Part shown: piece after piece, positions 1 to 64,000 of the stretch
Layout of the letters: each line of letters starts with the position of its first letter
How positions within the stretch are numbered: the first letter of the stretch is position 1
NCBI GenBank assembly: GCA_026395915.1
Contig: JAPLXU010000012.1
Span: forward strand, 8,996-72,995
Length of the DNA stretch: 64,000 nt
Source of the DNA: Candidatus Nomurabacteria bacterium
GTDB taxonomy: Bacteria; Patescibacteriota; Minisyncoccia; Phycocordibacterales; UBA9973
Direction of reading: 5' to 3'
Notes under the pieces: model-generated
The model's input: the letters and a program-made list of their open reading frames with translations, nothing else
The model's database searches: none
Told to the model about the DNA's origin: nothing
Translations under genes and position numbers: made by a program

Positions 1-415
1 GAGAAGTTGAATATATTCCTGCCAGAGCGGGGAATCGAGAATCTTCAGAATTAATGACGGCTAAAATAAAAGAACTGGGTTGGAAACAGGAAAGAAATAT
101 AAAAGATTACATATTGAACTTGAAAAATACAGCTTACAAATCGTAAAAATTTTTCTACGTTTCTCTTTACTTTTTTCAAAAAGCATGGTAATACTTCAAA
201 GGAAACAGATCTTTAAAAACATATTGATTCGTCTGAATGCTTCAATTTCAGCCTTATTTTGCTGGTCGGTATCCTTAAAGCCTTATACAATTATATGAGG
301 AGTTAGGGATACCGATCAGTCAGAAAGTTTGGCGTAAACTGCGCCTGCAAGTTTGTCAGGAATGGCAAGCTCAAGTAATTGCGGAGACTGAAAGGTTGAC
401 GAAAGAAAAAAGCCT

Positions 416-1621
416 ATGAAGAAACAGTATGAATTTCAAGCCTCGCTTGAATTACTAGTTGGTGGTTGGCACCTCCTGCATGGAACGATTCAGTTCGGTA
501 ACGAGGGAGCCGGCGGAGCTCAAACTGTGCAGGAATCGCTGGAACAAGTCCAGGGGTTGAATCAAGAACTCAAGCCCCTCGGGATCGGGTTCCGTGTTTC
601 TGCGCACTGGTGGCACGAGCTGGCTGTCAACTCCAAGCACCCGATTGTGGGTGGGTCGGCGCACTTGAACAAGCCCCGTTGTATCGAACTGCCAGAGTGG
701 ATCGAAGGCGCCAAGAGCGGCAAATACCCGAAACCTGGCCGCTTGATTCCGCCTGGCTTTGGCACTCCTGGAGCGGATCTCGGAGCGTTCATTCATCCCG
801 ATCCGACTCGCCGGAAGTTGTGTCACGACATGATGGTCTATACCATGGAGGAGTGCGAGAACACAATGACTGCCCTCAGCATTGATGACGTCAACGGCAT
901 TTATTGGACCGGACCGGATGGGATCCGGTGGCAACGCTTGTGCAACGGCGACGATCCGCTCCTCGGCTACAAATGCAACCAGAAACTGGAGGAATGGGGT
1001 TTGGTCGTTGGCGGGGTAGGTAGTGCGCTCAAAGAAGCGCGGGAACGTGGTTTTACCAAGCGCGCGAAATTGCTCATCGAGGGCAAACCCGCAGGCGACC
1101 CCTGTTGGATTGATGTCTTCACTGATGACGTGCTGTGTTGCGAGGGAATTCGCCAAATCAATGCCATTGCCGGCGGCGAGCTCGCTTTGTGGCAATCGGA
1201 ACTCCTCCATACTCACGGCTCCGGCATCCCGTTTGCCGAAGGAATGAGGATCGCCATCAGGAACAAAGTGTTCGGTGGGCACATTCACCTCAACGCCGGC
1301 CCGGTGAGCATTCAGAAGTATGGACCGATGCTGGCCAAGCGTGGTGGAACGAGGCTCAGCAAATTTCAACAGGCGACGGATCCGGATTTTCTTCCGGGCG
1401 AAGGACCCAAAGAATGGCTGAGACATCAAACTGACGCTCTCATGGTCGGGGCCAGATGGTCGGCCTTGACTGGCAAGGTGTTCAGGGTTGAGTTTGATGC
1501 TCGCTTCAGCAGGTACGCAGACATGATGGCGAGGCTCAAGAAGTCGGCCATGTTTACGCTGGATGGGTTCAAGGAAGCGTGCGGGAAGCTCGGTTGTGAG
1601 GCCAAAACGGTCACAGTCTAG
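416..1621 (+). CDS. hypothetical protein encoded in a GC-rich (~58% GC) segment that looks foreign to this genome; no family assignable by eye
   Basis: 401-aa intact ORF. Composition contrasts sharply with the AT-rich flanks. A long antisense ORF (455-1429) is the usual high-GC artefact. A rho-independent terminator follows. Confidence 0.45.
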   Translation: MKKQYEFQASLELLVGGWHLLHGTIQFGNEGAGGAQTVQESLEQVQGLNQELKPLGIGFRVSAHWWHELAVNSKHPIVGGSAHLNKPRCIELPEWIEGAKSGKYPKPGRLIPPGFGTPGADLGAFIHPDPTRRKLCHDMMVYTMEECENTMTALSIDDVNGIYWTGPDGIRWQRLCNGDDPLLGYKCNQKLEEWGLVVGGVGSALKEARERGFTKRAKLLIEGKPAGDPCWIDVFTDDVLCCEGIRQINAIAGGELALWQSELLHTHGSGIPFAEGMRIAIRNKVFGGHIHLNAGPVSIQKYGPMLAKRGGTRLSKFQQATDPDFLPGEGPKEWLRHQTDALMVGARWSALTGKVFRVEFDARFSRYADMMARLKKSAMFTLDGFKEACGKLGCEAKTVTV

Positions 1622-1694
1622 GCAGTTTTCAGGCCCTCCAGTCCACTCGGTTTCTGATTGGTTGAGCTTACAACAATATCGGTTTTTTCAAGGA

Positions 1695-1724
1695 GGGTCA
1701 GCCAAGATCGGCTGACCCTTTTTT
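1695..1724 (+). terminator. rho-independent terminator
   Basis: Perfect hairpin gggtcagcc-aagatc-ggctgaccc followed by TTTTTT, ~75 nt after the stop at 1621. Confidence 0.7.
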
Positions 1725-1811
1725 CGTACTTCTTCGTTAAGTCTTAATAATCATTTGATATGGTATAAGATATATAAGTCGGGTGGTTATTATTATTTTT
1801 AAAAATTATTT

Positions 1812-2429
1812 ATGAATTACAATACTTTAGCGAAAAAAGAGACAGTGGAGAAAGTTATAAAAGCGCTTGGCGCTATGGGAGTCGAAGCTATTTTTGTTGA
1901 AAATGGAAAAAGCGCTTTGGAAAAAATAAAAGAATTTATTCCAGAAAAGGTTTCGGTTATGAACGGAGCTTCTGTCACGCTTGAGCAGATCGGTTTCGTT
2001 GACTATTTGAAATCCGGAAAGCACGACTGGAACAATCTCCACGAGGCGATACTTCAAGAAAAAGATCCTGCAAAGCAAGCAATGCTCCGCAAGGAAGCTG
2101 TGCTGTCCGATTATTATTTGGGAAGCGTGCATGCGCTCGCCGAGACGGGAGAGTTTATCGTCGCTTCAAACACTGGCAGTCAATTACCGCACATAGTTTT
2201 CACTTCGCCGAATTTGATTTTTGTGGTTAGCACGAAAAAGATTGCTCCGACTTTGGCCGACGCGATGAATCGTTTGATGGACTACGTCATACCACTCGAA
2301 GATAAACACATGAGAGGGAAATATGGCGTAGGCACGGCGCCAAACAAAATTCTGACGTTCACCGGCGAGAATTCGATGATGAAAAGAAAAGTGAGAATGA
2401 TATTGGTAAATGAAGATCTTGGGTTTTAA
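1812..2429 (+). CDS. LUD-domain protein (lactate utilization LutC/YkgG-like, DUF162 family)
   Basis: 205 aa. The overall pattern, including the C-terminal 'IVFVVSTKKIAPTLADA' segment, resembles LUD-domain proteins. Confidence 0.5.
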   Translation: MNYNTLAKKETVEKVIKALGAMGVEAIFVENGKSALEKIKEFIPEKVSVMNGASVTLEQIGFVDYLKSGKHDWNNLHEAILQEKDPAKQAMLRKEAVLSDYYLGSVHALAETGEFIVASNTGSQLPHIVFTSPNLIFVVSTKKIAPTLADAMNRLMDYVIPLEDKHMRGKYGVGTAPNKILTFTGENSMMKRKVRMILVNEDLGF

Positions 2430-2497
2430 ATAAATTTTGGCAAAAAAACAGCGCTCCCGTGAGGGGAACGCCGGTTTTGTGATTCCTGATTCTAGGC

Positions 2498-3865
2498 TCA
2501 GGCTGCCTTTGCGAGGTCGCTCCCGAGAACGAGATCACTCGTCTCGGAGAACTTCGGGAGTTCCCATTTGAGGGCAACTTCGACGATATTGTCGAGGCCG
2601 ACGAGGTTCGATTCGTCCGTCGGATTCATCGCGTGCCAGGCCCACGTCTTGGGATGTTCAGGTGTATTGTTATCCGCCACGATCTTGGCGAGATCAACAT
2701 TGGACTGGGCGGCGATCTCGATTCCAGTCATGTAGCCGATCGAGCCAAGCAGAAGGCTTGTGACCACATCCCAATGTTGCTGTTGGCTGGAGAAGTGGCT
2801 GGGATTGCGGAACTGGCTCAGTTCGAACTCAATTGTGAATGTTGTCTCACAGGGGTTGAGTTTCAAATCGTTGCGGGCGCCGATTTGCGCGCCGAGCCAA
2901 TCGACTTGGTGCCCATTTGCCATCGCGAGAGAGTTATGCGCTTGAACACCGGGAGGCGGTTGGTCGCCATTCATGCGACTCCAGGGTTCTCCACCGATAC
3001 GTTGGCCGAGGTATCCACAACCGGCAATGCGGCCGAGCGTAGTATTCAAGCCTTTGCCATGGAACCGGCGAATAAACCACCCATACCCAGCCTTCCTCAG
3101 CACCTTGAACGACCACTCTGGGCGAAAGCCCTGTAGGACATCGTGAGATGCGTCGTGATTGAGGAAGCACCAGCCCTTCAGACCCGCGGCTTCGACCATG
3201 CGAGCGATAACGATCCAGTGTTGAGGGGTATTTGCAATGTTCTGAGTGAACGTATCTGCCGGTGTCCAACCGCACATTGGGCAATTCTCAATAAAGAGTT
3301 TTACCCCGTACTCTTTTGCGTAGCGGATGAGCGGAATGAGAACTTCGCCGACGAGTCGCATGTTCTCCTCAATCGGGAGTTTCAGATTGCGGCCGACGAA
3401 GATCGAAACACCTTCAGTTTTCGCCCCAGCTTTGTTCAACTTGGCGGCCGCGCGGATCGCACGACGGACATGCTCGATGTTCTGACGCCGGAACATTGGA
3501 TTCTCATGGAGCAGATTCTCGAACACACCAACGGTGCCGAGCGCAACTTTTCCTCCACAAGCATCGGCGAGTTCACGGGCATCTTCATCATCCAAGTCAA
3601 CGCCGGTGCAGTCTTTGCGCGTCAACATAGCGATGTGGTGTGCAACCGGATCCGCCATCGATTCCGGAGGCACATTGGCGTGAGAGGGCGCATGAGCACC
3701 ACCCATTTCCAAGGACTCAACGCCATTAGCCACGGCCCAGGCAATCCATTTCAAGGCGGCAGTGTTTGCCGCCTTGCGGGGATCGTGAATGAACATCTTT
3801 GAGTCTGTGCCCGGAGGCGTTTGTACGGCGGCCGTAAGGACGCCGATTTTCATTATGTTTCTCAT
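2498..3865 (-). CDS. sugar phosphate isomerase/epimerase (xylose-isomerase-like TIM barrel) encoded in a GC-rich segment
   Basis: Long minus-strand ORF. The likely start is ATG at 3865 (MRNIMKIGVL...), not the upstream in-frame Met. The TIM-barrel isomerase-like pattern includes 'KLFIENCP'. GC is ~58%, far above the genome. Confidence 0.5.
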   Translation of the reverse strand: MRNIMKIGVLTAAVQTPPGTDSKMFIHDPRKAANTAALKWIAWAVANGVESLEMGGAHAPSHANVPPESMADPVAHHIAMLTRKDCTGVDLDDEDARELADACGGKVALGTVGVFENLLHENPMFRRQNIEHVRRAIRAAAKLNKAGAKTEGVSIFVGRNLKLPIEENMRLVGEVLIPLIRYAKEYGVKLFIENCPMCGWTPADTFTQNIANTPQHWIVIARMVEAAGLKGWCFLNHDASHDVLQGFRPEWSFKVLRKAGYGWFIRRFHGKGLNTTLGRIAGCGYLGQRIGGEPWSRMNGDQPPPGVQAHNSLAMANGHQVDWLGAQIGARNDLKLNPCETTFTIEFELSQFRNPSHFSSQQQHWDVVTSLLLGSIGYMTGIEIAAQSNVDLAKIVADNNTPEHPKTWAWHAMNPTDESNLVGLDNIVEVALKWELPKFSETSDLVLGSDLAKAA

Positions 3866-4097
3866 AGTCTTGGTTTGTATTTTTCCGTTGTATACCGAAA
3901 GATGCACACACATGCACCCTGTACCGCCAAAACACACTACGTGCGTTCGGCAGTAACCTTGTAAATACTATAAATATCCACAAGGCTACTGCCGAAATAT
4001 ACAGAAAAAACAAGCAAAAGAGCTCTGTTTTCAAGGTTCTAATTCATCTAATCTTCATGAGTATTACCACGAAATTGCTTTTTTCGCAAGGGCTTTA

Positions 4098-4664
4098 TTA
4101 TAAAACCGAGGAAAGCTTTTCAAAACCATTTTCATCAAAAAGAATAGTTTTTAGGTTTGGACATTTTGTCATATCAAGATCTTCAAAAAATTTAATTTTA
4201 TCATCAACGAAAATAATTTGTTCGCCTTTGTTTTCTTTGCATATTTTTTCGATAATTCCTTTTTTACTATGTGGTGCTACAAGAATTTCACAAAAATAGT
4301 CGTCAATATTGCTTCTTCTTATTTTATCCAATTGAAATTCTTCATCGCCACTTGTTACGATATAACAATTTTTTTTTCCAAGTTTTTTAATTATTTTGAG
4401 CAATTCGGTATTCGCTAAATTTAACGATAAACTCATTATCTTTTCGTAAATATCTTCTGTAGTATCTTTTTTTTTATTTTCACGCGTGAGAAGTGAAGAT
4501 AAAAACTCTTTCAAAGAGAAAGGGGTTCCCATACTTTTAAATTCTTCATAATATTTTTCTTCTGTATTTTTTGATATACTGATTTCTCCCAAACATCTAA
4601 AAATATTTTCTTTTAGTTTTTTCGTATCAAACAGCACATCGTCAAAATCAAAAATGAATTTCAT
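4098..4664 (-). CDS. HAD-superfamily hydrolase
   Basis: N-terminal 'FDFDDVLFDT' DxD motif of HAD phosphatases. 188 aa. Confidence 0.6.
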   Translation of the reverse strand: MKFIFDFDDVLFDTKKLKENIFRCLGEISISKNTEEKYYEEFKSMGTPFSLKEFLSSLLTRENKKKDTTEDIYEKIMSLSLNLANTELLKIIKKLGKKNCYIVTSGDEEFQLDKIRRSNIDDYFCEILVAPHSKKGIIEKICKENKGEQIIFVDDKIKFFEDLDMTKCPNLKTILFDENGFEKLSSVL

Positions 4665-4665
4665 A

Positions 4666-5640
4666 CTATTTGTCTATTATTTTTTTAATGCACTCTGACA
4701 GTTTTTCAGAATCATGGCGGATGAATCCTCTTGTCGCTTTCATTTGCTTGTCATACTTGGGTTTGAATAAGATTGTCGATAAGAGCTTTGCGCGAATGAC
4801 TCTCTCGTCATCAAAATCATCTTCGATCAGAACTCCAGTGCCTTCTTCCAATTCATAATGCTTCGTCTGTTCAGCGCTTGGCTTTTGATTGTTCACTAAA
4901 ATATAGTCAACTTTTTTTCCCAAGTATTTTTCAATATCTGCCACGTAGTCGCTAACTTTCCAACCTGAAGTGTGTTTGAGCTTGTTTGTAAGGTTCACAG
5001 GGAAAATTATTTTTGCCTTACTTTTTTTAATGGTCTCTTTAAAACCGTTCACGATAAGGTTCGGCAAGACGGAACAATAATAGTTGCCGGGTCCGAGAAT
5101 AATAACGTCAGCATTGAGTATCGATTTCTTCGCGCGCTTATTCAAAGAAACTTTTGTTTCGTAAGATATTTTTTTCAGGCCATATTTTTGCAAGTCGGCA
5201 TTTTGGATATTGTCTTCGCCAATAATTTTTCCATTTGAAAGCTCAATAGAAAGATTTGCGGAATTGTCGGTAATCGGTATTACTTTGCCTTTGATTTTTA
5301 AAATCTCTGAAGCGATTTCAACGCCCTTTCCGAAATTCCCAGTGACTTTTTCGAGCGCTGCGAGAAAGATATTGCCAAAACTGTGTCCAGAAAGACCGCC
5401 ATTTTCGAAATGGTAATTCATAAGTTCACGCACCACATCGCTGTGTTCGGAAAGAGCGACGAGGCATTGTCTCACGTCTCCGGGAGGCAAAACGCCGAGC
5501 TCGTCTCGCAACATCCCCGTAGAGCCCCCATCATCTGCCATAGAAACAAGCGCGGTGAGAGAAACATCAGGAAGATTCTTCAATCCCGACAAAACAGTAT
5601 AGCTCCCTGTGCCTCCGCCCACGGTGACAATATTTTTCAT
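4666..5640 (-). CDS. yvcK: YvcK/UPF0052 (CofD-like) gluconeogenesis-factor family protein
   Basis: N-terminal 'VVTVGGGTGS' motif. 'SMADDGGSTG' and the family-typical ~320-aa length also fit. Confidence 0.8.
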   Translation of the reverse strand: MKNIVTVGGGTGSYTVLSGLKNLPDVSLTALVSMADDGGSTGMLRDELGVLPPGDVRQCLVALSEHSDVVRELMNYHFENGGLSGHSFGNIFLAALEKVTGNFGKGVEIASEILKIKGKVIPITDNSANLSIELSNGKIIGEDNIQNADLQKYGLKKISYETKVSLNKRAKKSILNADVIILGPGNYYCSVLPNLIVNGFKETIKKSKAKIIFPVNLTNKLKHTSGWKVSDYVADIEKYLGKKVDYILVNNQKPSAEQTKHYELEEGTGVLIEDDFDDERVIRAKLLSTILFKPKYDKQMKATRGFIRHDSEKLSECIKKIIDK

Positions 5641-5685
5641 TGCTAAATAATAGCCTAAATTTTAAAATTTTGCTATCATTTTGGC

Positions 5686-7548
5686 ATGTGTGGCATTGTT
5701 GGATACATTGGCAAAAAAGAAGCGTGGCCTGTTTTGATCAAAGGATTGGAACGGCTGGAATATCGCGGTTATGATTCCGCGGGAATTGCTTTGCTTCGCG
5801 AGGGAGCTTTTTCAGTTTATAAAAAAAAGGGCAGAGTCTCGGAATTATCTAAACTTGTAAAAAATAAAAATGAGAACGAACTTTCTGGCGGAGTTGGTAT
5901 CGCGCATACTCGTTGGGCGACGCACGGTGTACCTTCGGACGTAAATGCGCATCCTCATTTGTCAAACGGGGGAGACATTGTGATAGTTCATAATGGTATT
6001 ATCGAAAATTATCTTTCTATTAAAAAAATATTAATCAGTAAAGGATATAAATTTAAGAGCGACACTGATACAGAAGTTTTGGCAAATTTGATTGAAGACG
6101 TAAAAAATAATGCAAAGGTGAATATAGAAGAAGCAGTGCGTCTCGCTTTGACAGAAGTCGTCGGCGCGTATGCGATCATAGTTTTGTCTAAAGATGAGCC
6201 TGACACAATGGTTGTAGCCAAAGTAGGCAGTCCGGCTGTTATTGGAGTGGGGAAAAATGAATTTTTTGTGGCTTCTGACGCCACGCCGATCGTCGAGCAT
6301 ACAAAAAAAGTAATTTATTTGGAAGACGGAGAGATAGCAACAATAAAAAGAAACCCAAAGAACAAGAAACTTATTTTAAAAATCAAAACTATCGATAATA
6401 AGGTAAAAAATCTTTACGTTCATACTTTAAAAACAAAAATCAACGAACTAGAAAAAGGTGGATTCCCGCATTTTATGCTCAAAGAAATCTTCGACCAGCC
6501 GGAATCTCTGCGCAATACCATCCGAGGACGTATCGTTTTGGAAAAAGGCAATGTAAAATTCGGCGGACTTGAGAAATTTAAAGATGAATTAAAAAGATTG
6601 AATCGTCTTACAATCGTGGGAATGGGCACGGCTCGTTTTACAGGCCTCATAGGCGAATATGCTTTTGAGGAATTGGCTCGCATTCCGACAAAAGTTGAGT
6701 ATGGTTCAGAATTCACATATAGAGACATTGCTGAGCCTTCCCATACTGGCCTCATTGCTATTTCTCAATCTGGAGAAACTGCTGACACATTAAACTCAAT
6801 CAAGAAAGCTAAAAAAGAAAAGATGCTGACCTTCGGGATTGTTAATGTGATTGGTTCAAGCATAGCGAGAGAAGTGGATGCTGGAATTTATAACCATGTC
6901 GGGCCAGAAACGGCGGTGGCTTCCACCAAAGCTTCTTCTTCTCAAGTTTTGCTACAAATCATGCTAGCGATTTACTTGGGGCGAATGCGCGGTCTTTCGA
7001 AAGCGAAAGGCCAAGAAATATTGAAAGAAATAGAAAAGCTTCCAGCTCTAGTAGAAATAATTTTAAAAAATGCAAAGCAAATCGAGAAAATTGCGAAAAA
7101 ATATAAAAATAGTGATAATTTCTTTTTTCTTGGACGTAAATATAATGCCGGCACAGCTATGGAAGGAGCTCTCAAATTAAAAGAATGTTCTTATATTCAT
7201 GCCGAAGGTTGCAACTCTACAGAACTAAAACACGGCCCTATTTCCTTGATTGAAAAAAGTTTCCCGTCTCTCGTCATAGCGCCAAAAGACAGCTTGTATG
7301 AAAAAAACAAAAGTTCAATAGAGGAAATCAAAGCACGCGGAGGTCCTGTAATAGCGCTCACGACTTTTGGCAATAAAGAATTAGAAAATATCGCTGACGA
7401 TGTGATTTATATCCCCGAGACTCTTGAAATTCTGACACCGATTTTAGCTTTTGTGCCGATGCAACTTTTGGCATATTACATATCTGTCGAGCGTGGTAAC
7501 GATGTCGACAAACCGCGCAATCTCGCAAAAAGCGTGACTGTGGAATAA
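5686..7548 (+). CDS. glmS: glutamine--fructose-6-phosphate aminotransferase (glucosamine-6-P synthase)
   Basis: Starts MCGIVGY, the Ntn amidotransferase nucleophile Cys. Two SIS domains. 620 aa, ending ...KSVTVE. Confidence 0.95.
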   Translation: MCGIVGYIGKKEAWPVLIKGLERLEYRGYDSAGIALLREGAFSVYKKKGRVSELSKLVKNKNENELSGGVGIAHTRWATHGVPSDVNAHPHLSNGGDIVIVHNGIIENYLSIKKILISKGYKFKSDTDTEVLANLIEDVKNNAKVNIEEAVRLALTEVVGAYAIIVLSKDEPDTMVVAKVGSPAVIGVGKNEFFVASDATPIVEHTKKVIYLEDGEIATIKRNPKNKKLILKIKTIDNKVKNLYVHTLKTKINELEKGGFPHFMLKEIFDQPESLRNTIRGRIVLEKGNVKFGGLEKFKDELKRLNRLTIVGMGTARFTGLIGEYAFEELARIPTKVEYGSEFTYRDIAEPSHTGLIAISQSGETADTLNSIKKAKKEKMLTFGIVNVIGSSIAREVDAGIYNHVGPETAVASTKASSSQVLLQIMLAIYLGRMRGLSKAKGQEILKEIEKLPALVEIILKNAKQIEKIAKKYKNSDNFFFLGRKYNAGTAMEGALKLKECSYIHAEGCNSTELKHGPISLIEKSFPSLVIAPKDSLYEKNKSSIEEIKARGGPVIALTTFGNKELENIADDVIYIPETLEILTPILAFVPMQLLAYYISVERGNDVDKPRNLAKSVTVE

Positions 7549-7563
7549 AAATTTTTCTATTAA

Positions 7564-9390
7564 ATGATAACTAAAAAACAATTTCAGAAAATTTACATTG
7601 AATCTATTCAAAACCCAGAAAAATTTTGGGCGGACGTAGCGGAAACGTCCATAGAATGGTTCAAAAAATGGGACAAGGTTTTTGAATGGAAGTTTCCGAG
7701 TTATAAATGGTTTGTGGGCGGAAAACTAAATGTGGCTTACAATTGTTTGGATCGTCACGTCAAAGCTGGATTGAGAGAAAAAACTGCTTTAATATATTTA
7801 AATGAAAATAACGACAGGATAACTATCAACTATAATAATTTATTAAAACAAGTTAATAAGTTTGCCAACGGATTGAAATCACTAGGTGTAAAAAAGGGTG
7901 ATCGAGTTTTAATTTATATGCCACTTGTTATCGAGCAAGTCGTGGCTATGCTTGCTTGTGCGCGAATCGGCGCGATTCATAGCGTGGTGTTTGCTGGGTT
8001 CAGCGCCAACGCTTTACGTGAAAGAGCCGAAGACCTAAAAGCAAAAGTCGTCATAACTGCTTCATGGACAATGCGACGTGGTGAAAAGAAAATATTAAAA
8101 TCGACCGTTAGAGAAGCGGTAAAAAATTTGGAGTTTGTTAAAAATATTATCGTATTAAATCGAGACAAAAAAGAAATTAATTCTGCCGAGAAAATGGAAA
8201 TTGATTTTTATGATTTATTAAATAACGAAAGCGAAATTTGCGAGCCAGAAATAATGAACAGCGAAGATCCATTGTTTGTTCTTTACACTTCTGGTTCTAC
8301 TGGCAAACCTAAAGGCGTTGTTCATACTGCTGGCGGATTTTTAGTCTACGCGCATTATACTTTAAAAACTGTTTTTGATATCAAACCTGACGATGTGTTT
8401 TGGTGCACTGCAGATCCTGGGTGGATTACAGGTCACAGTTATGTGACGTACGGACCGTTGTCTAATGGTTTAACTGTCGTGATTATGGAAGGCGTTCCTG
8501 ATTATCCCAAGCCGGATAATTGGTACAGAATTATTGAACAAGAAAAAGTTAATATTTTTTATACTTCGCCGACTGCTATAAGAATGTTTAGAAAATACGG
8601 TGAAGGATATTGCAAACAACACGACCTTTCGTCGCTTAAAATTTTGGGCACAGTTGGTGAGCCTATTAATCCGGAAGTTTGGAAATGGTATCACGAATTT
8701 ATCGGCAATAAAAAATGCCCGATTGTTGATACTTGGTGGCAAACTGAAACTGGAGGACACATGATTGTGACTCTGCCTGGATTATTAGAAAAACCGGGTG
8801 TCGCAGGGCTACCTTTTTACGGGATTGAAGCGGTGGTAGTGAATAAAAGCGGACAAGAAGTCCCTACCAACGAAAAAGGATTTTTGGTTATAAAAAAGCC
8901 CTGGCCGGGAGCCTTGCTTGATTGCTGGAACACTCCGGATCGTTTTGCAAAATACTGGAATGAGATTGGTAAAATGTTTTTTACTGGAGATTTTGCTATT
9001 AAAGACAAGGATGGGTATATTCAAATTTTAGGTCGCAGTGATGACGTAATCAATGTGTCAGGACATCGCATAGGTACCGCGGAAGTTGAGAATGCTTTGG
9101 TTTCTTTTGCCGGAGTAGTCGAAGCAGGAGTTATTTCCAAACCAGATGAACTAAAAGGTGAACGACTCAAAGCATTTTTGGTATTGAAATCAGGCGTAAA
9201 GGGTGATAATGCTTTAATATCCAATATCAAAAAACATGTTAAAACGAAAATAGCTACTATTGCCGTGCCAGACGAGATAGAATTTGTGCTTAGTCTGCCG
9301 AAAACACGCAGTGGAAAAATCATGCGCCGGGTGCTTAAAGCAAAAGAACTTGGTCAAAGTATCAGCGATCTAACAACTTTGGAAGATTAA
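7564..9390 (+). CDS. acs: acetyl-CoA synthetase-like AMP-forming acyl-CoA ligase
   Basis: 'YTSGSTGKPKGV' AMP-binding motif. 'WWQTETGG' is typical of acetyl-CoA synthetase. C-terminal 'PKTRSGKIMRR' is also present. Confidence 0.85.
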   Translation: MITKKQFQKIYIESIQNPEKFWADVAETSIEWFKKWDKVFEWKFPSYKWFVGGKLNVAYNCLDRHVKAGLREKTALIYLNENNDRITINYNNLLKQVNKFANGLKSLGVKKGDRVLIYMPLVIEQVVAMLACARIGAIHSVVFAGFSANALRERAEDLKAKVVITASWTMRRGEKKILKSTVREAVKNLEFVKNIIVLNRDKKEINSAEKMEIDFYDLLNNESEICEPEIMNSEDPLFVLYTSGSTGKPKGVVHTAGGFLVYAHYTLKTVFDIKPDDVFWCTADPGWITGHSYVTYGPLSNGLTVVIMEGVPDYPKPDNWYRIIEQEKVNIFYTSPTAIRMFRKYGEGYCKQHDLSSLKILGTVGEPINPEVWKWYHEFIGNKKCPIVDTWWQTETGGHMIVTLPGLLEKPGVAGLPFYGIEAVVVNKSGQEVPTNEKGFLVIKKPWPGALLDCWNTPDRFAKYWNEIGKMFFTGDFAIKDKDGYIQILGRSDDVINVSGHRIGTAEVENALVSFAGVVEAGVISKPDELKGERLKAFLVLKSGVKGDNALISNIKKHVKTKIATIAVPDEIEFVLSLPKTRSGKIMRRVLKAKELGQSISDLTTLED

Positions 9391-9416
9391 ATTATAAAGA
9401 TTGTAGATAAAAATTA

Positions 9417-9986
9417 ATGCAAATCATTACAAAAAAAAGTCTTGAAAAGTTCTCTCTTTCGCTACCTATTTATAGCGATATTAAGATTGCAGATGCCACA
9501 AGCAAGGAAGGAGATAATTTTTATATTTTTGCTGGGTTAGACAAAGAAAAAGTTTTGCAATTAAAGACGCTGTCACTAGACGAGAGCGATAAAGAAATTC
9601 AAAAAAATACTTCTGACAGAAAACGTTTCGGGCTTGGATTATACGAAGATTGGTATAAAAAAGGCAGAACGCCTTTTGCGCTTATTCATAAAAATACAAA
9701 TAAACTTGCTGCTTTGATTTGGTTTGGCGCAGAAACATTGGAAGGAGAGAAAGGTAATTTTCATACATCTGCATGGCGTTCTTATCCTGGTTTCCGCGGC
9801 AAAGGTTTAATGAAAGAATTTGCCAATTTCGCGATGAATTTTTATGCAGAAAAAATACCTGATGTAAAATTTTGGGCTAAAATAAGAAAAGAAAATATTG
9901 GAAGCATTGGATTTGCGCAGGCCATTGGTTTTAAAAAAATGCAAGAAAATCCTGATGGTGATTTTATAGTTATGGTCAAACGTTAA
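9417..9986 (+). CDS. GNAT-family N-acetyltransferase (putative)
   Basis: 'FRGKGLMKEF' matches GNAT motif A (R/Q-x-x-G-x-G/A). 189 aa. Sits immediately downstream of acs. Confidence 0.45.
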   Translation: MQIITKKSLEKFSLSLPIYSDIKIADATSKEGDNFYIFAGLDKEKVLQLKTLSLDESDKEIQKNTSDRKRFGLGLYEDWYKKGRTPFALIHKNTNKLAALIWFGAETLEGEKGNFHTSAWRSYPGFRGKGLMKEFANFAMNFYAEKIPDVKFWAKIRKENIGSIGFAQAIGFKKMQENPDGDFIVMVKR

Positions 9987-10007
9987 AAATTATTATAGTA
10001 TACAGAT

Positions 10008-12905
10008 ATGATATCCCGGATATATGTGATGCCTAAGAAGATTGAGAATAAGGCAGATTCGTATCTTATCGACTCGAAATTATCCAAAAAAGAGCTTCAA
10101 AAACTCGCTGAGGCTCTCGCGAATCCCATTTTAGAAAATTATTATATCGATAGCTTTCCGACAAAAGAACTTTCTTTGAAATTTTCTTATGCGATTGAGA
10201 TAGGATTTTTACCAGGTGTCACAGACAATGTCGGCCAAACAGTCAAAGAAATTGCGACCGATCTTTTTCACTTGAAAAAAAGTTCTGATTTTCACGTTTA
10301 CACTTCTAAAATTCTGTTTGTTGAGTCAAACAAACTTGCTGATGCTCAAAAAATAGCTATGACTCTACATAATCCGCTTATCGAGAGAGCTTTTATCGCG
10401 AAAGTAGAAAATAAAAGTATGAGTTTGCCTATGAAAGCTCCAAAAGTGGTTCTCGAAAAAAAGAAGCCGGTCATAAATGTATTGTTTGAAGTCGAAGACG
10501 AAGAACTCATAAAAATCGGCAGGGAAGGAATAATGGACGAAAACGGCGGACGCAGAGGGCCACTCGCGCTTGATCTAGACTCGATGAAAGTTATCAAAAC
10601 GCATTTTGAAAAATTAAAAAGAAATCCGACGGATATCGAATTGGAATCTCTAGCGCAAACTTGGTCTGAACATTGCAAACACACGATTTTTGCTAATCCG
10701 ATAGACGATATTAAAGATGGTTTGTATAAAACTTATATAAAGGGAGCGACAAATTTGATACGTGAGAAAAAAGGAAAAAAAGATTTTTGTGTCTCTGTTT
10801 TCAGCGATAATTCTGGCGGAATAGTTTTTGATGACGATTATCTAATCACTCACAAAGTCGAGACGCACAATAGTCCTTCGGCCCTTGATCCCTTCGGCGG
10901 AGCGATCACAGGAATCGTCGGAGTCAATCGCGACACGATCGGTTTCGGTTTGGGCGCCAAGCCTGTGGCAAATGTTTACGGATTTTGTTTTGGTTTTCCC
11001 GATGATGAAAGAAAATTTTTTAGAGATAAAAATTTAACACAGCCTATGCTTTCGTCGAGAAGAATTATTGACGGGGTGATAAAAGGCATCAACGTCGGAG
11101 GCAATTGTTCCGGTATACCGACCCTCTCCGGTTTTGTAAAATTTGATGATCGTTATCGGGGAAAGCCTTTGGTATTTGCCGGAACTGTTGGTTTGATCCC
11201 AAGAAAATTAAATGGGAGAGAAATGCACGAAAAAAGAGCTCGAGCGGGGGATTACATTGTCGTCGTAGGCGGTAGAGTCGGCAAAGATGGCATTCATGGA
11301 GCAACTTTTTCTTCTGTTGTTATGGATTCGAATTCTCCGGCGACCGCAGTGCAAATAGGCGACCCGATCACTCAGAAAAAATTAAGCGATGCCATAGTCA
11401 AAGAGGCGCGCGATTTAGATTTGTATAACAGCATCACGGACAACGGCGCAGGTGGACTTTCTTGTTCCGTGGCGGAAATGGCAAAAGAATGCGGTGGCGC
11501 GAAAGTTTTTTTGGATAAAGCTCCACTCAAATATCCCGGCCTTCAGCCATGGGAAATTTGGATTTCAGAATCCCAAGAGCGGATGACCTTATCAGTTCCG
11601 AAAGGAAAATGGGGAAAGTTTCAAAAATTGATGGAAAGCCGAGGCGTAGAAGCGACTGTGATTGGAGAATTCACAAATTCAGGAAAATGTATTGTCGAGT
11701 GGAAAGGCAAAGTTATAATGAATATTGACCTTGAATTTTTGCATAATGGTTTGCCGAAACACAATTTAATTACTAGTTCTGTCATGCAGACCCCTCCCAA
11801 CCCTCCCCTTATCAAGGGGAGGGCGAAGGGTGAGATGTACACAAAAATTTTTGAAAATTTACTTGCAGACAAAAATATCAGCGGATTTTCTTTCATCTCT
11901 GAGCAATATGATCATGAAGTACAAGGGTCTTCAGTATTAAAACCACTCTCTGGTCCTGGCAAGATAAACACCGACGCGCAAGTCTTTTGTCCTGTTCTTA
12001 ATTCTAAAAAAGGAGTCGTTCTTTCATCTGGAATTTGTCCTTCGTATGGAGACGTCAGTACGTACCACATGGCAACTTGCGCGCTCGATACTGCCGTACG
12101 AAATGCTATTGCTTGCGGTGGGACTCTTTCTCATTTAGCAATTTTGGATAATTTTTGTTGGTGTTCATCTAATGATCAAAAGCGTTTGGCTCAACTTGTA
12201 GAATCTGTGAAAGCTTGTTACGACGGAGCCGTAAGTTATGGTACTCCGTTTATTTCGGGCAAGGATAGCATGTTCAACGACTTCAAGGGTTATGACGAGA
12301 AAGGTAATCCTGTTGCTATTTCTATTCCGCCAACTTTACTTATTTCCGCTATTAGCGTTATGCCTGATATCTATAAAACTGTTTCACCTGAATTTAAAAA
12401 TAGCGGAGACGCGATTTATCTGTTGGGAGAAACGCACGACGAGCTCGGTGTTCCAAAAGTTGATTTTGAAAAAAATTTAAAAACATATTTAGCTCTTGAG
12501 AAGGCGATTCAGAAAGAATTAGTAGCTTCTTCGATTTCTATAACTTCAGGAGGATTTGCTGTAGCGCTTGCTAAAGCATGTGTTGGGGGAATGTTAGGCT
12601 GTAAAGTTTCCTTAAACCAGATAGCGCTTAAAGCGCTATCTGTGGAAACTAAACTTTTTTCTGAAAGTCAGGGCAGAATCTTAGTATCGGTGTCCCTGAA
12701 AAAGACTAAACAATTCGAAAAACTTTGCGCAAGTGTTGCTTTTACGAAACTGGGAAAAACTAATAAAAGTCCTGCCCGCAATGCTTTGCATAACAATGCA
12801 GGCGGGGGTAGAATCACAATAATGGATGGCAAAGATAAAATAGTCGAAACGAACGTCAAAAAACTTCATAAAATTTATCACAATTTTTCGGACGAAATGA
12901 AATAA
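10008..12905 (+). CDS. purL: phosphoribosylformylglycinamidine synthase, PurS-PurL fusion (FGAM synthase II with N-terminal tandem PurS-like domains)
   Basis: N-terminal PurS-like signatures ('LANPILENYYI' and 'LHNPLIERAFI'), then the PurL core with 'HNSPSALDPFGGAITGIVGVNRD'. 965 aa. Carries two in-frame GC-rich inserts (11788-11836 and 12771-12808). Confidence 0.85.
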   Translation: MISRIYVMPKKIENKADSYLIDSKLSKKELQKLAEALANPILENYYIDSFPTKELSLKFSYAIEIGFLPGVTDNVGQTVKEIATDLFHLKKSSDFHVYTSKILFVESNKLADAQKIAMTLHNPLIERAFIAKVENKSMSLPMKAPKVVLEKKKPVINVLFEVEDEELIKIGREGIMDENGGRRGPLALDLDSMKVIKTHFEKLKRNPTDIELESLAQTWSEHCKHTIFANPIDDIKDGLYKTYIKGATNLIREKKGKKDFCVSVFSDNSGGIVFDDDYLITHKVETHNSPSALDPFGGAITGIVGVNRDTIGFGLGAKPVANVYGFCFGFPDDERKFFRDKNLTQPMLSSRRIIDGVIKGINVGGNCSGIPTLSGFVKFDDRYRGKPLVFAGTVGLIPRKLNGREMHEKRARAGDYIVVVGGRVGKDGIHGATFSSVVMDSNSPATAVQIGDPITQKKLSDAIVKEARDLDLYNSITDNGAGGLSCSVAEMAKECGGAKVFLDKAPLKYPGLQPWEIWISESQERMTLSVPKGKWGKFQKLMESRGVEATVIGEFTNSGKCIVEWKGKVIMNIDLEFLHNGLPKHNLITSSVMQTPPNPPLIKGRAKGEMYTKIFENLLADKNISGFSFISEQYDHEVQGSSVLKPLSGPGKINTDAQVFCPVLNSKKGVVLSSGICPSYGDVSTYHMATCALDTAVRNAIACGGTLSHLAILDNFCWCSSNDQKRLAQLVESVKACYDGAVSYGTPFISGKDSMFNDFKGYDEKGNPVAISIPPTLLISAISVMPDIYKTVSPEFKNSGDAIYLLGETHDELGVPKVDFEKNLKTYLALEKAIQKELVASSISITSGGFAVALAKACVGGMLGCKVSLNQIALKALSVETKLFSESQGRILVSVSLKKTKQFEKLCASVAFTKLGKTNKSPARNALHNNAGGGRITIMDGKDKIVETNVKKLHKIYHNFSDEMK

Positions 12906-12960
12906 TAAATAAAACAATACTCAAACTTAGCGATAGCAGAATTTGAGTATAGATAATAAA

Positions 12961-14625
12961 ATGGATCAAGAAATAAAAAATTGTAAACAATGTAAAAAAG
13001 ATTTCGTCATTGAGCCGGACGATTTTGGATTCTATGAAAAAATGAAGGTGCCTCCTCCTGTTTTTTGTCCTGAATGCCGACAACAACAGAGAATACTTCA
13101 TCGAAATTTCAAAACTTTATACAAAAGACCTTCGAGCAAGTCCGGTGAAATGATTATTTCAATGTACAATCCCGACGTTCCTTTTCCTGTCTATGACATT
13201 TCCGAGTGGTGGGGAGACGATTGGGAAGCCTCGTCATACGCGATGGATTTGGATTTATCCATTCCTTTCGTAAAACAAATGGATGAGCTTTTCAAAAAAG
13301 TTCCCCATTTCTCCTTGATGAACACCAAAAGCACGAATTGCGAATATTCAAACATGACTTTGCGTTCAAATAATTGCTATCTGATCTTTGGATGCATTGA
13401 CGATGAAAACTGCGATTACGGCCATATCGTCTGGAGTTCTACCGATTGCACCGACAACTTATATGTTTATAAATGCGAGCTTTGTTACGAATGCATGGAT
13501 TGCATTGGATCTAATAGATTGATTTATTCTGAGGAATGCGAAGCATGTGTCGACTCTATCGGTCTTTTTGATTGTCGTGGTTGTACTAATTGCATAGGTT
13601 GTGTCGGTTTGCGACAGCAGTCTCACAAAATTTTCAATCAACCTGTCACAAAAGAAGAATATCAAGAATTTCTACGCAACTATCCGCTCAATAAAAAAGA
13701 AAGCATAGAATATATTTTGGAAAAAAGGGAGGAACTCAGAAAAAAAATTCCGACTCGCGCGGTTTACGGTTCGCATAATACAAATGTTTCCGGAGATCAT
13801 ATATACAATGCTCACAATGTTCATTATTCTTTTGATATAAAAGGCGGAGAGAATAGTAAATTTTGTTTCACGGCAAAAGAAAATAACGAAGTTTATGATG
13901 GGTCTTTTACTATTGAAAATGAATTCAGTTATCAAATTTTAACTTGCGCCAATAGTCATAACGTGTTTTTTTCACATCTTTTAACTGATTGTAATGAGGG
14001 ATACTATTCCCAATTCTGCTTTAATTCAAAAAATATTTTCGGCTGTATGGGCTTGAGAAATAAGCAATATTGCATTTTGAATAAACAGTACACAAAAGAA
14101 GAATATGAAAAACTTATGCCACAAATCATTGAAAATATGAAAAAAACCGGAGACTGGGGCAATTTCTTTCCGATTTGGATGAGTCCATTCGCGTACAACG
14201 AATCAATCACAAATGAATATATGCCATTAACAAAAAAACAGGCGTTGGATCAAGGTTTTTCTTGGCGAGACGATATTCCAAGTACGACAGGAAAAGAAAA
14301 CTGCGCTTATGAAGACTTACCAAAAGATCCGAAAGAATACAGTGATGAAAAACTTTTGGATAAAATTTTGAAATGCGAGTCTTGCGGGAAAAATTACCGC
14401 TTCATATCTAGGGAAATTGGTTTCTATAAGAGAATGGGCTTGGCGCTTCCGTCGAAATGTTCCAATTGTCGCCATCAGAGACGAATGGATACTCGTAATA
14501 AAAGGGAATTGAATGATTCAACTTGCGCGTCGTGTGGTATTGAAATCGAGACTACTTTTTCAAAAGAAAAGCAAGAAGTATATAAAATTTACTGCGAGAA
14601 ATGTTATCAAAGAGAAATATACTAA
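12961..14625 (+). CDS. cysteine-rich protein, paralogue 1 of a 4-member family (duplicated N/C-terminal zinc-ribbon-like modules plus internal CxxCxxCxxC repeats)
   Basis: The ATG at 12961 is preferred over the TTG at 12943 because it aligns with the paralogue N-termini (..C-x2-C-KKDF-I-E-DDF-FYEK-VP-P-FCP-CR..). Ends ..YCEKCYQREIY. Confidence 0.7.
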   Translation: MDQEIKNCKQCKKDFVIEPDDFGFYEKMKVPPPVFCPECRQQQRILHRNFKTLYKRPSSKSGEMIISMYNPDVPFPVYDISEWWGDDWEASSYAMDLDLSIPFVKQMDELFKKVPHFSLMNTKSTNCEYSNMTLRSNNCYLIFGCIDDENCDYGHIVWSSTDCTDNLYVYKCELCYECMDCIGSNRLIYSEECEACVDSIGLFDCRGCTNCIGCVGLRQQSHKIFNQPVTKEEYQEFLRNYPLNKKESIEYILEKREELRKKIPTRAVYGSHNTNVSGDHIYNAHNVHYSFDIKGGENSKFCFTAKENNEVYDGSFTIENEFSYQILTCANSHNVFFSHLLTDCNEGYYSQFCFNSKNIFGCMGLRNKQYCILNKQYTKEEYEKLMPQIIENMKKTGDWGNFFPIWMSPFAYNESITNEYMPLTKKQALDQGFSWRDDIPSTTGKENCAYEDLPKDPKEYSDEKLLDKILKCESCGKNYRFISREIGFYKRMGLALPSKCSNCRHQRRMDTRNKRELNDSTCASCGIEIETTFSKEKQEVYKIYCEKCYQREIY

Positions 14626-14664
14626 AACATATTTCAGCTATAGCGTAAATGTGTAAATCGGAAA

Positions 14665-16410
14665 ATGAAAGAAGAAAATGAAAACAGAATATGCCAGAAC
14701 TGTAAAAAAGACTTTATCATTGAGTCGGATGATTTTCGATTTTATGAAAAGATTAAAATGCCTGCGCCGACTTTTTGTCCCAATTGTAGATTTCAAAGAC
14801 GGCTGCTTTTTAGAAATAACAGAGTTTTTTACAGACGAGAATGTGCTTTGTGTAGAAAGTCGCTATTAAGTGTTTATAATACAGAAAGGCCGTACATAAT
14901 TTATTGTCGTGATTGTTGGTTTTCAGATAAATGGGATCCAATGAGTTACGGACGTGAATATGATTTTTCTGTTCCATTTTTAAACCAATTTCGATCCTTA
15001 CAGTCAAAAGTTCCGAAGGCTAATCTTAATCAAACCAATTTTATTTCAAGTGATTATTGTAACTATGGTTACGATTTTAGAGAATGTTATTTATTGTTTG
15101 GAGGAAAAAATAATGAAAGAGTCTATTTTGGTAACCAAATTTTAGATTCTCGTGATTCGTTGGATATGTCTTTTTCTGAAAAAATAGAATTGAGCTATGA
15201 AAATTTAGAATGCCAAAGAGTAAATAAACTATTATTCGGCTTTTATTCCACAGACTGTGTTGAAAGCTCTTATTTAATTGATTGTAAAAATTGCATGAAC
15301 TGTTTCGGTTGCGTTGGGCTAGTAAATAAACAATATTGTATTTTTAATGAACAATACACGAAAGAAGAATATAAAAAATTTATAAATTCGAATGATGCTG
15401 GCAGTTTTAAAAATCATCAGAAATTTCTTGGAAAATTGCAAGAGCTAAAGTTAACTATGCCACATCGTTATGCTCGTATTTATAAATCAGTCAATTCTGA
15501 TGGAGACGATCTGTCGGAAGTCAGAAACACACATAATTCTTTTAGTTCCCATAAAGTAGAAAATTCAAAATATTTATTTTTTTGCAGAAATGGAACGAAA
15601 GATTGTTATGATACTTCGTTTCAAGGTTATAATGCTGAACTTCTTTATGAAATTGCCCACGGTTTTGGTGGATCAAATGGAGCTTTTGGTGTCAGAAACT
15701 TTAATAATCAAAATACATGTTACGTTGATGAATGCCAAAATTGCCTAAATGTTTTTGGCTGTGAAGGTCTCACAAAAAAACAATACTGCATTTTAAACAA
15801 ACAATACACGAAAGAGGAATATGAAGAACTTGTCCCGAAAATTATAAAACACATGAGCGATATGCCTTATATTGATCAAAAAGGCAGAGTTTATAAATAT
15901 GGAGAATTTTTCCCGAACGATCTGTCTCCATTTGCTTATAACGAAAGTATAGTGCAAGAATATTTTCCATTAACTAAAGAAGAAGCTTTGAAACATGGGT
16001 ATATGTGGAAAGATAGTGCGACAAGAAATTATAAAATAGATATTGAAAATGAGGATATACCAGATAATATTAAAGATGTTGAAGATGGTATAATAAACAA
16101 AGTGATTGCTTGTGAACATCATGGTAAATGTAAAGATCAGTGTACCGAAGCATTCAAAATCATTCCAGAAGAATTTAAATTTTACAAGAGAATGAATCTG
16201 CCCTTGCCGAGATTATGCCCAAATTGTCGACATTATCAGCGTTTAAAGTTTAGAAACCCTCTCAATCTCTGGCATAGAAAATGTATGTGTGACAGAAATA
16301 ACCATTTTCACGGACAGGATAAATGCGAAGTGGAATTTGAAACAAGTTATGCGCCGGATCGCCCAGAGATAGTTTACTGTGAAAAATGTTATCAGCAAGA
16401 AATTTATTAA
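14665..16410 (+). CDS. cysteine-rich protein, paralogue 2 (tandem with paralogue 1)
   Basis: 581 aa. Same architecture and the same C-terminus (..YCEKCYQQEIY). Contains the 'QYCILNKQYTKEEY' repeats. Confidence 0.7.
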   Translation: MKEENENRICQNCKKDFIIESDDFRFYEKIKMPAPTFCPNCRFQRRLLFRNNRVFYRRECALCRKSLLSVYNTERPYIIYCRDCWFSDKWDPMSYGREYDFSVPFLNQFRSLQSKVPKANLNQTNFISSDYCNYGYDFRECYLLFGGKNNERVYFGNQILDSRDSLDMSFSEKIELSYENLECQRVNKLLFGFYSTDCVESSYLIDCKNCMNCFGCVGLVNKQYCIFNEQYTKEEYKKFINSNDAGSFKNHQKFLGKLQELKLTMPHRYARIYKSVNSDGDDLSEVRNTHNSFSSHKVENSKYLFFCRNGTKDCYDTSFQGYNAELLYEIAHGFGGSNGAFGVRNFNNQNTCYVDECQNCLNVFGCEGLTKKQYCILNKQYTKEEYEELVPKIIKHMSDMPYIDQKGRVYKYGEFFPNDLSPFAYNESIVQEYFPLTKEEALKHGYMWKDSATRNYKIDIENEDIPDNIKDVEDGIINKVIACEHHGKCKDQCTEAFKIIPEEFKFYKRMNLPLPRLCPNCRHYQRLKFRNPLNLWHRKCMCDRNNHFHGQDKCEVEFETSYAPDRPEIVYCEKCYQQEIY

Positions 16411-16422
16411 GTAATTTAAAAA

Positions 16423-17199
16423 ATGAAAAGCAAAAAACCAAAAATCATAATTTTATCCGGCTATGGACTAAATTGCGAAGAAGAAACGAAGTTCGCTTTT
16501 GAATCGGCGGGAGGGGAAGCAGACATCGTGCATATCAATGATCTCATCGCCAAACCGAAAATGCTCTCCAAATATCAAATCTTGGTTTTTCCGGGTGGGT
16601 TTTCTTATGGCGACGATACGGGTAGCGGAAAAGCTTACGCTAATAAACTAAAAAATCACTTATCAAAAGAGCTCGCAGAATTTTTGTCACGCGACACTCT
16701 CGCGATAGGCATTTGCAATGGATTTCAAATAATGACTAATCTCGGAATTCTGCCCAGAGCGTTAGCCCACAACAAGAACGGAAAGTACATTGATAGGTGG
16801 GTGGATTTAGAAACCCATTCTGCAAGGCAAGACCTTGCAGAAAGTCCATGGTTAAAAGGTATTGAGAAGATATCTCTTCCGATAGCGCATGGCGAAGGGC
16901 ACTACGTCGCTTCTAAAAAAGATTATGAGAATTTGAAAAAGAATAATCAAATAGCTTTCACTTATGCAAAAGGGGAGATTTACAAATTTCAAAATCTGGA
17001 ATACAATCCAAATGGTTCTGACTATGACATCGCAGGAGTTTTGGCATATAATGGGAGAGTCCTCGGAATGATGCCTCATCCGGAGCGAGCAATGTTTTCG
17101 CATCAGAGTCCTTTGTGGTATAAAAACAAAAAAGTATCGAAGGAAGGCGCAGGTTTGCAGATTTTTAAAAACGCAGTTAATTATTTTTTGAAAAAATAA
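16423..17199 (+). CDS. purQ: phosphoribosylformylglycinamidine synthase I, glutaminase subunit
   Basis: Class-I glutamine amidotransferase with 'AIGICNGFQ' catalytic Cys. Placed between purL and purF. Confidence 0.8.
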   Translation: MKSKKPKIIILSGYGLNCEEETKFAFESAGGEADIVHINDLIAKPKMLSKYQILVFPGGFSYGDDTGSGKAYANKLKNHLSKELAEFLSRDTLAIGICNGFQIMTNLGILPRALAHNKNGKYIDRWVDLETHSARQDLAESPWLKGIEKISLPIAHGEGHYVASKKDYENLKKNNQIAFTYAKGEIYKFQNLEYNPNGSDYDIAGVLAYNGRVLGMMPHPERAMFSHQSPLWYKNKKVSKEGAGLQIFKNAVNYFLKK

Positions 17200-18597
17200 A
17201 TGAGCGAGTTGAGAGAAAAATGCGGAATAGTCGGCATATACGGAAAAAATTTGCCAGTATCAAAGCTAGCCTTTTTTAGTCTTTTCGCTTTGCAACACAG
17301 AGGACAGGAAGCTTCTGGTATAACAACTAGCGACGGAAAAAAGCTTCACAGCCATAAAGGCGTGGGGCTTGTGTCTCAAGTTTATGAAAAAAAAGACATG
17401 GAGAATTTAATAGGACACATAGGAATTGGACATAACAGATATTCGACTTCGGGCGGAGGAGCTCTCGATCATGCTCAACCGATTGTGAATATGGAAAACA
17501 CTTTTGCTTTGGCTCACAACGGCAACCTACCGAGCGTAAAGTCTCTCGAAAAATTTCTTTGCTCAAAAAAAGCTTTGAAAAAAAATCGCATGGATTCAGA
17601 ACTCATTACTGACGCTGTCGATTATTATATGAAAGAAGGCAACTCGCTCGCGAAATCAGTGGAAAAAGCTTTTCCTTTGATCACCGGAGCTTTTTCGCTG
17701 GTAATGATGAATAAGGACACCTTAGTCGCTGTTCGTGACTCTTTCGGAATGCGCCCGCTTGCGCTCGGCAGAATCGGCAAAGGCTATGTCGTTGCTTCGG
17801 AAACATGCGCTCTTAAAACTATTGGCGCGACATTTTCACGAGAAATAAAACCAGGTGAAATGATAGTTATAAACGAAAAAGGGATCAAAAGTATACAACT
17901 GGCAAAAAGCACTCCAAATCATGATATTTTCGAATATGTTTATTTTGCTCGTCCTGACAGTGTATTGAATGGCAAACTAATTTATGAAGTTAGAAAAAAT
18001 TTCGGTAAAATGCTTGCAAATGAATTCAAAACAAAAGTTGATATCATTGTGCCCGTACCAGATACAGCTACTCCAGTCGCGCTCGGCTACAGTGAGGCCA
18101 CCGGCATCCCGATTGAAATGGCTTTGGTAAAAAATCGTTATGTGCATAGGACTTTCATCGAGCCTGATCAAAAGTCTCGCCGACACAGCGTCGCTTTAAA
18201 GCTCATACCACTTCCGCAAATTTTGAAAGGTAAAAAGATTGCGGTTTTAGACGATTCGATTGTGAGGGGGAACACTTGTAAAAGATTAGTGGAAACATTT
18301 TTCAAAGCTGGCGCTAAAGAAGTGCATCTTTTAATTTCCTCTCCACCTATTCGTTTTCCGGATTTTTACGGTATGGATACGCCAAATCAAAATGAACTGA
18401 TAGCATCACATATGACCGTAGAGGAAATCCGCAAGTTTCTCGGCGCCACGTCGCTAAATTATCTTTCACTTGACGGATTAATAAAATCTATCGGCTTGCC
18501 AAAGGAACATCTGTCTACGTCTTGTTTTACCGGTGTTTATCCTATTCCTTTGAAAGAACGTAAAGACGAAGTGAACTATGATGTCCCAAAAGAATAA
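17200..18597 (+). CDS. purF: amidophosphoribosyltransferase
   Basis: N-terminal 'CGIVGIYG' Ntn Cys, plus the PRTase domain 'VLDDSIVRGNT'. The start abuts the purQ stop. Confidence 0.9.
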   Translation: MSELREKCGIVGIYGKNLPVSKLAFFSLFALQHRGQEASGITTSDGKKLHSHKGVGLVSQVYEKKDMENLIGHIGIGHNRYSTSGGGALDHAQPIVNMENTFALAHNGNLPSVKSLEKFLCSKKALKKNRMDSELITDAVDYYMKEGNSLAKSVEKAFPLITGAFSLVMMNKDTLVAVRDSFGMRPLALGRIGKGYVVASETCALKTIGATFSREIKPGEMIVINEKGIKSIQLAKSTPNHDIFEYVYFARPDSVLNGKLIYEVRKNFGKMLANEFKTKVDIIVPVPDTATPVALGYSEATGIPIEMALVKNRYVHRTFIEPDQKSRRHSVALKLIPLPQILKGKKIAVLDDSIVRGNTCKRLVETFFKAGAKEVHLLISSPPIRFPDFYGMDTPNQNELIASHMTVEEIRKFLGATSLNYLSLDGLIKSIGLPKEHLSTSCFTGVYPIPLKERKDEVNYDVPKE

Positions 18598-20626
18598 CTC
18601 AAAAGAAAAATTAAAATTGGCAGTTCTTATTTCCAACGCAGGCACTGGCACAAACCTTCAGGCCATCATTGATGGAATCGAGAAAGACAAAATCAAGATG
18701 GAAATTTGCGCAGTAGTTTCTGATGTTTCCGATGCGGCTGGTTTGGATCGAGCGCGAAAACATAATTTAAAAATCGAAATCTGTCCGACGAAAGAAGCCC
18801 TGCTTCCGCTTTTGCAAAGATTAAATCCGGACTTTGTAGCTCTCGCCGGCTGGAAGCAGATTATTTTAGACGAAGTGATTCTCGCTTTTCCGAATAAAAT
18901 TTTGAATTTGCATCCTGGCTTGATTCCAGATAGCATTGACGGCATAGTAAAAAATCCTGATGGCACTGAAGCGCTTTGGAACAAGGGCAAGTTGACAAAT
19001 AAAGCTATTCAAAATTTCTTGGACAAAAAAGCTACTTTTGCCGGTTCAAGTATTCATTTCTTGACACTTAATTTTGATTTTGGACCGGTTTTAGGTAGAA
19101 CTTTTGAAAAAATTCAAGCCGGAGACACAGTGGATTCTCTATATGCTAGATTAAAAAATAAGGAGAACGAGCTTTATGAAGAAGTTTTAGAAAAATTAAC
19201 CTCACCCCAGCCCTCTCCTGAGAGGAGAGGGGGAATAAATAGACAAAAAATTTTAATAATTGGAAGCGGGGGACGAGAACATGCTATCGGCTGGAAAGTA
19301 GCGCAGTCACCTAGAGCAGGGCAGATTTTTTTTGCACCCGGAAATGCTGGAACGGCGGAACTGGGAACGAATGTAGCAATAGATGCGAAAGATATTTCTA
19401 AACTTTTAGAATTTGCGAAAAATGGAAAAATTAATCTGACTTTGGCTTTACCAGACGATCCGCTCGCTCTCGGCATTGTGGACGAATTTCAAAAAGCTGG
19501 TTTGCGAATCTGGGGTCCTACAAAAAGAGCCGCGCAGATCGAATGGTCAAAGGCGTTTTCAAAAGATTTCATGCGTCGACACAATTTGCCGACTGCGAAA
19601 TTTGAGATATTCAGCGATTTTGAAAAGGCGAAAAATTACGTAAAAAATCAATCATTGCCTATTGTCATCAAAGCAAGCGGGCTCGCTTTAGGAAAAGGCG
19701 TGATTATTTGTGAAACTATAAAAGAAGCGAACGAAACGCTTGAAAATATACTTGTTAAAAAAATATTTGGAGACGCGGGAAACGAAGTTGTGATAGAGGA
19801 GTTTCTTGTCGGACCAGAGATTTCCATTCATGCGTTTTCTGACGGAAAAGATTACAAAATGTTTCCGCCATCACAAGATCATAAAAAAGTCGGAGAAGGG
19901 AACACTGGACCGAATACGGGAGGCATGGGGACGATCAGCCCTTTACCGTTCGTGGATGAAAAACTTTTGAAAACTATCGAGGACACGATCGTTGCGCCGA
20001 CTTTGAAAGCTCTAGCCAAGGACAACGCGCCTTTTGTCGGAGTGCTCTATCCCGGGTTAATACTTACCAAAGATGGGCCGAAAATTTTAGAATACAACGC
20101 GCGCTTCGGTGATCCGGAAACGCAGACATACATGCGACTCTTGGAAACTGACTTACTAGATATTTTCGACGCATGCATTGATGGCACGCTGAAAAATTTA
20201 GAAATCAAATGGAGACCAAAGTCAGCCTGCACGATAGTGCTAGCTTCGGGAGGTTATCCGGGAAAATATGAAAAGGGAAAAGAAATTTTGGGAATTTCTC
20301 CCCTCCTTGTGGAGGAGGGGGTAGGGGGTGGTGATTCAGACCCCCTCTCAAATCTCCCCCTTAGCAAGGGGAGAGGTTCTCAACCACCTCGCCTTTCAGG
20401 CTCTCCTCCTTCGAAAGGAGGAGAGGACGTCGTCATCTTCCACGCTGGCACAAAGATGGAAAATAAAAATTTAGTAACGAATGGCGGAAGAGTGCTCGGA
20501 GTTTCGGCTGTGGGTAAAAATTTGCAAGAAGCGCTCAAAAAAGCCTATAAAGCAATAGAAAAAATTTCTTTTGAAGGAATGCAGTATAGAAAAGATATAG
20601 GCAAATCGGCGTTGGAATTGAAATAA
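18578..20626 (+). CDS. purD: bifunctional GAR transformylase / GAR synthetase (PurN-PurD fusion)
   Basis: N-terminal PurN pattern ('LAVLISNAGTGTNLQAII', 'NLHPGLIP'), then PurD ('ILIIGSGGREHAIGWK', ATP-grasp). Overlaps purF by 20 nt. Contains two in-frame GC-rich hairpin inserts (19199-19235 and ~20293-20430). Confidence 0.8.
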   Translation: MMSQKNNSKEKLKLAVLISNAGTGTNLQAIIDGIEKDKIKMEICAVVSDVSDAAGLDRARKHNLKIEICPTKEALLPLLQRLNPDFVALAGWKQIILDEVILAFPNKILNLHPGLIPDSIDGIVKNPDGTEALWNKGKLTNKAIQNFLDKKATFAGSSIHFLTLNFDFGPVLGRTFEKIQAGDTVDSLYARLKNKENELYEEVLEKLTSPQPSPERRGGINRQKILIIGSGGREHAIGWKVAQSPRAGQIFFAPGNAGTAELGTNVAIDAKDISKLLEFAKNGKINLTLALPDDPLALGIVDEFQKAGLRIWGPTKRAAQIEWSKAFSKDFMRRHNLPTAKFEIFSDFEKAKNYVKNQSLPIVIKASGLALGKGVIICETIKEANETLENILVKKIFGDAGNEVVIEEFLVGPEISIHAFSDGKDYKMFPPSQDHKKVGEGNTGPNTGGMGTISPLPFVDEKLLKTIEDTIVAPTLKALAKDNAPFVGVLYPGLILTKDGPKILEYNARFGDPETQTYMRLLETDLLDIFDACIDGTLKNLEIKWRPKSACTIVLASGGYPGKYEKGKEILGISPLLVEEGVGGGDSDPLSNLPLSKGRGSQPPRLSGSPPSKGGEDVVIFHAGTKMENKNLVTNGGRVLGVSAVGKNLQEALKKAYKAIEKISFEGMQYRKDIGKSALELK

Positions 20627-20647
20627 TTATAAAAAAAAGCAAAAAGA

Positions 20648-20682
20648 AAACCCGTGGCGTTTTTCAGGCGCGCACGGGGTTT
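20648..20682. terminator. bidirectional hairpin terminator between convergent genes
   Basis: Stem aaacccgtg / cacgggttt with a ~16-nt loop. T-rich on both strands. Lies between the purD stop (20626) and the stop of the minus-strand gene (20722). Confidence 0.45.
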
Positions 20683-20721
20683 CGTGATTGGTTTGGCCCG
20701 AAGGCCGATATAGAGAGGGAT

Positions 20722-22455
20722 TTACGGAGTACGTATCGACGACGATGATGGCAAACCCTCGATGCCCTCAGCGTTTTTCCAGTCTGGGTCAGCTAGACTT
20801 GATATTCCAAAACTATTTGGCGACCAAATAAGTGCTCCACCGCCACATTGTTCAACGTTGTTGGCAGTGTCTATTAGTCCGCCACACCCATTACAACAGT
20901 CACCAAGGAGCTGACTTCCCATCCAAGCGAACTGGTTGGTGACTTGAACTTCACCTCTCAATTCGAAAAAGTAGGTTGCCCCCGCCGAAATAACGATTGG
21001 TGTTTGGGCGTACATGTTTAGTACTCCCGGCGAACCGTTGAAGTTCGTAGCCGAGAATTTTTCGCCGGTGGCCAGATTGTAAAGGTTTATGTTTTGAATT
21101 GTCGCCCCTTGAAAGTTAATCCAAAGAGCAATCATGTGAATGCTTATTGAGCCACTCACATTTGCAGAAACCTTGAATTGAAGCAACCGGCCATCCATCA
21201 TTCCAGTCGACGGCAGGGTTTCCAGTGTGAATGTCGGAAATGACTTGAACACCCAAGCTCCTCCGGGCGTACGTCCATCTCCGCAGGCTTGAATTACTCG
21301 GCCTGAGTCCATTCCAATGCCAACTGTGCGGTCAGGATTGGAATCGTCAATTGCAACACCAACTTGGTGTCCGGAAACGGTTAAAGCTTCGCTGATACCG
21401 ATCGATGAAAGGTCTGCCTTGATTGTCAAGGTTTTACTTGCATTCTTCGGAATAGTGAAATGAGTTAATGGGACAAACATGTTCGTGCTCGCTGGAAAGT
21501 AACCATATCCAATTTGGGTGTTGCCATCCCAAAGGCTCAGTCTTTCGATGCAGGCCGGATCGCCGTTTATATGCAACCCAACACTTGTGAGCGACATATC
21601 CTCGTAAGACGCGCTGAACTTGAACACGCTCAATGTCACGTTAGCGCTTCCCGCTGCCACCATCTGAACATAAGGGGTCGAAGCATCGGCCTCGAATGTC
21701 AATTGGCAAGGCAAAGATTCGCGAAAGCGATAAAACGCGTGAGCATTTGTGCCGACAGGCAACCAAAGAGCAGTGTTTGTTGATGCCGCCGTAACCATGT
21801 CGCCTAACACATGCCAGTTGATGAGGTCATAGGATTCCTCGATTTGATATCGATAGCCAGTTGTCCCGTGGATAACAAAGCTTCCCATACCGCTTGTAAT
21901 CGTGAAATCTAGTTTCCCCCGATTGATCGAGGGCAACCCAAGGATTTGGATAAACGCCAGAGTCGTTGCCACCGGGGTGACTTCAACAGCGTTTCCGCTT
22001 GTTATGCCCACACATGTGATCGGGCTACCCAAATTCACCGCAAATTCCCCATGAGCATCGGACAAAATGTCGCACTTGAGTACGAGCGTTTTCACTGTAC
22101 CTTGAGTGATTATCAACATATTGCCGAAGTTGTAGGTGTATGGGAGTGTCGCTGCCATCGTGCTCAGTTGTCCAACTTCCGGATCAAACAAAGACCAGTT
22201 GACCATGAAGTCAGGCTGGCATCCGTTTTGCACTCGCAGGCCAAGCGGCATGGAAGTCACTTTGACATCCTCGTCTGACCCCATCGCGTCAAACGTGATG
22301 AGGTAAACCGTCTGCCCAGGCGCTGAGCCCGGAATCATCGGTTCGAGATTTGGTTGGTTGTTAATTGCCACATTGAGAGTTCCAGCCCCGAGGCTGGTCA
22401 ACATGGAACAAACGAGCACGAAGCTCGCGGTGAGACTGATAAGCATTTTCTTCAT
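20722..22455 (-). CDS. secreted hypothetical protein with N-terminal signal peptide; GC ~50% (higher than genome)
   Basis: 'MKKMLISLTASFVLVCSMLTSLGAG' looks like a signal peptide. 577 aa, Cys-rich C-terminal tail. No recognisable family. Confidence 0.5.
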   Translation of the reverse strand: MKKMLISLTASFVLVCSMLTSLGAGTLNVAINNQPNLEPMIPGSAPGQTVYLITFDAMGSDEDVKVTSMPLGLRVQNGCQPDFMVNWSLFDPEVGQLSTMAATLPYTYNFGNMLIITQGTVKTLVLKCDILSDAHGEFAVNLGSPITCVGITSGNAVEVTPVATTLAFIQILGLPSINRGKLDFTITSGMGSFVIHGTTGYRYQIEESYDLINWHVLGDMVTAASTNTALWLPVGTNAHAFYRFRESLPCQLTFEADASTPYVQMVAAGSANVTLSVFKFSASYEDMSLTSVGLHINGDPACIERLSLWDGNTQIGYGYFPASTNMFVPLTHFTIPKNASKTLTIKADLSSIGISEALTVSGHQVGVAIDDSNPDRTVGIGMDSGRVIQACGDGRTPGGAWVFKSFPTFTLETLPSTGMMDGRLLQFKVSANVSGSISIHMIALWINFQGATIQNINLYNLATGEKFSATNFNGSPGVLNMYAQTPIVISAGATYFFELRGEVQVTNQFAWMGSQLLGDCCNGCGGLIDTANNVEQCGGGALIWSPNSFGISSLADPDWKNAEGIEGLPSSSSIRTP

Positions 22456-22574
22456 ATTTTACTGTATCTTCTGGTTGTTTCTGTATTCTTTTGACAAAGA
22501 GGAACCTGCGCCACTCAGCGAGGCTCTCTGCCTATGATACTAGCATGACTAGGCTAAAAAGTCAAGGTTTTTCT

Positions 22575-23924
22575 CTATTTCTCCCAATTAAAGAAGTGAT
22601 TCCTGTCTGGACCGGTGCCGACGGATATTATTTTGACATCAAGGTCGGAAAGTTTGGTTTTTATATATTTTAGATACGATGCGAGCTCTTTCGAGATTTT
22701 TTTCTTGTCATTGACTCCAAAGTTAGTTTTTCCCCAACCCGGGATTTCTTCTGTTACGACACTCGAGACTTGACTCAAATAAAGTGGAAATTCTTTCCCG
22801 ATTTTTCCATTACACTTGTATCCCGTCACGACTTTAATTTTATCGCTCATGCAAATATCTGCTTTGTTTATGAAAATTTTATTCGCTCCGGAGAGACCTA
22901 TCGCGTAACGAAGCGCAAACAAATCAAGCCAACCGCACATTCTCGGACGTCCGGTGGTCGCGCCGAATTCATTTCCTGCGTCTTGGAAAAGTTTTTCGAT
23001 GGCTGGATCAGCGATTCTAGCAGGGAAGTTTCCTCCACCCACTTTCGTCGTGTAAGCTTTTATCACGCCATACACATCTCGCAAATACTTGTGAGACACG
23101 CCGAGGCCCAAGCAGACGTTTGCAGGTAGGGTATTACTGCTTGTAACATTCGGATAATCTCCAAAATCAATATCGAGCATAATGGCTTGAGCGCCTTCAG
23201 CTAAAATATTCTTTCCTTCAGCTAATCTTTTTTGGATCAAAGATGATAAATCACAAATTTGTAATTTTTTGAGTTCCTTCAAGGCATTCTGCCACTTCTC
23301 TTTTGCTTCTTTTATTTTTCCATAATCAATTTCAAATCCGTACTTTTCTTTATACATGGAAAGGAGATTCGTATGAAATTCCGAAAGGGCTGACTCTCTT
23401 TGTTCAAAGTCCGGCAACAACATATCGCCAACTAAAAGCCCCCTCCTCGCTCGGGCGTCACTGTAGGCTGGCCCGATGCCTCTCGAAGTTGTGCCTATTT
23501 TTGTTCCTGATTTATTTCTGCGATATTCGTCTGCTTGGTCCAAAAATGGATGGAAATATGAAACTAATTTTGCGCGGTTTGAAATGAAAAGTCGGGGAGC
23601 GACGTCAAAGCCTAAATTTTTTAATTGAGAAATTTCTGCGATCAAAGACACAGCATCCACTACCACGCCATTGCCAATATACAATTCTATCTTTTTTCGA
23701 AGACAACCGGAGGGGACTATATGCCCGATAAAAGTTTTGTCTCCAAATTTGATAGTGTGCCCGGCGTTCGCTCCTCCATGAAAACGCGCGACCGCGCTAT
23801 ATTTTCCACTCGAAAGAAGCTCATCTATGTTTTTGCCTTTTCCCTCATCGCCCCATTGTAGACCAACAACCGCATCAATAAATCCGTGTTTAACTTTTTT
23901 GTTTTTTAAAATTTTATTTGCCAT
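22575..23924 (-). CDS. purA: adenylosuccinate synthetase
   Basis: 'GLQWGDEGKGK' P-loop. 'GGANAGHT' and 'TTKVGGGNFP' are also present. Confidence 0.9.
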   Translation of the reverse strand: MANKILKNKKVKHGFIDAVVGLQWGDEGKGKNIDELLSSGKYSAVARFHGGANAGHTIKFGDKTFIGHIVPSGCLRKKIELYIGNGVVVDAVSLIAEISQLKNLGFDVAPRLFISNRAKLVSYFHPFLDQADEYRRNKSGTKIGTTSRGIGPAYSDARARRGLLVGDMLLPDFEQRESALSEFHTNLLSMYKEKYGFEIDYGKIKEAKEKWQNALKELKKLQICDLSSLIQKRLAEGKNILAEGAQAIMLDIDFGDYPNVTSSNTLPANVCLGLGVSHKYLRDVYGVIKAYTTKVGGGNFPARIADPAIEKLFQDAGNEFGATTGRPRMCGWLDLFALRYAIGLSGANKIFINKADICMSDKIKVVTGYKCNGKIGKEFPLYLSQVSSVVTEEIPGWGKTNFGVNDKKKISKELASYLKYIKTKLSDLDVKIISVGTGPDRNHFFNWEK

Positions 23925-23930
23925 ATAATT

Positions 23931-25421
23931 TTAATTCCCCAAACTGTAATTTGGAGCTTCTTTGGTAATAACTATGTCATGCGGATGACTTTCTTCGAGA
24001 CCTGACTGCGTAATTCTGACAAACTTCGCTTTCTTCTGTAAAGTTTTAATATCTTTCGCTCCGCAATATCCCATACCGGCACGCAATCCTCCGACTAGCT
24101 GATAAACAACTTCAGCCAAACTGCCTTTGAAAGAAACTCTGCCTACGATTCCTTCTGGCACAAGTTTTTTAATATCGTCTTCTGTATCTTGGAAATATCT
24201 GTCTTTCGAACCTTGCTCCATGGCTTCGATCGAACCCATACCACGATAAGTTTTATATTTTCTGCTTTCAAAAATTATTGTTTCGCCCGGCGATTCTTCA
24301 ACTCCAGCAAAAATAGAACCCATCATGACCGAGCTCGCTCCAGCCGCTATAGCCTTCGAAATGTCTCCCGTCTGCCTGATTCCTCCGTCAGCGATAATTG
24401 GCACGCCAGAATTTTTTACCGCCTTTGCGACTTCATAAACTGCTGAAAATTGAGGGAAACCAACACCGGTGATTATTCTTGTGGTGCAAATTGAGCCCGG
24501 CCCGATGCCAACTTTTATAGCGTCCGCTCCAGCTTTTATTAAATCTCGCGCGGCTTCCGCTGTGGCGATATTTCCGACAATGACTTCTAATTTTGGAAAT
24601 TCTTTTTTTATTTTCTTCAACATTTCAATCACACCTTTCGAATGGCCATGAGCCGTATCTATGACTATCACATCAACTCCGTTTTGTTCCAGCGCCCTGA
24701 CTCTCTCCAATGTGTCAGCTGTAACGCCTACCGCAGCGCCTGTTCGGAGACGGCCAAAACTGTCTCGAGAAGATTGCGGACGAGACTTCACTTTCATGAT
24801 GTCTTTGTATGTGATGAGACCGACGAGTTTGTTTTGTTTGTCCACCAATGGCAATTTTTCCACTTTATGTTTTGTCAGAATCTTTTCAGCTTCGATTAAA
24901 TCTGTGCCTAGAGCGCCGGTTATCAAATTTTCTTTTGTCATTATTTTACTGACAGTAAGCTCAAAATTCTTTTGGAATCTCATGTCGCGGTTTGTCAAAA
25001 TTCCCTTAAGCTTCATATTTTTATCAACGATCGGTATTCCTCCGATTTTATTTTCTTTCATTATCTTTGAAGCTTCTTTTATCAGGGCGTCTTCTCTCAA
25101 AGTGAAAGGATCTTGAATCATTCCGCTTTCGGAACGTTTAACCTTACGGACTTCCTCCGCTTGTTTTTGAATGCTCATATTTTTGTGGATAATTCCTATT
25201 CCACCTTCTTGCGCCATAGCTATCGCTAGAGGAGCTTCAGTGACCGTATCCATGGCGGCGGAAATGATAGGCACATTCAACTTTATTTTTTTGGTGAGAT
25301 GAGAGGAAATATCGACATCGCGAGGTAAGACTTCCGAATATTGAGGGACTAATAAAACATCGTCATAAGTGAGACCTTCTTGAAAATTTTTATCGTTATT
25401 TTTTGTCGCTTTCGAAGGCAT
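23931..25421 (-). CDS. guaB: IMP dehydrogenase
   Basis: '[11 protein letters not shown]' N-terminus. CBS pair. '[11 protein letters not shown]' catalytic Cys loop. Confidence 0.9.
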
Positions 25422-25448
25422 ATGATATTGTGTATACTAGCATATATC

Positions 25449-27026
25449 ATGAACAACATTCAAATTCTTATCGTAGATTATGGCTCACAATATACGCTCG
25501 TCATCGGGAGAATCTTGCGCGAACTTGGTGTGCGAAGTCTAATACTACCTCCAAAAAAAGTCGATGAATGGCTAAAAAATAATACTCCAAAAGCAGTTAT
25601 ACTTTCTGGCAGTAATTTTAGTGTGCATCAAAAAGGAGCGCCGGAGCTTCCAAAGTTACTCGGTATCGCTCTTCACAAAAGTCATGAAGTAAAAAGTAAA
25701 TATCAAATTTTAGGAATTTGTTATGGCATGCAACTTCTCGCTCATAAACTCGGAGGAAAAGTTGCGCGTCCACTCGCTCATCGCGAATATGGTCCGTCCA
25801 TCGTTACTTTAGATACTAAACATCCGCTTTTTGCCGGCGTAACGAAAAAAACAGAAGTCTGGGCTAGTCATGGTGATACTGTGATAAAACTTCCCAAAGG
25901 TTTTGCTTCTATTGCCACTTCAGAAGGTATCGCAGCCATGAGCAACAAAGATAATCGTGTGCTGGGAATTCAATTTCATCCCGAAGTTGTCGACACAAAG
26001 GAGGGGAGAAAAATTTTGCAAAACTTTTTAGAACTTTCAAAATGCGAGAAAGATTGGAACCCGACAGATTTAATTCACCAGATTCAAAAAGAAGTTCTCG
26101 ATATCGTAAATAAAGATGGAAATAAAAAAAATGTTGTTCTCGGCGTTTCTGGCGGGGTTGATTCCACAACTCTCTCTGCTATTCTCGCTCCCGTTTTGGG
26201 TAAAAGGCTTTTTTGCGTGGCTATAGACACAGGCGGACTTCGAGAAGGCGAACTTTCAGAACTGAAAGCGAATATGAAAAGCGTCCTTTCGCAAGAACGG
26301 TTTTTGCGAAAGGCAAATCTCGTTGTGATTGATGCCAGCGAAGAATTTGTAAAAAATATCGGTAAAACGATTGACGGTGAAGAAAAACGCGCAAAGTTTC
26401 GTGAAATCTATCAAAAAATATTTGAAGAGCAAATAAAAAAACACAATGCCGGTTTCATCGCGCAGGGAACTCTCGCGACGGATATTATTGAAAGTGGCAA
26501 AGCAGGGAAGTCGGCAATGATCAAAACTCACCACAACGTCGGCCTGAAATGGAAAGTGGAAGATTTGCATCCACTTAGAAATTTATTCAAGTACGAAGTT
26601 CGAGAACTTGCTCGCGTGTTACGTCTTCCATCTGCTATTTCCGAACGAAATCCATTTCCGGGTCCGGGTCTCTATCTGCGGGTTGTTGGCGCGCCAGTAT
26701 CAAAAGAAAATATCGAATTAGTGAGAGAAGCGGACAAAACCGTCGCTGATATTCTTAAAAAACACAATTTGAATAAAAATATTTCCCAACTCATTGTTGC
26801 TCTCCTCGGCGTGAATTCTGTCGGCGTGAAAGGGGACGAGAGAGTGTATGGGCATTCGCTAGCCGTGCGAGCTGTGCAAACTTCCGACTTTATGACAGCT
26901 AAAGGCTATTATTTTCCGGAAGAAGTCATGAATGAAATCACCAGCGCGCTCACAAAGCATAAAAATATTGTAAGAGTATTTTTTGATATGACTCCAAAAC
27001 CCCCCGCCACGACAGAATTTGAATAA
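25449..27026 (+). CDS. guaA: GMP synthase (glutamine-hydrolysing)
   Basis: Start chosen at the internal Met (MNNIQILIVDYGSQYT..). GATase domain, then 'VSGGVDS' ATP-PPase motif. Divergent from guaB with only a ~27-bp spacer. Confidence 0.9.
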   Translation: MNNIQILIVDYGSQYTLVIGRILRELGVRSLILPPKKVDEWLKNNTPKAVILSGSNFSVHQKGAPELPKLLGIALHKSHEVKSKYQILGICYGMQLLAHKLGGKVARPLAHREYGPSIVTLDTKHPLFAGVTKKTEVWASHGDTVIKLPKGFASIATSEGIAAMSNKDNRVLGIQFHPEVVDTKEGRKILQNFLELSKCEKDWNPTDLIHQIQKEVLDIVNKDGNKKNVVLGVSGGVDSTTLSAILAPVLGKRLFCVAIDTGGLREGELSELKANMKSVLSQERFLRKANLVVIDASEEFVKNIGKTIDGEEKRAKFREIYQKIFEEQIKKHNAGFIAQGTLATDIIESGKAGKSAMIKTHHNVGLKWKVEDLHPLRNLFKYEVRELARVLRLPSAISERNPFPGPGLYLRVVGAPVSKENIELVREADKTVADILKKHNLNKNISQLIVALLGVNSVGVKGDERVYGHSLAVRAVQTSDFMTAKGYYFPEEVMNEITSALTKHKNIVRVFFDMTPKPPATTEFE

Positions 27027-27046
27027 TGTGATATCATTTCTTGTAA

Positions 27047-27131
27047 CTCCTCCTGAAACAATTTTTGAAAATACGCCCTCGAGGTCAACAGGACAGGGAA
27101 CCCACTTTTCTTAAAATTGTTTCAGGAGGAG
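27047..27131 (+). ncRNA. conserved structured intergenic element, copy 1 (19-bp perfect closing stem around a conserved 47-nt core)
   Basis: ctcctcctgaaacaatttt ... aaaattgtttcaggaggag encloses GAAAATACGCCCTCGAGGTC-N16-CACTTTTCTT. The 3' arm contains the purH Shine-Dalgarno AGGAGG. Copies 2 and 3 are listed below. Confidence 0.5.
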
Positions 27132-27138
27132 AAATAAT

Positions 27139-28623
27139 ATGGCAAAAATAAATTCGGCTCTCGTTTCGGTTTTTAATAAAGATGGACTTGATGAAATCAT
27201 CAAGCTTCTTCATAAACATAAAATAAAAATAATTTCAACGGGTGGCACAGCGGAATTCATTCGCAAAATGAAAATTCCTGTCACCGAAGTTGAAACCATC
27301 ACAAATTATCCGTCTCTTTTTGGAGGTAGGGTAAAAACGCTCCAACCGCAAATTTTCGGCGGTATTTTAAATCGCCGGGACAAAGTCGAAGATCAGAAAG
27401 AAAAAAAACAATACAAAATAAGCGACATTGATTTGGTGATCGTTGATCTCTATCCGTTTGAAGAGACGCTTGCAAGTGGAGCAAATGAAGAAGAGATCAT
27501 CGAAAAGATAGACATAGGAGGAGTAGCACTCATTCGCGCGGCGGCAAAAAATTTCAAGGATGTTGTTGTGATTTCTTCAAAAAATCAATATGAAAATTTG
27601 CGTGATATTTTAAAAACTAGAAATGAAACCACTTTAGAAGAACGCAAGAAATTTGCTGGGCAAGCGTTTGAAATGACGAGCCATTACGACAGCGCCATCC
27701 GCGGATATTTTCAGAGCATTTCATTGCGGTACGGAGAGAACCCGCATCAAAAAGGAGAATTCATTGGCAACTTAGAAGAGAGTTTCACTCAGCTTCACGG
27801 CAAGGAACTTTCTTATAATAATTTTATAGACACCGAAGCAGCAATAGCAACAGTTTATGATTTTAAAAAACCTGCCTTCGCTATCATCAAACACATGAAT
27901 GCCTGTGGTTTAGCTGTGAGAGAGGAGGGACATTTGTTTGAAGCATATAAAGCGGCTTATAACGCAGATCCGGTTTCTGCTTTTGGAGGAATACTGGCGG
28001 CGAACAGGATTATAAGTGAAGACATCGCTGAGCTCATTAAGAAACAGAAACTTTTTGCGGAAGTAATCATTGCGCCGGATTTTTCTAAAAAAGCTCTAGA
28101 TATATTTATGGAGAAAAAAGATTGTCGAATTCTAAAATGGAATAATCCTAAAATTCCTGCAAAACAATCACGCACATGTTTCACCGGAATTCTCGTGCAA
28201 GATAGGGATACTCACGTTGAAAGCAAAGTGGATTTGAAAGTGACGACAAAACGAAAGCCGACAAAAAAAGAAATAAACGATTTACTTGTAGCATCCGTCG
28301 CAGCAAAACATCTGAAATCAAATTCTGTCGCTTTGGTAAAAAACGGCTCGCTTATTTCCATGGGTTGTGGACAGACATCGCGCATTGACGCCTTGAAACA
28401 AGCAATAGACAAAGCAGAAAAATTTGGTTTTTCTTTGAAAGGTGCGGTTCTTTCTTCCGAAGCGTTTTTTCCATTTCCTGATTGCGTAGAACTCGCTGCC
28501 AAGAAGGGCGTCAAAGCTGTCATCCATCCCGGAGGTTCGAAAAACGATCAAGCATCGATTAATGTGGCAAATAAATACAAAATGGCAATGGTGACGACCG
28601 GATTTCGTCATTTCAAGCACTAA
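27139..28623 (+). CDS. purH: bifunctional AICAR transformylase / IMP cyclohydrolase
   Basis: N-terminal MGS-like domain ('ALVSVFNKDGL', 'IISTGGTA'), then the AICARFT domain. 494 aa. Confidence 0.9.
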   Translation: MAKINSALVSVFNKDGLDEIIKLLHKHKIKIISTGGTAEFIRKMKIPVTEVETITNYPSLFGGRVKTLQPQIFGGILNRRDKVEDQKEKKQYKISDIDLVIVDLYPFEETLASGANEEEIIEKIDIGGVALIRAAAKNFKDVVVISSKNQYENLRDILKTRNETTLEERKKFAGQAFEMTSHYDSAIRGYFQSISLRYGENPHQKGEFIGNLEESFTQLHGKELSYNNFIDTEAAIATVYDFKKPAFAIIKHMNACGLAVREEGHLFEAYKAAYNADPVSAFGGILAANRIISEDIAELIKKQKLFAEVIIAPDFSKKALDIFMEKKDCRILKWNNPKIPAKQSRTCFTGILVQDRDTHVESKVDLKVTTKRKPTKKEINDLLVASVAAKHLKSNSVALVKNGSLISMGCGQTSRIDALKQAIDKAEKFGFSLKGAVLSSEAFFPFPDCVELAAKKGVKAVIHPGGSKNDQASINVANKYKMAMVTTGFRHFKH

Positions 28624-28672
28624 TTGGACAAAAAAGTAGATTCATGTTAATATCAGGATAGAACATTCTTTT

Positions 28673-29023
28673 ATGCCAAAATTAGTTTTTTTCGCGGGTA
28701 CTAGACCAACAAGAGAAGCAATTGTAGTACTCCTCCGTCGTGAGAGTCAAGAACATAAGTTTGAATTTTGTTCTTCTCTCGGAGAGGCAGACTTAGCTTT
28801 TATTGAACTCGACTTAGGTTTAGCAAGATTTTCCACTATCGAAAAAGCTGTTGAACTCAGTGTTCCTGCTTTGGTTTTTGTAGATAGAAAGGACAATTCA
28901 AAGTTGGTGGCTAAACTTAGAGTCAAATTCATGGACATTTCAGAGCTAATTTGTCCTAACGAATTTCGAAGCATTCTCCACAAGCTCATTAAACGTGGAG
29001 AAGAATGGGCGCTGACAGCTTAA
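28673..29023 (+). CDS. hypothetical small protein
   Basis: 116-aa ORF between purH and purE, no recognisable motifs. Followed by a hairpin (ggagcg..cgctcc, ~29053-29082) with a T-rich tail. Confidence 0.35.
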   Translation: MPKLVFFAGTRPTREAIVVLLRRESQEHKFEFCSSLGEADLAFIELDLGLARFSTIEKAVELSVPALVFVDRKDNSKLVAKLRVKFMDISELICPNEFRSILHKLIKRGEEWALTA

Positions 29024-29111
29024 ATGCTACGCGCAAAAACATATCGATTTCGGGAGCGTTTCATCTTTCATGGTGGCGCTCCTTTGTATTTATACTGAAA
29101 AATGATAATAT

Positions 29112-29675
29112 ATGGAAATGGCAAAGGATCTGAAAGTTGGCATAATAATGGGTTCGGATTCTGATTTGGAAGTAATGTCGGAAGCGGCAAAAGTGCTTGA
29201 AGAATTTGGTGTCTCCTATGAAATTACCGTTGTTTCAGCGCATCGAAGCCCAAATCTTGCGCACAAATACGCAACCAGCGCAAAAGATAAAGGAATCAAA
29301 ATTATCATCGCTGGAGCAGGCGGAGCAGCGCATCTCGCTGGAGTAGTGGCATCGCTCACGAGCTTGCCCGTCATCGGTGTGCCTATTAAAACAAAAAATC
29401 TAGACGGACTGGATTCACTTCTTTCAACAGTCGGAATGCCTCCCGGAGTGCCCGTCGCAACTGTCGGAATAAATTCTGCAAAAAATGCTGGGTTGCTAGC
29501 TATCCAGATGCTTGCGCTTTCAGATAAAAATCTCGATGACAAATTGGTGGCATATAAAAATAAACTTGAAAAAGACACAAAAATAAAAAGCGAAAAACTT
29601 CTGAAAGTCGGATATAAAAAATATTTACCTGCCCGCAATGCTTCAGGCATAGCTGATGCAGGCGGGAAGAAATAA
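29112..29675 (+). CDS. purE: N5-CAIR mutase / AIR carboxylase catalytic subunit, with a C-terminal extension carrying a GC-rich repeat
   Basis: 'GIIMGSDSD' is the PurE pattern, together with 'IIAGAGGAAHLAG'. The C-terminal 13 codons (29628-29666) are a copy of the 'PARNA..AGG' GC-rich element. Confidence 0.85.
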   Translation: MEMAKDLKVGIIMGSDSDLEVMSEAAKVLEEFGVSYEITVVSAHRSPNLAHKYATSAKDKGIKIIIAGAGGAAHLAGVVASLTSLPVIGVPIKTKNLDGLDSLLSTVGMPPGVPVATVGINSAKNAGLLAIQMLALSDKNLDDKLVAYKNKLEKDTKIKSEKLLKVGYKKYLPARNASGIADAGGKK

Positions 29676-29677
29676 AA

Positions 29678-30835
29678 ATGAGCAAATTGACTAAAAAAAA
29701 GATTTATTCACAGGATGGGGTAGATGTCGAAGAAGAATCTTTGTTTAGTAGTTTTGCAGGATCTGTCTGCAAGGCTAGTTACAATAATTCACCTTTTGTT
29801 GAAATTCATGATTTATCGAATGGCAATTTTCGTGGCCCTCGACCTTTCACTTTTAAAAATCTTCCAGAAGGATATTTTATTGAAGCTTCAACTGACGGTA
29901 TAGGAACCAAAGGCATTATAATTGATGCCGCGAAAACTCATCATTTGGCAGCTTATGATTTGATAGCTATGACAGCGAGCGATATCACTCGTTACGGAGG
30001 TATCCCTTTGATCTGTGTGAATGTCTTTGACACTTCTTCTATAGGTAACAAAGGAGATCTCGTCAGTAAAACATACAAAAACGCAATTTCAGGTTTAGGA
30101 AAAGTTGCAAAAGAAGAAAAAATTGTTGTGCTAAAAGGGGAGACAGCTCAAATGGGAGACGCTCTCGGTTCGGAAATTGTTGATTCAAAAACTAAATTAA
30201 ATTGGTCGGGGACAATGATCGGCGCTTATCACAAAGATAAGATGATTACTGGTGACAAACTGGTTCCCGGGCAAATAATTATCGGACTGAAAGAAGATGG
30301 CTTTCGTTGCAACGGCATTAGTTCTGTCAGAAAAGCATTGAGAGAAAAATTCGGCAAAAAATGGTGGAAGAATCCGAAAGCTCAAAAGAGCATAAAAGAA
30401 GCAGCGACTCCGTCAGTACTCTATGATACTTTTGTAAACACGCTTCACGGCTGGTTCAACAAAGATTTTAAACCGGAAATCGCTATTCATTCTGTCGTTC
30501 ATCTTTCAGGTGGAGCCTTCAAAGAAAAACTTGCAAAAGACATTCTTTTCCCTAAAAAACTTTCTGCTGAACTTTTTGATTTATGGGAACCACCGCAGAT
30601 CATGAAAAATTGCGCCATGTGGCGTGATATCACTGACGAAGAATTTTATGAAGTCTGGCACGGAGGACAAGGCATGTTGTTAGTTGTTGACGAAAAAGAC
30701 GCAGCTTATTGCGTAAAAAGAGCAAAGAATTTTAAAATTAAAGCAAAGATCGTAGGTCGAATTACAAAAGAGGAAAAACCTCGAGTTTCAATAGTTTCTA
30801 AATTAAACGAGGGAAAAATTATTATTTATAAATAA
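29678..30835 (+). CDS. purM: phosphoribosylformylglycinamidine cyclo-ligase (AIR synthetase)-like
   Basis: N-terminal 'YSQDGVDVEEE' resembles the PurM 'Y..AGVDID' pattern. Two-domain PurM-like length. Placed within the pur cluster. Confidence 0.7.
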   Translation: MSKLTKKKIYSQDGVDVEEESLFSSFAGSVCKASYNNSPFVEIHDLSNGNFRGPRPFTFKNLPEGYFIEASTDGIGTKGIIIDAAKTHHLAAYDLIAMTASDITRYGGIPLICVNVFDTSSIGNKGDLVSKTYKNAISGLGKVAKEEKIVVLKGETAQMGDALGSEIVDSKTKLNWSGTMIGAYHKDKMITGDKLVPGQIIIGLKEDGFRCNGISSVRKALREKFGKKWWKNPKAQKSIKEAATPSVLYDTFVNTLHGWFNKDFKPEIAIHSVVHLSGGAFKEKLAKDILFPKKLSAELFDLWEPPQIMKNCAMWRDITDEEFYEVWHGGQGMLLVVDEKDAAYCVKRAKNFKIKAKIVGRITKEEKPRVSIVSKLNEGKIIIYK

Positions 30836-30841
30836 AACACA

Positions 30842-31774
30842 ATGAATATTTTAGAAAAAACAGATTTTAAAAATTTAGGTGAAAAATATGTTGGAAAAGT
30901 TAGAGATGTTTACAGTCAAAAAGACAAGGTGGTTTTGATTTCCACGGACAGATACTCAGCTTTCGATCGTAACTTGGCGTTAATACCTTGCAAAGGGCAA
31001 GTGTTGACTCAAGTTAGTCGTTTTTGGTTTGAAAATACAAAAGATATTGTGAAAAATCATGTTATAGATTATCCAGATCCGAATGTTATTGTTGGCAAAA
31101 AGTGCAAAGTCTTGCCAGTGGAAGTAGTGCCAAGAGCATATATCACTGGCGTAACTGGAACTTCTTTATGGACTCTGTATCAGAAAGGCGAGAGAAATTT
31201 TGGAGACTTTGTTTTACCAAACGGCATGCGTAAAAATCAGAAATTGGATAAGGTTGTACTGACACCTACCACCAAGCGCGAAGAACACGACAGGCCACTT
31301 TCAACAAAAGAAATAATTGAAGGCGGTTTTATGACAAAGGAACAGTGGGAAAAAGTCAAAGATGTTTCTTTAAAATTATTTAAACGCGGACAAGAAATTG
31401 CTTTACAAAAAGGATTGATCCTCGTAGATTGCAAATACGAATTTGGCTTAGATGAAAACGACGAAGTGATCTTGGTTGATGAAATTCATACTCCAGATTC
31501 TTCAAGATATTGGCAAGCGAAGACATATGAAGGCCGCATCAAGAAAGGTATGGAGCCGGAAAATTTCGATAAAGAATTCTTGCGTTTATGGTTTAAAGAA
31601 AATTGCGATCCATATAAAGACAAAGTTATGCCGAAAGCTCCAGTCGAGATGATAGAAGAATTATCTCGCAGATATATACAAATTTTTGAACAGATTACGG
31701 GAACAGCTTTCAAGGTTGAAACAGGAGACATTGAAAAAAGGATTAAAAATAATCTTAAAAAATATCAAATATAA
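30842..31774 (+). CDS. purC: SAICAR synthetase
   Basis: 'GKVRDVY', 'LISTDRYSAFD' and 'LVDCKYEFG' motifs. 310 aa, the long form. Confidence 0.85.
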   Translation: MNILEKTDFKNLGEKYVGKVRDVYSQKDKVVLISTDRYSAFDRNLALIPCKGQVLTQVSRFWFENTKDIVKNHVIDYPDPNVIVGKKCKVLPVEVVPRAYITGVTGTSLWTLYQKGERNFGDFVLPNGMRKNQKLDKVVLTPTTKREEHDRPLSTKEIIEGGFMTKEQWEKVKDVSLKLFKRGQEIALQKGLILVDCKYEFGLDENDEVILVDEIHTPDSSRYWQAKTYEGRIKKGMEPENFDKEFLRLWFKENCDPYKDKVMPKAPVEMIEELSRRYIQIFEQITGTAFKVETGDIEKRIKNNLKKYQI

Positions 31775-31775
31775 C

Positions 31776-33164
31776 ATGCCATTAAATTCAATTTCACCGA
31801 TAGACGGACGATATGAAAAATACACTGAATCATTGGTGCCTTATTTCAGTGAATCTGCTTCCATGAAATATAAAATTCTTACAGAATGTGAGTATTTAAT
31901 TGCCTTATCAGAAACAAAAAATATCGGGACAAGAAAATTTAGCGAAAAAGAAAAAGTTTTGCTAAGAAATTTATATCAAAAATTTTCATCAAAAGATGCT
32001 GAATTAATTAGTGATTTTGAATTAAGAGGTTATAAAAACATCAAAGCTACTAACCACGACTTCAAAGCAATAGAGTATTATCTTAAAGAAAAATTAGTAA
32101 ATACAAGCTTAAATGACATACTAGAATTTGTGCACTTTGGATTAACTAGTGAAGATGCAAGCAATATTGCCTATGCTTTAATGATCAGCGAGAGTGTAAA
32201 AAATGTATATCTACCAGCCATAGAAAATGTTTTAAATAAAATTGTAAAACTTGCGAGAGAAAATAAGAATATTCCTATGCTTTCTAGAACTCATGGGCAA
32301 CCAGCTTCACCTACCACTTTTGGTAAGGAATTTAAAATATTTGAGGAAAGATTAAAACGTCAGATAAATCAATTAAAAAATCAAAAAATATCAGCAAAAT
32401 TGAACGGAGCAACGGGAAATTATAATGCATTATATATTGCTTATCCAGATATTGACTGGATGGAATTTTCCAAAAAGCTTATAAAAAAAATTGGATCCCA
32501 AAGAAATATAAACCTAGAGGTGAACTTATATACAACTCAAATTGAACCACATGATAGTTATATTGAGCTTTTTGATATATTAAAACGAATAAATTACATC
32601 GTAATAAATTTTAATCAAGATTTGTGGCGTTATATAAGCGATGGATGGATTGGTCAAAGACCAGTAGAGGGAGAGATAGGATCTTCAACGATGCCTCACA
32701 AAATAAATCCTTGGTTTTTAGAAAACAGCGAAGGTAATTTAGGAATGGCAAATGCCCTATTTGAATTTTTTGCAAGGAAATTTCCCATTTCACGTCTACA
32801 AAGAGATTTGTCGGATTCTACTGTCTTAAGAAATATCGGCACTACTTTCGCTCATAGCTTGATAGGTTTTTCGTATCTTAATAATCAGTTAGGCAGGATC
32901 ATTGTTAATAAAGAAGAAACTCTTAAGGATTTAAATGATCATCCGGAAGTGATTACCGAAGCCATTCAAACTATTCTGCGACGTGAGGGTGTCAAAATGC
33001 CGTATGAAAAATTGAAAGAATTAACTCGAGGCAAAGTTGTAACGCTTTCTGATATTCATAAATTTATTGAAACATTAGAGATAAGCGAAAAGGTAAAAAA
33101 GGAATTGTTAAAAATTACGCCAGAAAATTACACAGGACTAGCGTCCAAACTTGCTTCGAGGTAA
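31776..33164 (+). CDS. purB: adenylosuccinate lyase
   Basis: Start at the internal Met directly after the purC stop (MPLNSISPIDGRYEK..). 'SSTMPHKINP' fumarate-lyase signature. Confidence 0.9.
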   Translation: MPLNSISPIDGRYEKYTESLVPYFSESASMKYKILTECEYLIALSETKNIGTRKFSEKEKVLLRNLYQKFSSKDAELISDFELRGYKNIKATNHDFKAIEYYLKEKLVNTSLNDILEFVHFGLTSEDASNIAYALMISESVKNVYLPAIENVLNKIVKLARENKNIPMLSRTHGQPASPTTFGKEFKIFEERLKRQINQLKNQKISAKLNGATGNYNALYIAYPDIDWMEFSKKLIKKIGSQRNINLEVNLYTTQIEPHDSYIELFDILKRINYIVINFNQDLWRYISDGWIGQRPVEGEIGSSTMPHKINPWFLENSEGNLGMANALFEFFARKFPISRLQRDLSDSTVLRNIGTTFAHSLIGFSYLNNQLGRIIVNKEETLKDLNDHPEVITEAIQTILRREGVKMPYEKLKELTRGKVVTLSDIHKFIETLEISEKVKKELLKITPENYTGLASKLASR

Positions 33165-33441
33165 TATAGAGTGCATGTTACTTCGAATTTTAGCTTCCGT
33201 AATACTTCTTTTTTCTGTACTTTTTGCGCCTTTTTGGGTGACGGTTATTTTAGCATTGATTTGCATGGCATATTTTCCTTTTTTTCTTGAAGCTGTTTTT
33301 TTGCTTCTTCTGTCAGACTTGCTCTATGGAGCGCCGGAAATGAGACTTTTCAACACAACCTATGTTTCTTTCATTTTAACGCTGATTTTTTTCATAATTT
33401 TTGAATTATTAAAAAAGAAAATAAGATATAATCAAAAATAA
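33151..33441 (+). CDS. small hydrophobic membrane protein (MreD-like by position, unverified)
   Basis: ~96 aa, predicted multiple TM helices. Immediately upstream of PBP2. Confidence 0.3.
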   Translation: MLRGNIECMLLRILASVILLFSVLFAPFWVTVILALICMAYFPFFLEAVFLLLLSDLLYGAPEMRLFNTTYVSFILTLIFFIIFELLKKKIRYNQK

Positions 33442-33446
33442 AACGT

Positions 33447-35204
33447 ATGACTTTTAGAAATTTTTTAAAATTCGCCAATCGACATAAAAATAATGGGCAT
33501 GATTTTGTTGAACCGGACGAAATTTTTCTCGATTCAAAAAACTTACAAAACTTTGACCGCCAGCAATTTGAGGGCAGAATAGAAAAACCTATTTCAAAGA
33601 GAACTATTGTTTTTCTTGGTGCCTTCTTTTTTCTTATGATAATTATTTTTGGAACTCGGCTAATAGATCTCCAGGTGAAAAATGGAGACAGCTATAGGCA
33701 AAGAAGTGAAAACAATATTTTGCAAAAAGTGAATATTTTCGCCGAAAGGGGAGCCATCTATGATCGAAACAAAAAAGAACTGGTTTGGAATGAAAAAAGC
33801 GACAATGAGACAGGGGATCTATCTGAATTGTCATATACTCGCGCCTACCTATCTCCAGGATTTTCTCATGTGCTTGGTTATGTGAGTTATCCAACGAAGG
33901 ATCATGCTGGGAACTATTGGCAAGATGAATTCATTGGAAAGGACGGTCTCGAAAAAAAATATAATGACAAGATAAATGGCGAAAACGGTTCAAAGATAAT
34001 TGAAACTGACGCCAGAGGAAATATTCATTCTGAAAATATTGTTAATATGCCGAATCGTGGAAGCGATCTAGTAACGAGCATTGACTCTCGAATTCAGACT
34101 GAATTGTTTACTCTTATTAGAAACCTATCCGAAAGTAATAATTTTACAGGCGGTGCAGGAGTTATGATGAACGCGCAGAATGGAGAGATATTAGCTTCTA
34201 CTAGCTTTCCCGAGTATGACTCTGGGGTCCTTTCTTTAGGCAAAGATTCAAAAAAAATTAGCACATATGTGACTGACAAAAGAAAATTTTTTTTAGATAG
34301 AACTATTTCAGGGCTTTATACCCCTGGCTCTATCGTTAAACCTTTTTTTGCTCTAGGCGCTTTGACAGAAGGTGTAATTGATCAAAATAAAAAAATTCTT
34401 TCGACAGGTTCTATTTCCATTCCGAATCCATATTTTCCTGATCAAAAAACAGTTTTCAAGGACTGGCGAGTAAACGGCTGGACGAATATGGCTGAAGCGT
34501 TGGCTGTCTCTTCGGACGTCTATTTTTATGAAATTGGAGGAGGTTTTGAAGACCAAAAAGGACTTGGTATCACAAATATTGAAAAATACGCGAATCTTTT
34601 TGGCTTTGGTGATAGGACAGGAGTTGATCTTCCGGACGAAACAAAAGGCACGATTCCTAGTCCAGGATGGAAGGCGTTGAACTTCAAAGGAGATGCTTGG
34701 CGCATCGGAGACACTTATCATACAGCGATAGGCCAGTATGGATTTCAAGTTACTCCGATGGAAATGGCGCGAGCCGTCTCTGCTATCGCTAACTATGGCA
34801 AACTTCTGACTCCACATTTCCTACTGAATGACACCGAAATGCCTGCCCGCAATGCTTCGCATAGCGATGCAGGCGGGGAAAATCAAGTTACTCAAATAAA
34901 CATACCAAAAGAGTACTTTGATGTAGTTCACGAAGGAATGAGGCAAGCAGTAACAGACGGAACAGCAACTTCACTTAACGTGCCTTATGTAAAAGTTGCA
35001 GTTAAAACTGGTACAGCTCAAATCGGAGTAGCAAATAATAAAGTAAACTCCTGGGTTATCGGTTTCTTTCCGTATGAAAATCCAAAATACGCGTTTGCGG
35101 TAATGATGGAAGCCGGTCCGACAACAAATAGCGCAAACGCATCTACCATAATGCGTGAACTTTTAGACTGGATGTCCACCAACACTCCAGAGTATTTTCA
35201 ATAG
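33447..35204 (+). CDS. mrdA: class B penicillin-binding protein (PBP2-like peptidoglycan transpeptidase)
   Basis: 'SIVKPF' (SxxK), 'KTGTAQ' (KTG) and an N-terminal TM. Contains an in-frame GC-rich 'PARNASHSDAGGE' insert (34842-34877). Confidence 0.8.
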   Translation: MTFRNFLKFANRHKNNGHDFVEPDEIFLDSKNLQNFDRQQFEGRIEKPISKRTIVFLGAFFFLMIIIFGTRLIDLQVKNGDSYRQRSENNILQKVNIFAERGAIYDRNKKELVWNEKSDNETGDLSELSYTRAYLSPGFSHVLGYVSYPTKDHAGNYWQDEFIGKDGLEKKYNDKINGENGSKIIETDARGNIHSENIVNMPNRGSDLVTSIDSRIQTELFTLIRNLSESNNFTGGAGVMMNAQNGEILASTSFPEYDSGVLSLGKDSKKISTYVTDKRKFFLDRTISGLYTPGSIVKPFFALGALTEGVIDQNKKILSTGSISIPNPYFPDQKTVFKDWRVNGWTNMAEALAVSSDVYFYEIGGGFEDQKGLGITNIEKYANLFGFGDRTGVDLPDETKGTIPSPGWKALNFKGDAWRIGDTYHTAIGQYGFQVTPMEMARAVSAIANYGKLLTPHFLLNDTEMPARNASHSDAGGENQVTQINIPKEYFDVVHEGMRQAVTDGTATSLNVPYVKVAVKTGTAQIGVANNKVNSWVIGFFPYENPKYAFAVMMEAGPTTNSANASTIMRELLDWMSTNTPEYFQ

Positions 35205-35269
35205 TAACTTTTTTAGCCTTAATATATACTCGGTTGCATATTGAAGCCTTTTTGCGGTATAATACTCCA

Positions 35270-35485
35270 ATGCGTAAAATATATTTGCTTTTGATTTTAG
35301 GTATATGGATAGCAATTTTGCCATATCTTGGCTTCCCAGATTCTTGGAAAAATGTCTTAGCGACTCTTTCTGGACTTGGGCTGATGATTATAAGTTATAT
35401 CTTTTATAAAGAAAACAAGGCGAGAGAAACAAAGAAAGAAACTTTTGATAATTTCTCAGAAAATAATGCAAATATCTTCAAATAG
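35270..35485 (+). CDS. small membrane protein (hypothetical)
   Basis: Two predicted TM helices. The start could also be further upstream at 35234. Low information. Confidence 0.25.
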   Translation: MRKIYLLLILGIWIAILPYLGFPDSWKNVLATLSGLGLMIISYIFYKENKARETKKETFDNFSENNANIFK

Positions 35486-36680
35486 TAGTATAAAAAATGC
35501 AACAATAACTCTAGCGATTTTAGGCGCTTTTTTTTTGGGCGCATATGTAGACAACCATAACCGTCCAGCGATAGACAAAGTATTTCTCGCCAACAAGGAA
35601 ATGGCTGTAAAGACTGAAGCCGATTTCTCTCCATTCTGGAAAGTTTGGAACACCATTAATGAAAAATACCCAAAAGCTGACAAAATAACCGACCAAGAGA
35701 GGGTTTATGGAGCCATTTCCGGCCTTATGGGCTCTCTTAATGATCCGTACAGCGTATTCTTTAGCCCTGACGACGCAAAATCCTTTGAAGACGAAATAGC
35801 TGGCAATTTTACTGGAATTGGTATGGAAGTCGGGATAAAGGATAAAATACTCACGGTTATTGCTCCGCTCAAAGATACGCCAGCCTACAGAGCGAACATT
35901 AAGCCCGGTGATAAGATTCTTAAAATCGACAAGACCGTTACTTCTTCTTTGGGCATCGAAGATGCAATAAAATTGATTCGAGGAGAAAAAGGTACACCGG
36001 TTACTCTCACAATTTTTAGAGAAGGAAACAAAGATCCGATTGAAGTTAGAATCGTGAGAGATACCATCAATGTACCAACTTTAGACACTGAGCTCCGACC
36101 TGATGGCATTTTCGTCATAAAACTTTACAGTTTCTCTGCTAACTCGGCTGATCTTTTCCGAAATGCTATGAAAAGTTTTGTTGAATCTAAAACTGACAAA
36201 TTGATTTTAGATTTACGAGGAAACCCAGGTGGATATTTGGATTCAGCCGTTGATATCTCAAGTTGGTTCTTGCCGAGCGGAAAGACAGTCGTGACTGAAG
36301 ACTATGGCAACAATCAAAAACCTGAAATATTTAGAAGTAAAGGTTATAACATCTTCAACGATAAGCTGAAATTTGTCATTTTAATAAATGGCGGTTCGGC
36401 CTCAGCGTCTGAGATCGTAGCTGGCGCCATGCAAGACAATGGGCGAGCGAAACTCGTAGGTAGCCAAAGTTATGGGAAAGGTTCTGTGCAAGAGGCCATA
36501 AAAATCACTCCGGACACTTTCTTAAAAATTACTGTCGCGAAATGGCTCACGCCGAATGGAACTTCTATTTCTGAGAAAGGCCTGACTCCAGATTATCCCG
36601 TAGAAATTACGCAAAAAGATTTGGATGCCAAAAAAGATCCGCAATTAGATAAAGCAGTGGAAGTATTATTAGGCAAATAA
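35445..36680 (+). CDS. ctpA: carboxyl-terminal processing protease (S41 family)
   Basis: PDZ domain. 'ILDLRGNPGG' S41 motif. Possible alternative start at 35466. Confidence 0.85.
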   Translation: MIISQKIMQISSNSSIKNATITLAILGAFFLGAYVDNHNRPAIDKVFLANKEMAVKTEADFSPFWKVWNTINEKYPKADKITDQERVYGAISGLMGSLNDPYSVFFSPDDAKSFEDEIAGNFTGIGMEVGIKDKILTVIAPLKDTPAYRANIKPGDKILKIDKTVTSSLGIEDAIKLIRGEKGTPVTLTIFREGNKDPIEVRIVRDTINVPTLDTELRPDGIFVIKLYSFSANSADLFRNAMKSFVESKTDKLILDLRGNPGGYLDSAVDISSWFLPSGKTVVTEDYGNNQKPEIFRSKGYNIFNDKLKFVILINGGSASASEIVAGAMQDNGRAKLVGSQSYGKGSVQEAIKITPDTFLKITVAKWLTPNGTSISEKGLTPDYPVEITQKDLDAKKDPQLDKAVEVLLGK

Positions 36681-36686
36681 TTTTTT

Positions 36687-36761
36687 CAGCAAACAATTTT
36701 CGAAAATACGCCCTCGAGGTCATAAGGATAAGGAACTCACTTTTCTTAAAATTGTTTACTG
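36687..36761 (+). ncRNA. conserved structured intergenic element, copy 2
   Basis: cagcaaacaatttt ... aaaattgtttactg stem (14 bp, 1 mismatch) around the core CGAAAATACGCCCTCGAGGTCATAAGGATAAGGAACTCACTTTTCTT. Lies 18 nt upstream of the rplI ATG. Confidence 0.5.
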
Positions 36762-36778
36762 AAAAATATAAAATAGAT

Positions 36779-37222
36779 ATGAAAGTAATATTTTTAAGCG
36801 ATGTGCCAAGAGTTGGGAAAAAATATGACGTAAAAGAAGTTAATGATGGTTACGCCATGAATTTTTTGTTGCCGAGAAAATTAGCAACTATGGCTACGCC
36901 AAAGGCTCTTGCAGAACTTGAAACAAGGAAGAAAGAGATCTCAATCGAGAGGGAAGTGCAAGAAGAACTTTTAATGAAAAATCTGGAAGAAATCAAAGGC
37001 AAGACTATCACAATCAAAGGCAAAACAAACGACAAAGGGCATCTCTTTTCCGCGATTCACAAAAAAGAAATTACTGAAGCGATGAAAGAGCAGAATCGCG
37101 CAGAAATTAGCGAAGAATTTATTATTCTAGAAAAACCAATTAAAGAAGTAGGGGAACACGAAATCCAAGTCTCAATAAAAGGCAAAAAGTCCTCGTTTAA
37201 GCTTCTCGTAGAGAAAATATAA
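36779..37222 (+). CDS. rplI: ribosomal protein L9
   Basis: 'MKVIFLSDVPRVGKKYDVKEV' N-terminus (start at the internal Met of the listed ORF). ~148 aa. Confidence 0.85.
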   Translation: MKVIFLSDVPRVGKKYDVKEVNDGYAMNFLLPRKLATMATPKALAELETRKKEISIEREVQEELLMKNLEEIKGKTITIKGKTNDKGHLFSAIHKKEITEAMKEQNRAEISEEFIILEKPIKEVGEHEIQVSIKGKKSSFKLLVEKI

Positions 37223-37283
37223 AAGTTGTTTCTGTTTAACTACTTTACTTAACTAAAGTGAACAGAAAAAACATATCAAATAT

Positions 37284-38279
37284 ATGAAATTAGAGGAACA
37301 ACTCAAATCAAAAATTACTTTTCTTAATAAACCTAAACTGTCTGCACATGAAGCAGATAGCAAGTTCAATGCAAGAAGGCTTGAACTTATTCCTCACGTT
37401 AAGAATTATATTTCTAAACATGAAAAGTTTAAAGGAAAAGAAGTTAGAGTTACTATTGCAGAAAAGGGAGTTTCATCTCTGGTATGTATAATTGAAACTA
37501 GTAAAGAAAAAATTGTTTTAAAAATCCATTTAAGCATTACTGACGCTAATGGCGAAGCTCAATTTTTGGAAACATGGGAACGAGCGGGAGTAAAAGTTCC
37601 TCATGTAATTGAAGAAGGCTTGATAAATGGACACGAATACACTTTAATGGAATTTATTGATGCAAGGCCATTAAATGAGGTTTATAAGAAAGGAGAAATA
37701 GTTAAAAGAGAAATCTATGTGGAACTTGGAAGTATTCTTCGCGCGATGCACGAACCGAAGGTAGAGGGCTATGGCAGAGTTGTTAATGGTAAAGCAGAAT
37801 TTTTAAAATTTGATGATTGGATTCACGATGAAGATGTGCAGAAAAAATTCAGATATGTTCAAGAACATAAACTTTTGGGAGATGAACACGGATCACTAGA
37901 TGTTGCATTAAGAGTATTAACTGAATATGCTGATAGAGAAAACAGAAGCAGTTATTGTCATAACGATTTTGGAACTGCAAATATTTTTGCAACGGATCCA
38001 CTGACTATTTTTGATCCTCGTCCAAGATTTAATAATGCGTATTTTGATCTTGGGACTAGTATAATGATGACTATAGCCAATGATAACGGACTGTTAAGAG
38101 CTAAAGAACAATTAGTTAAAGGATACTTCAAAGGTGAACCTTATGATGAAAAGGTTCTGCATGCTTCTATTTTATTAAATGCTTACATGAAATTCCCATA
38201 TTCACATAAAATTAAAAACCTTGAACGAATGAGAAACGTTCAAGAGTACCTCATCAAAAATAAACAAATACTAGATTAG
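37284..38279 (+). CDS. kinase-like phosphotransferase (aminoglycoside/choline-kinase APH family)
   Basis: '[11 protein letters not shown]' fits the HxDxxxxN catalytic loop of the APH/ChoK family. 331 aa. Confidence 0.5.
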
Positions 38280-38548
38280 ATGACGTTCACCGTTTTCTTT
38301 ACTGCGGTTTTGCCATTGAAAGAGATTTTACGTCTTGAGCCAAATTTTACAGTGCCGTCTTTGAGGGCAAAGAGGGTATGATCCTTGCCTAAACCGACAT
38401 TGTTGCCAGCCATGATGACTGTGCCACGCTGACGTACAATAATAGAACCAGATTGAGCCTTTTCACCATCGTAAAGCTTAACCCCAAGGTATTGTGGATT
38501 TGAGTCTCTTAAATTTTTGGCGGTACCGCCGGCTTTCCTATGTGCCAT
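38276..38548 (-). CDS. rpmA: ribosomal protein L27
   Basis: '[29 protein letters not shown]' is the canonical L27 N-terminus. There is a C-terminal extension. Confidence 0.9.
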
Positions 38549-38596
38549 ATGATTTTAATGATATAATTTAATAACGAATTCAGTATAAACAATTCT

Positions 38597-38965
38597 ATGG
38601 AAAAAATCAAGCTTTTTATTGAGAGTGAAAAAGGGAAGGACATTATGATAGTTGTTATCGTTATTTTGGTCGGCTTGGCCTCATTTGAGCTAGGTAGACT
38701 ATCAAAGGAAGACACCAACGCAGGCATAAAGATAGAATATCCGAGTCAAACTGCAAATCAAACTACAGATTCGGTTTCGACAACTTCAGCAAATCAAAAT
38801 ACGATTTCTGTTGGAAAAACTTTTTTTGCTTCAAGCAAGGGAGGTAAATACTACACGATCAGTTGCTCGGCAGGCAAAACTATCAAACAAGAAAATAGAA
38901 TCTATTTCGCGACAGGGGAAGAGGCGCAAAAGGCAGGCTATACGCTTTCTAGCTCGTGCAATTAA
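38597..38965 (+). CDS. membrane-anchored hypothetical protein
   Basis: N-terminal TM (IMIVVIVILVGLASF). C-terminal 'KGGKYYTISCSAGKTI...YTLSSSC' small Cys-containing domain. Confidence 0.35.
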   Translation: MEKIKLFIESEKGKDIMIVVIVILVGLASFELGRLSKEDTNAGIKIEYPSQTANQTTDSVSTTSANQNTISVGKTFFASSKGGKYYTISCSAGKTIKQENRIYFATGEEAQKAGYTLSSSCN

Positions 38966-39061
38966 AATAGTACCGTGTCGCACAATATATGTTGCGGTCT
39001 CACTAAGACCGCAAACATTGCGCACATTGTACGCACATAAAAATGTCGCACAATGTGCTTT

Positions 39062-39262
39062 CTACTTCACACTATTAAATAGATCCTTAAACCAATTCAG
39101 AGCTTGTTGAAACCAATTCATGATATCAGTCCAAGTGAGATGGAAATAATTAAGAATTCCAGTAATCGTCACGTGAAAATATTTCATTAATAGAAGAGCA
39201 ATAATAATGACTATTATTAATTTTATGAAACCATCCTGCTTATTTTTTATTATATTTTTCAT
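39062..39262 (-). CDS. small membrane protein (hypothetical)
   Basis: 66-aa hydrophobic ORF overlapping the next gene by 4 nt. Weak support. Confidence 0.2.
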   Translation of the reverse strand: MKNIIKNKQDGFIKLIIVIIIALLLMKYFHVTITGILNYFHLTWTDIMNWFQQALNWFKDLFNSVK

Positions 39263-39972
39263 AGTTCTATTTTATCACTTTTTCTAATAATTACAAAAGG
39301 TGTAAGTTCATCATTTTGACCCATCGGATTATCAAGCAATATGAGTCTGAGCTCCTTCTTATTCAATAAAACCTTATTGCTTTTGCCAAGAATTTTCACG
39401 TTTATATTGTTTCCGTCTATAATTACCGAAGGAAAATGAAGCTTATCTTCAATTTCTTGACATATCTTTACAGGATTAGCTGGCGGTAGAACGGCATGTT
39501 CTTTATACATATCCATTGCATCAGGATTAAAACCGTCAATTTCTGACACCCTCTTCCCTGCCACTATCCAAAAAATTCCTCTAATACCAAAAATTTTTCC
39601 TACGGCTCCTAATATGATCGCAAAAATCATTCTTGTTTTTCCTGAAATATCCACCGCAACTTGCATTTTTTCTGCCCGAGAAAAACCTACGTCATTGGGA
39701 TATTTTTTTACTCCTTTGACGATAAACCTTGCCAACCAACCGACTTTGACTGTCGATATGTGACGAACATTTTTTTGGCAGACAGAAATCACTTTCTCTG
39801 AGATAGCAATACAATCGTCATTTTTAAACTCTGGAGTAACGTATTTTTTGATAATCGAAATAAGGTCTTCCCCAAAATTTATGACATGAGTTTGGACAGG
39901 AATTCGAGCGTATTTTTGTCCACCTAATTCCATTATTAATTTTTTTTCTTTATGTTGTGAATTTTTTTTCAT
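39259..39972 (-). CDS. hypothetical protein, possibly CofE/F420-0:gamma-glutamyl-ligase-like
   Basis: 237 aa. 'ISEKVIS' and the overall size resemble the CofE-like family. Assignment is tentative. Confidence 0.3.
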   Translation of the reverse strand: MKKNSQHKEKKLIMELGGQKYARIPVQTHVINFGEDLISIIKKYVTPEFKNDDCIAISEKVISVCQKNVRHISTVKVGWLARFIVKGVKKYPNDVGFSRAEKMQVAVDISGKTRMIFAIILGAVGKIFGIRGIFWIVAGKRVSEIDGFNPDAMDMYKEHAVLPPANPVKICQEIEDKLHFPSVIIDGNNINVKILGKSNKVLLNKKELRLILLDNPMGQNDELTPFVIIRKSDKIEL

Positions 39973-39991
39973 ATAAAATATTGATAAATAA

Positions 39992-41278
39992 TTAAGGCAG
40001 TTTTGGTAAATAAAAAAGTGGGTCGAGATATGCGCCTATTGGAGCTATAGGCATCGTGTATATTTTGCCTCCGCAGGTAGTGCTTGGTCTTTTTTGGACA
40101 CTTACAGCACTACTGACATAAACTGCTACATGCAGATGGGGTCCTGTCGTATGCCCTGTATTGCCACTATAGCCAACTATTTCACCGCGTTTTACTTGTT
40201 GTCCTTCGGATACTTTGATAAGCGATAAATGCCCATAAGCGCTGGCTAAGCCATCATTATATTTTATAAATATCCATTTGCCAAATGATGTGCCGACGCA
40301 GGTATCGTCAGTATTACCAAAACCCAAGACGGTTCCATCGGCCATTGCTTTAACTGGAGTGCCAATGGAAGCTCTGAAATCAACTCCACTATGGCTTCCC
40401 GAAGCATAGAGTCTTACTGAATCAACGGTCTTTCCAAACATTTGCGTAATGTGTATGCTATCAAGTGGCCAACTCAAAACCCCACCTCCGGGTAATTTTG
40501 AAGGGTCTAAGGTGAATTGTAATTGCGATTCATAATCTCGCAATTCTTTTTCAAACGCATCTTTTTTTGCGAGCCTATCTTTAAGTAATTTTTGATAATT
40601 TGTTTCACTATTTTTTGTTTGAGCAAGAAGTTTATTCTTTTCATTGGCATTCTGAATCACAATTTTTTGCTGATCGGAAAGTTCTGACTTGAGCGCGGTA
40701 AGTTCATTTTTTGCGTTGATCGTTTCTTTCCTTGTATCCTCCAAATCGTTTTTTGTTTGTTTCAAAAGATTTGTGTTTTTCGTAATGCTTTCCCGCACGG
40801 TTATGATGTTGTCTATGTCATTCCAAATTAATGTAAAATTATCGAGTGATAAAAGGGTCTCCGTTATACCGCTTCGTTCATATTCATCTGTTTGTTTTAT
40901 TACGGCTTTAATTGATTCTAGATTGTTTGTAATAACGTTTTCTTTAATATTTATGTCAGAGCTCAAGCTTTCAATCGTGAGATTTGTTTTGTCGATTTTT
41001 TTTTGAGTGACATTAATATCAGCTACTAATTTTTTTCTGGTTAGATCCAACTCTTTGATTGATTTGCTCAAAGAGCTTTTTTGATTTCCTAAAGTATCAA
41101 GCTGAGACTGATAAGAAGCTATTTCTTGTTCCAAACTGCTTATGTCGGCACTCTTTTTATCTATCTGATTCTTTAAATCAGTAGCAGTTTGAGCATCTGA
41201 AAAAGCGATTGGAATCAAAAGTATCGTTACCGTTAAAATTATCTTAAACAACTTTTTGTAAGCGAGATAAAGTTTCAT
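39992..41278 (-). CDS. M23-family peptidoglycan metalloendopeptidase with N-terminal coiled coil (EnvC-like)
   Basis: Long coiled-coil region. C-terminal 'GHTTGPHLHVAVY' M23 LytM motif. Signal/TM at the N-terminus. Confidence 0.8.
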   Translation of the reverse strand: MKLYLAYKKLFKIILTVTILLIPIAFSDAQTATDLKNQIDKKSADISSLEQEIASYQSQLDTLGNQKSSLSKSIKELDLTRKKLVADINVTQKKIDKTNLTIESLSSDINIKENVITNNLESIKAVIKQTDEYERSGITETLLSLDNFTLIWNDIDNIITVRESITKNTNLLKQTKNDLEDTRKETINAKNELTALKSELSDQQKIVIQNANEKNKLLAQTKNSETNYQKLLKDRLAKKDAFEKELRDYESQLQFTLDPSKLPGGGVLSWPLDSIHITQMFGKTVDSVRLYASGSHSGVDFRASIGTPVKAMADGTVLGFGNTDDTCVGTSFGKWIFIKYNDGLASAYGHLSLIKVSEGQQVKRGEIVGYSGNTGHTTGPHLHVAVYVSSAVSVQKRPSTTCGGKIYTMPIAPIGAYLDPLFYLPKLP

Positions 41279-42662
41279 TTTTTCCTAAGATTTCAGCAAT
41301 AATAAATGGATCGGGAGATCGATCGAGTCCGGACAAAGCAAAACGAACAGGGTGAAGCACTTCTCCCCTGCTCTCTAATTTTTCTGCTACTGCCATCAGC
41401 GCAGTTTTGATATTTTCTTTATCAAATTTTTCTTCAGCTACTTTTTCTAGAGTTTCGATTGCTAATTTAATATTGCTGATAATTTTTTCTTGTGAAATAT
41501 TTTTATAAACAAGTTTTGTTTTGTCTATGTCAGGCACCTTGTAAAAGAAATCGAGCTCCCCTCTCTCGATCATTTCTTTTACATCACACCACTTTGAAAT
41601 TCGCTCAAAAATAATCGGGACGAGTTTCTTATTCTTCATTGAGTCAGGCAGGTACTCCAAAATGTTTTTCTCAACTTCTTCTTTTGGAAGCAATTTCATG
41701 TGCTCTTTGTTCATCCAGTCCAGCTTGTCATCGCTCCATTTGGCTCCAGAACGCTGAATTTTGCCCAAATCAAAGGCTTTTATTAATTCCTCTCTCGTGT
41801 ATACCTCTTTTTCTCCACCGGGGTTAAAACCGAGAAAAGCGAGATAATTTAACATTGCTTCTGGCAAGTATCCTTCTTTTTCGTAGTCCAAAATATCTTT
41901 CGCGCCATCGCGTTTGCTTAATTTTTTTGTCCCAGTAGCTCCCATGATTGGAGGCGTCGTCACAAAAAAAGGTGGCTTGACACCTAACGCTTCATACACA
42001 GACAAAAATTTCGGCGTAGAAGAAATAAATTCCTGTCCTCGCACGACGTGAGTGACACCCATTTCAATGTCATCCACAATGTGCGCAAAGTTATATGTCG
42101 GGTATCCGTCACCTTTGATTAAAATAAAATCATCCAAGGCTTCCGGTCCAGCGGAAAGTCCTCCCCAGACAATATCATTCCAAACTGTTTTTTTTAATTC
42201 AGACACTTTGAATCGAAGCGGTTTTGTTCCGTCCCACGTGGGAGGATTTTCTGGTCTATGCTCGCGATAAAGGAAAGGCTTTTTTTCTGAATCAGCTTTT
42301 TGTCTGAATTTTTCAATTTCTTCTTCAGTATATGGATCAGCATAAGCAAAACCTTTTTTAACCAAGATTTCGGCGTATTTTTTATAAATATCTAACCTTT
42401 GTGACTGAATATAAGGAGCATTTGGTCCATCTTTTTCCGGCCCAAAATCCCAATCAAGCCCAAGCCAACGCAAGGATTTCATAATGTGTTCAATCGAACC
42501 TGCGACTTCTCTTTCCTTGTCGGTATCTTCGATACGCAAAATAAATGCCCCGTTATTTTTTCGAGCCCAAAGCCAAGCATATAAAGCTGTACGTATATTC
42601 CCTACGTGTATAAAACCAGTAGGCGAAGGCGCGAATCTTGTTGTGATTTTGTTGTCTGACAT
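41244..42662 (-). CDS. gltX: glutamate--tRNA ligase
   Basis: Start at the internal Met (MSDNKITTRFAPSPTGFIHVGN..). 'HIGN' and 'KLSKR' class-I motifs. Overlaps the M23 gene by ~35 nt. Confidence 0.9.
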   Translation of the reverse strand: MSDNKITTRFAPSPTGFIHVGNIRTALYAWLWARKNNGAFILRIEDTDKEREVAGSIEHIMKSLRWLGLDWDFGPEKDGPNAPYIQSQRLDIYKKYAEILVKKGFAYADPYTEEEIEKFRQKADSEKKPFLYREHRPENPPTWDGTKPLRFKVSELKKTVWNDIVWGGLSAGPEALDDFILIKGDGYPTYNFAHIVDDIEMGVTHVVRGQEFISSTPKFLSVYEALGVKPPFFVTTPPIMGATGTKKLSKRDGAKDILDYEKEGYLPEAMLNYLAFLGFNPGGEKEVYTREELIKAFDLGKIQRSGAKWSDDKLDWMNKEHMKLLPKEEVEKNILEYLPDSMKNKKLVPIIFERISKWCDVKEMIERGELDFFYKVPDIDKTKLVYKNISQEKIISNIKLAIETLEKVAEEKFDKENIKTALMAVAEKLESRGEVLHPVRFALSGLDRSPDPFIIAEILGKNETLSRLQKVV

Positions 42663-42690
42663 GATTATATAATAGCATAAAAATGAAAAC

Positions 42691-42850
42691 TCGCTAAAAT
42701 ACAATTCAAATACAACCCCTTATAAAATACCTTCAAGAACAATTCAGATGCAACCCCCTATTTCCCCCTTATCAGGGGGACTAAAATACCGAATACTGTG
42801 CTTTCGTATTTTCCCTCCCCTGATAAGGGGAGGATTAAGGAGGGGTTGAA
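42691..42850. repeat. composite GC-rich palindromic repeat, left copy (plus a partial upstream duplication) flanking the DUF559 gene
   Basis: ctaaaat-caattc..CAACCCC-(ccccc ttatca ggggg hairpin)-spacer-(cctcccc tgataa ggggagg hairpin)-GGGGTTG. The 7-bp terminal inverted repeat is CAACCCC/GGGGTTG. Confidence 0.7.
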
Positions 42851-43227
42851 TTCATGCATTTAATTTTTCCAATCAAATCCTCAGCAACACTCTCCGTGTC
42901 TGCCAGAATTTCTTCATTCGTGTATCTTATTATTTTTAATCCAAATTTCTGTTTTAATAAGTTATCTCTTTCTTCATCTCTTGTCTTTTGAAAAGTATGT
43001 ATTTTTCCATCAATTTCTATTGCAAGACCAAGTTTTGAGCAGTAAAAATCTACAACAAAGTGATCTATCGGTTTTTGTCTGGTAAATTTTAAGTTCGCTA
43101 GTTTTTTATTTTTTAAAATTTTACCCCAAAAAACCTTTTCAGCTTCAGTCGTTTTTTTTCGTAACTCTCTAGCGCGAGAAACTAAATTTTTATCATATGG
43201 AATATATGGGATATTGTATTTTTGCAT
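42835..43227 (-). CDS. DUF559 endonuclease-domain protein (Vsr-like fold family)
   Basis: 130 aa with the 'ARELRKKTTEAEKVFW' N-terminal motif typical of DUF559. The C-terminus (..KCMNSTPP) reads into the left repeat. Confidence 0.6.
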   Translation of the reverse strand: MQKYNIPYIPYDKNLVSRARELRKKTTEAEKVFWGKILKNKKLANLKFTRQKPIDHFVVDFYCSKLGLAIEIDGKIHTFQKTRDEERDNLLKQKFGLKIIRYTNEEILADTESVAEDLIGKIKCMNSTPP

Positions 43228-43242
43228 GAAGTTAATTATAAC

Positions 43243-43406
43243 CTAAAATGCAATTCGGTAGATAACTCAAACGCAACCCCCTTTTATCCCCCTTATCAGG
43301 GGGGGCTAAATACCGTTTCGTGCCTTTCGCAAGAACCGTTCTTGCAAAAACTTGCGAAAACGATCGCATTTTATTCCTCCCTGATAAGGGAGGTTAGGAG
43401 GGTTGA
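43243..43406. repeat. composite GC-rich palindromic repeat, right copy (direct orientation relative to the left copy)
   Basis: Same architecture as 42691-42850, with an extra internal palindrome gcaagaac-c-gttcttgc. Confidence 0.7.
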
Positions 43407-43454
43407 ATTTAGTTTTTTAGCACAATGATGGTTCTTGGGGAAATTTTAATTTGG

Positions 43455-44457
43455 TCAGCGGACGCAACGGAAGTAGCAACTAGTGATCTTATTGAAGCCA
43501 CCACTTGCGTTGCCACTGCTGAAACCTACGTACATAGCGCTCGTGGAACTAGCAGGTCGAGAAGTAGATGACCAGTAGTTGCTACTCGATGCAAAAGTGG
43601 GAAAATAGGTTACATTGGTAAATGGCACACTCGCGACTCCAAAGTCAACCAGACTGTAAAGCTCATATATATTCGGCAGGCGCCAACCGCTTCCGGGAAG
43701 CGCATCAGTATTAGCGTTGCAGTAGGTAAGCGCGTTTGCCCAAGTTACTGTCACGGCTGAACCAATCTCACAGTTAGTACCACTCAAACCAGCGGAGCAT
43801 TTTTGCCAGACAAGACCGGTAGAATTGTCTGTAATAGTGCCATCATTGTTGTCAGTGTAAGAGCGAGCTGTACCTTTTAATAACTCTCCATCTTGACCGG
43901 TGCCGGAGCAAGTTACGACAAAGCCTCCCGTGTCATAACAAATTGTTTGATTAGTTTTTAATAATCCGGCAGATCTGGCGTTTCCCGTCACTCCAAAAAT
44001 AGAAACATTATTTTTGATATCCCGTCACTCCAAAAATAGAAACATTATTTTTGATATTCCCAGCCTGAAGATTTGTATCTCCGGCAGTAGCAGTTTTAGA
44101 TCCAGAATAGATCCCATTTGGAATAGTAAAGGTAAGTAAGCCATTGCCTCCTGTGACATTAGAGCCAGCGCTTGGGATAGAGTTGTATATATCATCTAAT
44201 GTGTGCATTGTGGAACCGGGAGCTCCTGAAGGAGAATTGAATGAAGTGTTCTTTGTGGCAGAGGTGCCATTTGCTAGTTTTTGATAGATTTGTTCTAACG
44301 TATACATTCTGCCTGAAGTTGATGGAGAGCCTGGGGAATCTATGTTGCCTGCGTGGACGAAGACGTAGACTAGAGTGACAGAGAGGACTATGCTACAGAT
44401 TCCTGTTGTGAGCTTGTAGAGAAAGGAATTTGATTTTGGGTTGGGTTTATTAGTCAT
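43455..44457 (-). pseudogene. DUF1566-domain surface protein split by a 37-bp tandem duplication
   Basis: Two adjacent ORFs (44008-44457 and 43455-43991). Removing one copy of the 37-nt unit (43984-44020 = 44021-44057) joins them in frame (..SIFGVTG|NARSAGLLK..). 'GWRLPNIYEL' is DUF1566-like. Confidence 0.6.
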
Positions 44458-44506
44458 AAGTTTTTATTATTTTAAGTATAACAAATACTAATAAATATTC
44501 AAAATT

Positions 44507-45637
44507 TTATTTCTCATGACTCAAAGCTATATCAACCAAGGCTTGAGCTATCTTCATCGCCGGATCAGGCTTCGCAAAAGCTTTGGCATTTTGCGCCATA
44601 ACTTTATACCCTTCTTTATCCTCAGTTATCCTTTCTATTTCTGAGCTCAAAATATTTGCAGTCATATTCATTTCTTCGACAACGCTACATGCTCCCGCTC
44701 GAGCGTAATTGAAAGCGTTTTTCTTTTGGTGATCGCCATTTGTATTTGTAATAGGTATCAAAATAGATGGCACGCCCCAAGACGCTATCTCGAACAGCAT
44801 CGAACCAGCCCGAGAAATAATAATTGTTGCTGCGCCAGCTGCCATTTTCATAGCCAAAGGATTCAAAAAAGATTTAGACAAATATCTGACTTTGTATTGA
44901 TTATCAACTAGTACCACTTCGGCTCTTTCCGTAGCCATTTCAAAATTCTTAACTCCTGTTTGATGAATAATTTGATAATTATTCACGAGTCTCGGCAAAG
45001 CGTCCAAGATAGTATTGTTGATAAGTTCTGCGCCTTGAGAACCCCCCAAAACCAAAATCACCGGAATTTCTTCTTCAAGTTTAAAATAGTCGAGCGCGTC
45101 CTTGCGAGAAGCAGGATTTTCTATCTCGGTTCTTATTGGCTGACCCGTCCAAGCAACCCGTTTAGGAGGAAAATATTCTGTCGCTTCTTCGAAAGAAACA
45201 GCTATTTTCTTTGCAAAATGTCCAGCCCATTTGTTGACTCTACCAGGCGCAGAATCAGACTCATGAATGACGACAGGGATTCGTAAAATTCTAGCGGCAA
45301 GAATTGTCGGAAACGACGCGTATCCCCCTTTACCGAAAACAACGTCAGGATATATTGAGAAAATCTTATAAACCGCGTTCAAAACACCGAAAAAAGTTTT
45401 GAACACATCGAGAAAATTTTTAAAGGAAAAATAAGTGCGCATTTTGCCGGCATTTATTTCTTCATATAAAAGCCCATTTTCAAAAAGCATTTCCTTGTCG
45501 TAAGGACTATCGGAAATATAATAAAGCTTAGCTCCTAATATATTTTCCTCATCAATTATTTTATTTACTTTTTGGGCGATAGCGATGATTGGATAAAAAT
45601 GTCCGCCTGTCCCTCCGCCTGTAAAAACTATTTTCAT
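44507..45637 (-). CDS. murG: UDP-N-acetylglucosamine--N-acetylmuramyl-(pentapeptide)-PP-undecaprenol GlcNAc transferase
   Basis: 'MKIVFTGGGTGGHFYP' N-terminus. GT28 architecture. Confidence 0.9.
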   Translation of the reverse strand: MKIVFTGGGTGGHFYPIIAIAQKVNKIIDEENILGAKLYYISDSPYDKEMLFENGLLYEEINAGKMRTYFSFKNFLDVFKTFFGVLNAVYKIFSIYPDVVFGKGGYASFPTILAARILRIPVVIHESDSAPGRVNKWAGHFAKKIAVSFEEATEYFPPKRVAWTGQPIRTEIENPASRKDALDYFKLEEEIPVILVLGGSQGAELINNTILDALPRLVNNYQIIHQTGVKNFEMATERAEVVLVDNQYKVRYLSKSFLNPLAMKMAAGAATIIISRAGSMLFEIASWGVPSILIPITNTNGDHQKKNAFNYARAGACSVVEEMNMTANILSSEIERITEDKEGYKVMAQNAKAFAKPDPAMKIAQALVDIALSHEK

Positions 45638-45648
45638 ATAATTTAAAA

Positions 45649-46758
45649 TTATTTACTCCCACCTTTCCCGGAAAACTTCGACACATTCAGCACAATGCCC
45701 ACAGCTATAAGATAAATCATGAGAGAAGTGCCTCCTTGGCTCATAAAAGGAAGAGGCACTCCTGTAAGCGGAAAAACTCCAGTGACAGAAGCTATGTGCA
45801 TAAACGATTGCACAGTGATAAGTATAACAATTCCGAAGACCAAAAGTCTACTAAAAAGATCGGGAGAATTATTTGCTATGCGAAAACCGCGCAAAGTGAA
45901 AAGCAAATAAAGAAGAATCACCCCCATTGTTCCGACAAAACCCAATTCTTCGCCTAAAACAGCAAAAATGGAGTCGCCTTGAGGTTCCGGTAAATAACTA
46001 AATTTTTGAATGCTTTGGCCAAATCCTCGCCCGAAAATTCCACCTGATCCCATGGCGATGAGCGATTGTTGGATTTGATAAGAAGACCCCTGCGGATCGG
46101 CTGAGGGATCAATGAAAGTCTTCACGCGTTCTTGAAGGTAAGGAGTAAAAAAAACAAGCGAGCCTAAAAGTAAAGCAACTCCTAAACTGGCGCCTAAAAT
46201 ATATTTTACAGGAACGCCGGAAATAAAAAGCATAGATGCTCCCGTTGCAACGATTAAAATAAAACTCTTTGTGTCAGGCTGTTTAAATAAAACTACACTG
46301 ATGATTGCTAACATCACGATGAATGGCAAAACTCCAAATCTGAAATCTTGGACTTTATTTTTAAAAGACGCGAACCATGACGCAAAATAAATGACAAATC
46401 CAAACTTCAAAAACTCAACTGGCTGGAAAGAAATGCCGGCAATCTGTATCCATCTTTGCGCTCCGCCATGACTCCAGCCAAAGTGAGGTATGAAGACAGC
46501 GGCAGTAAAAAGTATTGACCCCAAGAAAATTAAAAAAGAATATCTGCGCCAAAATTTATAATTTATTTTTGAACTGAAATACATTCCGACAAGTCCGCAA
46601 CCTAGCCCCAGAACAAGCTGACTGAAAAGTACTGAAAGAAAAAGTTTTTCATTTTTAACTAGAATCCCAAGAGAAGCCGAAATAAAAATAGCGACTCCTA
46701 CAGTAAGCAAGAGGCCGATAATTATCAAGAAAAATCTATCTACTTTCTTTTCTCTCAT
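45649..46758 (-). CDS. ftsW: SEDS-family peptidoglycan glycosyltransferase (FtsW/RodA)
   Basis: ~10 TM helices. 'PEPQGDSIFA' and 'SQGGTSLM' are SEDS signatures. Lies between mraY and murG. Confidence 0.85.
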   Translation of the reverse strand: MREKKVDRFFLIIIGLLLTVGVAIFISASLGILVKNEKLFLSVLFSQLVLGLGCGLVGMYFSSKINYKFWRRYSFLIFLGSILFTAAVFIPHFGWSHGGAQRWIQIAGISFQPVEFLKFGFVIYFASWFASFKNKVQDFRFGVLPFIVMLAIISVVLFKQPDTKSFILIVATGASMLFISGVPVKYILGASLGVALLLGSLVFFTPYLQERVKTFIDPSADPQGSSYQIQQSLIAMGSGGIFGRGFGQSIQKFSYLPEPQGDSIFAVLGEELGFVGTMGVILLYLLFTLRGFRIANNSPDLFSRLLVFGIVILITVQSFMHIASVTGVFPLTGVPLPFMSQGGTSLMIYLIAVGIVLNVSKFSGKGGSK

Positions 46759-46776
46759 GGTTTATTAAAACTCTCC

Positions 46777-46808
46777 AAGGCAAGACCTAACATGTTAGGT
46801 CTTGCCTT
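46777..46808 (-). promoter_or_regulatory. perfect 14-bp-stem hairpin in the mraY-ftsW spacer (attenuator/terminator or processing site)
   Basis: aaggcaagacctaac-atg-ttaggtcttgcctt. On the minus strand the closest T-run (ttttaat) follows it only after ~8 nt. Confidence 0.4.
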
Positions 46809-46812
46809 TATT

Positions 46813-47868
46813 CTACCTGCTAATAATCGCTAAAATTACGCCAATAATCGCAAAAACAATTGAAAAAACCCAAAAACGCATAGTAACTTTGTAAGATGGC
46901 CAGCCTATCGCTTCAAAATGATGATGTAGTGGAGCAAGTCTGAATAATCTTTTTCCGTTTCTGAATTTTTTCGAAGCCATTTGTAAAATAACGGAAAGAG
47001 ATGTCAGTACCAACGGCAATGCGACAACCGGGAGAATGAAGACAGAATCAGTTAAAAATGCGAGCGTCGCAAGAGTGATAGTGAGACCCATAATACCTGT
47101 TTCCCCCATGTAAAACCTAGCAGGCGGAATGTTGAACCATAGAAACGCCAAAGTTGCGCCGGTAACAACTGCGGAAAAAGCTGAGAGATCCATTTGGTTG
47201 TTCGCATAAGCGATTGCAGAATACGCCGCAAAAATAGATGCAAGCACACCTCCGGAAAGACCATCTATCCCGTCAATCACTCCTCCGGAAAAAGTCGCTA
47301 GCGAGACAACAATAAAAAATGGAATGATTAATACACCGAAATAAACGTCTCCCAAAAATGGAACATGAAGAAATGCCATCCCCAATTTATAATAAAACCA
47401 AATTCCGATTAAAAGAGAAATAACAATAATTAAAAATACTTTCCACATACGCCAAGATTTATCATCGCGCGCAAATTTGCCAGTGCCATAGATTTGAATG
47501 AAATCGTCCCAAAGTCCAATGAGTGACCCCAAGAGAAGAGTAAAAATCGGTATCAAAGTTTGACCACGACTCAAGAAATTAATCTCAAAAACATTCTCAA
47601 AAGAAAACAAGACCGATACTAAATAAAAAACAAGAGCTGTTGTTAAAACAGAAATCCAGATTATCACTCCGCCCACACGTGGAGTCTTTAATTCATCTTC
47701 TTCATTATGAATTTTGGAAAAATCGGAAGCGGTGGTGACCACATTTCTGGAATATCTTTTCCACATTTTATATTTATAAAAAAAGTGAGTAGCTATCGGC
47801 GTGAAAAGTAACCCGAAAAAGAATGCAAATGTCGTTGGCACAAAGATTTTCACTAAGTTTAAATACAT
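46813..47868 (-). CDS. mraY: phospho-N-acetylmuramoyl-pentapeptide transferase
   Basis: Polytopic membrane protein with MraY patterns, e.g. 'GLWDDF' and 'GIDGLSGG'. Confidence 0.85.
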   Translation of the reverse strand: MYLNLVKIFVPTTFAFFFGLLFTPIATHFFYKYKMWKRYSRNVVTTASDFSKIHNEEDELKTPRVGGVIIWISVLTTALVFYLVSVLFSFENVFEINFLSRGQTLIPIFTLLLGSLIGLWDDFIQIYGTGKFARDDKSWRMWKVFLIIVISLLIGIWFYYKLGMAFLHVPFLGDVYFGVLIIPFFIVVSLATFSGGVIDGIDGLSGGVLASIFAAYSAIAYANNQMDLSAFSAVVTGATLAFLWFNIPPARFYMGETGIMGLTITLATLAFLTDSVFILPVVALPLVLTSLSVILQMASKKFRNGKRLFRLAPLHHHFEAIGWPSYKVTMRFWVFSIVFAIIGVILAIISR

Positions 47869-47922
47869 AGATTTAGTATAGCATTTTTTGATTAAAATAC
47901 ATCAATGTGATATTGTTCAAAA

Positions 47923-48747
47923 GTGAATAAAAAATTTTTTATATATATATTGTCGCTTTTTGTATTATTCCTTTTTTTAATACCAGCAATTAGTTCTTTC
48001 TTCCTGAATTTAGAACAAAAAAGAGCTGATAAATTGCTTTTAGAGCAAGGGCGCATTTTTGAAAAAATTAAAAAAGATAAACAAGACAAAATTTATTTAA
48101 CCGGCAAATTTGATCCATCACAAAGAAATGATTTTTCCCCTGTTCCCGCGGAATTAAACATTGGCGGATATAAAATGTATTTGAGAAAAGAAACTTTAGA
48201 CGCTTTTTTGAAAATGGAAGAAGCTGCGGAGAAAGACAACGTGGATTTGAAGATAGCTTCTGCCACCAGAAATTTTGATTATCAAAAAAAACTTTGGAAT
48301 GATAAATGGACTGGAGTAAAGATCGTGGACGGAAAAAGTTTGTTAAAAAGTATTCCAGATGAGCTTGAAAGATTTAAAAAAATACTTGAATATAGCGCCG
48401 TCCCCGGCGCTTCGAGACACCATTGGGGCACAGATTTCGATATTAATGACGCAACTCCTGAATATTTCGAAACCGAAAAAGGAGAGAAAGTATATGACTG
48501 GCTCGTTGAAAACGCTCCCTCATTTGGCTTTTGCCAGCCGTATAATGTGAAAGAAAGCGAAAGAGCAACTGGCTACAACGAAGAAAAATGGCATTGGTCA
48601 TACGCGCTTTTATCAAAAAATTTTACGGAAGAATACAGAAATTTAATAAAAAATGCAGATATAAAAGGATTTGATGGGGATGAATATGTTCCCTCTTTTG
48701 ATTTAATTAATGATTATGTTTTAGCTATCAATCCAGATTGCCTCTAA
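47923..48747 (+). CDS. M15-family D-Ala-D-Ala carboxypeptidase (VanY-like)
   Basis: N-terminal TM. 'SRHHWGTDFDI' is the zinc-binding motif of M15B/VanY peptidases. Confidence 0.7.
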   Translation: MNKKFFIYILSLFVLFLFLIPAISSFFLNLEQKRADKLLLEQGRIFEKIKKDKQDKIYLTGKFDPSQRNDFSPVPAELNIGGYKMYLRKETLDAFLKMEEAAEKDNVDLKIASATRNFDYQKKLWNDKWTGVKIVDGKSLLKSIPDELERFKKILEYSAVPGASRHHWGTDFDINDATPEYFETEKGEKVYDWLVENAPSFGFCQPYNVKESERATGYNEEKWHWSYALLSKNFTEEYRNLIKNADIKGFDGDEYVPSFDLINDYVLAINPDCL

Positions 48748-48780
48748 TTACATATTTACGCCATGGCTTAAATGTGTAAA

Positions 48781-50553
48781 TCAATATACTTCCTGTTGAT
48801 AACATTTTTCACAGTAAACAATCTCAGGCCTGTCTGGAGAATAAGAAGTATCAAATTCGACTTCACATCTTTCTGTTCCATGAAAATGTTGACCGGTCGC
48901 TTGTGGTGAGCCTGCCAAACCACACATGCACGTTCTTTTCCATAATTTTAACGCAGGCATAGCTTTATATCTTTCGTAATAACGGCAGTTTGGACACAAA
49001 ATCGGAAGCGGTATGTTATGTTTTTTGTAAAAAAGAAGTTCGTAATTAGTTAAACGAAAAGCGACGTTGCATTGTTGATCGCACTTCCCTTCGTGCGCAC
49101 AACCCAAAACTTCGTTCAAAATTCCGTCATTCACTTCGCCTATGTTGTCTGGAATTTTTTCTGCAGAAACTGTAACATTAAATTTCTTTGCTTCAGACTC
49201 ATGCCAAGGATAACTTTTTTCTTCCGCCGTCTCTTTTGAGAGAGGAAAAAATTCTTGCGCCAAAGTTTCATTGTATGCCCAAGGTGAAAGTTCAATCGGG
49301 AAAAATTCTCCATATTTATAGATTCTCCCCTTTTTATCTTTGAAAGGAATATCGTTCATCTGCCTTATTATTTCTTCGCGTAATTTAGCAAATTCTTTTT
49401 TCGAATAAACTTTATTAAAAATTGCGTTCTCAGCGTTCCTGAGTGAAATACAGCCGAGAATATTCGTACAATCCTTACAAGACTCAGTATAGTCCGCATT
49501 TCTCACCGATTCCAACGCAGAATAAGAAAACTTAACATTGTAATCATTCATAGCGCCAGTAGCATATTCATAAAGTAATTCTGATTTACCAACATGATCA
49601 AGATCCATGCAATCTTTGAAATCAAATGCTCGGTAACAATATTTCGCATTCTCTACATTATATATTTCAAAACAATTTTTGGCATTTTTAACATTTAGAA
49701 GATTATTGCCCGTCACATTGACGCATTTGTTAATGTTGGCAAATCTAAAAATTGCTTTCTCCTTAATTTTTTTAAATTCTTCAGCCAAGATCTGACGCGA
49801 AGCTCTGCTTTTTAGATTGAATTTTTCAAATTCTTTTAAATACTCTTCCCTAGAATATTGTTCGTTACGAATGCAAAACTTTTTATTGCGCAGATTGCTT
49901 GATAAAAAACAATTGCTGCAATTCACACAGTCAACAAGATAATATGAGTCTAAACAACCTCTGCAAAGCAAAAGATACTGGGAATTATAATTCCCCTGCC
50001 CTTCAACATTCTCATATAAACTTTCCGATCCATTTATAACATTAAGACAATCAACAATATCTCTTGATTTATCTATAGACTTTGAATAAAAAATATTTTC
50101 CGATTCCTTTACAACTGAAACAGATAAATAAACATTTCTTGATTCTCCAACCAAATTAGCATAATCGCAATTGATTGCATTCCTCTGCCACAAAGCCAAA
50201 CGCGGAACAGTTTTCGAAAATTCTCTATACTGCTCAAAAAATGGCTTGGAAAAATCGTAATCTCGCCCATAAGATTCTGCATCCCATTTATCTCCATACC
50301 AACATTCTCGACAATAAACCGGAAAAGGTGCAGATTCGTGATGTATAGAAATTATATTCTTTCCACAAAGATTGCAAATACGACGATACAAAGATCTTTC
50401 GTTACGCCAAGCAAAACGTCGTATCTGTCGACACTCTGGGCAAAAAGTCGGTGGTGGAACTTTTATTTTTTCATAAAACGAAAAATCATCTGACTCAATC
50501 GTAAAGTCTTTTTTGCAGTTTTGACAGATTTTGTTTTCGATTTTTTGTTCCAT
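48781..50553 (-). CDS. cysteine-rich protein, paralogue 3
   Basis: 590 aa. N-terminus 'ICQNCKKDFTIESDDFSFYEKIKVPPPTFCPECR'. C-terminus '..IVYCEKCYQQEVY'. Confidence 0.7.
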   Translation of the reverse strand: MEQKIENKICQNCKKDFTIESDDFSFYEKIKVPPPTFCPECRQIRRFAWRNERSLYRRICNLCGKNIISIHHESAPFPVYCRECWYGDKWDAESYGRDYDFSKPFFEQYREFSKTVPRLALWQRNAINCDYANLVGESRNVYLSVSVVKESENIFYSKSIDKSRDIVDCLNVINGSESLYENVEGQGNYNSQYLLLCRGCLDSYYLVDCVNCSNCFLSSNLRNKKFCIRNEQYSREEYLKEFEKFNLKSRASRQILAEEFKKIKEKAIFRFANINKCVNVTGNNLLNVKNAKNCFEIYNVENAKYCYRAFDFKDCMDLDHVGKSELLYEYATGAMNDYNVKFSYSALESVRNADYTESCKDCTNILGCISLRNAENAIFNKVYSKKEFAKLREEIIRQMNDIPFKDKKGRIYKYGEFFPIELSPWAYNETLAQEFFPLSKETAEEKSYPWHESEAKKFNVTVSAEKIPDNIGEVNDGILNEVLGCAHEGKCDQQCNVAFRLTNYELLFYKKHNIPLPILCPNCRYYERYKAMPALKLWKRTCMCGLAGSPQATGQHFHGTERCEVEFDTSYSPDRPEIVYCEKCYQQEVY

Positions 50554-50601
50554 AACTTTTTCACTTTAGTTTAGTAAAGTCTGAGCAAGGACTCCCCTTG
50601 C

Positions 50602-52302
50602 TCAATACACCTCTTGCTGATAACACTTCTCACAATAAACTATCTCAGGTCTATCAGAAGCATAACTGGTTTCGAATTCCACCTCGCAACGTCCTTCGTG
50701 ATGAATGTGTTTTTTGTCACACATGCATTGTCTATGCCAGAGTTTGTTTGGCCCGCGATTTTTTAGACGTGTTTCATGCCGACATTCAGGACAATTCCGC
50801 GGGATAGGTATTTTCATTCTTCTATAAAAGCTCAGCTCATCTGCAATAATTCTATAATTTTTATTGCATTCTTTACACACAAAAACTTCTTTGCTCACAT
50901 TAAAATCAGTAGGCAACTCTGAAATTGAATCAGGAAAATTTTTCCAAACTATAGTTTCTTTACCATAATTACCTCGCGGTGTATCTTCCCATTTGAAACC
51001 TTGAGCCAAAGCTTGTTCTTTTGTTAGTGGAAATTCATCCACAACAGAAGATTCGTTGTAACCATAAGGAGATAATTCTTTCGGAAAAAAGTTTCCGTAA
51101 ATCTCTTCTTGTTTCATTCGTTCAATAATTTCAGTACGTAATTTTATGTATTCCTCCTTACTGTATTGTTTATTCAAAATGCAATAAGATCCTTGAATTA
51201 AACCAGCACAACCAAAACAATTATTGGAATTCGGGCAGTTCAAACAATATTGCATAAAACTTGATTCCCAACAATAATAACTACATATTATATTTGAGCA
51301 TTGCATACCTATGTTCAAAGAATTATAGACAAGTTCCGCTGTTCTCCCTGATGTATTGCAATCCATGCAATTTTTTGCTACACGCCAAGCGTGTATACAA
51401 TATGCATTGTCTTCCGCGTCATAAGAATGGAAGCAATAACGATTATTTTTTACATTCGTCATGTAATTACCAGTAGAATTGACAACATTAAAAACTTCAG
51501 CGAATTTTCTTGGTTTATTTTTTATAAAATTTCTAAATTCTTTTTTAAAATTTTCTACTCCTGAATGTGTGTCTAGTTTAAATGATTTTAATTTTTCTTC
51601 GTATTCTTCTTTTGTGTAAGGTTCGTTGAAAATGTGATATTTTTGCTGACGTAAATTGATACATCCAAGACAATTGGTGCATCCTCGGCAATCAAACAAA
51701 AAGGCACTATTAAGACAACTGTAACAACCTTTACAAAAACGCAAGGAATGGCAATCATAACAATCATCAACTTCGTAAGAAAGTTCTACTTTATTTGTAA
51801 AAGAACAATCAACTAATTCTTTAGAGAGTTGTATCCAGTAACAATTTATGCAATTCTCATTATTTGAGCTCTCCATAATCATGTAGCAATTTTTTGTATC
51901 GGCAGTGTGATTAAGATATTCAGAATTGATACTATTCATATGGACCAGAGCTGGTTTTGGAACTTTCTGCCATAATTCATTAAATTGTTTAAAGAACGAT
52001 TTTTTAGGATCATATTCCATACCGTAATTTTTTCCTTTTAAATCATCGCTGCGCCAACACTCATGACACCATACAGGATAAGTTTTATTTGCACTAAACA
52101 TAGAAATAGTGCTTCTCTTGCAATTATCACAGTTGCGCTTATAAAGAAACCTTTCGTTTCTAAAAATTAGTCTTAGTTGCGAACGGCATTCCGGACAAAA
52201 AGTCGGCGGTGGAACTTTGATTTTTTCGTAGAACGAAAAATCATCTGGCTCTATGGTGAAGTCTTTTTTGCAGTTCTGACATTGTCTCGTTTCACTTTTC
52301 AT
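50602..52302 (-). CDS. cysteine-rich protein, paralogue 4 (tandem with paralogue 3)
   Basis: 566 aa. Same N- and C-terminal modules. The GC-rich hairpin tgagcaagg-actcc-ccttgctca overlaps its stop (50582-50604). Confidence 0.7.
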   Translation of the reverse strand: MKSETRQCQNCKKDFTIEPDDFSFYEKIKVPPPTFCPECRSQLRLIFRNERFLYKRNCDNCKRSTISMFSANKTYPVWCHECWRSDDLKGKNYGMEYDPKKSFFKQFNELWQKVPKPALVHMNSINSEYLNHTADTKNCYMIMESSNNENCINCYWIQLSKELVDCSFTNKVELSYEVDDCYDCHSLRFCKGCYSCLNSAFLFDCRGCTNCLGCINLRQQKYHIFNEPYTKEEYEEKLKSFKLDTHSGVENFKKEFRNFIKNKPRKFAEVFNVVNSTGNYMTNVKNNRYCFHSYDAEDNAYCIHAWRVAKNCMDCNTSGRTAELVYNSLNIGMQCSNIICSYYCWESSFMQYCLNCPNSNNCFGCAGLIQGSYCILNKQYSKEEYIKLRTEIIERMKQEEIYGNFFPKELSPYGYNESSVVDEFPLTKEQALAQGFKWEDTPRGNYGKETIVWKNFPDSISELPTDFNVSKEVFVCKECNKNYRIIADELSFYRRMKIPIPRNCPECRHETRLKNRGPNKLWHRQCMCDKKHIHHEGRCEVEFETSYASDRPEIVYCEKCYQQEVY

Positions 52303-52350
52303 GATTTTCTTATAAAAGGTAGCAAACTCTGCTATCGCAGAAACTGGTAC

Positions 52351-52902
52351 CTATTCTCCTATTTTATTTTCCTCTTCTAAACTTTCTGAGGCAACATTAA
52401 TAGAATTATTCACTTCACCATAATCCGGCAATTCATCTACAGATTTTATACCCATATACGATAACAATTCAAAGCTGGGTTTGTAAATATAACGCCTGCT
52501 ATCTTTTGGATCAAGTATTCTTTCTATCAATCCGCGAACAGATAATGCTCGCAAAGTGAAACTGGAATTGACTCCCCTTATATAATCGATCTCCGCTCGG
52601 TTCGCACCATTTTTATAAAGAATAATGGATAATGTTTCCAAACTTGCTTTTGAAAGTTCTTTGTTCAGTTCTTCTTTTTGCAATTCTTCAAACAAACTTG
52701 ATAATTCTGGCGCTGTGCCAAGCGCAATATCAGAATCTTTTTCAATCAATACTATTCCTCTCTCTTTTAAATTGTTTTTTAATCTAAGAACGCCTTCATT
52801 CATTTCCGCCTCCTCAACTTTTAAAATCTCTGCAAGTTTCTTTCGCGACATTGGTTCTCCTTTCCAAAACAGTATAGCTTCTATTTTTGATTCTAAATTC
52901 AT
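52351..52902 (-). CDS. scpB: segregation and condensation protein B
   Basis: 'IEAILFWKGEPMSRKKLAEIL' winged-helix pattern. 183 aa. Directly downstream of scpA. Confidence 0.85.
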   Translation of the reverse strand: MNLESKIEAILFWKGEPMSRKKLAEILKVEEAEMNEGVLRLKNNLKERGIVLIEKDSDIALGTAPELSSLFEELQKEELNKELSKASLETLSIILYKNGANRAEIDYIRGVNSSFTLRALSVRGLIERILDPKDSRRYIYKPSFELLSYMGIKSVDELPDYGEVNNSINVASESLEEENKIGE

Positions 52903-52916
52903 AATTATTGATCTAC

Positions 52917-52997
52917 GTTCTGTGAAGGATTTTAAGAAAAGTGGGTTCCCTGCCCTTAAGACCTCGAGGGCGTATTTTCAAAAATCCTTTACAGAAC
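52917..52997 (-). ncRNA. conserved structured intergenic element, copy 3 (minus strand, fills the scpA-scpB spacer)
   Basis: Minus strand: gttctgtaaaggatttt-GAAAATACGCCCTCGAGGTCTTAAGGGCAGGGAACCCACTTTTCTT-aaaatccttcacagaac. 15 nt upstream of the scpB ATG. Overlaps the scpA stop. Confidence 0.5.
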
Positions 52998-53729
52998 GTT
53001 TGTATTACTTTTTTCCTGCTTACTAATAATAATATCGGCGAAACCATTTTCTTGAATCGCGTCAAGTATCCCGTTTCTGACGAGCTCCAGCATCGCCAAG
53101 AACCCGACTATCACAAACAATTTCTCTTCTCGAGTTGTCGCTTTACCAGCAAAACTTTTGAAGCTTGTTTGAATGGAACTTTGTATTCTATCGGTCAGTT
53201 TACCAATCATTTCCTCAATGCTAATAACTTTTTTCACTTCCGCTTCCGGCAAGAATACTTTTTTGGGCATTCCTCCCAGAACATTCCGAGCAAAATTCAT
53301 CATGCTGTCTTTTGTAATTTGAGTATCCGGCAAAAAAACCAAAACATCATTTTTTCTTTCGAGAGGCGCGAAAATCATTTTCTCGCCAAACATATTTTTT
53401 ACATTTCCTCCGAGTTTCGTAAAAAGTTCATACAGTCGCAAGCGTTCTTCTAAACTCTTTATATCGCCCTCTTCCTCCGTCGTGAGACTCAAATTCGGCA
53501 AAAGCGATTTTGATTTAATGAGAATCAAAGTCGAAGCCACCAACACGAAGCTAGCAATCTCAGCCCTGCCCAGACCTCCGAGTTTGTTCATGTAGCCCAA
53601 GAAATCTTCAGTCACAGTCGCAAGCGACACATCGTTTATGAAAAGTTTTCGTTTTTCCACTAGTTCCAAAAGCAACCCAAAAGGGCCTTCGAAACCTGCT
53701 ATTTTTGCCGTATAACTTCCTGTTTCCAC
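52989..53729 (-). CDS. scpA: segregation and condensation protein A
   Basis: 'FEGPFGLLLELVEKRKL' ScpA N-terminal motif. 246 aa. Confidence 0.85.
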   Translation of the reverse strand: METGSYTAKIAGFEGPFGLLLELVEKRKLFINDVSLATVTEDFLGYMNKLGGLGRAEIASFVLVASTLILIKSKSLLPNLSLTTEEEGDIKSLEERLRLYELFTKLGGNVKNMFGEKMIFAPLERKNDVLVFLPDTQITKDSMMNFARNVLGGMPKKVFLPEAEVKKVISIEEMIGKLTDRIQSSIQTSFKSFAGKATTREEKLFVIVGFLAMLELVRNGILDAIQENGFADIIISKQEKSNTNVL

Positions 53730-53751
53730 CCTTATATGTTAACATTTCCTT

Positions 53752-56433
53752 GTGAAAAAGAAAAATGATAAAAAAAGCGTCCGCCTCTCCAAAAACGTCG
53801 TTCCTGTTGAATACGACATACAATTACAACCGGACTTGGACAATTTTACTTTTGAAGGCGTTGAAACTATCACCCTCTCTATTCTGAAACCGACTAAAAC
53901 ACTAACTCTCCATTCAAAAGAAATTGAAATAGAAACAGCTTCCATAAACAAAGATTCTCAAAAAATGTTCGCAAAAATTTCTTATGACGAGAAAAATGAA
54001 ACTGTGACTTTTGCTTTTCCTGAAACTATTCTTTCAGGAAAAACTAAACTGACCATAGTTTTCAGAGGAATTCTCAATGACAAAATGCGAGGGTTTTATA
54101 GGAGCAAATATACTATCAAAGAAAAAGACTACCATTTAGCGACCACACAATTTGAAGCTACCGATGCGCGAAGAGCTTTCCCTTGTTTTGATGAACCAGC
54201 GCAAAAAGCCATTTTTAATGTTTCTCTCATTGTCCAAAAAGGCAAGACGGCTATCTCAAATACTTTGCCAGTATCTGTCGCGGAACACGATGCTGAATAC
54301 GAAATAGTAAAATTTTCTCCAACGCCGAAAATGTCCACTTACTTGCTCGCATTTATTGTAGGAGACTTTGAATGTCTGGAATCAAAAACTACTCCCACCA
54401 CCTCGTCCTTCAGACACTCCCCCTCAGGCAGGGGGAGAAGTATACGAGTTCGTGTCTTTACCACTCCAGGAAAAAAACATCAAGCCAAATTCGCGCTTGA
54501 TTGCGCGATAAAAACTTTAGAATTTTACGAAAAATATTTCGACATCGCCTATCCTCTGCCCGTGCTCGACATGATAGCTATCCCAGACTTTACAGCCGGA
54601 GCAATGGAAAATTGGGGCGCAATCACGTATCGCGAAAGCGCTATCTTGGTCGATGATGATCATTCTTCGCTCTCAAACAAACAATGGGTGGCACTCATAA
54701 TTGCTCACGAAATATCGCATCAGTGGTTCGGTAATCTAGTGACAATGGAATGGTGGACTCATTTGTGGTTGAACGAGGGATTTGCTTCTTATCTTGAATA
54801 TTTGGCCGTCGATAAACTTTTTCCAAAATGGGATATTTGGACACAATTTATTACTAGCGAACTCTCCTCAGCTTTACGTTTAGATTCTCTCCTTAATACC
54901 CACCCGATAGAAATACCAGTGCATCATCCCGCAGAAATCGGCGAAATATTCGATGAAGTGTCTTATTCAAAAGGAGCGTCAATCATCAGAATGCTTGCGG
55001 ACTTTTTGGGAGAAAAAGATTTTCGAGACGGTTTAAGATTTTACTTAAAAAAGCATAGTTATAAAAATACGGAAACTATCCATCTCTGGCAAGCGTTTGA
55101 AAAAGTTTCAAAAAAGCCCAAAAAAAATGTGACAAAAATGATGCAAAATTGGACTTCAAAACCCGGCTATCCAATGATAAAAGCAGAGATTATAAATGAA
55201 AAATTAAATTTGTCGCAAGAGAGATTTTTTAGCAGTCCGATATCAAAGGCAAAAGCAAAAGAAAAAACCTTGTGGCAAATACCCGTTTCTATAAAAAATA
55301 GCAACACTGCGCGAAAATATCTTTTTAGCCGACTTTCGCAGGCTGTCGAGCCGAGAATGAGCGATTTTTCAGCAGAAAAATACGCGACGGCAAAAAAGAC
55401 ATTTTCGCGCAGTGACTATCAAAAAATAAATATTAGTGAAACAGGATTCTATCGAGTAAATTACTCAAAGGAACTTTTAGAAAAATTTAAAATACAAATT
55501 GAAAAAAAGTTATTACCAGCGCAAGACAGACTTGGAATCATCAGAGATCTTTTTGCCTTAGCTGAAGCTGGAATTGTTTCAACAAAAGATACGTTAGAGT
55601 TTTTAGCAAGCTATAAAAATGAAGACAATTACACAGTTTGGCTTGAACTTGCAACGGGTCTCGGACGAATTGAACAACTTTTTGCAAAAGAATCGGTTAA
55701 GAAAGAAGAGCTAAACAACCTTATCTTAAATTTATTTTCTCCTCTTGCAAACAAACTCGGTTGGGAAAAAAAGAAAGGAGAAACTCACACCGACGTGCTC
55801 TTGCGCTCACTCGTCATCACTCGAGCCGGACGTTCTGGTGATATAAAAATAATTGCTGAAGCGAAAAATAAATTCACGGCCATGCAAAAAGGTAAACACA
55901 TTGATCCAGACGTTCGTGGTGCTGTCTATGCGACTATCGCAAGAAACGGTGGAATGAAAGAATATCAAACTCTTCTCAAGCGATATAAAGAAGAAACCTT
56001 ACATGAAGAAAAAAACAGGATTGGAAACACTTTGGGAGATTTTCAAGAAACTAAAATTTTGAAACTTGTTTGCGAATTCGCTATGTCAAAATATGTCAGG
56101 GCCCAAAATACTATCGCCATCATTTCGGCTGTTGGAGCAAATCCGTTAGGCAGAGATATCTGGCTAAATTTTGTTCAAAAAAATTGGAAGACACTTGTCT
56201 CGCGTTATGGCGACGGTGGTCATACGCTAGCACGACTTGTGAAAGCCATAGGCGGAAGCGCAGAAGAAAAACACTTAAAATCATTCAAAAAATTCTTCAA
56301 AACTCATTTTGCGCCTGGAGCCGAGAGAGCGATAGAACAAGTATTGGAACGTCTTGAGAGCAATATCGCTTGGTTGAGAAGAGAAACGAAAAAGCGTCGC
56401 GGGAAACCCACGACGCTTGTGGCCAAAAATTGA
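53752..56433 (+). CDS. pepN: aminopeptidase N (M1 family)
   Basis: 'GAMENWG' exopeptidase motif. 'HEISHQWFGNLVTMEWW..NEGFA' zinc site. Contains an in-frame GC-rich hairpin insert at ~54400-54442. Confidence 0.9.
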   Translation: MKKKNDKKSVRLSKNVVPVEYDIQLQPDLDNFTFEGVETITLSILKPTKTLTLHSKEIEIETASINKDSQKMFAKISYDEKNETVTFAFPETILSGKTKLTIVFRGILNDKMRGFYRSKYTIKEKDYHLATTQFEATDARRAFPCFDEPAQKAIFNVSLIVQKGKTAISNTLPVSVAEHDAEYEIVKFSPTPKMSTYLLAFIVGDFECLESKTTPTTSSFRHSPSGRGRSIRVRVFTTPGKKHQAKFALDCAIKTLEFYEKYFDIAYPLPVLDMIAIPDFTAGAMENWGAITYRESAILVDDDHSSLSNKQWVALIIAHEISHQWFGNLVTMEWWTHLWLNEGFASYLEYLAVDKLFPKWDIWTQFITSELSSALRLDSLLNTHPIEIPVHHPAEIGEIFDEVSYSKGASIIRMLADFLGEKDFRDGLRFYLKKHSYKNTETIHLWQAFEKVSKKPKKNVTKMMQNWTSKPGYPMIKAEIINEKLNLSQERFFSSPISKAKAKEKTLWQIPVSIKNSNTARKYLFSRLSQAVEPRMSDFSAEKYATAKKTFSRSDYQKINISETGFYRVNYSKELLEKFKIQIEKKLLPAQDRLGIIRDLFALAEAGIVSTKDTLEFLASYKNEDNYTVWLELATGLGRIEQLFAKESVKKEELNNLILNLFSPLANKLGWEKKKGETHTDVLLRSLVITRAGRSGDIKIIAEAKNKFTAMQKGKHIDPDVRGAVYATIARNGGMKEYQTLLKRYKEETLHEEKNRIGNTLGDFQETKILKLVCEFAMSKYVRAQNTIAIISAVGANPLGRDIWLNFVQKNWKTLVSRYGDGGHTLARLVKAIGGSAEEKHLKSFKKFFKTHFAPGAERAIEQVLERLESNIAWLRRETKKRRGKPTTLVAKN

Positions 56434-56676
56434 TGCTTAGCCGAATTTGGTTAGCCTTGACCAAATCCGAGCGAAAAGAAGTGACAAAGAGTTGAAACAA
56501 CGACTAAAATCTAGCTCTTCAGTCCTTTTGCAAAACTTGTGTGAAAATCTATGATAATACATATTCGTTACCATCATAGCACAAATATATACCATATGTC
56601 AATCCCACTCAAGACGAACCGCAAAATCAAAGAGAAATTTGCATTGTAAAACTATTTCGTGTAATACTTAGCATTA

Positions 56677-58914
56677 ATGAAACTATTAATTGTCGAATCG
56701 CCTTCAAAGGCGAAAACAATTGAAAAATATTTGGAAGATCTTTCCACCTCTGCGATGGACAGGTTTACTGTGCGCGCTTCTGTCGGACACATTCGCGATT
56801 TACCGAAATCAAACAAGACAGCGATAGACATCGAGGCTGGTTTCGTTCCGCATTATGAAATTTCAAAAGGCAAAGAAAAAATTGTGCATGAATTACAAGG
56901 ACTTGCCGAAAAAGCAAATGAAATAATATTGGCGACTGACCCTGATCGTGAAGGAGAAGCTATTGCTTGGCATATTGAAACGCTCTTGAAGGAAGATAAA
57001 AAAATAAAAGCTCCCATAGATAGAGTGACCTTTCATGAGATCACCAAAGAGGCAGTGATAGAAGCCTTACAGCACCCCCGCCAGATCGACACAGCGTTAC
57101 GCAAAGCTCAAGAAGCGCGCAGAGTCCTAGATCGATTAGTCGGCTATGACCTTTCCGGAATAATTTGGAAAAAAGTTCGTTACGGACTTTCCGCCGGACG
57201 TGTTCAGTCCCCCGCCCTCCGCATCATCATGGAACGCGAACGAGAAATTCGCGCTTTTGTTCCAGAAAAGTTTTGGAAAATCCTCGGACTTTTTGAAACA
57301 AAAAAGGGCGACAAGCTCACTTTAGAATGCAGTGAAGAACCACGTGATGAAAAACTGGTTCAGAAAATAATGGAAGTCGGCAAAGATGGAAATTGGATCG
57401 TGAAAGATGTGAAAGAATCTGAGCAAAAACGTTCACCTCGCGCGCCTTTTACAACTTCAACTTTGCAACAGACCGCAAGTTCGCGTCTCGGCTATTCACC
57501 TTCACGTACAATGCAGATCGCGCAGAAACTTTATGAAGCTGGACACATCACATATATGCGAACCGACAGTACAAATTTGTCTTTAGTCGCGCAAGAGCAA
57601 ATCATCAATTTTGTAACAAAGAAATACGGCGCGGAATATGCTCAAGGCAGAGTTTATAAAACTAAATCAAAAAACGCGCAAGAAGCTCATGAAGCTATAC
57701 GTCCGACACACATTGACAAGATGATCGCAGGTAGCGAAGATCAAGACAAACTTTACAGATTGATTTGGGAACGCGCGATATCTTCTCAGATGTCAGACGC
57801 AAAACTGTTAAAAACAAAAATTACGGCAAAAATAGATGGTCATGAAGATCTGCCGGAATTCGGAGCAGTTGGTTCTCGTCTTCTCTTCCCCGGCTGGCTC
57901 AAAGTAGAAAGTGATGCGCGAGGTGACGATGTTGAATTGCCAAAATGCAATGCCGATGAAAAATTAAAACTACTGAATCTAATAAATGAAGAAAAATTCA
58001 CCGAACCGCCCAGCAGATACAGCGAAGCAGGACTCATTAAGGAACTCGAAGGAAGAGGCATCGGCAGACCATCCACTTACGCTTCCATCATGAAAACGAT
58101 TGAAGAAAGAGGTTATGTGAACAAGGAAGGCAAAACACTTTTTCCGACTGATGTCGGCGAGGTCGTGTCAGATTTTCTTGAAAAACATTTTGCAAATTAT
58201 ATTTCTGACACATTCACAGCTGAAATGGAAGATGAACTCGATGAAATTTCTCGAGGTGAGCGCGAATATGAAAAGACGCTTAAAGATTTTTATGGACCGT
58301 TTTTGAAAGATGTGAAATCAAAAGAAAAACTAGAGAAGGCTACAAATCTCGGCGACGCGCCGGAAAATATAAAATGTCCAAAATGTGGATCAAAAATGAT
58401 CTTGAAACTTTCGCGTGGAGGCAAATTTTACTCCTGTTCAAGATATCCAGACTGCGATGGAGCTTTGATGATGGATGGCACCGAATTGAAAGGACCAAAA
58501 GAAACCGGAGAAATGTGTCCAGAGTGCGGAGAAAAAAAAGGAAAAAGCGGTGGTGGAAAACTCGTCATTCGTGAACGTCGCGATGGCACCGGCACTTTCA
58601 TTTCTTGTTCGCGTTATCCCAAGTGCAAATTTATTAAAAAAGACGAAGCGGAAGAAGCAAAAAAAAGAACTGGAGTGATATGTCCCCTCTGTAAAAAAGG
58701 AGATATATCCGAGCGACGTGGAAGATTCGGGATTTTTTATTCTTGCTCAAATTATCCTGACTGTAAATTTGCCATCAAAGCGAAACCTACAGGCAAGATA
58801 TGCGAAAAATGCGGAAGTCTGATGATGGAAGGCACTAAAACTATACCAGAACGTTGCTCAAACAAAGCATGCATAATGCACAACCCTCACAAAATACCAA
58901 AGATTGAAGCTTAG
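56677..58914 (+). CDS. topA: DNA topoisomerase I
   Basis: TOPRIM 'LLIVESPSKAKTI'. Catalytic region 'TYMRTDS'. Three C-terminal C4 zinc ribbons. Confidence 0.95.
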   Translation: MKLLIVESPSKAKTIEKYLEDLSTSAMDRFTVRASVGHIRDLPKSNKTAIDIEAGFVPHYEISKGKEKIVHELQGLAEKANEIILATDPDREGEAIAWHIETLLKEDKKIKAPIDRVTFHEITKEAVIEALQHPRQIDTALRKAQEARRVLDRLVGYDLSGIIWKKVRYGLSAGRVQSPALRIIMEREREIRAFVPEKFWKILGLFETKKGDKLTLECSEEPRDEKLVQKIMEVGKDGNWIVKDVKESEQKRSPRAPFTTSTLQQTASSRLGYSPSRTMQIAQKLYEAGHITYMRTDSTNLSLVAQEQIINFVTKKYGAEYAQGRVYKTKSKNAQEAHEAIRPTHIDKMIAGSEDQDKLYRLIWERAISSQMSDAKLLKTKITAKIDGHEDLPEFGAVGSRLLFPGWLKVESDARGDDVELPKCNADEKLKLLNLINEEKFTEPPSRYSEAGLIKELEGRGIGRPSTYASIMKTIEERGYVNKEGKTLFPTDVGEVVSDFLEKHFANYISDTFTAEMEDELDEISRGEREYEKTLKDFYGPFLKDVKSKEKLEKATNLGDAPENIKCPKCGSKMILKLSRGGKFYSCSRYPDCDGALMMDGTELKGPKETGEMCPECGEKKGKSGGGKLVIRERRDGTGTFISCSRYPKCKFIKKDEAEEAKKRTGVICPLCKKGDISERRGRFGIFYSCSNYPDCKFAIKAKPTGKICEKCGSLMMEGTKTIPERCSNKACIMHNPHKIPKIEA

Positions 58915-58937
58915 ATAAAATAAGTTATAATGGTTTT

Positions 58938-60407
58938 ATGCCTAGTGTAAAAGAAATAACTGATCTAATAGTCGGAGGAGTCAGCCAGCAAGAACAAGAA
59001 CTTATAGAAAAAGCATACAAGCTTGCAGAAAAAGCGCACGAGGGTCAAACAAGAATTAACGGAGAACCCCATTTTATCCACCCATTTGAAACTGCAAAAA
59101 TTTTGGCTTCGCTTGGCATGGATATAGAAACCATAGTCAGCGGTCTTTTGCATGATATTTTGGAAGACAAAAAAATGACTGAAGCAGAATTGAAAAACGA
59201 ATTCGGCGGAGAAGTGCTTTTTTTAGTAAAGAGTGTTACGGGTTTGGGTAAATTAAAATATCTTGGGCACGAAAGATATGTGGAAAGTTTACGTAAACTT
59301 TTTATAGCTATGGCAAGTGATTTGCGTGTCGTTGTCATAAAGTTTGCCGATAGATTGCACTATTTACGAATATTGCAATATTTACGTGAAGATAAAAGAC
59401 GCAGAATAGCTGTGGAATCAATTGAAGTTTACGCTGCGCTCGCAAATCGCCTTGGGATGGGAAAACTCAAGGGCGATATTGAGGATGCCGCTTTTCCGTT
59501 CGCTTTTCCAAAAGAACACACATCAGTAGAAGAAATAATTGAAGTAAAAAAAGAATCGTATCAAAAACATTTGGCAGAAATAAAAAAAAGACTCGAAAAA
59601 GAATTAAATGAAAACAAAATTAATGTGTCCGAAATTAACTACAGAATAAAACACAAATTCAGCTTATGGAAAAAACTTTTACAGCATGATATGGATATAG
59701 ATAAAATATACGATGTGGTCGCCCTTCGTATCGTAGTAGAAAGTATTGAGGAATGTTACAGAGTCCTCGGAATTATACACTCAATTTGGAACCCATTGCC
59801 CGGCAGAATAAAAGACTATATCTCACTACCAAAACCTAACGGCTATCAATCTATTCACACTACCGTTTTCACTGGAGGAGGTGGAACGGCAGAAATTCAA
59901 ATAAGAACAGAAAAAATGCATGCGGAAGCGGCTTATGGTATTGCAGCTCATTTTGCTTACAAAGAACAAGGCAGTAAAAAAATTAATAAAGATAAATCAA
60001 AGTTCAAATGGATTGAAGAGTTAAAAAGCTTGAATTACGCTCCAAATAAACCAAAAGTTTTTTTGGAGCATCTTAAAATGGATTTTTTCAGCAATCATAT
60101 TTTCGTTTTCACACCAGAAGGAGACGTCGTCGATTTGCCGGAAAATTCTAGTCCAATTGATTTCGCCTATTCAATACATTCTGATATAGGAAACCATATC
60201 TCCGGCGCAAAAATCAACGGAAAAATGTCCCATATTTTTTCAAAATTAAAAAACAGAGATATTGTAGAAATAATAAAAAATAAGGATGCTCATCCATCTA
60301 ATAAATGGCTAGAATCTGCGAGAACAACTATCGCTAGAAAACACATAAGATCATATCTGGAAAAGCATAGCTTGTTAAATAGACTTAGATCATTCGGGCG
60401 AACTTAG
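58938..60407 (+). CDS. rel: (p)ppGpp synthetase/hydrolase Rel, short form (HD + synthetase + TGS, no ACT)
   Basis: HD motif 'HPFETAKIL..LLHDILED'. Synthetase 'YQSIHTTV'. TGS 'IFVFTPEGDVVDLP'. 489 aa. Confidence 0.85.
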   Translation: MPSVKEITDLIVGGVSQQEQELIEKAYKLAEKAHEGQTRINGEPHFIHPFETAKILASLGMDIETIVSGLLHDILEDKKMTEAELKNEFGGEVLFLVKSVTGLGKLKYLGHERYVESLRKLFIAMASDLRVVVIKFADRLHYLRILQYLREDKRRRIAVESIEVYAALANRLGMGKLKGDIEDAAFPFAFPKEHTSVEEIIEVKKESYQKHLAEIKKRLEKELNENKINVSEINYRIKHKFSLWKKLLQHDMDIDKIYDVVALRIVVESIEECYRVLGIIHSIWNPLPGRIKDYISLPKPNGYQSIHTTVFTGGGGTAEIQIRTEKMHAEAAYGIAAHFAYKEQGSKKINKDKSKFKWIEELKSLNYAPNKPKVFLEHLKMDFFSNHIFVFTPEGDVVDLPENSSPIDFAYSIHSDIGNHISGAKINGKMSHIFSKLKNRDIVEIIKNKDAHPSNKWLESARTTIARKHIRSYLEKHSLLNRLRSFGRT

Positions 60408-60413
60408 ATATCA

Positions 60414-61421
60414 TTAGATGCTAAAATTAGAAATGTTGTATAGGTCAGCATCGTCTGTCTTTATTTCTTCTTTGCTTCTATCATCGATAGGAGTTTCTGT
60501 GCTTGAAACTCCAGTCTCTTCTGTCTTGGATGCAACAGTGGACTCGCTTTTAGCAATATGATTTTCCATCATTTCGTCAGGCTTTCTCTCGACGTTTGAC
60601 TTATTTATTAAGTCTAAAATAGCGCGCAAATCGTCTGTGGAAAAATAATCTATTTTGATCTGTCCACCCAATTCTTTCCTGTCGATATGAACTCGAGTGC
60701 CTAGTTTTTCTTGAAATTCTTCTTCGAGTTCAGTTATTTCTGGGTCTGGCATAAATTCCTTCTTGCGAACTCTATCATAAGCTATTTTTCTAGCCAATTT
60801 TTCCGCTTCGCGCACAGTAATTTTTTTATAAACAATTTCTTTAAAAAGTACTAACTGCTCCTCAGGGTGATCAGCGAGCATCAATATCGGTCGAGTATGC
60901 CCTTCGGTAATCTTTCCTTCCGATAGACCATTTAAAATTTCTTCAGGTAAAGTCAGAATACGCAACGAATTAGAAACATATTCCCTGCTTCTGCCCATTT
61001 TTTTTGCAACTTCATTATGCGTGAATTTAAATTCATTTACTAATCTGAAAAAGGCTCTAGCGCGATCGACAGCATTCAGGTCCTCGCGTTGCAGATTTTC
61101 AATAATCGCAAGCTCGAGCTTCATAATGGCAGTATCGCCTGTGCGAATTATAACAGGCACTTGTGTTACATGAGCAATAATTGCCGCGCGAAGTCTTCGT
61201 TCGCCAGCGATAAGTTCGTATTCAGTAACCAGTCCATCTCCTCCTTCTTTTTCTCTTTCCACACGAGAAACAGTCAAAGGTTGAAGAACTCCGTATTGTT
61301 TTATCGAGTCCGCCAGATCTTGCAAACGAGCCTCGTCAAAATCTCGCCTCGGCTGATATGGGTTTGGTTTTATTTTATCCGTGTCGATCCAAAAAATTGA
61401 ATTTGAATATACGTTTGACAT
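60414..61421 (-). CDS. parB: ParB/Spo0J chromosome partitioning protein
   Basis: 'IKPNPYQPRRDFD' and 'ELIAGERRLRAA' ParB motifs. Acidic C-terminal tail. Convergent with rel across a 6-bp gap. Confidence 0.85.
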   Translation of the reverse strand: MSNVYSNSIFWIDTDKIKPNPYQPRRDFDEARLQDLADSIKQYGVLQPLTVSRVEREKEGGDGLVTEYELIAGERRLRAAIIAHVTQVPVIIRTGDTAIMKLELAIIENLQREDLNAVDRARAFFRLVNEFKFTHNEVAKKMGRSREYVSNSLRILTLPEEILNGLSEGKITEGHTRPILMLADHPEEQLVLFKEIVYKKITVREAEKLARKIAYDRVRKKEFMPDPEITELEEEFQEKLGTRVHIDRKELGGQIKIDYFSTDDLRAILDLINKSNVERKPDEMMENHIAKSESTVASKTEETGVSSTETPIDDRSKEEIKTDDADLYNISNFSI

Positions 61422-61470
61422 AGATTGATTTTAACATAAAAATTTAGTAAAGTGTAAATGTGTAAAACTT

Positions 61471-61554
61471 GCCGGAGTGGCGAAATTGGTAACCGCAATT
61501 GACTCAAAATCAATCGGGGGCAACCCCTTGGGAGTTCGAGTCTCCCCTCCGGCA
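61471..61554 (+). tRNA. tRNA-Leu (anticodon CAA), class II with long variable arm; no encoded CCA
   Basis: Acceptor GCCGGAG/CTCCGGC+A. Anticodon stem-loop attga-CTCAAAA-tcaat. T-arm GGGAG-TTCGAGT-CTCCC. Variable stem cgggg..cccc. Confidence 0.85.
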
Positions 61555-61578
61555 CAAAATATGTTTATATTTTTTAAT

Positions 61579-61607
61579 TTGACTAAAATCGTATAGTGTA
61601 TTATACT
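61579..61607 (+). promoter_or_regulatory. sigma70-like promoter (TTGACT-17-TATACT with TG extension)
   Basis: -35 TTGACT at 61579-61584. 17-bp spacer. -10 TATACT at 61602-61607. Upstream of the small ORF at 61690. Confidence 0.45.
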
Positions 61608-61689
61608 CGTAGTATTATCAGGACTTCAAACAACTGGTAATCTCAATCGTGATGATACGAACGAGAAATTTGTCCTTTGGGAGAAAAAT

Positions 61690-61935
61690 ATGCTAAACTT
61701 AGCAACGGTAAAGGGTAAAAAAATTGCCCTAGAAGCTCTGGAGCAACGACGAAAAGAAAACGCCAAAAGGAAGAAGATTGACAACAAAGATCTCCCTGCT
61801 GGCTCACCGATGTACTTCTATTGCTTAAGCTGCAACGGAATAGCTGATCAGCTTCCGGAGAGGTACTTTCTTTCCACACCAAAAAGAATTTGCGACGAAT
61901 GCTTTGCACTCAAGGAATTGGGTTGGTTGGAATAG
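61690..61935 (+). CDS. small zinc-ribbon protein (hypothetical)
   Basis: 81 aa with CxxC..CxxC ('YCLSCNG..ICDEC'). Followed by a strong terminator. Confidence 0.4.
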   Translation: MLNLATVKGKKIALEALEQRRKENAKRKKIDNKDLPAGSPMYFYCLSCNGIADQLPERYFLSTPKRICDECFALKELGWLE

Positions 61936-61962
61936 TAGTTACGTCGCACCGCCAATCAATCT

Positions 61963-62007
61963 GAACCCTCTTGTAGAATTCATTTCTGCTCGAGGGTTCT
62001 GTTTTTT
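61963..62007 (+). terminator. rho-independent terminator
   Basis: gaaccctc-N21-gagggttc hairpin followed by TGTTTTTT. Confidence 0.7.
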
Positions 62008-62032
62008 AAAAATTATACTATCTACTTGCAAT

Positions 62033-62050
62033 TATCTCATATATGAGATA
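62033..62050. promoter_or_regulatory. 18-bp perfect palindrome; candidate operator for the XRE HTH of the downstream gene
   Basis: TATCTCATATATGAGATA equals its own reverse complement. 12 nt upstream of the ATG at 62062. Confidence 0.45.
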
Positions 62051-62061
62051 TACTTCTTCTT

Positions 62062-63585
62062 ATGAAAATAAAGATGCAAAATGAGCAACAAAAGATAGGC
62101 TTTTTTATTAAAGAATTACGCGAACACCGCGGAATGACACAAGAAGAACTCGCAAAAGCTCTCAATACTTCTCAAAGCTCAATTCCAAGAATGGAAAAAG
62201 GTGAGCAAAATTTCACCACAGAATTACTCTCAAAAATAAGTAATGTTTTAGACCATCAAATAGTTTCAATAAATGATTCAATAGACTTTCAAGTGAACGG
62301 AGGTAAAAAATTGAGCGGGACAATTAAAACAAATTTTTCCAAAAACGGTTCGGTGGGTCTTCTTTGCGCGTCGCTTTTAAACAACGGAACAACGACCCTG
62401 CATGGTATTGCTCGAATTGAAGAGGTTTATAGAGTAATTGAAATTCTAGAAAGCATCGGCGTTATCGTAAGATGGCTCAATCAAAATACCTTGACTATCA
62501 CGCCTCCAAAAAAATTCAATTTAGAAAATATCAATACAGAATCAGCAATCAAAACTCGCTCTGTCGTGATGCTCATGGGACCTCTCGTCCATAAACTGTC
62601 TTCCTTCTCGATTCCCCACCCGCACGGATGCAATTTAGGCAAAAGAACAATTGCAGCTCATATTTACGCGCTTGAAAAACTTGGAATAAAAATTAAAACC
62701 ACTAGCGAAAAATATGAAATTACGGCTAAAAGAATGAAATCAGCAGAAATAGTAATGTACGAATCTGGAGATACTGCCTGCGAAAATGTTTTGACTGCCT
62801 CGGCACTTATCCAAGGCGAAACAAAAATAAATTTTGCCAGCGCAAATTACATGGTGCAAGAAGTTTGTTTCTTTCTCGAAGCTTTGGGTGTAAAGATCGA
62901 TGGTATAGGCACTGCCAGTCTAACTGTCTACGGGATAAAAGAAATCAACAAAGACATTGAATATTGGAACAGCGAGGACCCTATAGAATCAATGATGTTT
63001 ATTTCAGCTGGAATTATTACTGATTCAAAACTTACAATTACTCGAGCACCGATTGACTTCTTGGCGCTTGAATTGGAAAAATTAAAAAGAATGAATTTAA
63101 AATACAAAACTTCGAAAGTTTATTATTCATTTAACGGCAGAACAAAACTTGTCGATATAGAAATATTTCCAAGTAAATTAATTGCGCTGAATGACAAACT
63201 TCATTCAAATCCCTATCCGGGAATAAATATAGATAACCTGCCTTTTTTTGTGCCAGTTGCTATCAAAGCCAAAGGACAGACCATGATTCACGATTGGGTT
63301 TACGAAAATAGAGCTATATATCTTACAGAATTAAATCGTCTAGGCGCAGATATTACTCTCGCTGATCCGCATCGTCTATATATCAATGGTGGTACGCCTC
63401 TTCGAGGGGCCCAAGTAGTTTGCCCTCCGGCCTTGCGTCCATCAATGGTGATTCTCATCTCAATGCTTGGAGCAAGTGGCACTTCAATTTTGCGAAATGT
63501 CTATATGATAAATCGAGGTTATGAAGAAATCGCCGAAAGACTAAACTCCATCGGCGCAGATATTAAAATCATCAAAGGAAACTAA
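62062..63585 (+). CDS. murA: UDP-N-acetylglucosamine 1-carboxyvinyltransferase (MurA) with N-terminal XRE-type helix-turn-helix domain
   Basis: N-terminus 'LRELREHRGMTQEELAKALNTSQSSIPRMEKGE' is an XRE HTH. Then the EPT fold with the active-site loop 'HPHGCNLGKRT' (Cys present). 507 aa. Confidence 0.75.
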   Translation: MKIKMQNEQQKIGFFIKELREHRGMTQEELAKALNTSQSSIPRMEKGEQNFTTELLSKISNVLDHQIVSINDSIDFQVNGGKKLSGTIKTNFSKNGSVGLLCASLLNNGTTTLHGIARIEEVYRVIEILESIGVIVRWLNQNTLTITPPKKFNLENINTESAIKTRSVVMLMGPLVHKLSSFSIPHPHGCNLGKRTIAAHIYALEKLGIKIKTTSEKYEITAKRMKSAEIVMYESGDTACENVLTASALIQGETKINFASANYMVQEVCFFLEALGVKIDGIGTASLTVYGIKEINKDIEYWNSEDPIESMMFISAGIITDSKLTITRAPIDFLALELEKLKRMNLKYKTSKVYYSFNGRTKLVDIEIFPSKLIALNDKLHSNPYPGINIDNLPFFVPVAIKAKGQTMIHDWVYENRAIYLTELNRLGADITLADPHRLYINGGTPLRGAQVVCPPALRPSMVILISMLGASGTSILRNVYMINRGYEEIAERLNSIGADIKIIKGN

Positions 63586-63653
63586 TGCGCCTTTCGAGAA
63601 ATAACTTTTTGCGGGGTTTCGAGGCTGGCGAGCCGAAAACTTCAGGATTTTTT

Positions 63654-64000
63654 ATGCTTAAAAAAATCCGTACCAAAAAAAAGTTTATTTCTCGAAAGGC
63701 GCCGAGAGTTATTGTTATTCTTGGTCAAACTGCCACTGGCAAAAGTAATTTAGCAGTAAAAATCGCCCAAAAAATTAATGGCGAAATAATTTCAGCTGAT
63801 TCGAGACAAGTTTATAAGTGGCTTAACATTGGAACTGGAAAAATTACAAAAAAGGAAATGAGAGGAGTTCCTCATCATCTTCTCGACGTAGTAAAACCAA
63901 AAGAAAAATTCACTGTTGCTAAATACAAAGAATTAGCTGAAGAAAAAATTAAAGATATAATTTTTCGAGGAAAAACACCGATAATCTGTGGTGGCACAGG
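63654..64000 (+). CDS. miaA: tRNA dimethylallyltransferase (5' partial; continues past window end)
   Basis: 'VIVILGQTATGKS' P-loop. 'ISADSRQVYK..IGTGK' is also typical of MiaA. No stop within the window. Confidence 0.8.
   Translation, partial: MLKKIRTKKKFISRKAPRVIVILGQTATGKSNLAVKIAQKINGEIISADSRQVYKWLNIGTGKITKKEMRGVPHHLLDVVKPKEKFTVAKYKELAEEKIKDIIFRGKTPIICGGT

What the first reader, a model, noticed from the sequence alone, without database searches (positions are those of the whole stretch)
27047..27131. Conserved ~47-nt core enclosed by a covarying long stem, three copies, each directly upstream of a gene start (purH, rplI, scpB)
**What is conserved.** The core GAAAATACGCCCTCGAGGTC-(N16, partly conserved AAGG..AGGGAAC)-CACTTTTCTT is nearly identical at 27066-27112, 36701-36747 and 52934-52979 (minus strand).

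**Why it looks like RNA.** Each copy is bracketed by an inverted repeat of different sequence that stays complementary:
- 19 bp, perfect: ctcctcctgaaacaatttt / aaaattgtttcaggaggag
- 14 bp: cagcaaacaatttt / aaaattgtttactg
- 17 bp: gttctgtaaaggatttt / aaaatccttcacagaac

A conserved core with compensatory changes in the closing helix is what selection on RNA structure produces. It is the opposite of a MITE, where the ends are conserved. All three copies sit in the spacer between two co-oriented genes, and each ends 8-18 nt before the downstream start codon. In copy 1 the purH Shine-Dalgarno AGGAGG lies inside the 3' strand of the stem.

**Candidates.** A cis-regulatory RNA or riboswitch-like element, an intercistronic RNase III processing stem, or a small self-cleaving ribozyme. 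I could not match the hammerhead core (CUGANGA/GAAA), twister or pistol from memory.
Basis: seen in the sequence. Interest (0 to 1): 0.85.

Follow-up and report, generated by a model that had tools for sequence, protein, structure and literature searches.

The report
Dispersed hairpin insertion element, conserved core
An 85-base hairpin-forming DNA module with a strongly conserved centre sits in gene junctions of an uncultured groundwater bacterium, but its "covarying" stem is an inverted copy of the neighbouring DNA, so it looks like a new kind of dispersed palindromic repeat rather than a riboswitch or ribozyme.

Summary
Three 85-nt copies lie in the window (27047-27131 +, 36682-36766 +, 52915-52999 -). 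Five more distinct copies turned up in related Candidatus Nomurabacteria (CPR) contigs. Each copy has a conserved centre closed by a roughly 19-bp, almost purely Watson-Crick stem. Nothing in Rfam matches.

The covariation does not show selection on RNA structure:
- At two sites, empty-site relatives show that the outer 5' arm is native DNA (the last codons and stop of scpA or ribF). The 3' arm is its inverted copy.
- In one lineage the centre is flipped between unchanged arms.
- A sister family with the same architecture occurs in both orientations, and once as an exact 108-nt in-frame insertion in pepN.

Arm creation, arm homogenisation and spacer inversion are the published signatures of replication template switching.

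The riboswitch and SD-sequestration readings fail. The genome uses no Shine-Dalgarno sequences, the downstream genes are unrelated, and the purH site is empty in relatives.

One thing remains unexplained. The centre is 82-94% conserved at an orthologous site where four-fold synonymous positions are near saturation (42-48% identical). It is therefore constrained, and its partner or function is unknown.

Verdict: a new variant of the dispersed palindromic repeat kind. Interest is moderate.

The parts
27047..27131 (+). F1 copy 1 (guaA-purH spacer). 5' arm 27047-27065, core 27066-27112, 3' arm 27113-27131.
   Evidence: Sequence. 19/19 inverted repeat with a 47-nt spacer. cmsearch score 106.5 bits. 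Relatives have only a 29-nt guaA-purH spacer.
36682..36766 (+). F1 copy 2 (S41 peptidase/ctpA-like to rplI spacer). Arms 36682-36700 and 36748-36766, core 36701-36747.
   Evidence: 19 bp, 95% complementary. cmsearch score 100.9 bits. Upstream gene is Peptidase_S41. The rplI ATG is at 36779.
52915..52999 (-). F1 copy 3 (scpA-scpB junction). 5' arm 52999-52981 contains the last scpA codons and the stop TAA (52991-52989). Core 52980-52934, 3' arm 52933-52915.
   Evidence: cmsearch score 104.8 bits. Orthologous copies are in L022, L019 and L034. Empty sites are in L032, L038 and L039.
27139..28623 (+). purH, downstream of copy 1.
   Evidence: Pfam MGS + AICARFT_IMPCHas.
36779..37222 (+). rplI (L9), downstream of copy 2.
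   Evidence: ORF table, sequence. Not confirmed by a profile search.
52989..53729 (-). scpA, whose 3' end and stop codon form the outer 5' arm of copy 3.
   Evidence: PF02616 homologues. C-terminal tails compared.
52351..52902 (-). scpB, 12 nt downstream of copy 3.
   Evidence: PF04079 in identical Logan loci.
63587..63702 (+). Sister family F2 copy. Same architecture: 24-bp arms and a ~68-nt conserved centre. It overlaps the start codon (63654) of a probable miaA.
55305..55414 (+). Sister family F2 copy. An exact 108-nt in-frame insertion (55306-55413) in the M1 aminopeptidase gene pepN.
   Evidence: Protein and codon alignments with the L022, L032 and L039 orthologues.

Best explanation
F1 is a small family of dispersed foldback (hairpin-forming) insertion modules in a subclade of Candidatus Nomurabacteria.

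**Anatomy.** The unit carried by the family is about 57 nt: ATTTT-N-GAAAATACGCCCTCGAGGTC-NNN-AGGRY-ARGGRAC-YCRC-TTTTC-TT-AAAAT. The outer ~14 bp of each stem are not part of this unit. They are an inverted copy of the DNA immediately upstream, often the last codons and stop of the upstream gene.

**How the stem is made and kept (DNA level).** Replication template switching extends the arms from the local flank. It re-homogenises them after mutation, so changes in the coding arm are copied into the free arm. Occasionally it inverts the centre.

**How new copies arise.** New copies come from duplication of a hairpin, with part of its stem, into other tight gene junctions. The enzyme or route is unknown.

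**What is shown and what is inferred.**
- Shown: copy structure, insertion polymorphism, flank-derived arms, the flip, and constraint on the centre.
- Inferred: template switching as the mechanism, and the mode of spread.
- Inferred: in operon mRNA the element would fold into a ~24-bp stem with a conserved apical domain. This could serve as an intercistronic hairpin (an RNase III-type or stability element, as for Correia elements).
- Inferred: the conserved centre is the part read by an unknown protein, either host or element-encoded.
For: **Arms are flank-derived.**
- Filled versus empty orthologous sites at scpA-scpB. Empty L038 reads 'agc gtt ttg taa a ATG'. Filled L022, L034 and the window have the same tail as the outer 5' arm plus its reverse complement after the core.
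- Empty L039 still shares the tail EQNKENI.
- At ribF-eamA, filled L022 reads 'caa gct tgc gag taa' and empty L039 reads 'aaa tta tgc taa'.
- In sister family F2 at purQ-purF, the arm encodes PurQ ...KYFMT*, which is homologous to the window's empty ...NYFLKK*.

**Stem chemistry.** 15 of 24 stem pairs change on both sides, none changes on one side only, and there is a single G.U.

**Flip.** The centre is inverted between unchanged arms in L034-L037.

**Insertion polymorphism.**
- The purH site is empty in L005-L009.
- No F1 copy is found in roughly 100 kb of related loci.

**Sister family behaves as DNA-level insertions.**
- F2 occurs in both orientations.
- F2 is an exact 108-nt in-frame insertion in pepN, with arms resembling the miaA-site copy.

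**Literature.**
- Template switching creates perfect stems, makes multi-base compensatory changes, homogenises arms and inverts spacers (PMC8794818; PMC8604942).
- Correia elements in mRNA are cut by RNase III (PMC10969869).
Against: - **The centre is too conserved for a decaying selfish insertion.** The central 33 nt are 82-94% identical among orthologous scpA-scpB copies, while four-fold degenerate sites of scpA/scpB are 42-48% identical. About two thirds of the central positions are invariant in all 8 distinct copies. This points to a function in each copy that I could not identify.
- **Orientation bias.** All five independent insertion sites have the core co-oriented with the flanking genes (two-sided p about 0.06). 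That hints at strand-specific, RNA-level use.
- **No in-frame copies.** No translated F1 core exists among 5.8 billion protein clusters, unlike F2 or the Rickettsia palindromic elements.
- **No mobilising enzyme.** No transposase or recombinase gene was found in the window. Only part of the proteins were scanned.
- **Unexplained length.** The constant ~19-bp stem is not predicted by template switching alone.
Confidence: 0.55

Rival explanations
1. A host-selected intercistronic RNA element. The long stem plus conserved apical domain is transcribed within operons. There it acts as an RNase III-type processing site, an mRNA stabiliser or a protein-binding hairpin that uncouples or re-sets expression of the downstream cistron. 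The organism has no Shine-Dalgarno sequences and many leaderless-type starts. Template switching would only be the mutational source; selection keeps the hairpin.
For: - The core is constrained at an orthologous site despite near-saturated synonymous divergence.
- All 5 independent sites are in sense orientation between co-directional genes.
- The stem is at least 19 bp, plus a 5-bp inner helix with two compensated pairs in L019/L034.
- The hairpin base lies 7-18 nt from the start codon in all copies.
- In empty sites the same gene pairs overlap or abut, so an inserted spacer must be compatible with downstream expression.
- Precedent: Correia elements are cut by RNase III.
Against: - The flipped copy in L034-L037 keeps a consensus core.
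- G.U pairs are almost absent from the stem.
- The non-Watson-Crick pairs give no consistent strand signal. C.A mismatches in the outer stem, the inner GAAAA/TTTTC helix and the CCCU/AGGG core helix favour the antisense strand. The wobbles in the tentative GUC/GAC core hairpin favour the sense strand.
- Sister family F2 occurs in both orientations and inside a CDS.
- RNase III does not need a conserved loop.
- No expression data.
Confidence: 0.25
2. A cis-regulatory RNA or riboswitch-like element. The conserved core would be a ligand- or signal-sensing aptamer, and the closing stem would control access to the downstream start region.
For: - Conserved core with a variable closing helix.
- Position just upstream of start codons.
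- In copy 1 the 3' arm contains GGAGGAG.
Against: - No Rfam family at gathering threshold or at E<=10, for the whole element or for the core alone.
- The downstream genes are functionally unrelated.
- The purH site is empty in relatives at 83-84% PurH identity.
- The genome lacks SD sequences.
- A stem of 19-24 perfect pairs is far longer and more stable than a switchable closing (P1) helix (-33 to -38 kcal/mol).
- The arms are copies of upstream coding DNA.
- The core is flipped in one lineage.
Confidence: 0.07
3. A DNA-level protein-binding site or invertible switch. The core carries the dyad CCTCGAGG and -35/-10-like hexamers. It would be bound by a dimeric protein, or flipped between the inverted repeats to turn a promoter toward or away from the downstream gene.
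For: - The 8-bp perfect palindrome is invariant in 7 of 8 distinct copies.
- Opposite orientations occur at the same site in different lineages.
- Promoter-like matches AGGACA-16-TAAAAT and TTAAAA-16/17-(A/T)A(T/A)AAT in copies 1 and 2.
Against: - Copy 3 has no promoter-like match at all, and the -35-like hexamer is not conserved.
- A 47-51-bp spacer is very short for recombinase-mediated inversion.
- No invertase was seen in the window.
- Conservation extends asymmetrically far beyond the dyad.
- Five of five sites share one orientation.
- CCCTCGAGGG-type hairpins are also ordinary terminator stems in relatives.
Confidence: 0.08
4. A small self-cleaving ribozyme embedded in a long closing stem.
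For: - Compact conserved core closed by a stem.
- Multiple genomic copies, as for some hammerhead or twister contexts.
Against: - No match to any ribozyme model in Rfam 15, even at E<=10.
- The apparent CUGANGA...GAAA in the sister family is CUGNCGA in the window copies and has no stem II.
- Support for helices inside the core is weak and contradictory.
Confidence: 0.03

Closest known systems
Template-switch-generated inverted repeats / quasipalindromes (a mutational process, not an element family)
   Same: - One arm is the reverse complement of pre-existing adjacent sequence.
- Compensatory changes span several bases and keep perfect Watson-Crick pairing.
- The spacer is inverted between unchanged arms.
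All three are described for template switching (PMC8794818, PMC8604942).
   Different: - Here the process acts around a specific conserved ~57-nt centre that recurs at several loci and in several species.
- The stem reaches a similar length (19-24 bp) each time.
Rickettsia palindromic elements (RPE)
   Same: - Short palindromic repeats dispersed in a reduced genome of a host-dependent bacterium.
- The sister family F2 is inserted exactly in frame in a metabolic gene (pepN), as RPEs are (PMC10969869).
   Different: - F1 itself was found only between genes. No translated F1 core exists in 5.8 billion protein clusters.
- RPE copies share their whole sequence, whereas F1 copies share only the centre.
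- The host phylum is unrelated, and sequence similarity to RPEs was not tested.
Correia elements (NEMIS) of Neisseria, and ERIC elements
   Same: - About 100-nt foldback repeats in intergenic regions, co-transcribed with neighbouring genes.
- They form long RNA hairpins. For Correia elements these are RNase III substrates that alter mRNA levels (PMC10969869).
   Different: - Correia elements have conserved terminal inverted repeats and a TA target duplication.
- F1 has variable, flank-derived outer arms and no direct duplication.
REP / REPIN elements
   Same: - Intergenic palindromic repeats next to stop codons.
- Vertically persistent and low in cost to the host.
   Different: - In REPINs the arms (the REP sequences) are conserved and the loop is free, which is the opposite of F1.
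- A RAYT transposase gene could not be looked for in 64 kb.
Integron attC sites
   Same: - They lie between co-oriented genes.
- They are recognised as a folded single strand, so stem sequence varies while structure is kept.
   Different: - attC sites conserve the stem base (the R''/R' boxes) and vary in the centre. F1 does the reverse.
- No integron integrase or cassette array is present.

Membership tests
Any Rfam 15 family (riboswitches, cis-regulatory leaders, ribozymes, sRNAs) | Covariance-model score at or above the family's gathering threshold. | tested here: not met
   The whole window gives only a tRNA. The element region at E<=10 gives only generic miRNA-hairpin hits far below threshold. 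The core alone gives 0 hits at E<=10.
Riboswitch / cis-regulatory leader | Sits upstream of a functionally coherent gene set and is conserved at those orthologous leaders. | tested here: not met
   Downstream genes are purH, rplI, scpB, an EamA transporter and a gene after rpmE. The purH site is empty in L005-L009.
SD-sequestering translational control | A Shine-Dalgarno sequence used by the organism is occluded by the stem. | tested here: not met
   Only 1 of about 49 gene starts has an SD-like run. Starts are preceded by AT-rich or TAnnnT sequence. Copies 2-4 have no SD-like sequence in or after the 3' arm.
Self-cleaving ribozymes (hammerhead, twister, pistol, hatchet) | Catalytic core nucleotides in the family's helical frame. 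| tested here: not met
   No model match. The hammerhead-like string in F2 lacks stem II and varies at A6. Cleavage itself cannot be tested with these tools.
MITE | Conserved terminal inverted repeats. | tested here: not met
   The outer ~14 bp of the arms differ in every independent copy. Only the inner ATTTT/AAAAT is shared.
MITE | Direct target-site duplication flanking the element. | tested here: not met
   No direct repeat flanks any copy (sequences). Instead there is an inverted copy of the upstream flank.
REP/REPIN | Conserved palindromic arms with a free loop, plus a cognate RAYT gene. | tested here: not met
   The pattern is the opposite: conserved centre and variable arms. The RAYT gene cannot be tested from a 64-kb window.
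Rickettsia palindromic elements | Frequent in-frame insertion into protein-coding genes. | tested here: not met
   F1: no protein with a translated core in 5.8 billion clusters, and all 8 copies are intergenic. The sister family F2 does meet this feature once, in pepN.
Intrinsic terminator | A G+C-rich stem followed directly by a U-tract. | tested here: not met
   No terminator-like site in sense orientation at any of the three copies. There is one weak antisense match inside the core of copy 3.
Integron attC | Conserved R''/R' boxes at the stem base, a variable centre, and an integrase with a cassette array. | tested here: not met
   Stem bases are variable and the centre is conserved. No integrase was found among the proteins scanned.
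Inverton (invertible promoter) | Both orientations present, and a promoter inside the invertible segment. | tested here: inconclusive
   Opposite orientation is seen between lineages but not within a population: six identical contigs for the window species and four for L034. Promoter-like matches occur in copies 1 and 2 but not in copy 3.
Template-switch-derived inverted repeat | One arm equals the reverse complement of pre-existing neighbouring sequence. | tested here: met
   scpA tail, ribF tail, and the PurQ tail for F2.
Template-switch-derived inverted repeat | Arm homogenisation (multi-site compensated changes) and spacer inversion. | tested here: met
   The window copy and L022 differ at 4 arm positions, all compensated. 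The centre is flipped in L034-L037.
RNase III processing stem (Correia-like, T7-like) | About 20 bp or more of dsRNA, cleaved by RNase III in vivo. | not testable with these tools
   The predicted stem (19 bp + 5 bp, -33 to -38 kcal/mol) is long enough. Cleavage and expression are unknown.

The most novel reading that the evidence does not exclude
F1, F2 and the L030 scpA-scpB hairpin would be members of a previously undescribed class of self-propagating hairpin modules in CPR bacteria.
- They would integrate at tight gene junctions by a fold-back or template-switch reaction that copies the upstream flank in inverted orientation (an 'inverted target-site duplication').
- Their conserved centre would be a functional RNA or protein-recognition domain. 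One possibility is a processing signal that gives downstream cistrons a short, unstructured 5' end in an organism that translates without Shine-Dalgarno sequences.
Probability: 0.15. Interest if true: 0.8.

Novelty: new variant of a known kind. Interest (0 to 1): 0.55.

Why it matters
**A caution for RNA motif discovery.** This is a clean natural case in which textbook "covariation in a closing helix" is produced by DNA template switching rather than by selection on RNA structure. That matters for automated discovery of RNA motifs, especially in compact, AT-rich genomes.

**An unexplained conserved sequence.** A ~57-nt sequence has no match in Rfam and is held nearly constant across species whose synonymous sites are close to saturation. 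It lies in the poorly understood Candidate Phyla Radiation, so some protein or process reads it.

**Possible payoffs if a function is found.**
- If the function is at the RNA level, it would bear on how operons are expressed in bacteria that lack Shine-Dalgarno sequences.
- If the element is a mobile module, its flank-copying stems would be an unusual insertion signature.

Tried and rejected
- **Exact 20-mer scans.** The scan of 185,579 species genomes gave only two chance hits in high-GC coding DNA. The scan of metagenomes gave one true extra copy, L003. These scans were too strict: the L022, L019 and L034 variants differ within the 20-mer and were missed.
- **Viral contig scans** for the F1 and F2 cores gave only chance hits.
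- **Pseudo-protein query.** A query built from the two open reading frames of the core, searched against 5.8 billion protein clusters, found nothing.
- **Arms as guides.** No other match to any arm exists in the window or the loci.
- **Inner helix GUC/GAC.** It is supported by wobbles in two copies but broken in the L022 ribF-eamA copy. I do not claim it.
- **Strand choice from mismatch type.** The counts are too few and contradictory.
- **Portable-promoter and terminator readings.** They are inconsistent between copies.
- **Hammerhead resemblance in F2.** Rejected.
- **Restriction-site avoidance of CTCGAG.** Not seen: 16 observed against 9.7 expected.
- **Pre-existing palindromes as insertion targets.** Empty sites contain no palindrome.
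- **Target-derived arms for F2 in pepN.** Rejected. The 108-nt insert carries both arms. Whole hairpins can therefore also be copied as units.

Full report
**Observation.** The three copies exist where stated.
- The 20-mer GAAAATACGCCCTCGAGGTC occurs three times, against 0 expected even with three mismatches allowed.
- A covariance model run without filters finds exactly these three copies in the window.
- Each copy is an 85-nt unit: a 19-bp arm, a 47-nt centre and a 19-bp arm.
- The elements end 7, 12 and 12 nt before the next start codon.
- They begin 20 nt after the previous stop, 1 nt after it, or (copy 3) with the scpA stop inside the 5' arm. They fill short intercistronic spacers.

**Organism.** PurH is 100% identical to MCX6752176.1 from a 74-kb contig of a Candidatus Nomurabacteria MAG (Patescibacteria/CPR).
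- The window is about 38% G+C.
- It has essentially no Shine-Dalgarno sequences.
- Many starts are preceded by TAnnnT 6-7 nt upstream, which is a leaderless-type arrangement.
- The GGAGGAG in copy 1 is the only such run among about 49 gene starts.

**More copies.** Exact-match scans gave only one more true copy: L003, between rpmE and the next gene, with a perfect 19-bp stem. Following the neighbouring proteins into related contigs gave more:
- an orthologous copy at scpA-scpB in L022 (ScpA 82% identical);
- an orthologous copy in L019 (86% identical, with a diverged centre);
- an orthologous copy in L034-L037 (78% identical);
- a second L022 copy, between ribF and an EamA transporter gene.

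That makes eight distinct sequences at five independent sites. No copy occurs in roughly 100 kb of other Nomurabacteria loci. The guaA-purH spacer is only 29 nt in four relatives. Rfam 15 has no match for the element or its centre.

**The stem.** On the eight sequences, 15 of 24 stem pairs change on both sides and none changes on one side only. There is one G.U pair, and 97.9% of cells pair. By the usual criteria this is overwhelming covariation, but three observations show it arises at the DNA level.

1. **Empty sites show that the outer 5' arm is native DNA.**
   - L038 reads 'gaa agc gtt ttg taa a ATG' at scpA-scpB.
   - L022, L034 and the window have the same ScpA tail (..S/N-V/I-L-stop) as the outer 12-13 nt of the 5' arm. 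After the centre comes its exact reverse complement.
   - L039 is also empty and still shares the tail EQNKENI. L032 is empty with an ATGA overlap.
   - At ribF-eamA, filled L022 reads 'caa gct tgc gag taa' where empty L039 reads 'aaa tta tgc taa'.
2. **Arm differences between orthologues are fully compensated.** The window copy and L022 differ at four arm positions, all compensated, and the 3' arm tracks codon changes in scpA.
3. **The centre is flipped in one lineage.** In L034-L037 the whole centre is reverse-complemented between unchanged arms (84.6 bits on the minus strand).

Creation of a perfect stem from neighbouring sequence, multi-base compensatory change, arm homogenisation and spacer inversion are exactly what replication template switching is reported to do (PMC8794818; PMC8604942).

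**Sister families.** The window holds a second family, F2, with the same architecture. Its ~68-nt centre is conserved, its arms are variable and near-perfect (23-27 bp), and the inner ends are CTTTT/AAAAG.
- One copy lies at 63587-63702, overlapping a probable miaA start.
- One copy lies at 55305-55414, inside pepN.
- Two more copies in L005 lie in the opposite orientation to the genes.
- In L005 one arm encodes the native PurQ tail.
- The pepN copy is an exact 108-nt in-frame insertion relative to three orthologues. Its arms resemble those of the miaA-site copy, so whole hairpins can also be copied as units.
- A third kind of hairpin occupies the scpA-scpB junction in L030 and also carries inverted copies of the scpA tail.

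These are therefore DNA-level insertion modules of the broad REP / RPE / Correia kind (PMC10969869). They differ in that only the centre is family-specific.

**What is not explained.** The centre is constrained.
- Four-fold degenerate sites of scpA/scpB are 42-48% identical between the element-bearing genomes, which is close to saturation.
- The central 33 nt of the orthologous copies are 82-94% identical, and most positions are invariant in all eight sequences.
- Paralogues within a genome are no more alike than orthologues, so simple within-genome homogenisation does not explain the conservation.
- All five independent sites carry the centre in the sense orientation.
- No translated F1 core exists in 5.8 billion protein clusters.

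These points favour some function for each copy, possibly in the transcript. Against that, the flipped L034 copy still has a consensus centre. The few non-Watson-Crick pairs do not single out one strand. Promoter-like and terminator-like matches are inconsistent between copies.

**Verdict.** The feature is real and is not a known RNA family.
- The best account is a dispersed foldback insertion module whose stem is built and maintained from the local flank by template switching (confidence 0.55).
- A host-selected intercistronic RNA hairpin is the main rival (0.25).
- Riboswitch-like control (0.07), a DNA-binding or invertible switch (0.08) and a ribozyme (0.03) are unlikely.
- I classify it as a new variant of a known kind, with moderate interest (0.55). 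It is both a cautionary example for covariation-based RNA discovery and an unexplained conserved sequence in CPR bacteria.

Noticed in passing
window 63587-63702 and 55305-55414; L005 310-423 and 11483-11599: A second hairpin family (F2) with a conserved ~68-nt centre (…GGGGTTTCGAGGCTGNCGAGCCGAAAACTTCAGGATTTTTT…) and variable 23-27-bp arms. One copy overlaps the probable miaA start codon. One is an exact 108-nt in-frame insertion in pepN. It has no Rfam match.
   Followed up: partly
window about 54390-54445: A second in-frame insertion (14 aa, TPTTSSFRHSPSGRGRSI) in pepN relative to orthologues. It contains the GC-rich palindrome CTCCCCCTCAGGCAGGGGGAG.
   Followed up: no
window 42765-42830 and 43290-43390, flanking 42835-43227(-): Two long imperfect hairpins built on CCCCTTATCAGGGGG-type repeats bracket a DUF559 (Vsr-like endonuclease) gene. 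This is possibly a small mobile or homing unit.
   Followed up: partly
L030 10737-10850: The scpA-scpB junction of another Nomurabacteria genome holds a different hairpin element. Its 3' side carries inverted copies of two adjacent pieces of the scpA tail, in swapped order. The same junction is empty in L032, L038 and L039.
   Followed up: partly
window, about 49 gene starts: There are virtually no Shine-Dalgarno motifs. Many genes have a TGnTAnnnT-like box ending 6-7 nt before the ATG, which suggests widespread leaderless mRNAs.
   Followed up: partly
window about 39000-40000: Gene orientation switches from + to -, and cumulative GC skew peaks here. The pattern looks like a replication terminus.
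   Followed up: no
window 1-4000: G+C is 0.50, against 0.35-0.40 in the rest of the window. The region holds an ORF with no Pfam hit and a xylose-isomerase-like TIM-barrel protein, and may be a foreign segment.
   Followed up: partly
window 53752-56433: The M1 aminopeptidase matches eukaryotic puromycin-sensitive aminopeptidase along its whole length (E about 1e-225).
   Followed up: no
window 46777-46808: A perfect 32-bp palindrome with no spacer (AAGGCAAGACCTAACA|TGTTAGGTCTTGCCTT) lies in an intergenic spacer.
   Followed up: no
window 62062-63585: A fusion of an N-terminal Xre-type HTH domain with an EPSP-synthase-fold (MurA/AroA-like) protein.
   Followed up: no
L004 1-50: A Logan contig carrying purH begins inside the F1 core. 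Short-read assemblies break at this repeat.
   Followed up: no

What the first reader, a model, noticed from the sequence alone, without database searches (positions are those of the whole stretch)
36687..36761. Copy 2 of the conserved structured element (upstream of rplI)
Same core as 27047-27131, with a different but complementary closing stem. It lies between ctpA and a free-standing rplI. It is reported separately so that its coordinates are explicit.
Basis: seen in the sequence. Interest (0 to 1): 0.6.

Follow-up and report, generated by a model that had tools for sequence, protein, structure and literature searches.

The report
Dispersed hairpin insertion element, copy 2
The 85-base hairpin between ctpA and rplI is real: it is one of three copies in this Nomurabacteria (CPR) window of a small insertion element, with a strongly conserved 47-base centre and a stem partly copied from the local flank, and it matches no Rfam family, but whether it works as RNA or as DNA is not settled.

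Summary
The element spans 36682-36766: 19-nt arms with one C·A mismatch around a 47-nt core that is 41/47 identical to copy 1. A third copy lies at 52915-52999(-), between scpA and scpB. No Rfam family matches.

It is an insertion. In relatives with 77-86% identical L9, ctpA and rplI are 4-23 nt apart, against 98 nt here. Five further copies were found, in four other Nomurabacteria-like assemblies, all at junctions of tightly packed genes.

The "complementary but different" stems are not simple RNA covariation. Only the inner ~10 bp are shared. In L028b the outer stem is demonstrably an inverted copy of the local flank, and copy 2 looks the same. There is no G·U among 192 stem cells.

Orthologous scpA/scpB copies keep the core 87-98% identical while 4-fold sites are only 43-50% identical. 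They also keep the stem paired through compensatory changes, so the element is under constraint. One lineage carries the core flipped between homologous arms.

Best reading (about 0.45): a dispersed insertion module of mobile origin, retained under selection and acting as an intercistronic mRNA hairpin. Purely selfish DNA or a DNA-level site are not excluded.

The parts
36682..36766 (+). Copy 2 of the element (whole hairpin, 85 nt), filling the ctpA-rplI spacer
   Evidence: Inverted repeat I12. CM R1 hit of 98.7 bits, E 4e-20. Absent from the orthologous spacer in L070, L071, L072 and L075. Identical in 9 other contigs of the same species.
36682..36700 (+). 5' arm. Outer part TTTTTCAG(C) is locus-specific; inner part AAACAATTTT is shared with copy 1
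   Evidence: The outer part is the reverse complement of CTGAAAAA in the 3' arm.
36701..36747 (+). Conserved 47-nt core (C GAAAA UACGCCCUCGAGGUCAUAAGGAUAAGGAACUCAC UUUUC UU)
   Evidence: 41/47 identical to copy 1. In the orthologous scpA/scpB copies of other species the core is 87-98% identical, against 43-50% at 4-fold sites.
36702..36706 (+). P2 5' strand GAAAA, pairing with 36741-36745 UUUUC
   Evidence: RNAalifold. A-U is replaced by C-G in L077 and L078.
36741..36745 (+). P2 3' strand UUUUC
36712..36719 (.). 8-nt palindrome CCTCGAGG at the centre of the invariant block (10 nt, CCCTCGAGGG, in L028b). It reads the same on both strands.
36748..36766 (+). 3' arm. It ends 12 nt before the rplI ATG. 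Its outer part CTGAAAAA, together with the downstream spacer, aligns with the spacer of relative L072.
27047..27131 (+). Copy 1, between guaA and purH. Perfect 19-bp stem whose 3' arm contains the purH Shine-Dalgarno sequence GGAGGAG.
52915..52999 (-). Copy 3 (new), between scpA and scpB. The scpA stop codon lies inside the 5' arm. Orthologous copies exist in L028, L077 and L078.
35445..36680 (+). Upstream gene: CtpA-like S41 peptidase with PDZ domain. Its stop codon lies 1 nt before the 5' arm.
36779..37222 (+). Downstream gene: rplI (ribosomal protein L9)

Best explanation
Copy 2 belongs to a lineage-restricted family of about 85-95-bp hairpin insertion elements found in a subgroup of Candidatus Nomurabacteria.

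SHOWN:
- The unit shared between copies is the 47-nt core plus about 5-10 bp of inner arms (AAAnAATTTT ... AAAATTnTTT).
- It sits at junctions of abutting or overlapping genes that are empty in close relatives.
- The outer 9-14 bp of each stem are locus-specific. In L028b one outer arm is ancestral flank (it encodes the conserved C-terminus of the upstream protein), so the other arm is its inverted copy.
- After insertion the element is kept. Orthologous copies in four species retain the core (87-98% identity, no indels in sense copies) and keep a near-perfect 19-24-bp stem through compensatory changes, while synonymous sites have largely diverged.

INFERRED (mechanism):
- The stem is extended at the DNA level by fold-back or template-switch synthesis primed from the element's own inner palindrome.
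- The element is co-transcribed with ctpA-rplI and folds in the mRNA into a long stem that runs from the ctpA stop codon to 12 nt before the rplI start, capped by the conserved loop.
- It then acts as an intercistronic module. The stem would couple or limit downstream initiation and offer a double-stranded processing or stability site. The conserved core would be a sequence-specific binding platform: it carries the purine-rich motifs GAGG, AGGA and AAGG, a CCCUC motif, and a palindrome that survives inversion.
- The identity of any partner is unknown.
For: - Three copies in the window against 0 expected by chance.
- Five more copies in four other assemblies (two in L028, one each in L056, L077 and L078/L079), at five different gene junctions in all.
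- Empty orthologous sites: scpA/scpB abut in L066 and L068; ctpA-rplI are 4-23 nt apart in L070, L071, L072 and L075; ribF-like/eamA overlap in L078.
- Flank-derived arm: the 5' outer arm of L028b encodes ...QACE*, homologous to ...KKC* in L078. The 3' arm and spacer of copy 2 align with the L072 spacer.
- Copies 1 and 2 share exactly the inner 10-bp arms.
- Constraint: core 42/47, 42/47, 41/47 and 46/47 between orthologs, against 4-fold identity of 0.43-0.50 (random expectation 0.26).
- Stem: 14 of 24 pairs change on both sides, including G-C to C-G between orthologs, and 97% of cells are paired.
- Orientation: all five independent loci are in the sense orientation of both flanking genes. All seven distinct sense copies have exactly 47-nt cores, and the single flipped copy alone has 3 inserted nt.
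- Position: the 3' arm always ends 7-18 nt before the downstream start codon. The upstream stop codon lies in the 5' arm in 4 of the 8 distinct copies (c3, L028a, L028b, L078), at the first bases of the core in L077, within 5 nt before the arm in c2 and L056, and 20 nt upstream in c1.
- The element is fixed and invariant in 8-9 samples of the same species at each of two loci.
- The same genome holds other hairpin-insert families, one of them in frame inside a peptidase gene.
Against: - No transcript data exist, so the RNA role is inference.
- The stem shows 0 G·U against 4 C·A-type mismatches on the core-sense strand, which gives no sign of RNA-level selection on the stem.
- Helices predicted inside the core are weak. 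They have no double changes, and their variation is wobble-compatible on opposite strands.
- In L078/L079 the core is inverted relative to scpA/scpB yet still 46/47 identical to L077. This fits an orientation-independent (DNA-level) role, or a very recent flip.
- No transposase, recombinase or reverse transcriptase lies in the 64-kb window, so mobility is inferred only from filled and empty sites.
- No presence/absence polymorphism was seen within the species.
- Distribution is very narrow: 1 true hit among 185,579 species genomes and 1 in JGI metagenomes with exact patterns. The L077-type variant shows that those patterns miss diverged copies.
Confidence: 0.45

Rival explanations
1. Purely selfish small palindromic repeat (MITE/RPE/REP-like) with no role for the host. 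On this reading the core is conserved because a trans-acting mobilising enzyme recognises it, and because copies are homogenised by conversion. The hairpin in the mRNA is a tolerated by-product.
For: - Insertion relative to close relatives at three loci.
- Multi-copy, at unrelated gene junctions.
- Patchy distribution among relatives whose ScpB is about 80% identical, in a star-like tree.
- Other hairpin-insert families in the same genomes, including in-frame inserts in an M1 peptidase and different hairpins at the same junction (L065, L076).
- No G·U in the stems, and stems built by DNA-level copying.
- The core occurs in either orientation.
Against: - Fixed orthologous copies of a selfish element should decay. 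Here cores are 87-98% identical and free of indels, while 4-fold sites are 43-50% identical.
- Stems remain near-perfect through compensatory change.
- No direct target-site duplications.
- No transposase in 64 kb.
- Few copies per genome (3 in 64 kb), which makes frequent conversion unlikely.
- Sense orientation at 5 of 5 independent loci.
Confidence: 0.25
2. DNA-level element: a protein-binding or cruciform-forming site, or an invertible segment ('inverton') flanked by 19-24-bp inverted repeats, whose function does not depend on the direction of transcription.
For: - The core is found flipped between homologous arms in L078/L079 (two independent assemblies) and is still conserved.
- The centre of the invariant block is an 8-10-bp palindrome, CC(C)TCGAGG(G).
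- The arms are perfect Watson-Crick with no G·U.
- The arms are generated by DNA-level inverted duplication.
Against: - A 47-bp segment is very short for recombinase-mediated inversion.
- No invertase or recombinase gene in the window.
- The sigma-70 scan of 36500-36900 found one 9/12 match (TTAAAA at 36746, which starts inside the core, then 17 nt, then TAAAAT in the downstream spacer), no more than the shuffled expectation of 1.0.
- Apart from the 8-nt centre the core is asymmetric.
- Five of five independent loci are in one orientation, and the flipped copy alone carries indels.
- CTCGAG is not avoided elsewhere in the window: 16 sites against 9.7 expected.
Confidence: 0.15
3. A new class of small catalytic or ligand-binding RNA (a self-cleaving ribozyme or a riboswitch) with a variable closing stem P1.
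For: - The architecture (conserved core, variable closing helix, multi-copy, sense orientation within operons, patchy phylogeny) resembles that of small self-cleaving ribozymes (established knowledge).
- One compensatory A-U to C-G change in P2.
- Strong core conservation.
Against: - No match to any ribozyme or riboswitch model, even at E<=10.
- A 19-24-bp perfect P1 is too stable for a switch.
- The downstream genes are unrelated: purH, rplI, scpB, eamA and prfA.
- Internal helices lack covariation.
- The flipped copy is still conserved.
Confidence: 0.08
4. Chance similarity or low-complexity sequence.
For: None. The flanks are AT-rich, but the core is not.
Against: - 21-mer: 3 observed against 0.00 expected.
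- CM hits of 96-106 bits for the seven sense copies and 81 bits for the flipped L078 copy, against at most 16 bits for background.
- The same element is found in four other assemblies.
Confidence: 0.01

Closest known systems
Rickettsia palindromic elements (RPEs)
   Same: - Small dispersed palindromic insertions in a reduced genome.
- Several families per genome.
- No recognisable transposase.
- Inserted so that reading frames survive. Here the 5' arm supplies the last codons and the stop codon of the upstream gene in 4 of 8 copies, and a sister family (55305-55414) is an in-frame insert of about 38 aa in an M1 peptidase.
- RPE properties are taken from PMC10969869.
   Different: - Family A copies are all intergenic.
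- They are shorter (85-95 bp against about 100-150 bp).
- The loop is conserved rather than the whole palindrome.
- The outer stem is copied from the local flank.
- There is no sequence similarity to RPEs, and the host phylum (CPR) is different.
Bacterial MITEs transcribed as mRNA hairpins (ERIC/YPAL, Correia/NEMIS, BOX, RUP)
   Same: - Non-autonomous and multi-copy.
- Located in intergenic, co-transcribed positions.
- Fold into long RNA hairpins that can affect processing and stability of the flanking cistrons (established knowledge; review PMC10969869).
   Different: - MITEs have conserved terminal inverted repeats and direct target-site duplications. Here only the inner 5-10 bp of the arms are shared.
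- The flank duplication is inverted, not direct.
- No parent IS is known.
REP / REPIN elements mobilised by RAYT (Y1 HUH) transposases
   Same: - Short extragenic palindromes.
- Dispersed between genes.
- The hairpin is the functional or recognised form.
- Proposed roles in mRNA stabilisation.
   Different: - In REPs the stem sequence carries the conservation, with a GTAG/CGTC head, and the loop varies. Here it is the opposite.
- No RAYT-like gene in the window.
Invertons (invertible DNA segments flanked by inverted repeats)
   Same: A segment flanked by inverted repeats, found in both orientations between homologous arms in sister lineages.
   Different: - Only 47 bp.
- No recombinase gene nearby.
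- No promoter inside beyond what shuffled sequence gives.
- Multi-copy at housekeeping gene junctions.
- Flipping within a population was not shown.
Small self-cleaving ribozymes (hammerhead, twister, pistol, hatchet)
   Same: - Conserved core of about 50 nt closed by a helix of arbitrary sequence.
- Multi-copy with patchy distribution.
- Often found inside operons or mobile DNA.
   Different: - No similarity to any Rfam model.
- The closing helix is far longer.
- No covariation-supported internal fold.
- Catalysis is untested.

Membership tests
Any Rfam 15 RNA family | Covariance-model score at or above the family's gathering threshold | tested here: not met
   A whole-window scan finds only a tRNA at 61471-61554. 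A permissive scan of 36640-36800 gives only generic long-hairpin hits to miRNA precursors, best 20.3 bits against a gathering score of 100, E 0.11.
MITE | Small, multi-copy, no transposase inside | tested here: met
   85-95 bp. Three copies in the window and five elsewhere. No ORF inside. No transposase in 64 kb.
MITE | Terminal inverted repeats conserved among copies | tested here: inconclusive
   Only the inner 5-10 bp (AAAnAATTTT / AAAATTnTTT) are shared. The outer 9-14 bp of the arms are locus-specific.
MITE | Direct target-site duplication flanking the element | tested here: not met
   Filled/empty comparisons show no direct repeat. The duplicated flank is in inverted orientation.
MITE | Related autonomous IS with the same ends | not testable with these tools
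   Only 64 kb of the source genome and short loci of relatives are available, and none was seen in them.
Rickettsia-type palindromic elements (RPE-like) | Dispersed palindromic insert that preserves host reading frames, often in frame within ORFs | tested here: inconclusive
   Family A occurs at 5 loci, all intergenic. However, the 5' arm encodes the C-terminal codons and stop codon of the upstream ORF in c3, L028a, L028b and L078. The sister family at 55305-55414 is an in-frame insert. There is no sequence homology to RPEs.
REP/REPIN-RAYT | 20-40-bp palindrome with a conserved stem and a GTAG/CGTC head; RAYT gene in the genome | tested here: not met
   Stems are not conserved between loci, and no GTAG/CGTC tag lies at the arm ends. 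No Y1 transposase was found among the window ORFs scanned with Pfam; the remaining ORFs were assigned by synteny with annotated relatives. The rest of the genome was not seen.
Intrinsic (Rho-independent) terminator | G+C-rich hairpin followed by a U tract | tested here: not met
   0 terminator-like sites in 36500-36900. There is no T run after the 3' arm in 5 of the 6 first copies read.
Riboswitch | Conserved aptamer with a switchable P1/expression platform, upstream of functionally related genes | tested here: not met
   The downstream genes are purH, rplI, scpB, eamA and prfA. P1 is 19-24 near-perfect bp, at -17.8 to -43 kcal/mol. No Rfam aptamer matches. Ligand binding cannot be tested here.
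Known self-cleaving ribozyme classes | Match to the class consensus, and site-specific self-cleavage | tested here: not met
   No hammerhead, twister, twister-sister, pistol, hatchet, HDV or hairpin model appears, even at E<=10. Cleavage itself is not testable with these tools.
Inverton | IR-flanked segment present in both orientations | tested here: inconclusive
   Both orientations are seen between lineages (L077 sense, L078/L079 flipped). Within the window species only one orientation occurs in 8-9 samples per locus. Read-level heterogeneity is not testable.
Inverton | Site-specific invertase nearby, and a promoter or coding switch inside the segment | tested here: not met
   No recombinase in the window. 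Promoter-like matches do not exceed the shuffled expectation (1 found, 1.0 expected).
Integron attC | Conserved outer R/L boxes with a variable central region | tested here: not met
   The pattern is the reverse: the centre is conserved and the outer arms vary.

The most novel reading that the evidence does not exclude
This would be a previously undescribed kind of small mobile module in CPR bacteria. A 47-nt sequence-constrained core (a functional RNA or a recognition site for an unknown enzyme) would insert at gene junctions and build its own long stem by fold-back copying of 9-14 nt of flanking host sequence. It would then be kept by selection as an intercistronic regulatory or processing hairpin, and the core could invert between the arms.
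Probability: 0.25. Interest if true: 0.8.

Novelty: new variant of a known kind. Interest (0 to 1): 0.55.

Why it matters
CPR/Patescibacteria have tiny, densely packed genomes, and almost nothing is known about their non-coding or repetitive DNA.

This element shows that such genomes acquire and then retain small hairpin inserts exactly at the junctions of translationally coupled genes. In a sister family the insert lies inside a protein-coding gene.

It also gives a methodological warning. "Compensatory" stems between paralogous repeat copies can arise from templated inverted duplication of the flank. They are not, by themselves, evidence of a selected RNA fold.

If the constrained core proves to be a functional RNA or a recognition site, it would define a new CPR-specific module and a way to find its protein partner. 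If the fold-back model holds, it would describe an unusual way in which a mobile sequence generates its own stem.

Tried and rejected
- Rfam at gathering and permissive thresholds: nothing relevant.
- Exact-pattern scan of 185,579 species genomes: 55 loci, 54 of them chance hits in high-GC genomes. Only L028 (Ca. Nomurabacteria Baikal-deep-G186) is real.
- JGI metagenome scan: one real hit, L056. Both patterns required ATACGCCC-type sequence and so missed variants such as L077 (CTTCGCCC). Both scan quotas are spent.
- IMG/VR scans: 0 hits, then 12 chance hits, none matching the CM.
- Phage and plasmid blastn: no match.
- CM search of about 300 kb of window and relatives: no diverged extra copies.
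- Riboswitch idea (ZTP upstream of purH, ppGpp-type global signal): dropped because the genes are unrelated and P1 is far too long.
- Promoter or terminator: no support.
- Restriction-site avoidance of CTCGAG: not seen, 16 against 9.7 expected.
- Coding potential of the core: one open sense frame, but the variable positions show no third-position bias (read by eye from the alignment).
- GC skew as a way to separate replication direction from transcription direction: uninformative, because the skew follows gene strand.
- Strand assignment from wobble pairs: contradictory. P4 variation fits the sense strand and P3 variation fits the antisense strand. Stem mismatches are 2 wobble and 2 non-wobble on the mRNA strand.
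- Within-species presence/absence polymorphism: none in 8-9 samples per locus.
- Literature searches for CPR palindromic, MITE or structured-RNA elements: nothing relevant.

Full report
**1. What is at the coordinates**

Window 36682-36766 (+) is a hairpin-forming element. It has 19-nt arms (TTTTTCAGCAAACAATTTT / AAAATTGTTTACTGAAAAA) with one C·A mismatch, around exactly 47 nt. The finder's 36687-36761 trims 5 bp from each arm.

The core is 41/47 identical to that of copy 1 (27047-27131), and the inner 10 bp of each arm are identical. The outer 9 bp are unrelated in sequence but complementary within each copy.

A 21-nt core word occurs three times in the window against 0.00 expected.

The flanking genes are a CtpA-like S41/PDZ peptidase, whose stop codon lies 1 nt before the stem, and rplI, whose ATG lies 12 nt after it.

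**2. Not a known RNA**

Rfam 15 gives only a tRNA in the whole window. A permissive scan of the element returns only generic long-hairpin matches to miRNA precursors, far below threshold. There is no terminator-like site, and promoter-like matches do not exceed chance (1 found, 1.0 expected).

As RNA the element folds into a long closing stem (P1), a 5-bp inner helix GAAAA/UUUUC (P2), and a loop with weak internal helices. Both strands fold about equally well.

**3. Where else it occurs**

The source is a Candidatus Nomurabacteria MAG. Exact-pattern scans found one true hit among 185,579 species genomes: L028, which holds two copies. They also found one hit in JGI metagenomes: L056, between rpmE and prfA. 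Nothing turned up in viral, phage or plasmid collections.

Walking through ScpB homologues gave two more carriers, both at the scpA/scpB junction. L077 carries a compensatory A-U to C-G change in P2, and L078/L079 carry the flipped core described in section 7.

A covariance model built from six copies finds only these copies in about 300 kb of window plus relatives. Within the window species the element is fixed and invariant in 8-9 independent samples at each of two loci.

**4. It is an insertion**

| Junction | Carriers | Empty relatives |
|---|---|---|
| ctpA - rplI | 98 nt spacer in the window | 4-23 nt in L070, L071, L072, L075 (L9 77-86% identical) |
| scpA - scpB | c3, L028a, L077, L078 | genes abut or overlap in L066 and L068 |
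| ribF-like - eamA | L028b | genes overlap in L078 |

The element thus lands at junctions of tightly packed, probably translationally coupled genes, and it fills the whole new spacer.

- The 3' arm ends 7-18 nt before the downstream start codon in every copy.
- The upstream stop codon lies inside the 5' arm in 4 of the 8 distinct copies (c3, L028a, L028b, L078).
- In L077 the stop is at the first bases of the core. In c2 and L056 it lies within 5 nt before the arm, and in c1 it lies 20 nt upstream.

**5. Where the "complementary but different" stems come from**

Only the core and roughly 5-10 bp of the inner arms (AAAnAATTTT) are shared between loci.

In L028b the 5' outer arm AAGCTTGCGAG encodes the conserved C-terminus of the upstream protein (...QACE*, against ...KKC* at the empty site). 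That arm is therefore ancestral, and the 3' outer arm must be its newly made inverted copy.

For copy 2 the reverse seems to hold. The 3' outer arm plus downstream spacer (CTGAAAAATATAAAATAGATATG) aligns with the spacer of L072 (CTGCGAAATAACAAAATAATATG), which makes TTTTTCAG the copy. This second case is only suggestive, because the sequence is A-rich.

Among 192 stem cells there is not one G·U pair. The five imperfect cells are four C·A-type mismatches and one A·A mismatch.

I infer that the outer stem is produced at the DNA level, by fold-back or template-switch synthesis from the inner palindrome. Stem differences between paralogous copies are therefore not classical RNA covariation.

**6. 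Yet it is constrained**

The scpA/scpB copies of four species are orthologous. Their arms are homologous, and the carriers share a ScpA C-terminal signature. Between these species 4-fold degenerate sites are only 43-50% identical, against a random expectation of 26%. The 47-nt core is 41-46/47 identical.

The stems remain 19-24 bp and near-perfect through changes on both sides, including a G-C to C-G transversion pair between L028a and L078. All seven distinct sense copies have exactly 47-nt cores with no indel.

An inert relic would have decayed. So either selection or an active correction process maintains both the stem and the core.

**7. Orientation**

At all five independent loci the core is in the sense orientation of both flanking genes. 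In L078/L079 (two independent assemblies) the core is inverted between arms that are homologous to those of L028a. It is still 46/47 identical to L077 but carries 3 extra nt.

There are two ways to read this. Either the function does not depend on orientation, or this is a recent inversion between the arms that is starting to decay. The 8-nt palindrome CCTCGAGG in the invariant block reads the same after inversion.

**8. Context**

The same genome holds other hairpin-insert families.

- One (55305-55414) is an in-frame insert of about 38 aa in an M1 aminopeptidase. It is absent in L068 and L028, and L066 has a different hairpin at the same site.
- Its relative lies at 63587-63702.
- Other small hairpins occupy the scpA/scpB and guaA/purH junctions in relatives.
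- No transposase, recombinase or reverse transcriptase is encoded in the 64 kb.

**9. Interpretation**

Best-supported reading (confidence about 0.45): a dispersed insertion module of mobile origin that has been retained under purifying selection. It most likely acts in the operon mRNA as an intercistronic hairpin. The stem would couple or limit downstream initiation, or serve as a double-stranded processing or stability site. The core would be a sequence-specific binding platform.

- Shown: insertion, multi-copy status, a flank-derived arm, and constraint.
- Inferred: transcription, the RNA role and the partner.

Rivals: purely selfish palindromic DNA (0.25), a DNA-level binding or invertible site (0.15), a new ribozyme or riboswitch (0.08), and chance (0.01).

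**10. Comparison with known kinds, and verdict**

The element behaves most like Rickettsia palindromic elements and hairpin-forming MITEs such as ERIC and Correia (properties from PMC10969869). It fails the MITE test for direct target-site duplications and for conserved terminal repeats. It fails the REP test because the stem, not the loop, should be conserved there. It matches no Rfam family.

I rate it a new variant of a known kind. The unusual features are the conserved loop with locus-specific, flank-derived arms, the constraint on orthologous copies, and the CPR host. Interest: 0.55.

Noticed in passing
The scpA stop codon lies inside its 5' arm. Orthologous copies exist in L028, L077 and (flipped) L078/L079.
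   Followed up: yes
window 55305-55414 (+), inside ORF 53752-56433: A second hairpin-element family (27-nt arms, 56-nt centre) sits in frame inside the M1 aminopeptidase gene and adds about 38 aa. The insert is absent in L068 and L028. L066 has a different hairpin insert at the same site. This is RPE-like behaviour in a CPR genome.
   Followed up: partly
window 63587-63702 (+): Intergenic relative of the element at 55305-55414. It shares the centre TTTCGnAGGCTGnCGAGCCGAnAA and has different 24-nt arms. It starts directly after the HTH-EPSP-synthase-like ORF 62062-63585.
   Followed up: partly
window 42765-42830 and 43290-43390: Two related hairpin repeats (CCCTTATCAGGGG...) flank a DUF559 (Vsr-like endonuclease) ORF at 42835-43227(-). 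This may be a small mobile endonuclease cassette.
   Followed up: partly
window 46777-46808, 48748-48779, 14627-14654: Perfect or near-perfect palindromes without a spacer, located exactly at gene junctions (ftsW/mraY, after VanY, and between 12943-14625 and 14665-16410).
   Followed up: no
window 20288-20383, inside ORF 18578-20626: A 30-nt imperfect inverted repeat inside the purN-purD fusion gene. It falls in the gap of about 95 aa between the Pfam GARS_A and GARS_C matches, so it may be another intragenic hairpin insert.
   Followed up: no
L065 1267-1325; L076 1170-1215; L070 27-70: Relatives carry unrelated small hairpins at the same junctions (scpA/scpB and guaA/purH). In L070 the hairpin extends the guaA reading frame by 18 codons. 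Gene junctions in this clade appear to be hot spots for hairpin inserts.
   Followed up: partly
window 37284-38279 (+): An APH-family phosphotransferase gene lies between rplI and rpmA. In L070, L071 and L075, rplI is followed directly by rpmA.
   Followed up: no
window 1-4000: G+C is 0.50 here, against about 0.35-0.40 in most of the window. The ORFs are a LUD-domain protein, a xylose-isomerase-like TIM barrel and one with no Pfam match. The region may be of foreign origin.
   Followed up: no
window 10008-33164: The window holds a near-complete de novo purine pathway: purL, purQ, purF, purN-purD, purA, guaB, guaA, purH, purE, purM, purC and purB. Several assignments (purE, purM, purC, purB) rest on synteny with annotated relatives. 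From my own knowledge, not tested here, this is notable because many CPR genomes are reported to lack nucleotide biosynthesis.
   Followed up: no

What the first reader, a model, noticed from the sequence alone, without database searches (positions are those of the whole stretch)
42691..43406. DUF559 endonuclease-like gene bracketed by ~160-bp direct repeats built from the GC-rich palindromes
Two copies of a composite element flank the 130-aa DUF559 ORF in direct orientation. Each has the form ctaaaat-caattc..CAACCCC, then a ccccc-ttatca-ggggg hairpin, a spacer, a cctcccc-tgataa-ggggagg hairpin, then GGGGTTG (7-bp terminal inverted repeats). A partial third copy lies at 42708-42731.

The protein's last codons are encoded by the repeat itself. 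The cassette sits between the DUF1566 gene and gltX.

**Candidates.** The repeats could be MITE-like elements that landed on both sides. They could be the borders of a small mobile cassette carrying a nuclease. They could act as hairpin terminators insulating the gene.
Basis: seen in the sequence. Interest (0 to 1): 0.7.

Follow-up and report, generated by a model that had tools for sequence, protein, structure and literature searches.

The report
Nuclease gene bracketed by triplex-type hairpin repeats
A small, well-conserved DNA-cutting enzyme gene (DUF559) sits between two copies of a GC-rich double-hairpin repeat of the old "BoxC/PIT/triplex-motif" kind, and the same pairing recurs from candidate-phyla bacteria to cyanobacteria and E. 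coli, which makes DUF559 a testable candidate for the enzyme partner these orphan repeats have always lacked.

Summary
Two members of one repeat family (42751-42848 and 43274-43405) flank the DUF559 gene (42835-43227, minus strand) in the same orientation, and the gene's last codons and its stop codon lie inside the downstream copy.

Each copy is an inverted pair of pyrimidine-arm/purine-arm hairpins, each followed by a mirror purine block. That is the architecture of BoxC / PIT / triplex-motif (TM) repeats, which are known in E. coli and cyanobacteria but have no known function or enzyme.

DUF559 is not a recent insertion here. murG-DUF559-gltX is syntenic in at least three other Paceibacteria species. 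The gene diverges in step with its housekeeping neighbours and is under strong purifying selection.

The pairing is general:
- In 61 protein-selected small DUF559 genes, such hairpins are about 44 times denser at the gene ends than in the surrounding DNA.
- Hairpin type follows the protein clade.
- E. coli ycjD ends in such a hairpin, and TMECO no. 9 lies 168 nt downstream of it.
- A hairpin-DUF559-hairpin module occurs in frame inside LeuRS genes.

Best reading: a cognate nuclease and repeat partnership, analogous to REP/RAYT but using a Vsr-like PD-(D/E)XK nuclease. That the nuclease acts on the hairpins is inferred, not shown. I found no paper describing this link.

The parts
42835..43227 (-). 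DUF559 (Vsr-like PD-(D/E)XK) nuclease gene, 130 aa. The last four sense codons and the stop codon lie inside element A.
   Evidence: Pfam PF04480, E = 4.8e-30. PDB 3HRL, E = 2.5e-11. The AlphaFold model (pLDDT 78.8) matches 3HRL, the I-Bth0305I homing endonuclease catalytic domain, the PvuRts1I/AbaSI nuclease domain and Vsr. D60, E71, D73 and H77 are invariant in 26 homologues. dN/dS is 0.04-0.27.
42751..42848 (.). Element A (98 nt): an inverted pair of triplex-type hairpin motifs bounded by CAACCCC...GGGGTTG. It lies downstream of DUF559 and upstream of gltX.
   Evidence: Sequence. Fold -50.3 kcal/mol, z = -5.1. Motif statistics.
42751..42779 (-). Half of element A, read on the minus strand: CCCCC-TGATAA-GGGGG-AAATA-GGGGG-TTG (pyrimidine block, loop, purine block, loop, mirror purine block).
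   Evidence: Read directly. The same 29-mer type (CCCCCTGATAAGGGGGATTTAGGGGGTTG) is identical in L007, L008 and L148; its last 28 nt are identical in several Poribacteria loci.
42814..42848 (+). Half of element A, read on the plus strand: CCTCCCC-TGATAA-GGGGAGG-ATTAA-GGAGGGG-TTG. The third block is an exact mirror of the purine arm.
   Evidence: Read directly. It fits the BoxC/TM block scheme of PMC4666352.
42780..42813 (.). Variable centre of element A (34 nt).
   Evidence: No similarity to the centre of element B.
43274..43405 (.). Element B (132 nt): the same family and the same orientation. It lies between the DUF1566 gene and the DUF559 start codon.
   Evidence: Sequence. Fold -63.3 kcal/mol, z = -8.4.
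43274..43305 (-). Half of element B, read on the minus strand: CCCCCCC-TGATAA-GGGGG-ATAAAA-GGGGG-TTG.
   Evidence: Read directly.
43376..43405 (+). Half of element B, read on the plus strand: CCTCCC-TGATAA-GGGAGG-TTA-GGAGGG-TTG.
   Evidence: Read directly.
43306..43375 (.). Variable centre of element B (70 nt), with its own small hairpins.
   Evidence: A 25-nt similarity to a palindrome inside guaA (26291-26315) was judged coincidental.
42702..42719 (-). Solitary duplicate of the element's outer end plus flank (GGGGTTGTATTTGAATTG).
   Evidence: Exact 18-mer pattern at 42702-42719 and 42740-42757; 5 matches at up to 3 mismatches against 0.61 expected.
42694..42707 (-). GAATTGTATTTTAG, a 14-mer shared with 43243-43256. 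It lies between an element and the next start codon (gltX).
   Evidence: The only two exact matches in the window. Not found at the equivalent place in relatives.
43243..43256 (-). GAATTGCATTTTAG, the second copy of the 14-mer, 16 nt upstream of the DUF559 start codon.

Best explanation
Each of the two repeats is an inverted pair of BoxC/PIT/TM-type motifs. One motif is a homopyrimidine arm, a loop, a homopurine arm, a short loop and a mirror copy of the purine arm. One motif lies on each strand, around a variable centre.

DUF559 is a Vsr-like PD-(D/E)XK nuclease whose gene is embedded in these repeats. The simplest form of the module is left motif, gene, right motif. The dispersed gene-less form is left motif, short centre, right motif. 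At this locus the module is ancient and vertically inherited.

Most likely working (inferred, not shown): the nuclease recognises its own hairpin type, probably when the motif is extruded as a hairpin or cruciform or is single-stranded, and nicks or cuts near the CAAC/GTTG boundary. Repair by recombination or template switching would then homogenise the copies, sometimes seed new ones (including in-frame copies inside genes), and co-convert the nuclease gene.

This parallels the REP/REPIN-RAYT partnership, but with a different enzyme class and a different repeat architecture.
For: Repeat class:
- The block structure is read directly.
- It matches the TMECO consensus, and the 'type A + type B inverted pair' arrangement, of PMC4666352.

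Association at this locus:
- L007, L014 and L149 are murG-DUF559-gltX with the same hairpins flanking the gene.
- Identity to the window in L007 / L014 / L149: DUF559 80/74/56%, GltX 76/67/35%, MurG 75/76/51%.

Same module at other loci:
- L008, L148 and L058.
- More than half of 26 homologues end in T-P-P or T-P, encoded by the element's end, or read through into a hairpin.

General association:
- In 61 small DUF559 genes chosen by protein only, pyrimidine-first GC hairpins occur at 4.9 per kb within 160 nt of the gene ends, against 0.11 per kb more than 300 nt away. 26 of 52 genes have one on both sides.
- Among ORFs within 1.5 kb of the motif in 120 GTDB loci, DUF559 is the most recurrent family.
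- Cyanobacterial plasmids show the same layout with other loops.
- E. coli ycjD ends in such a hairpin, and TMECO no. 9 lies 168 nt downstream.

Co-variation:
- Hairpin type clusters with protein clade.
- Close proteins share 40% of hairpin 7-mers, distant ones 6-9%; 3 of 500 permutations reach the observed correlation.
- In one Nomurabacteria contig a 37%-identical paralogue carries a different palindrome.

Constraint:
- dN/dS is 0.04-0.27, and catalytic residues are invariant.
- The 29-nt arm is identical between species whose synonymous sites are near saturation.

Module inserted in frame in LeuRS.

No target-site duplications: at most 1 of 43 elements. This fits a mechanism that is not a DDE transposase.
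Against: - There is no biochemical or genetic evidence that any DUF559 protein binds or cuts these motifs.
- Most motif copies are far from any DUF559 gene: 112 of 120 8-kb loci have none.
- About 38% of E. coli genomes lack ycjD at sapF-fabI yet keep a median of 19 motif copies. The repeats therefore persist without this gene.
- The hairpin/protein correlation is modest (rho = -0.08) and is confounded by host relatedness.
- Whole genomes could not be scanned, so copy numbers per genome and phyletic co-occurrence are untested.
- Strict vertical inheritance with housekeeping-like conservation could also mean a host function unrelated to repeat spread.
Confidence: 0.55

Rival explanations
1. DUF559 is a free-standing, homing-type selfish nuclease gene. 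It uses the centre of a pre-existing hairpin pair as its landing site. The hairpin repeats themselves spread or arise by some other means, and the nuclease only parasitises them.
For: - The closest characterised structural relative is the homing endonuclease I-Bth0305I. Vsr-like free-standing homing endonucleases are known (PMC2677866).
- The gene lies exactly between a left and a right motif in L008, L149 and L229.
- ycjD is present in only about 62% of E. coli genomes.
- A duplicated ycjD 3' end lies in K-12.
- The module occurs in frame in LeuRS.
Against: - At murG|gltX the gene has been kept across deep divergence, with identity tracking its neighbours and dN/dS below 0.3. This is unlike the gain, decay and loss cycle usual for homing genes.
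- No empty-site versus filled-site pair was found.
- The gene is rare on phages (2 of 50,697) and plasmids (29 of 72,556).
- It does not explain why hairpin type follows protein clade unless the nuclease recognises the hairpins, which merges this rival with the main explanation.
Confidence: 0.2
2. The hairpins are cis-acting control or insulation structures for a potentially toxic nuclease gene: transcript stabilisers, translational attenuators or terminators. Similar hairpins elsewhere are unrelated.
For: - In L007, L008, L148 and L149 the purine arm (GGGAGG) of the upstream hairpin lies 5-15 nt before the start codon, where a ribosome-binding site would be, and is locked in a stem.
- Hairpins upstream of free-standing endonuclease genes have been proposed to limit translation (PMC2677866).
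Against: - In this window the upstream element ends 46 nt before the ATG.
- No T-tract follows either element on the coding strand, and terminator-like sites are at chance level (2 against 1.0 +/- 1.0).
- PIT elements showed no promoter or terminator activity in E. coli (PMC4666352).
- The same elements are dispersed in many genomes and lie in frame inside enzymes.
- The mirror third block and the outer CAAC/GTTG ends are not needed for such roles.
Confidence: 0.1
3. Coincidence of permissive DNA. Small palindromic elements accumulate in any tolerant spacer, and a short dispensable gene simply has two such spacers.
For: - Element content at the locus differs between species.
- TM loci are rearrangement hot spots in E. 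coli (PMC4666352).
- Most copies are not near DUF559.
Against: - About 44-fold enrichment at DUF559 ends relative to the neighbouring intergenic and genic DNA of the same contigs.
- In the 64-kb window the only two full elements flank the only DUF559 gene.
- The stop codon lies in the element in several phyla.
- Hairpin type tracks protein clade.
- DUF559 is the top recurrent neighbour family.
- The gene is under strong purifying selection, so it is not dispensable junk.
Confidence: 0.05
4. An integron-like gene cassette: the palindromes are attC-type recombination sites, and DUF559 is cassette cargo recently inserted between murG and gltX.
For: GTTGAAT fits GTTRRRY and ATTCAAC fits RYYYAAC at the outer ends. 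The element lengths (98 and 132 nt) are within the attC range. Both points are read and compared with my own knowledge of attC sites.
Against: - The AAC/GTT triplets are at the outer end, not the inner end, of the terminal stem. The internal geometry is hairpin-centre-hairpin with mirror purine blocks, not R''-L''...L'-R'.
- The same gene is at the same place in species with 35-76% identical GltX.
- Single motifs occur in frame inside genes.
- The family is BoxC/TM-like.
- No array of cassettes is present.
Confidence: 0.02

Closest known systems
BoxC / PIT (potential intrastrand triplex) / TM (TMECO) repeats of E. coli, Synechocystis and other bacteria (Bachellier 1990s; Hoyne and Maher 2000; Holder et al. 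2015, PMC4666352)
   Same: - Three-block design: pyrimidine arm, 3-6 nt loop, purine arm, 3-5 nt loop, mirror purine arm.
- G/C-rich, dispersed and highly conserved.
- Often in inverted pairs of two subtypes on opposite strands.
- No target duplications, and no transposase nearby.
   Different: - Stems are shorter (5-7 triads against 9).
- Loops are TGATAA/TTATCA.
- Extra conserved CAAC/GTTG ends.
- Some copies lie in frame inside protein genes, whereas TMECO is reported as always intergenic.
- The link to a DUF559 gene is not mentioned in that literature. The authors state that they never found mobility functions nearby.
REP/REPIN elements and their RAYT (TnpA-REP) genes
   Same: - Short GC-rich palindromes occur singly or as inverted doublets with a variable spacer.
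- One conserved, vertically inherited, chromosomal enzyme gene is flanked by its own repeat type.
- Repeat type co-varies with enzyme clade.
- No target-site duplication.
   Different: - The enzyme is a 130-aa Vsr-like PD-(D/E)XK nuclease, not an HUH/Y1 transposase.
- The repeat has homopurine/homopyrimidine arms with a mirror third block.
- The conserved end is CAAC/GTTG, not GTAG.
- No activity has been shown.
Vsr-like / EDxHD homing endonucleases (I-Bth0305I; free-standing genes in 'fractured genes', PMC2677866, PMC3239194)
   Same: - The same catalytic fold (Foldseek TM 0.76 on the target).
- A small free-standing gene with hairpins at its 5' side.
- Can sit inside other genes.
   Different: - Here the gene is syntenic and conserved like a housekeeping gene.
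- It is flanked by members of a dispersed repeat family.
- It lacks the N-terminal DNA-binding extension of I-Bth0305I.
- It is not in an intron or an intein.
Rickettsia palindromic elements (RPE) and other in-frame palindromic insertions (own knowledge, not checked with the tools)
   Same: Palindromic repeats are tolerated in frame within conserved proteins (purL, purD, M1 peptidase and LeuRS here).
   Different: RPEs are longer (about 100-150 bp), AT-rich and restricted to Rickettsia, and have no associated nuclease gene.
MITEs derived from IS elements
   Same: Terminal inverted repeats, a small size, and a gene-carrying version with the same ends.
   Different: No target-site duplication, no DDE transposase, and the ends are themselves hairpins.

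Membership tests
BoxC / PIT / TM intrastrand-triplex-motif repeats | Homopyrimidine arm, loop, complementary homopurine arm (hairpin). | tested here: met
   CCTCCCC-TGATAA-GGGGAGG, CCCCC-TTATCA-GGGGG and so on.
BoxC / PIT / TM intrastrand-triplex-motif repeats | A third block that mirrors the purine arm, after a loop of a few nt (3 nt in the TMECO consensus). | tested here: met
   GGGGAGG-ATTAA-GGAGGGG; GGGAGG-TTA-GGAGGG; GGGGG-AAATA-GGGGG. Compared with the consensus CCCTCNCCC N3-6 GGGNGAGGG N3 GGGNGAGGG. The spacers here are 3-6 nt.
BoxC / PIT / TM intrastrand-triplex-motif repeats | Multicopy, dispersed and highly conserved. | tested here: met
The window holds 2 pairs and 6 single motifs. 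The copy number in this genome is unknown.
BoxC / PIT / TM intrastrand-triplex-motif repeats | Inverted pairs combining two subtypes. | tested here: met
   A T/A-interrupted stem on one side and a pure C/G stem on the other, in both copies and in L007, L014, L058 and L148. Compare type A + type B in E. coli.
BoxC / PIT / TM intrastrand-triplex-motif repeats | Strictly intergenic location (as reported for TMECO). | tested here: not met
   Single motifs lie in frame in purL, purN-purD and an M1 peptidase. Element A overlaps the end of DUF559.
BoxC / PIT / TM intrastrand-triplex-motif repeats | Forms an intrastrand triplex in vitro. | not testable with these tools
   Needs CD/NMR on oligonucleotides. 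The stems here are only 5-7 triads long.
REP/REPIN-RAYT system | The associated gene encodes an IS200/IS605-type Y1 (HUH) transposase. | tested here: not met
   Pfam gives DUF559 only. The fold is Vsr-like.
REP/REPIN-RAYT system | The enzyme gene is flanked by its own repeat type. | tested here: met
REP/REPIN-RAYT system | The gene is vertically inherited and behaves like a housekeeping gene. | tested here: met
   Synteny and matched divergence. dN/dS 0.04-0.27. Single copy per genome was not testable.
REP/REPIN-RAYT system | A conserved GTAG/CTAC tetranucleotide at the foot of the repeat. | tested here: not met
   The ends are CAAC/GTTG.
MITE (transposase-mobilised) | Target-site duplication flanking terminal inverted repeats. 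| tested here: not met
   0-1 of 43 unique elements show a direct repeat of 2-6 nt at the ends, which is the shuffle expectation.
Free-standing homing endonuclease gene | Nuclease fold of a known homing family. | tested here: met
   3R3P (I-Bth0305I), probability 1.00, TM 0.76 on the target.
Free-standing homing endonuclease gene | Sporadic presence or absence at a fixed site among close relatives. | tested here: inconclusive
   Not seen at murG|gltX (present in all 4 species). Seen for E. coli ycjD (about 62% of genomes), but the junctions were not analysed.
Vsr very-short-patch repair endonuclease | Membership of the Vsr family (PF03852), normally with a partner Dcm-type methyltransferase. 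| tested here: not met
   No Vsr family hit at E <= 0.01. Vsr structures are only weak matches (E = 0.28-1.6). The immediate neighbours are gltX and a DUF1566 gene.
Integron cassette / attC | R''-L''...L'-R' geometry with the AAC/GTT triplets facing inwards, and varied cargo in arrays. | tested here: not met
   The geometry read does not fit. The same gene sits at the same locus in divergent species. A search for an integrase in the window was not run.
Intrinsic terminator | A GC stem followed by a T-tract on the transcribed strand. | tested here: not met
   2 sites (chance 1.0 +/- 1.0), both inside the centre of element B. There is no T-run after either element on the minus strand.

The most novel reading that the evidence does not exclude
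DUF559 proteins are the missing enzymes of the BoxC/PIT/triplex-motif repeats found across bacteria. They would be structure-specific Vsr-like nucleases that nick their own hairpin or triplex motif and, through host repair, copy the motifs to new sites, homogenise them and carry their own gene along. This would be a transposase-free class of nuclease-driven repeat that can even settle in frame inside essential genes such as LeuRS. It would also explain why TM loci are hot spots of genome rearrangement.
Probability: 0.35. Interest if true: 0.9.

Novelty: new variant of a known kind. Interest (0 to 1): 0.8.

Why it matters
BoxC/PIT/TM repeats have been known since the 1990s. They are abundant and strikingly conserved across phyla, and they mark unstable loci in E. 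coli. No function, origin or protein partner has been found for them, and the main survey states that no mobility gene was ever seen nearby.

DUF559 is a very widespread nuclease family with no known role.

A specific, co-varying, cross-phylum association between the two gives each a candidate partner. It also turns the question into simple experiments in E. coli (YcjD against TMECO DNA).

If confirmed, it would be a second, mechanistically different example of the REP/RAYT principle. It would also explain the in-frame hairpin insertions seen in enzymes of candidate-phyla bacteria.

Tried and rejected
- **attC/integron reading.** The outer GTTGAAT/ATTCAAC ends superficially fit the attC core sites. 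The internal geometry, the synteny and the in-ORF copies argue against it.
- **Terminators or promoters.** The scan is at chance level.
- **Known RNA family.** The Rfam gathering scan of the window finds only a tRNA. The E-value scan of 42600-43500 gives only sub-threshold hits: RAGATH-19 23.8 bits against a cutoff of 85.6, plus Yfr17 and U4atac.
- **Target-site duplications.** None.
- **Centre of element B against guaA.** The 25-nt match at 26291-26315 lies in a coding palindrome and was treated as coincidence.
- **tRNA-Ile mimic.** CCCC-CUGAUAA-GGGG looks like the tRNA-Ile(GAU) anticodon arm (surfaced). The loop varies (TGACAA, AGAATT and others) in related elements, so this is probably coincidence.
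- **Recent mobility among strains.** L008-L013 and L014-L019 show no element gain or loss. The only indel is a 155-nt tandem duplication inside an unrelated gene in L009.
- **Defence-system or phage-family membership of the protein.** Only weak partial hits.
- **The Logan contigs L001-L006.** These are the same strain and add nothing.
- **Literature.** Nine searches found no paper linking DUF559/YcjD to these repeats. One attempted search failed on term syntax.
Full report
**1. What is in the sequence**

The window comes from a Candidatus Nomurabacteria (Patescibacteria) contig; the identical protein is on an NCBI MAG contig of 74,247 bp.

On the minus strand the gene order is murG (44507-45637), two DUF1566/Lcl_C-type ORFs (44008-44457 and 43455-43991), DUF559 (42835-43227) and gltX (41244-42662).

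Two related elements flank DUF559.
- Element A (42751-42848, + strand) reads CAACCCCC-TATTT-[CCCCC TTATCA GGGGG]-34 nt-[CCTCCCC TGATAA GGGGAGG]-ATTAA-GGAGGGG-TTG.
- Element B (43274-43405) reads CAACCCCC-TTTTAT-[CCCCC TTATCA GGGGGGG]-70 nt-[CCTCCC TGATAA GGGAGG]-TTA-GGAGGG-TTG.

Evidence that this is not chance:
- The core 14-mer has 9 matches (up to 2 mismatches) against 0.10 expected.
- Both elements fold much better than shuffled sequence on either strand (z from -4.4 to -8.4).

Other details:
- Only the arms are alike. The centres differ in sequence and length.
- The DUF559 ORF ends ATG AAT TCA ACC CCT CCT TAA, so its last four sense codons and its stop codon lie inside element A.
- A 14-mer (GAATTGYATTTTAG) follows both elements on the coding strand.
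- The outer end of element A, with its flank, is duplicated 38 nt further on.

**2. What the elements are**

Read on the strand where the purine arm follows the pyrimidine arm, each half is: pyrimidine block, loop, purine block, short loop, then a mirror copy of the purine block. An example is CCTCCCC-TGATAA-GGGGAGG-ATTAA-GGAGGGG.

This is the design of the repeats described as BoxC, then as PIT (potential intrastrand triplex) elements, then as triplex motifs (TM/TMECO). The consensus is CCCTCNCCC N3-6 GGGNGAGGG N3 GGGNGAGGG. E. coli MG1655 has 23 copies. Five loci there carry an inverted pair that combines two subtypes (PMC4666352).

The window's elements are such inverted pairs. They too combine two subtypes: a T/A-interrupted stem and a pure C/G stem.

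An exact-pattern scan of one genome per GTDB species hit its 120-locus limit. It found the same half-element, usually as the same bipartite element of 70-77 nt, in many groups:
- Patescibacteria
- Peregrinibacteria
- Poribacteria
- Nitrospinota
- Nitrospirales
- Gallionella, Sideroxydans and Sulfuricella
- Desulfuromonadaceae
- Zixibacteria
- Paludibacter

The 28-mer CCCCTGATAAGGGGGATTTAGGGGGTTG is identical in Paceibacteria and Poribacteria.

The elements have no target-site duplications.

**3. DUF559 is an old resident, not an insertion**

Homologues that are 56-80% identical lie at murG-DUF559-gltX in three other species (L007, L014-L019, L149). In all of them the gene is flanked by the same hairpins.

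| Protein | L007 | L014 | L149 |
|---|---|---|---|
| DUF559 | 80% | 74% | 56% |
| GltX | 76% | 67% | 35% |
| MurG | 75% | 76% | 51% |

Identity to the window tracks the neighbours. dN/dS is 0.04-0.27, with synonymous sites near saturation.

The DNA that is extra in the window is the DUF1566 pair, not DUF559.

The element content differs between species:

| Locus | Layout around DUF559 |
|---|---|
| Window, L014 | full pair on both sides |
| L007 | left half upstream; full pair plus a solitary right half downstream |
| L149 | left half, gene, right half |

**4. The association is general and specific**

- *Other loci.* In L008, L148 and L058 the gene is at unrelated loci but has the same flanks. 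In L008 it sits exactly between a left and a right half.
- *Protein ends.* More than half of 26 homologues end in T-P-P or T-P, encoded by the CAACCCCTCC end, or run on into a hairpin (..PLIRGI).
- *Protein-selected sample.* I took 80 metagenome loci by protein similarity only (38-73% identity).
  - The exact TTATCA/TGATAA type occurs only beside the two closest proteins.
  - Nearly every small DUF559 gene nevertheless has its own pyrimidine-arm/purine-arm hairpins. Their density is 4.9 per kb within 160 nt of the gene ends against 0.11 per kb further than 300 nt (61 genes, 152 kb of control DNA).
  - 26 of 52 genes have a perfect hairpin of 6 bp or more on both sides, often with reverse-complementary loops.
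- *Co-variation.* Hairpin type clusters with protein clade in a neighbour-joining tree.
  - Proteins less than 30% divergent share 40% of hairpin 7-mers, against 6-9% for the rest; 3 of 500 permutations reach the observed correlation.
  - One Nomurabacteria contig carries a 37%-identical paralogue flanked on both sides by a different palindrome.
- *Reverse test.* Among 1,405 ORFs within 1.5 kb of the motif in 120 GTDB loci, DUF559 is the most recurrent family, at 7 loci from several phyla.
- *Model organisms.*
  - A Pseudanabaena plasmid has pair-DUF559-pair-pair with AATTCT/AGAATT loops. A Synechocystis plasmid has left-gene-right.
  - In E. coli K-12 the stop codon of ycjD, the only annotated DUF559 gene I am aware of there, lies in a degenerate hairpin (..TCA CCC TCT CCC TGA).
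  - TMECO no. 9 of Holder et al. (1,351,239-1,351,204) lies 168 nt downstream in the matching orientation. A roughly 50-nt duplicate of the gene's 3' end lies between them.
- *In-frame module.* The left-DUF559-right module occurs in frame inside LeuRS, between the catalytic core and the editing domain, in several contigs.

**5. The protein**

- Pfam gives DUF559 (E = 4.8e-30). NCBIfam gives the YcjD family, below its cutoff.
- The model (pLDDT 78.8) matches NGO0050 (3HRL), the catalytic domain of the homing endonuclease I-Bth0305I, the nuclease domains of PvuRts1I/AbaSI and, more weakly, Vsr.
- D60, E71, D73 and H77 are invariant, so an active nuclease is likely.
- Homologues are rare on phages and plasmids.

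**6. How it most likely works**

Shown:
- a module of hairpin motif, nuclease gene and hairpin motif;
- gene-less derivatives dispersed in genomes;
- co-variation between hairpin type and protein clade;
- vertical inheritance with strong constraint on both the gene and the arms;
- absence of target duplications.

Inferred:
- The nuclease recognises its own motif. This may be in an extruded form, in which the two subtypes pair with a G·T and an A·C mismatch five base pairs from the loop, a feature that recalls the Vsr substrate.
- It nicks near the CAAC/GTTG ends.
- Host repair then homogenises and occasionally spreads the copies.

This is the logic of REP/REPIN-RAYT with another enzyme class. 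I give it 0.55. The main rival is a homing-type gene that merely lands in pre-existing pairs (0.2). That rival shares the key untested step, recognition of the motif by the nuclease.

**7. Limits**

- No activity data exist.
- Most motif copies are not near DUF559.
- About 38% of E. coli genomes lack ycjD at this site but keep the repeats.
- Whole genomes could not be scanned.
- The hairpin/protein correlation is confounded by host relatedness.

**8. Novelty**

The repeats are a known kind, and DUF559 is a known family of unknown function. In nine full-text searches and five papers read I found no statement linking them. Holder et al. wrote that they never found mobility functions near TMECO sites. 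I therefore rate this a new variant of a known kind, a repeat with its cognate enzyme, of high interest because it is directly testable in E. coli.

Noticed in passing
window 11780-11830 (purL ORF 10008-12905): A left-type hairpin motif (ACCCCTCC-CAA-CCCTCCCC-TTATCAA-GGGGAGGG) lies in frame inside FGAM synthase and encodes ..QTPPNPPLIKGRAKGE.. This looks like an RPE-like in-frame insertion.
   Followed up: partly
window 19200-19235 and 20290-20430 (ORF 18578-20626): The ORF is a purN-purD fusion. One E. coli-like motif (CCTCACCCC-AG-CCCTCTCC-TGAGA-GGAGAGGG) sits exactly at the PurN|PurD junction. Three more hairpins of other stem types lie between the GARS_A and GARS_C domains, all in frame.
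   Followed up: partly
window 54395-54440 (M1 aminopeptidase ORF 53752-56433): Another pyrimidine/purine hairpin (CTCCCCC-TCAGGCA-GGGGGAG) lies in frame in the linker between the N-terminal and catalytic domains.
   Followed up: partly
window 43983-44056: A perfect 37-nt tandem duplication. It appears to split one DUF1566/Lcl_C-type gene into two ORFs (44008-44457 and 43455-43991). It could be a frameshift or an assembly artefact. These genes are absent from the murG-DUF559 spacer of relatives.
   Followed up: no
L163 2047-5310, L185 2041-5310, L190 1474-4908 (metagenome contigs): Leucyl-tRNA synthetase genes carry a complete DUF559 domain with left- and right-type hairpin motifs at both junctions. 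The insert is in frame, between ..NWIGRSxGAxVxF and ISVFTTRPDTIFG.., just before the editing domain.
   Followed up: partly
L228 7150-7430 (E. coli K-12, NC_000913.3 about 1351150-1351430): Downstream of ycjD lies a roughly 50-nt duplicate of the gene's own 3' end, followed by a degenerate purine-block remnant and then TMECO no. 9. ycjD with this region is present in only about 62% of 5,426 E. coli genomes.
   Followed up: partly
L032, L038, L040, L053, L056, L069 and others (Poribacteria genomes): The right half-element is the end of a longer, roughly 130-nt repeat (..tatggtgaattagagaaataagtagacatttgccaataac.. before it, gttgtgcattgggagtgtctaagtaattct after it). This repeat is present many times per genome. 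Its nature is unknown.
   Followed up: no
L073 about 5990-6560 (Nomurabacteria JAPLXV010000015.1): A DUF559 paralogue that is 37% identical is flanked on both sides by an identical, roughly 50-nt palindrome of another type (GACCCCTACCCAA-CCTCCCCC-TTAGTAA-GGGGGAGG-AGAAA-GGAGGGGGTC). The same contig also holds a TTGTCA/TGATAA-type element at 726-801.
   Followed up: partly
L156 1420-3774 and L175 (metagenome contigs): The DUF559 domain is fused to DNA methyltransferase domains (N6_N4_Mtase; Eco57I/MmeI-type). This suggests that other DUF559 lineages work in restriction-modification contexts.
   Followed up: no
window 42820-42827 and 43381-43388, with the equivalent loops on the other strand: The hairpin CCCC-CUGAUAA-GGGG has the form of a tRNA-Ile(GAU) anticodon stem-loop (7-nt loop, U33, purine 37). 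This is probably coincidence, because related elements have other loops.
   Followed up: partly
window 1-4000 and 20000-23000: G+C is 0.46-0.53, against about 0.37 elsewhere in the window. No rRNA or other Rfam family is found there.
   Followed up: no
window 42665-42680; L007 4740-4756; L014 4464-4480: A conserved TATGCTAynAT motif lies immediately upstream of the gltX start codon in three species. It is possibly an extended -10 promoter giving a near-leaderless mRNA, and it lies outside the repeat element.
   Followed up: no
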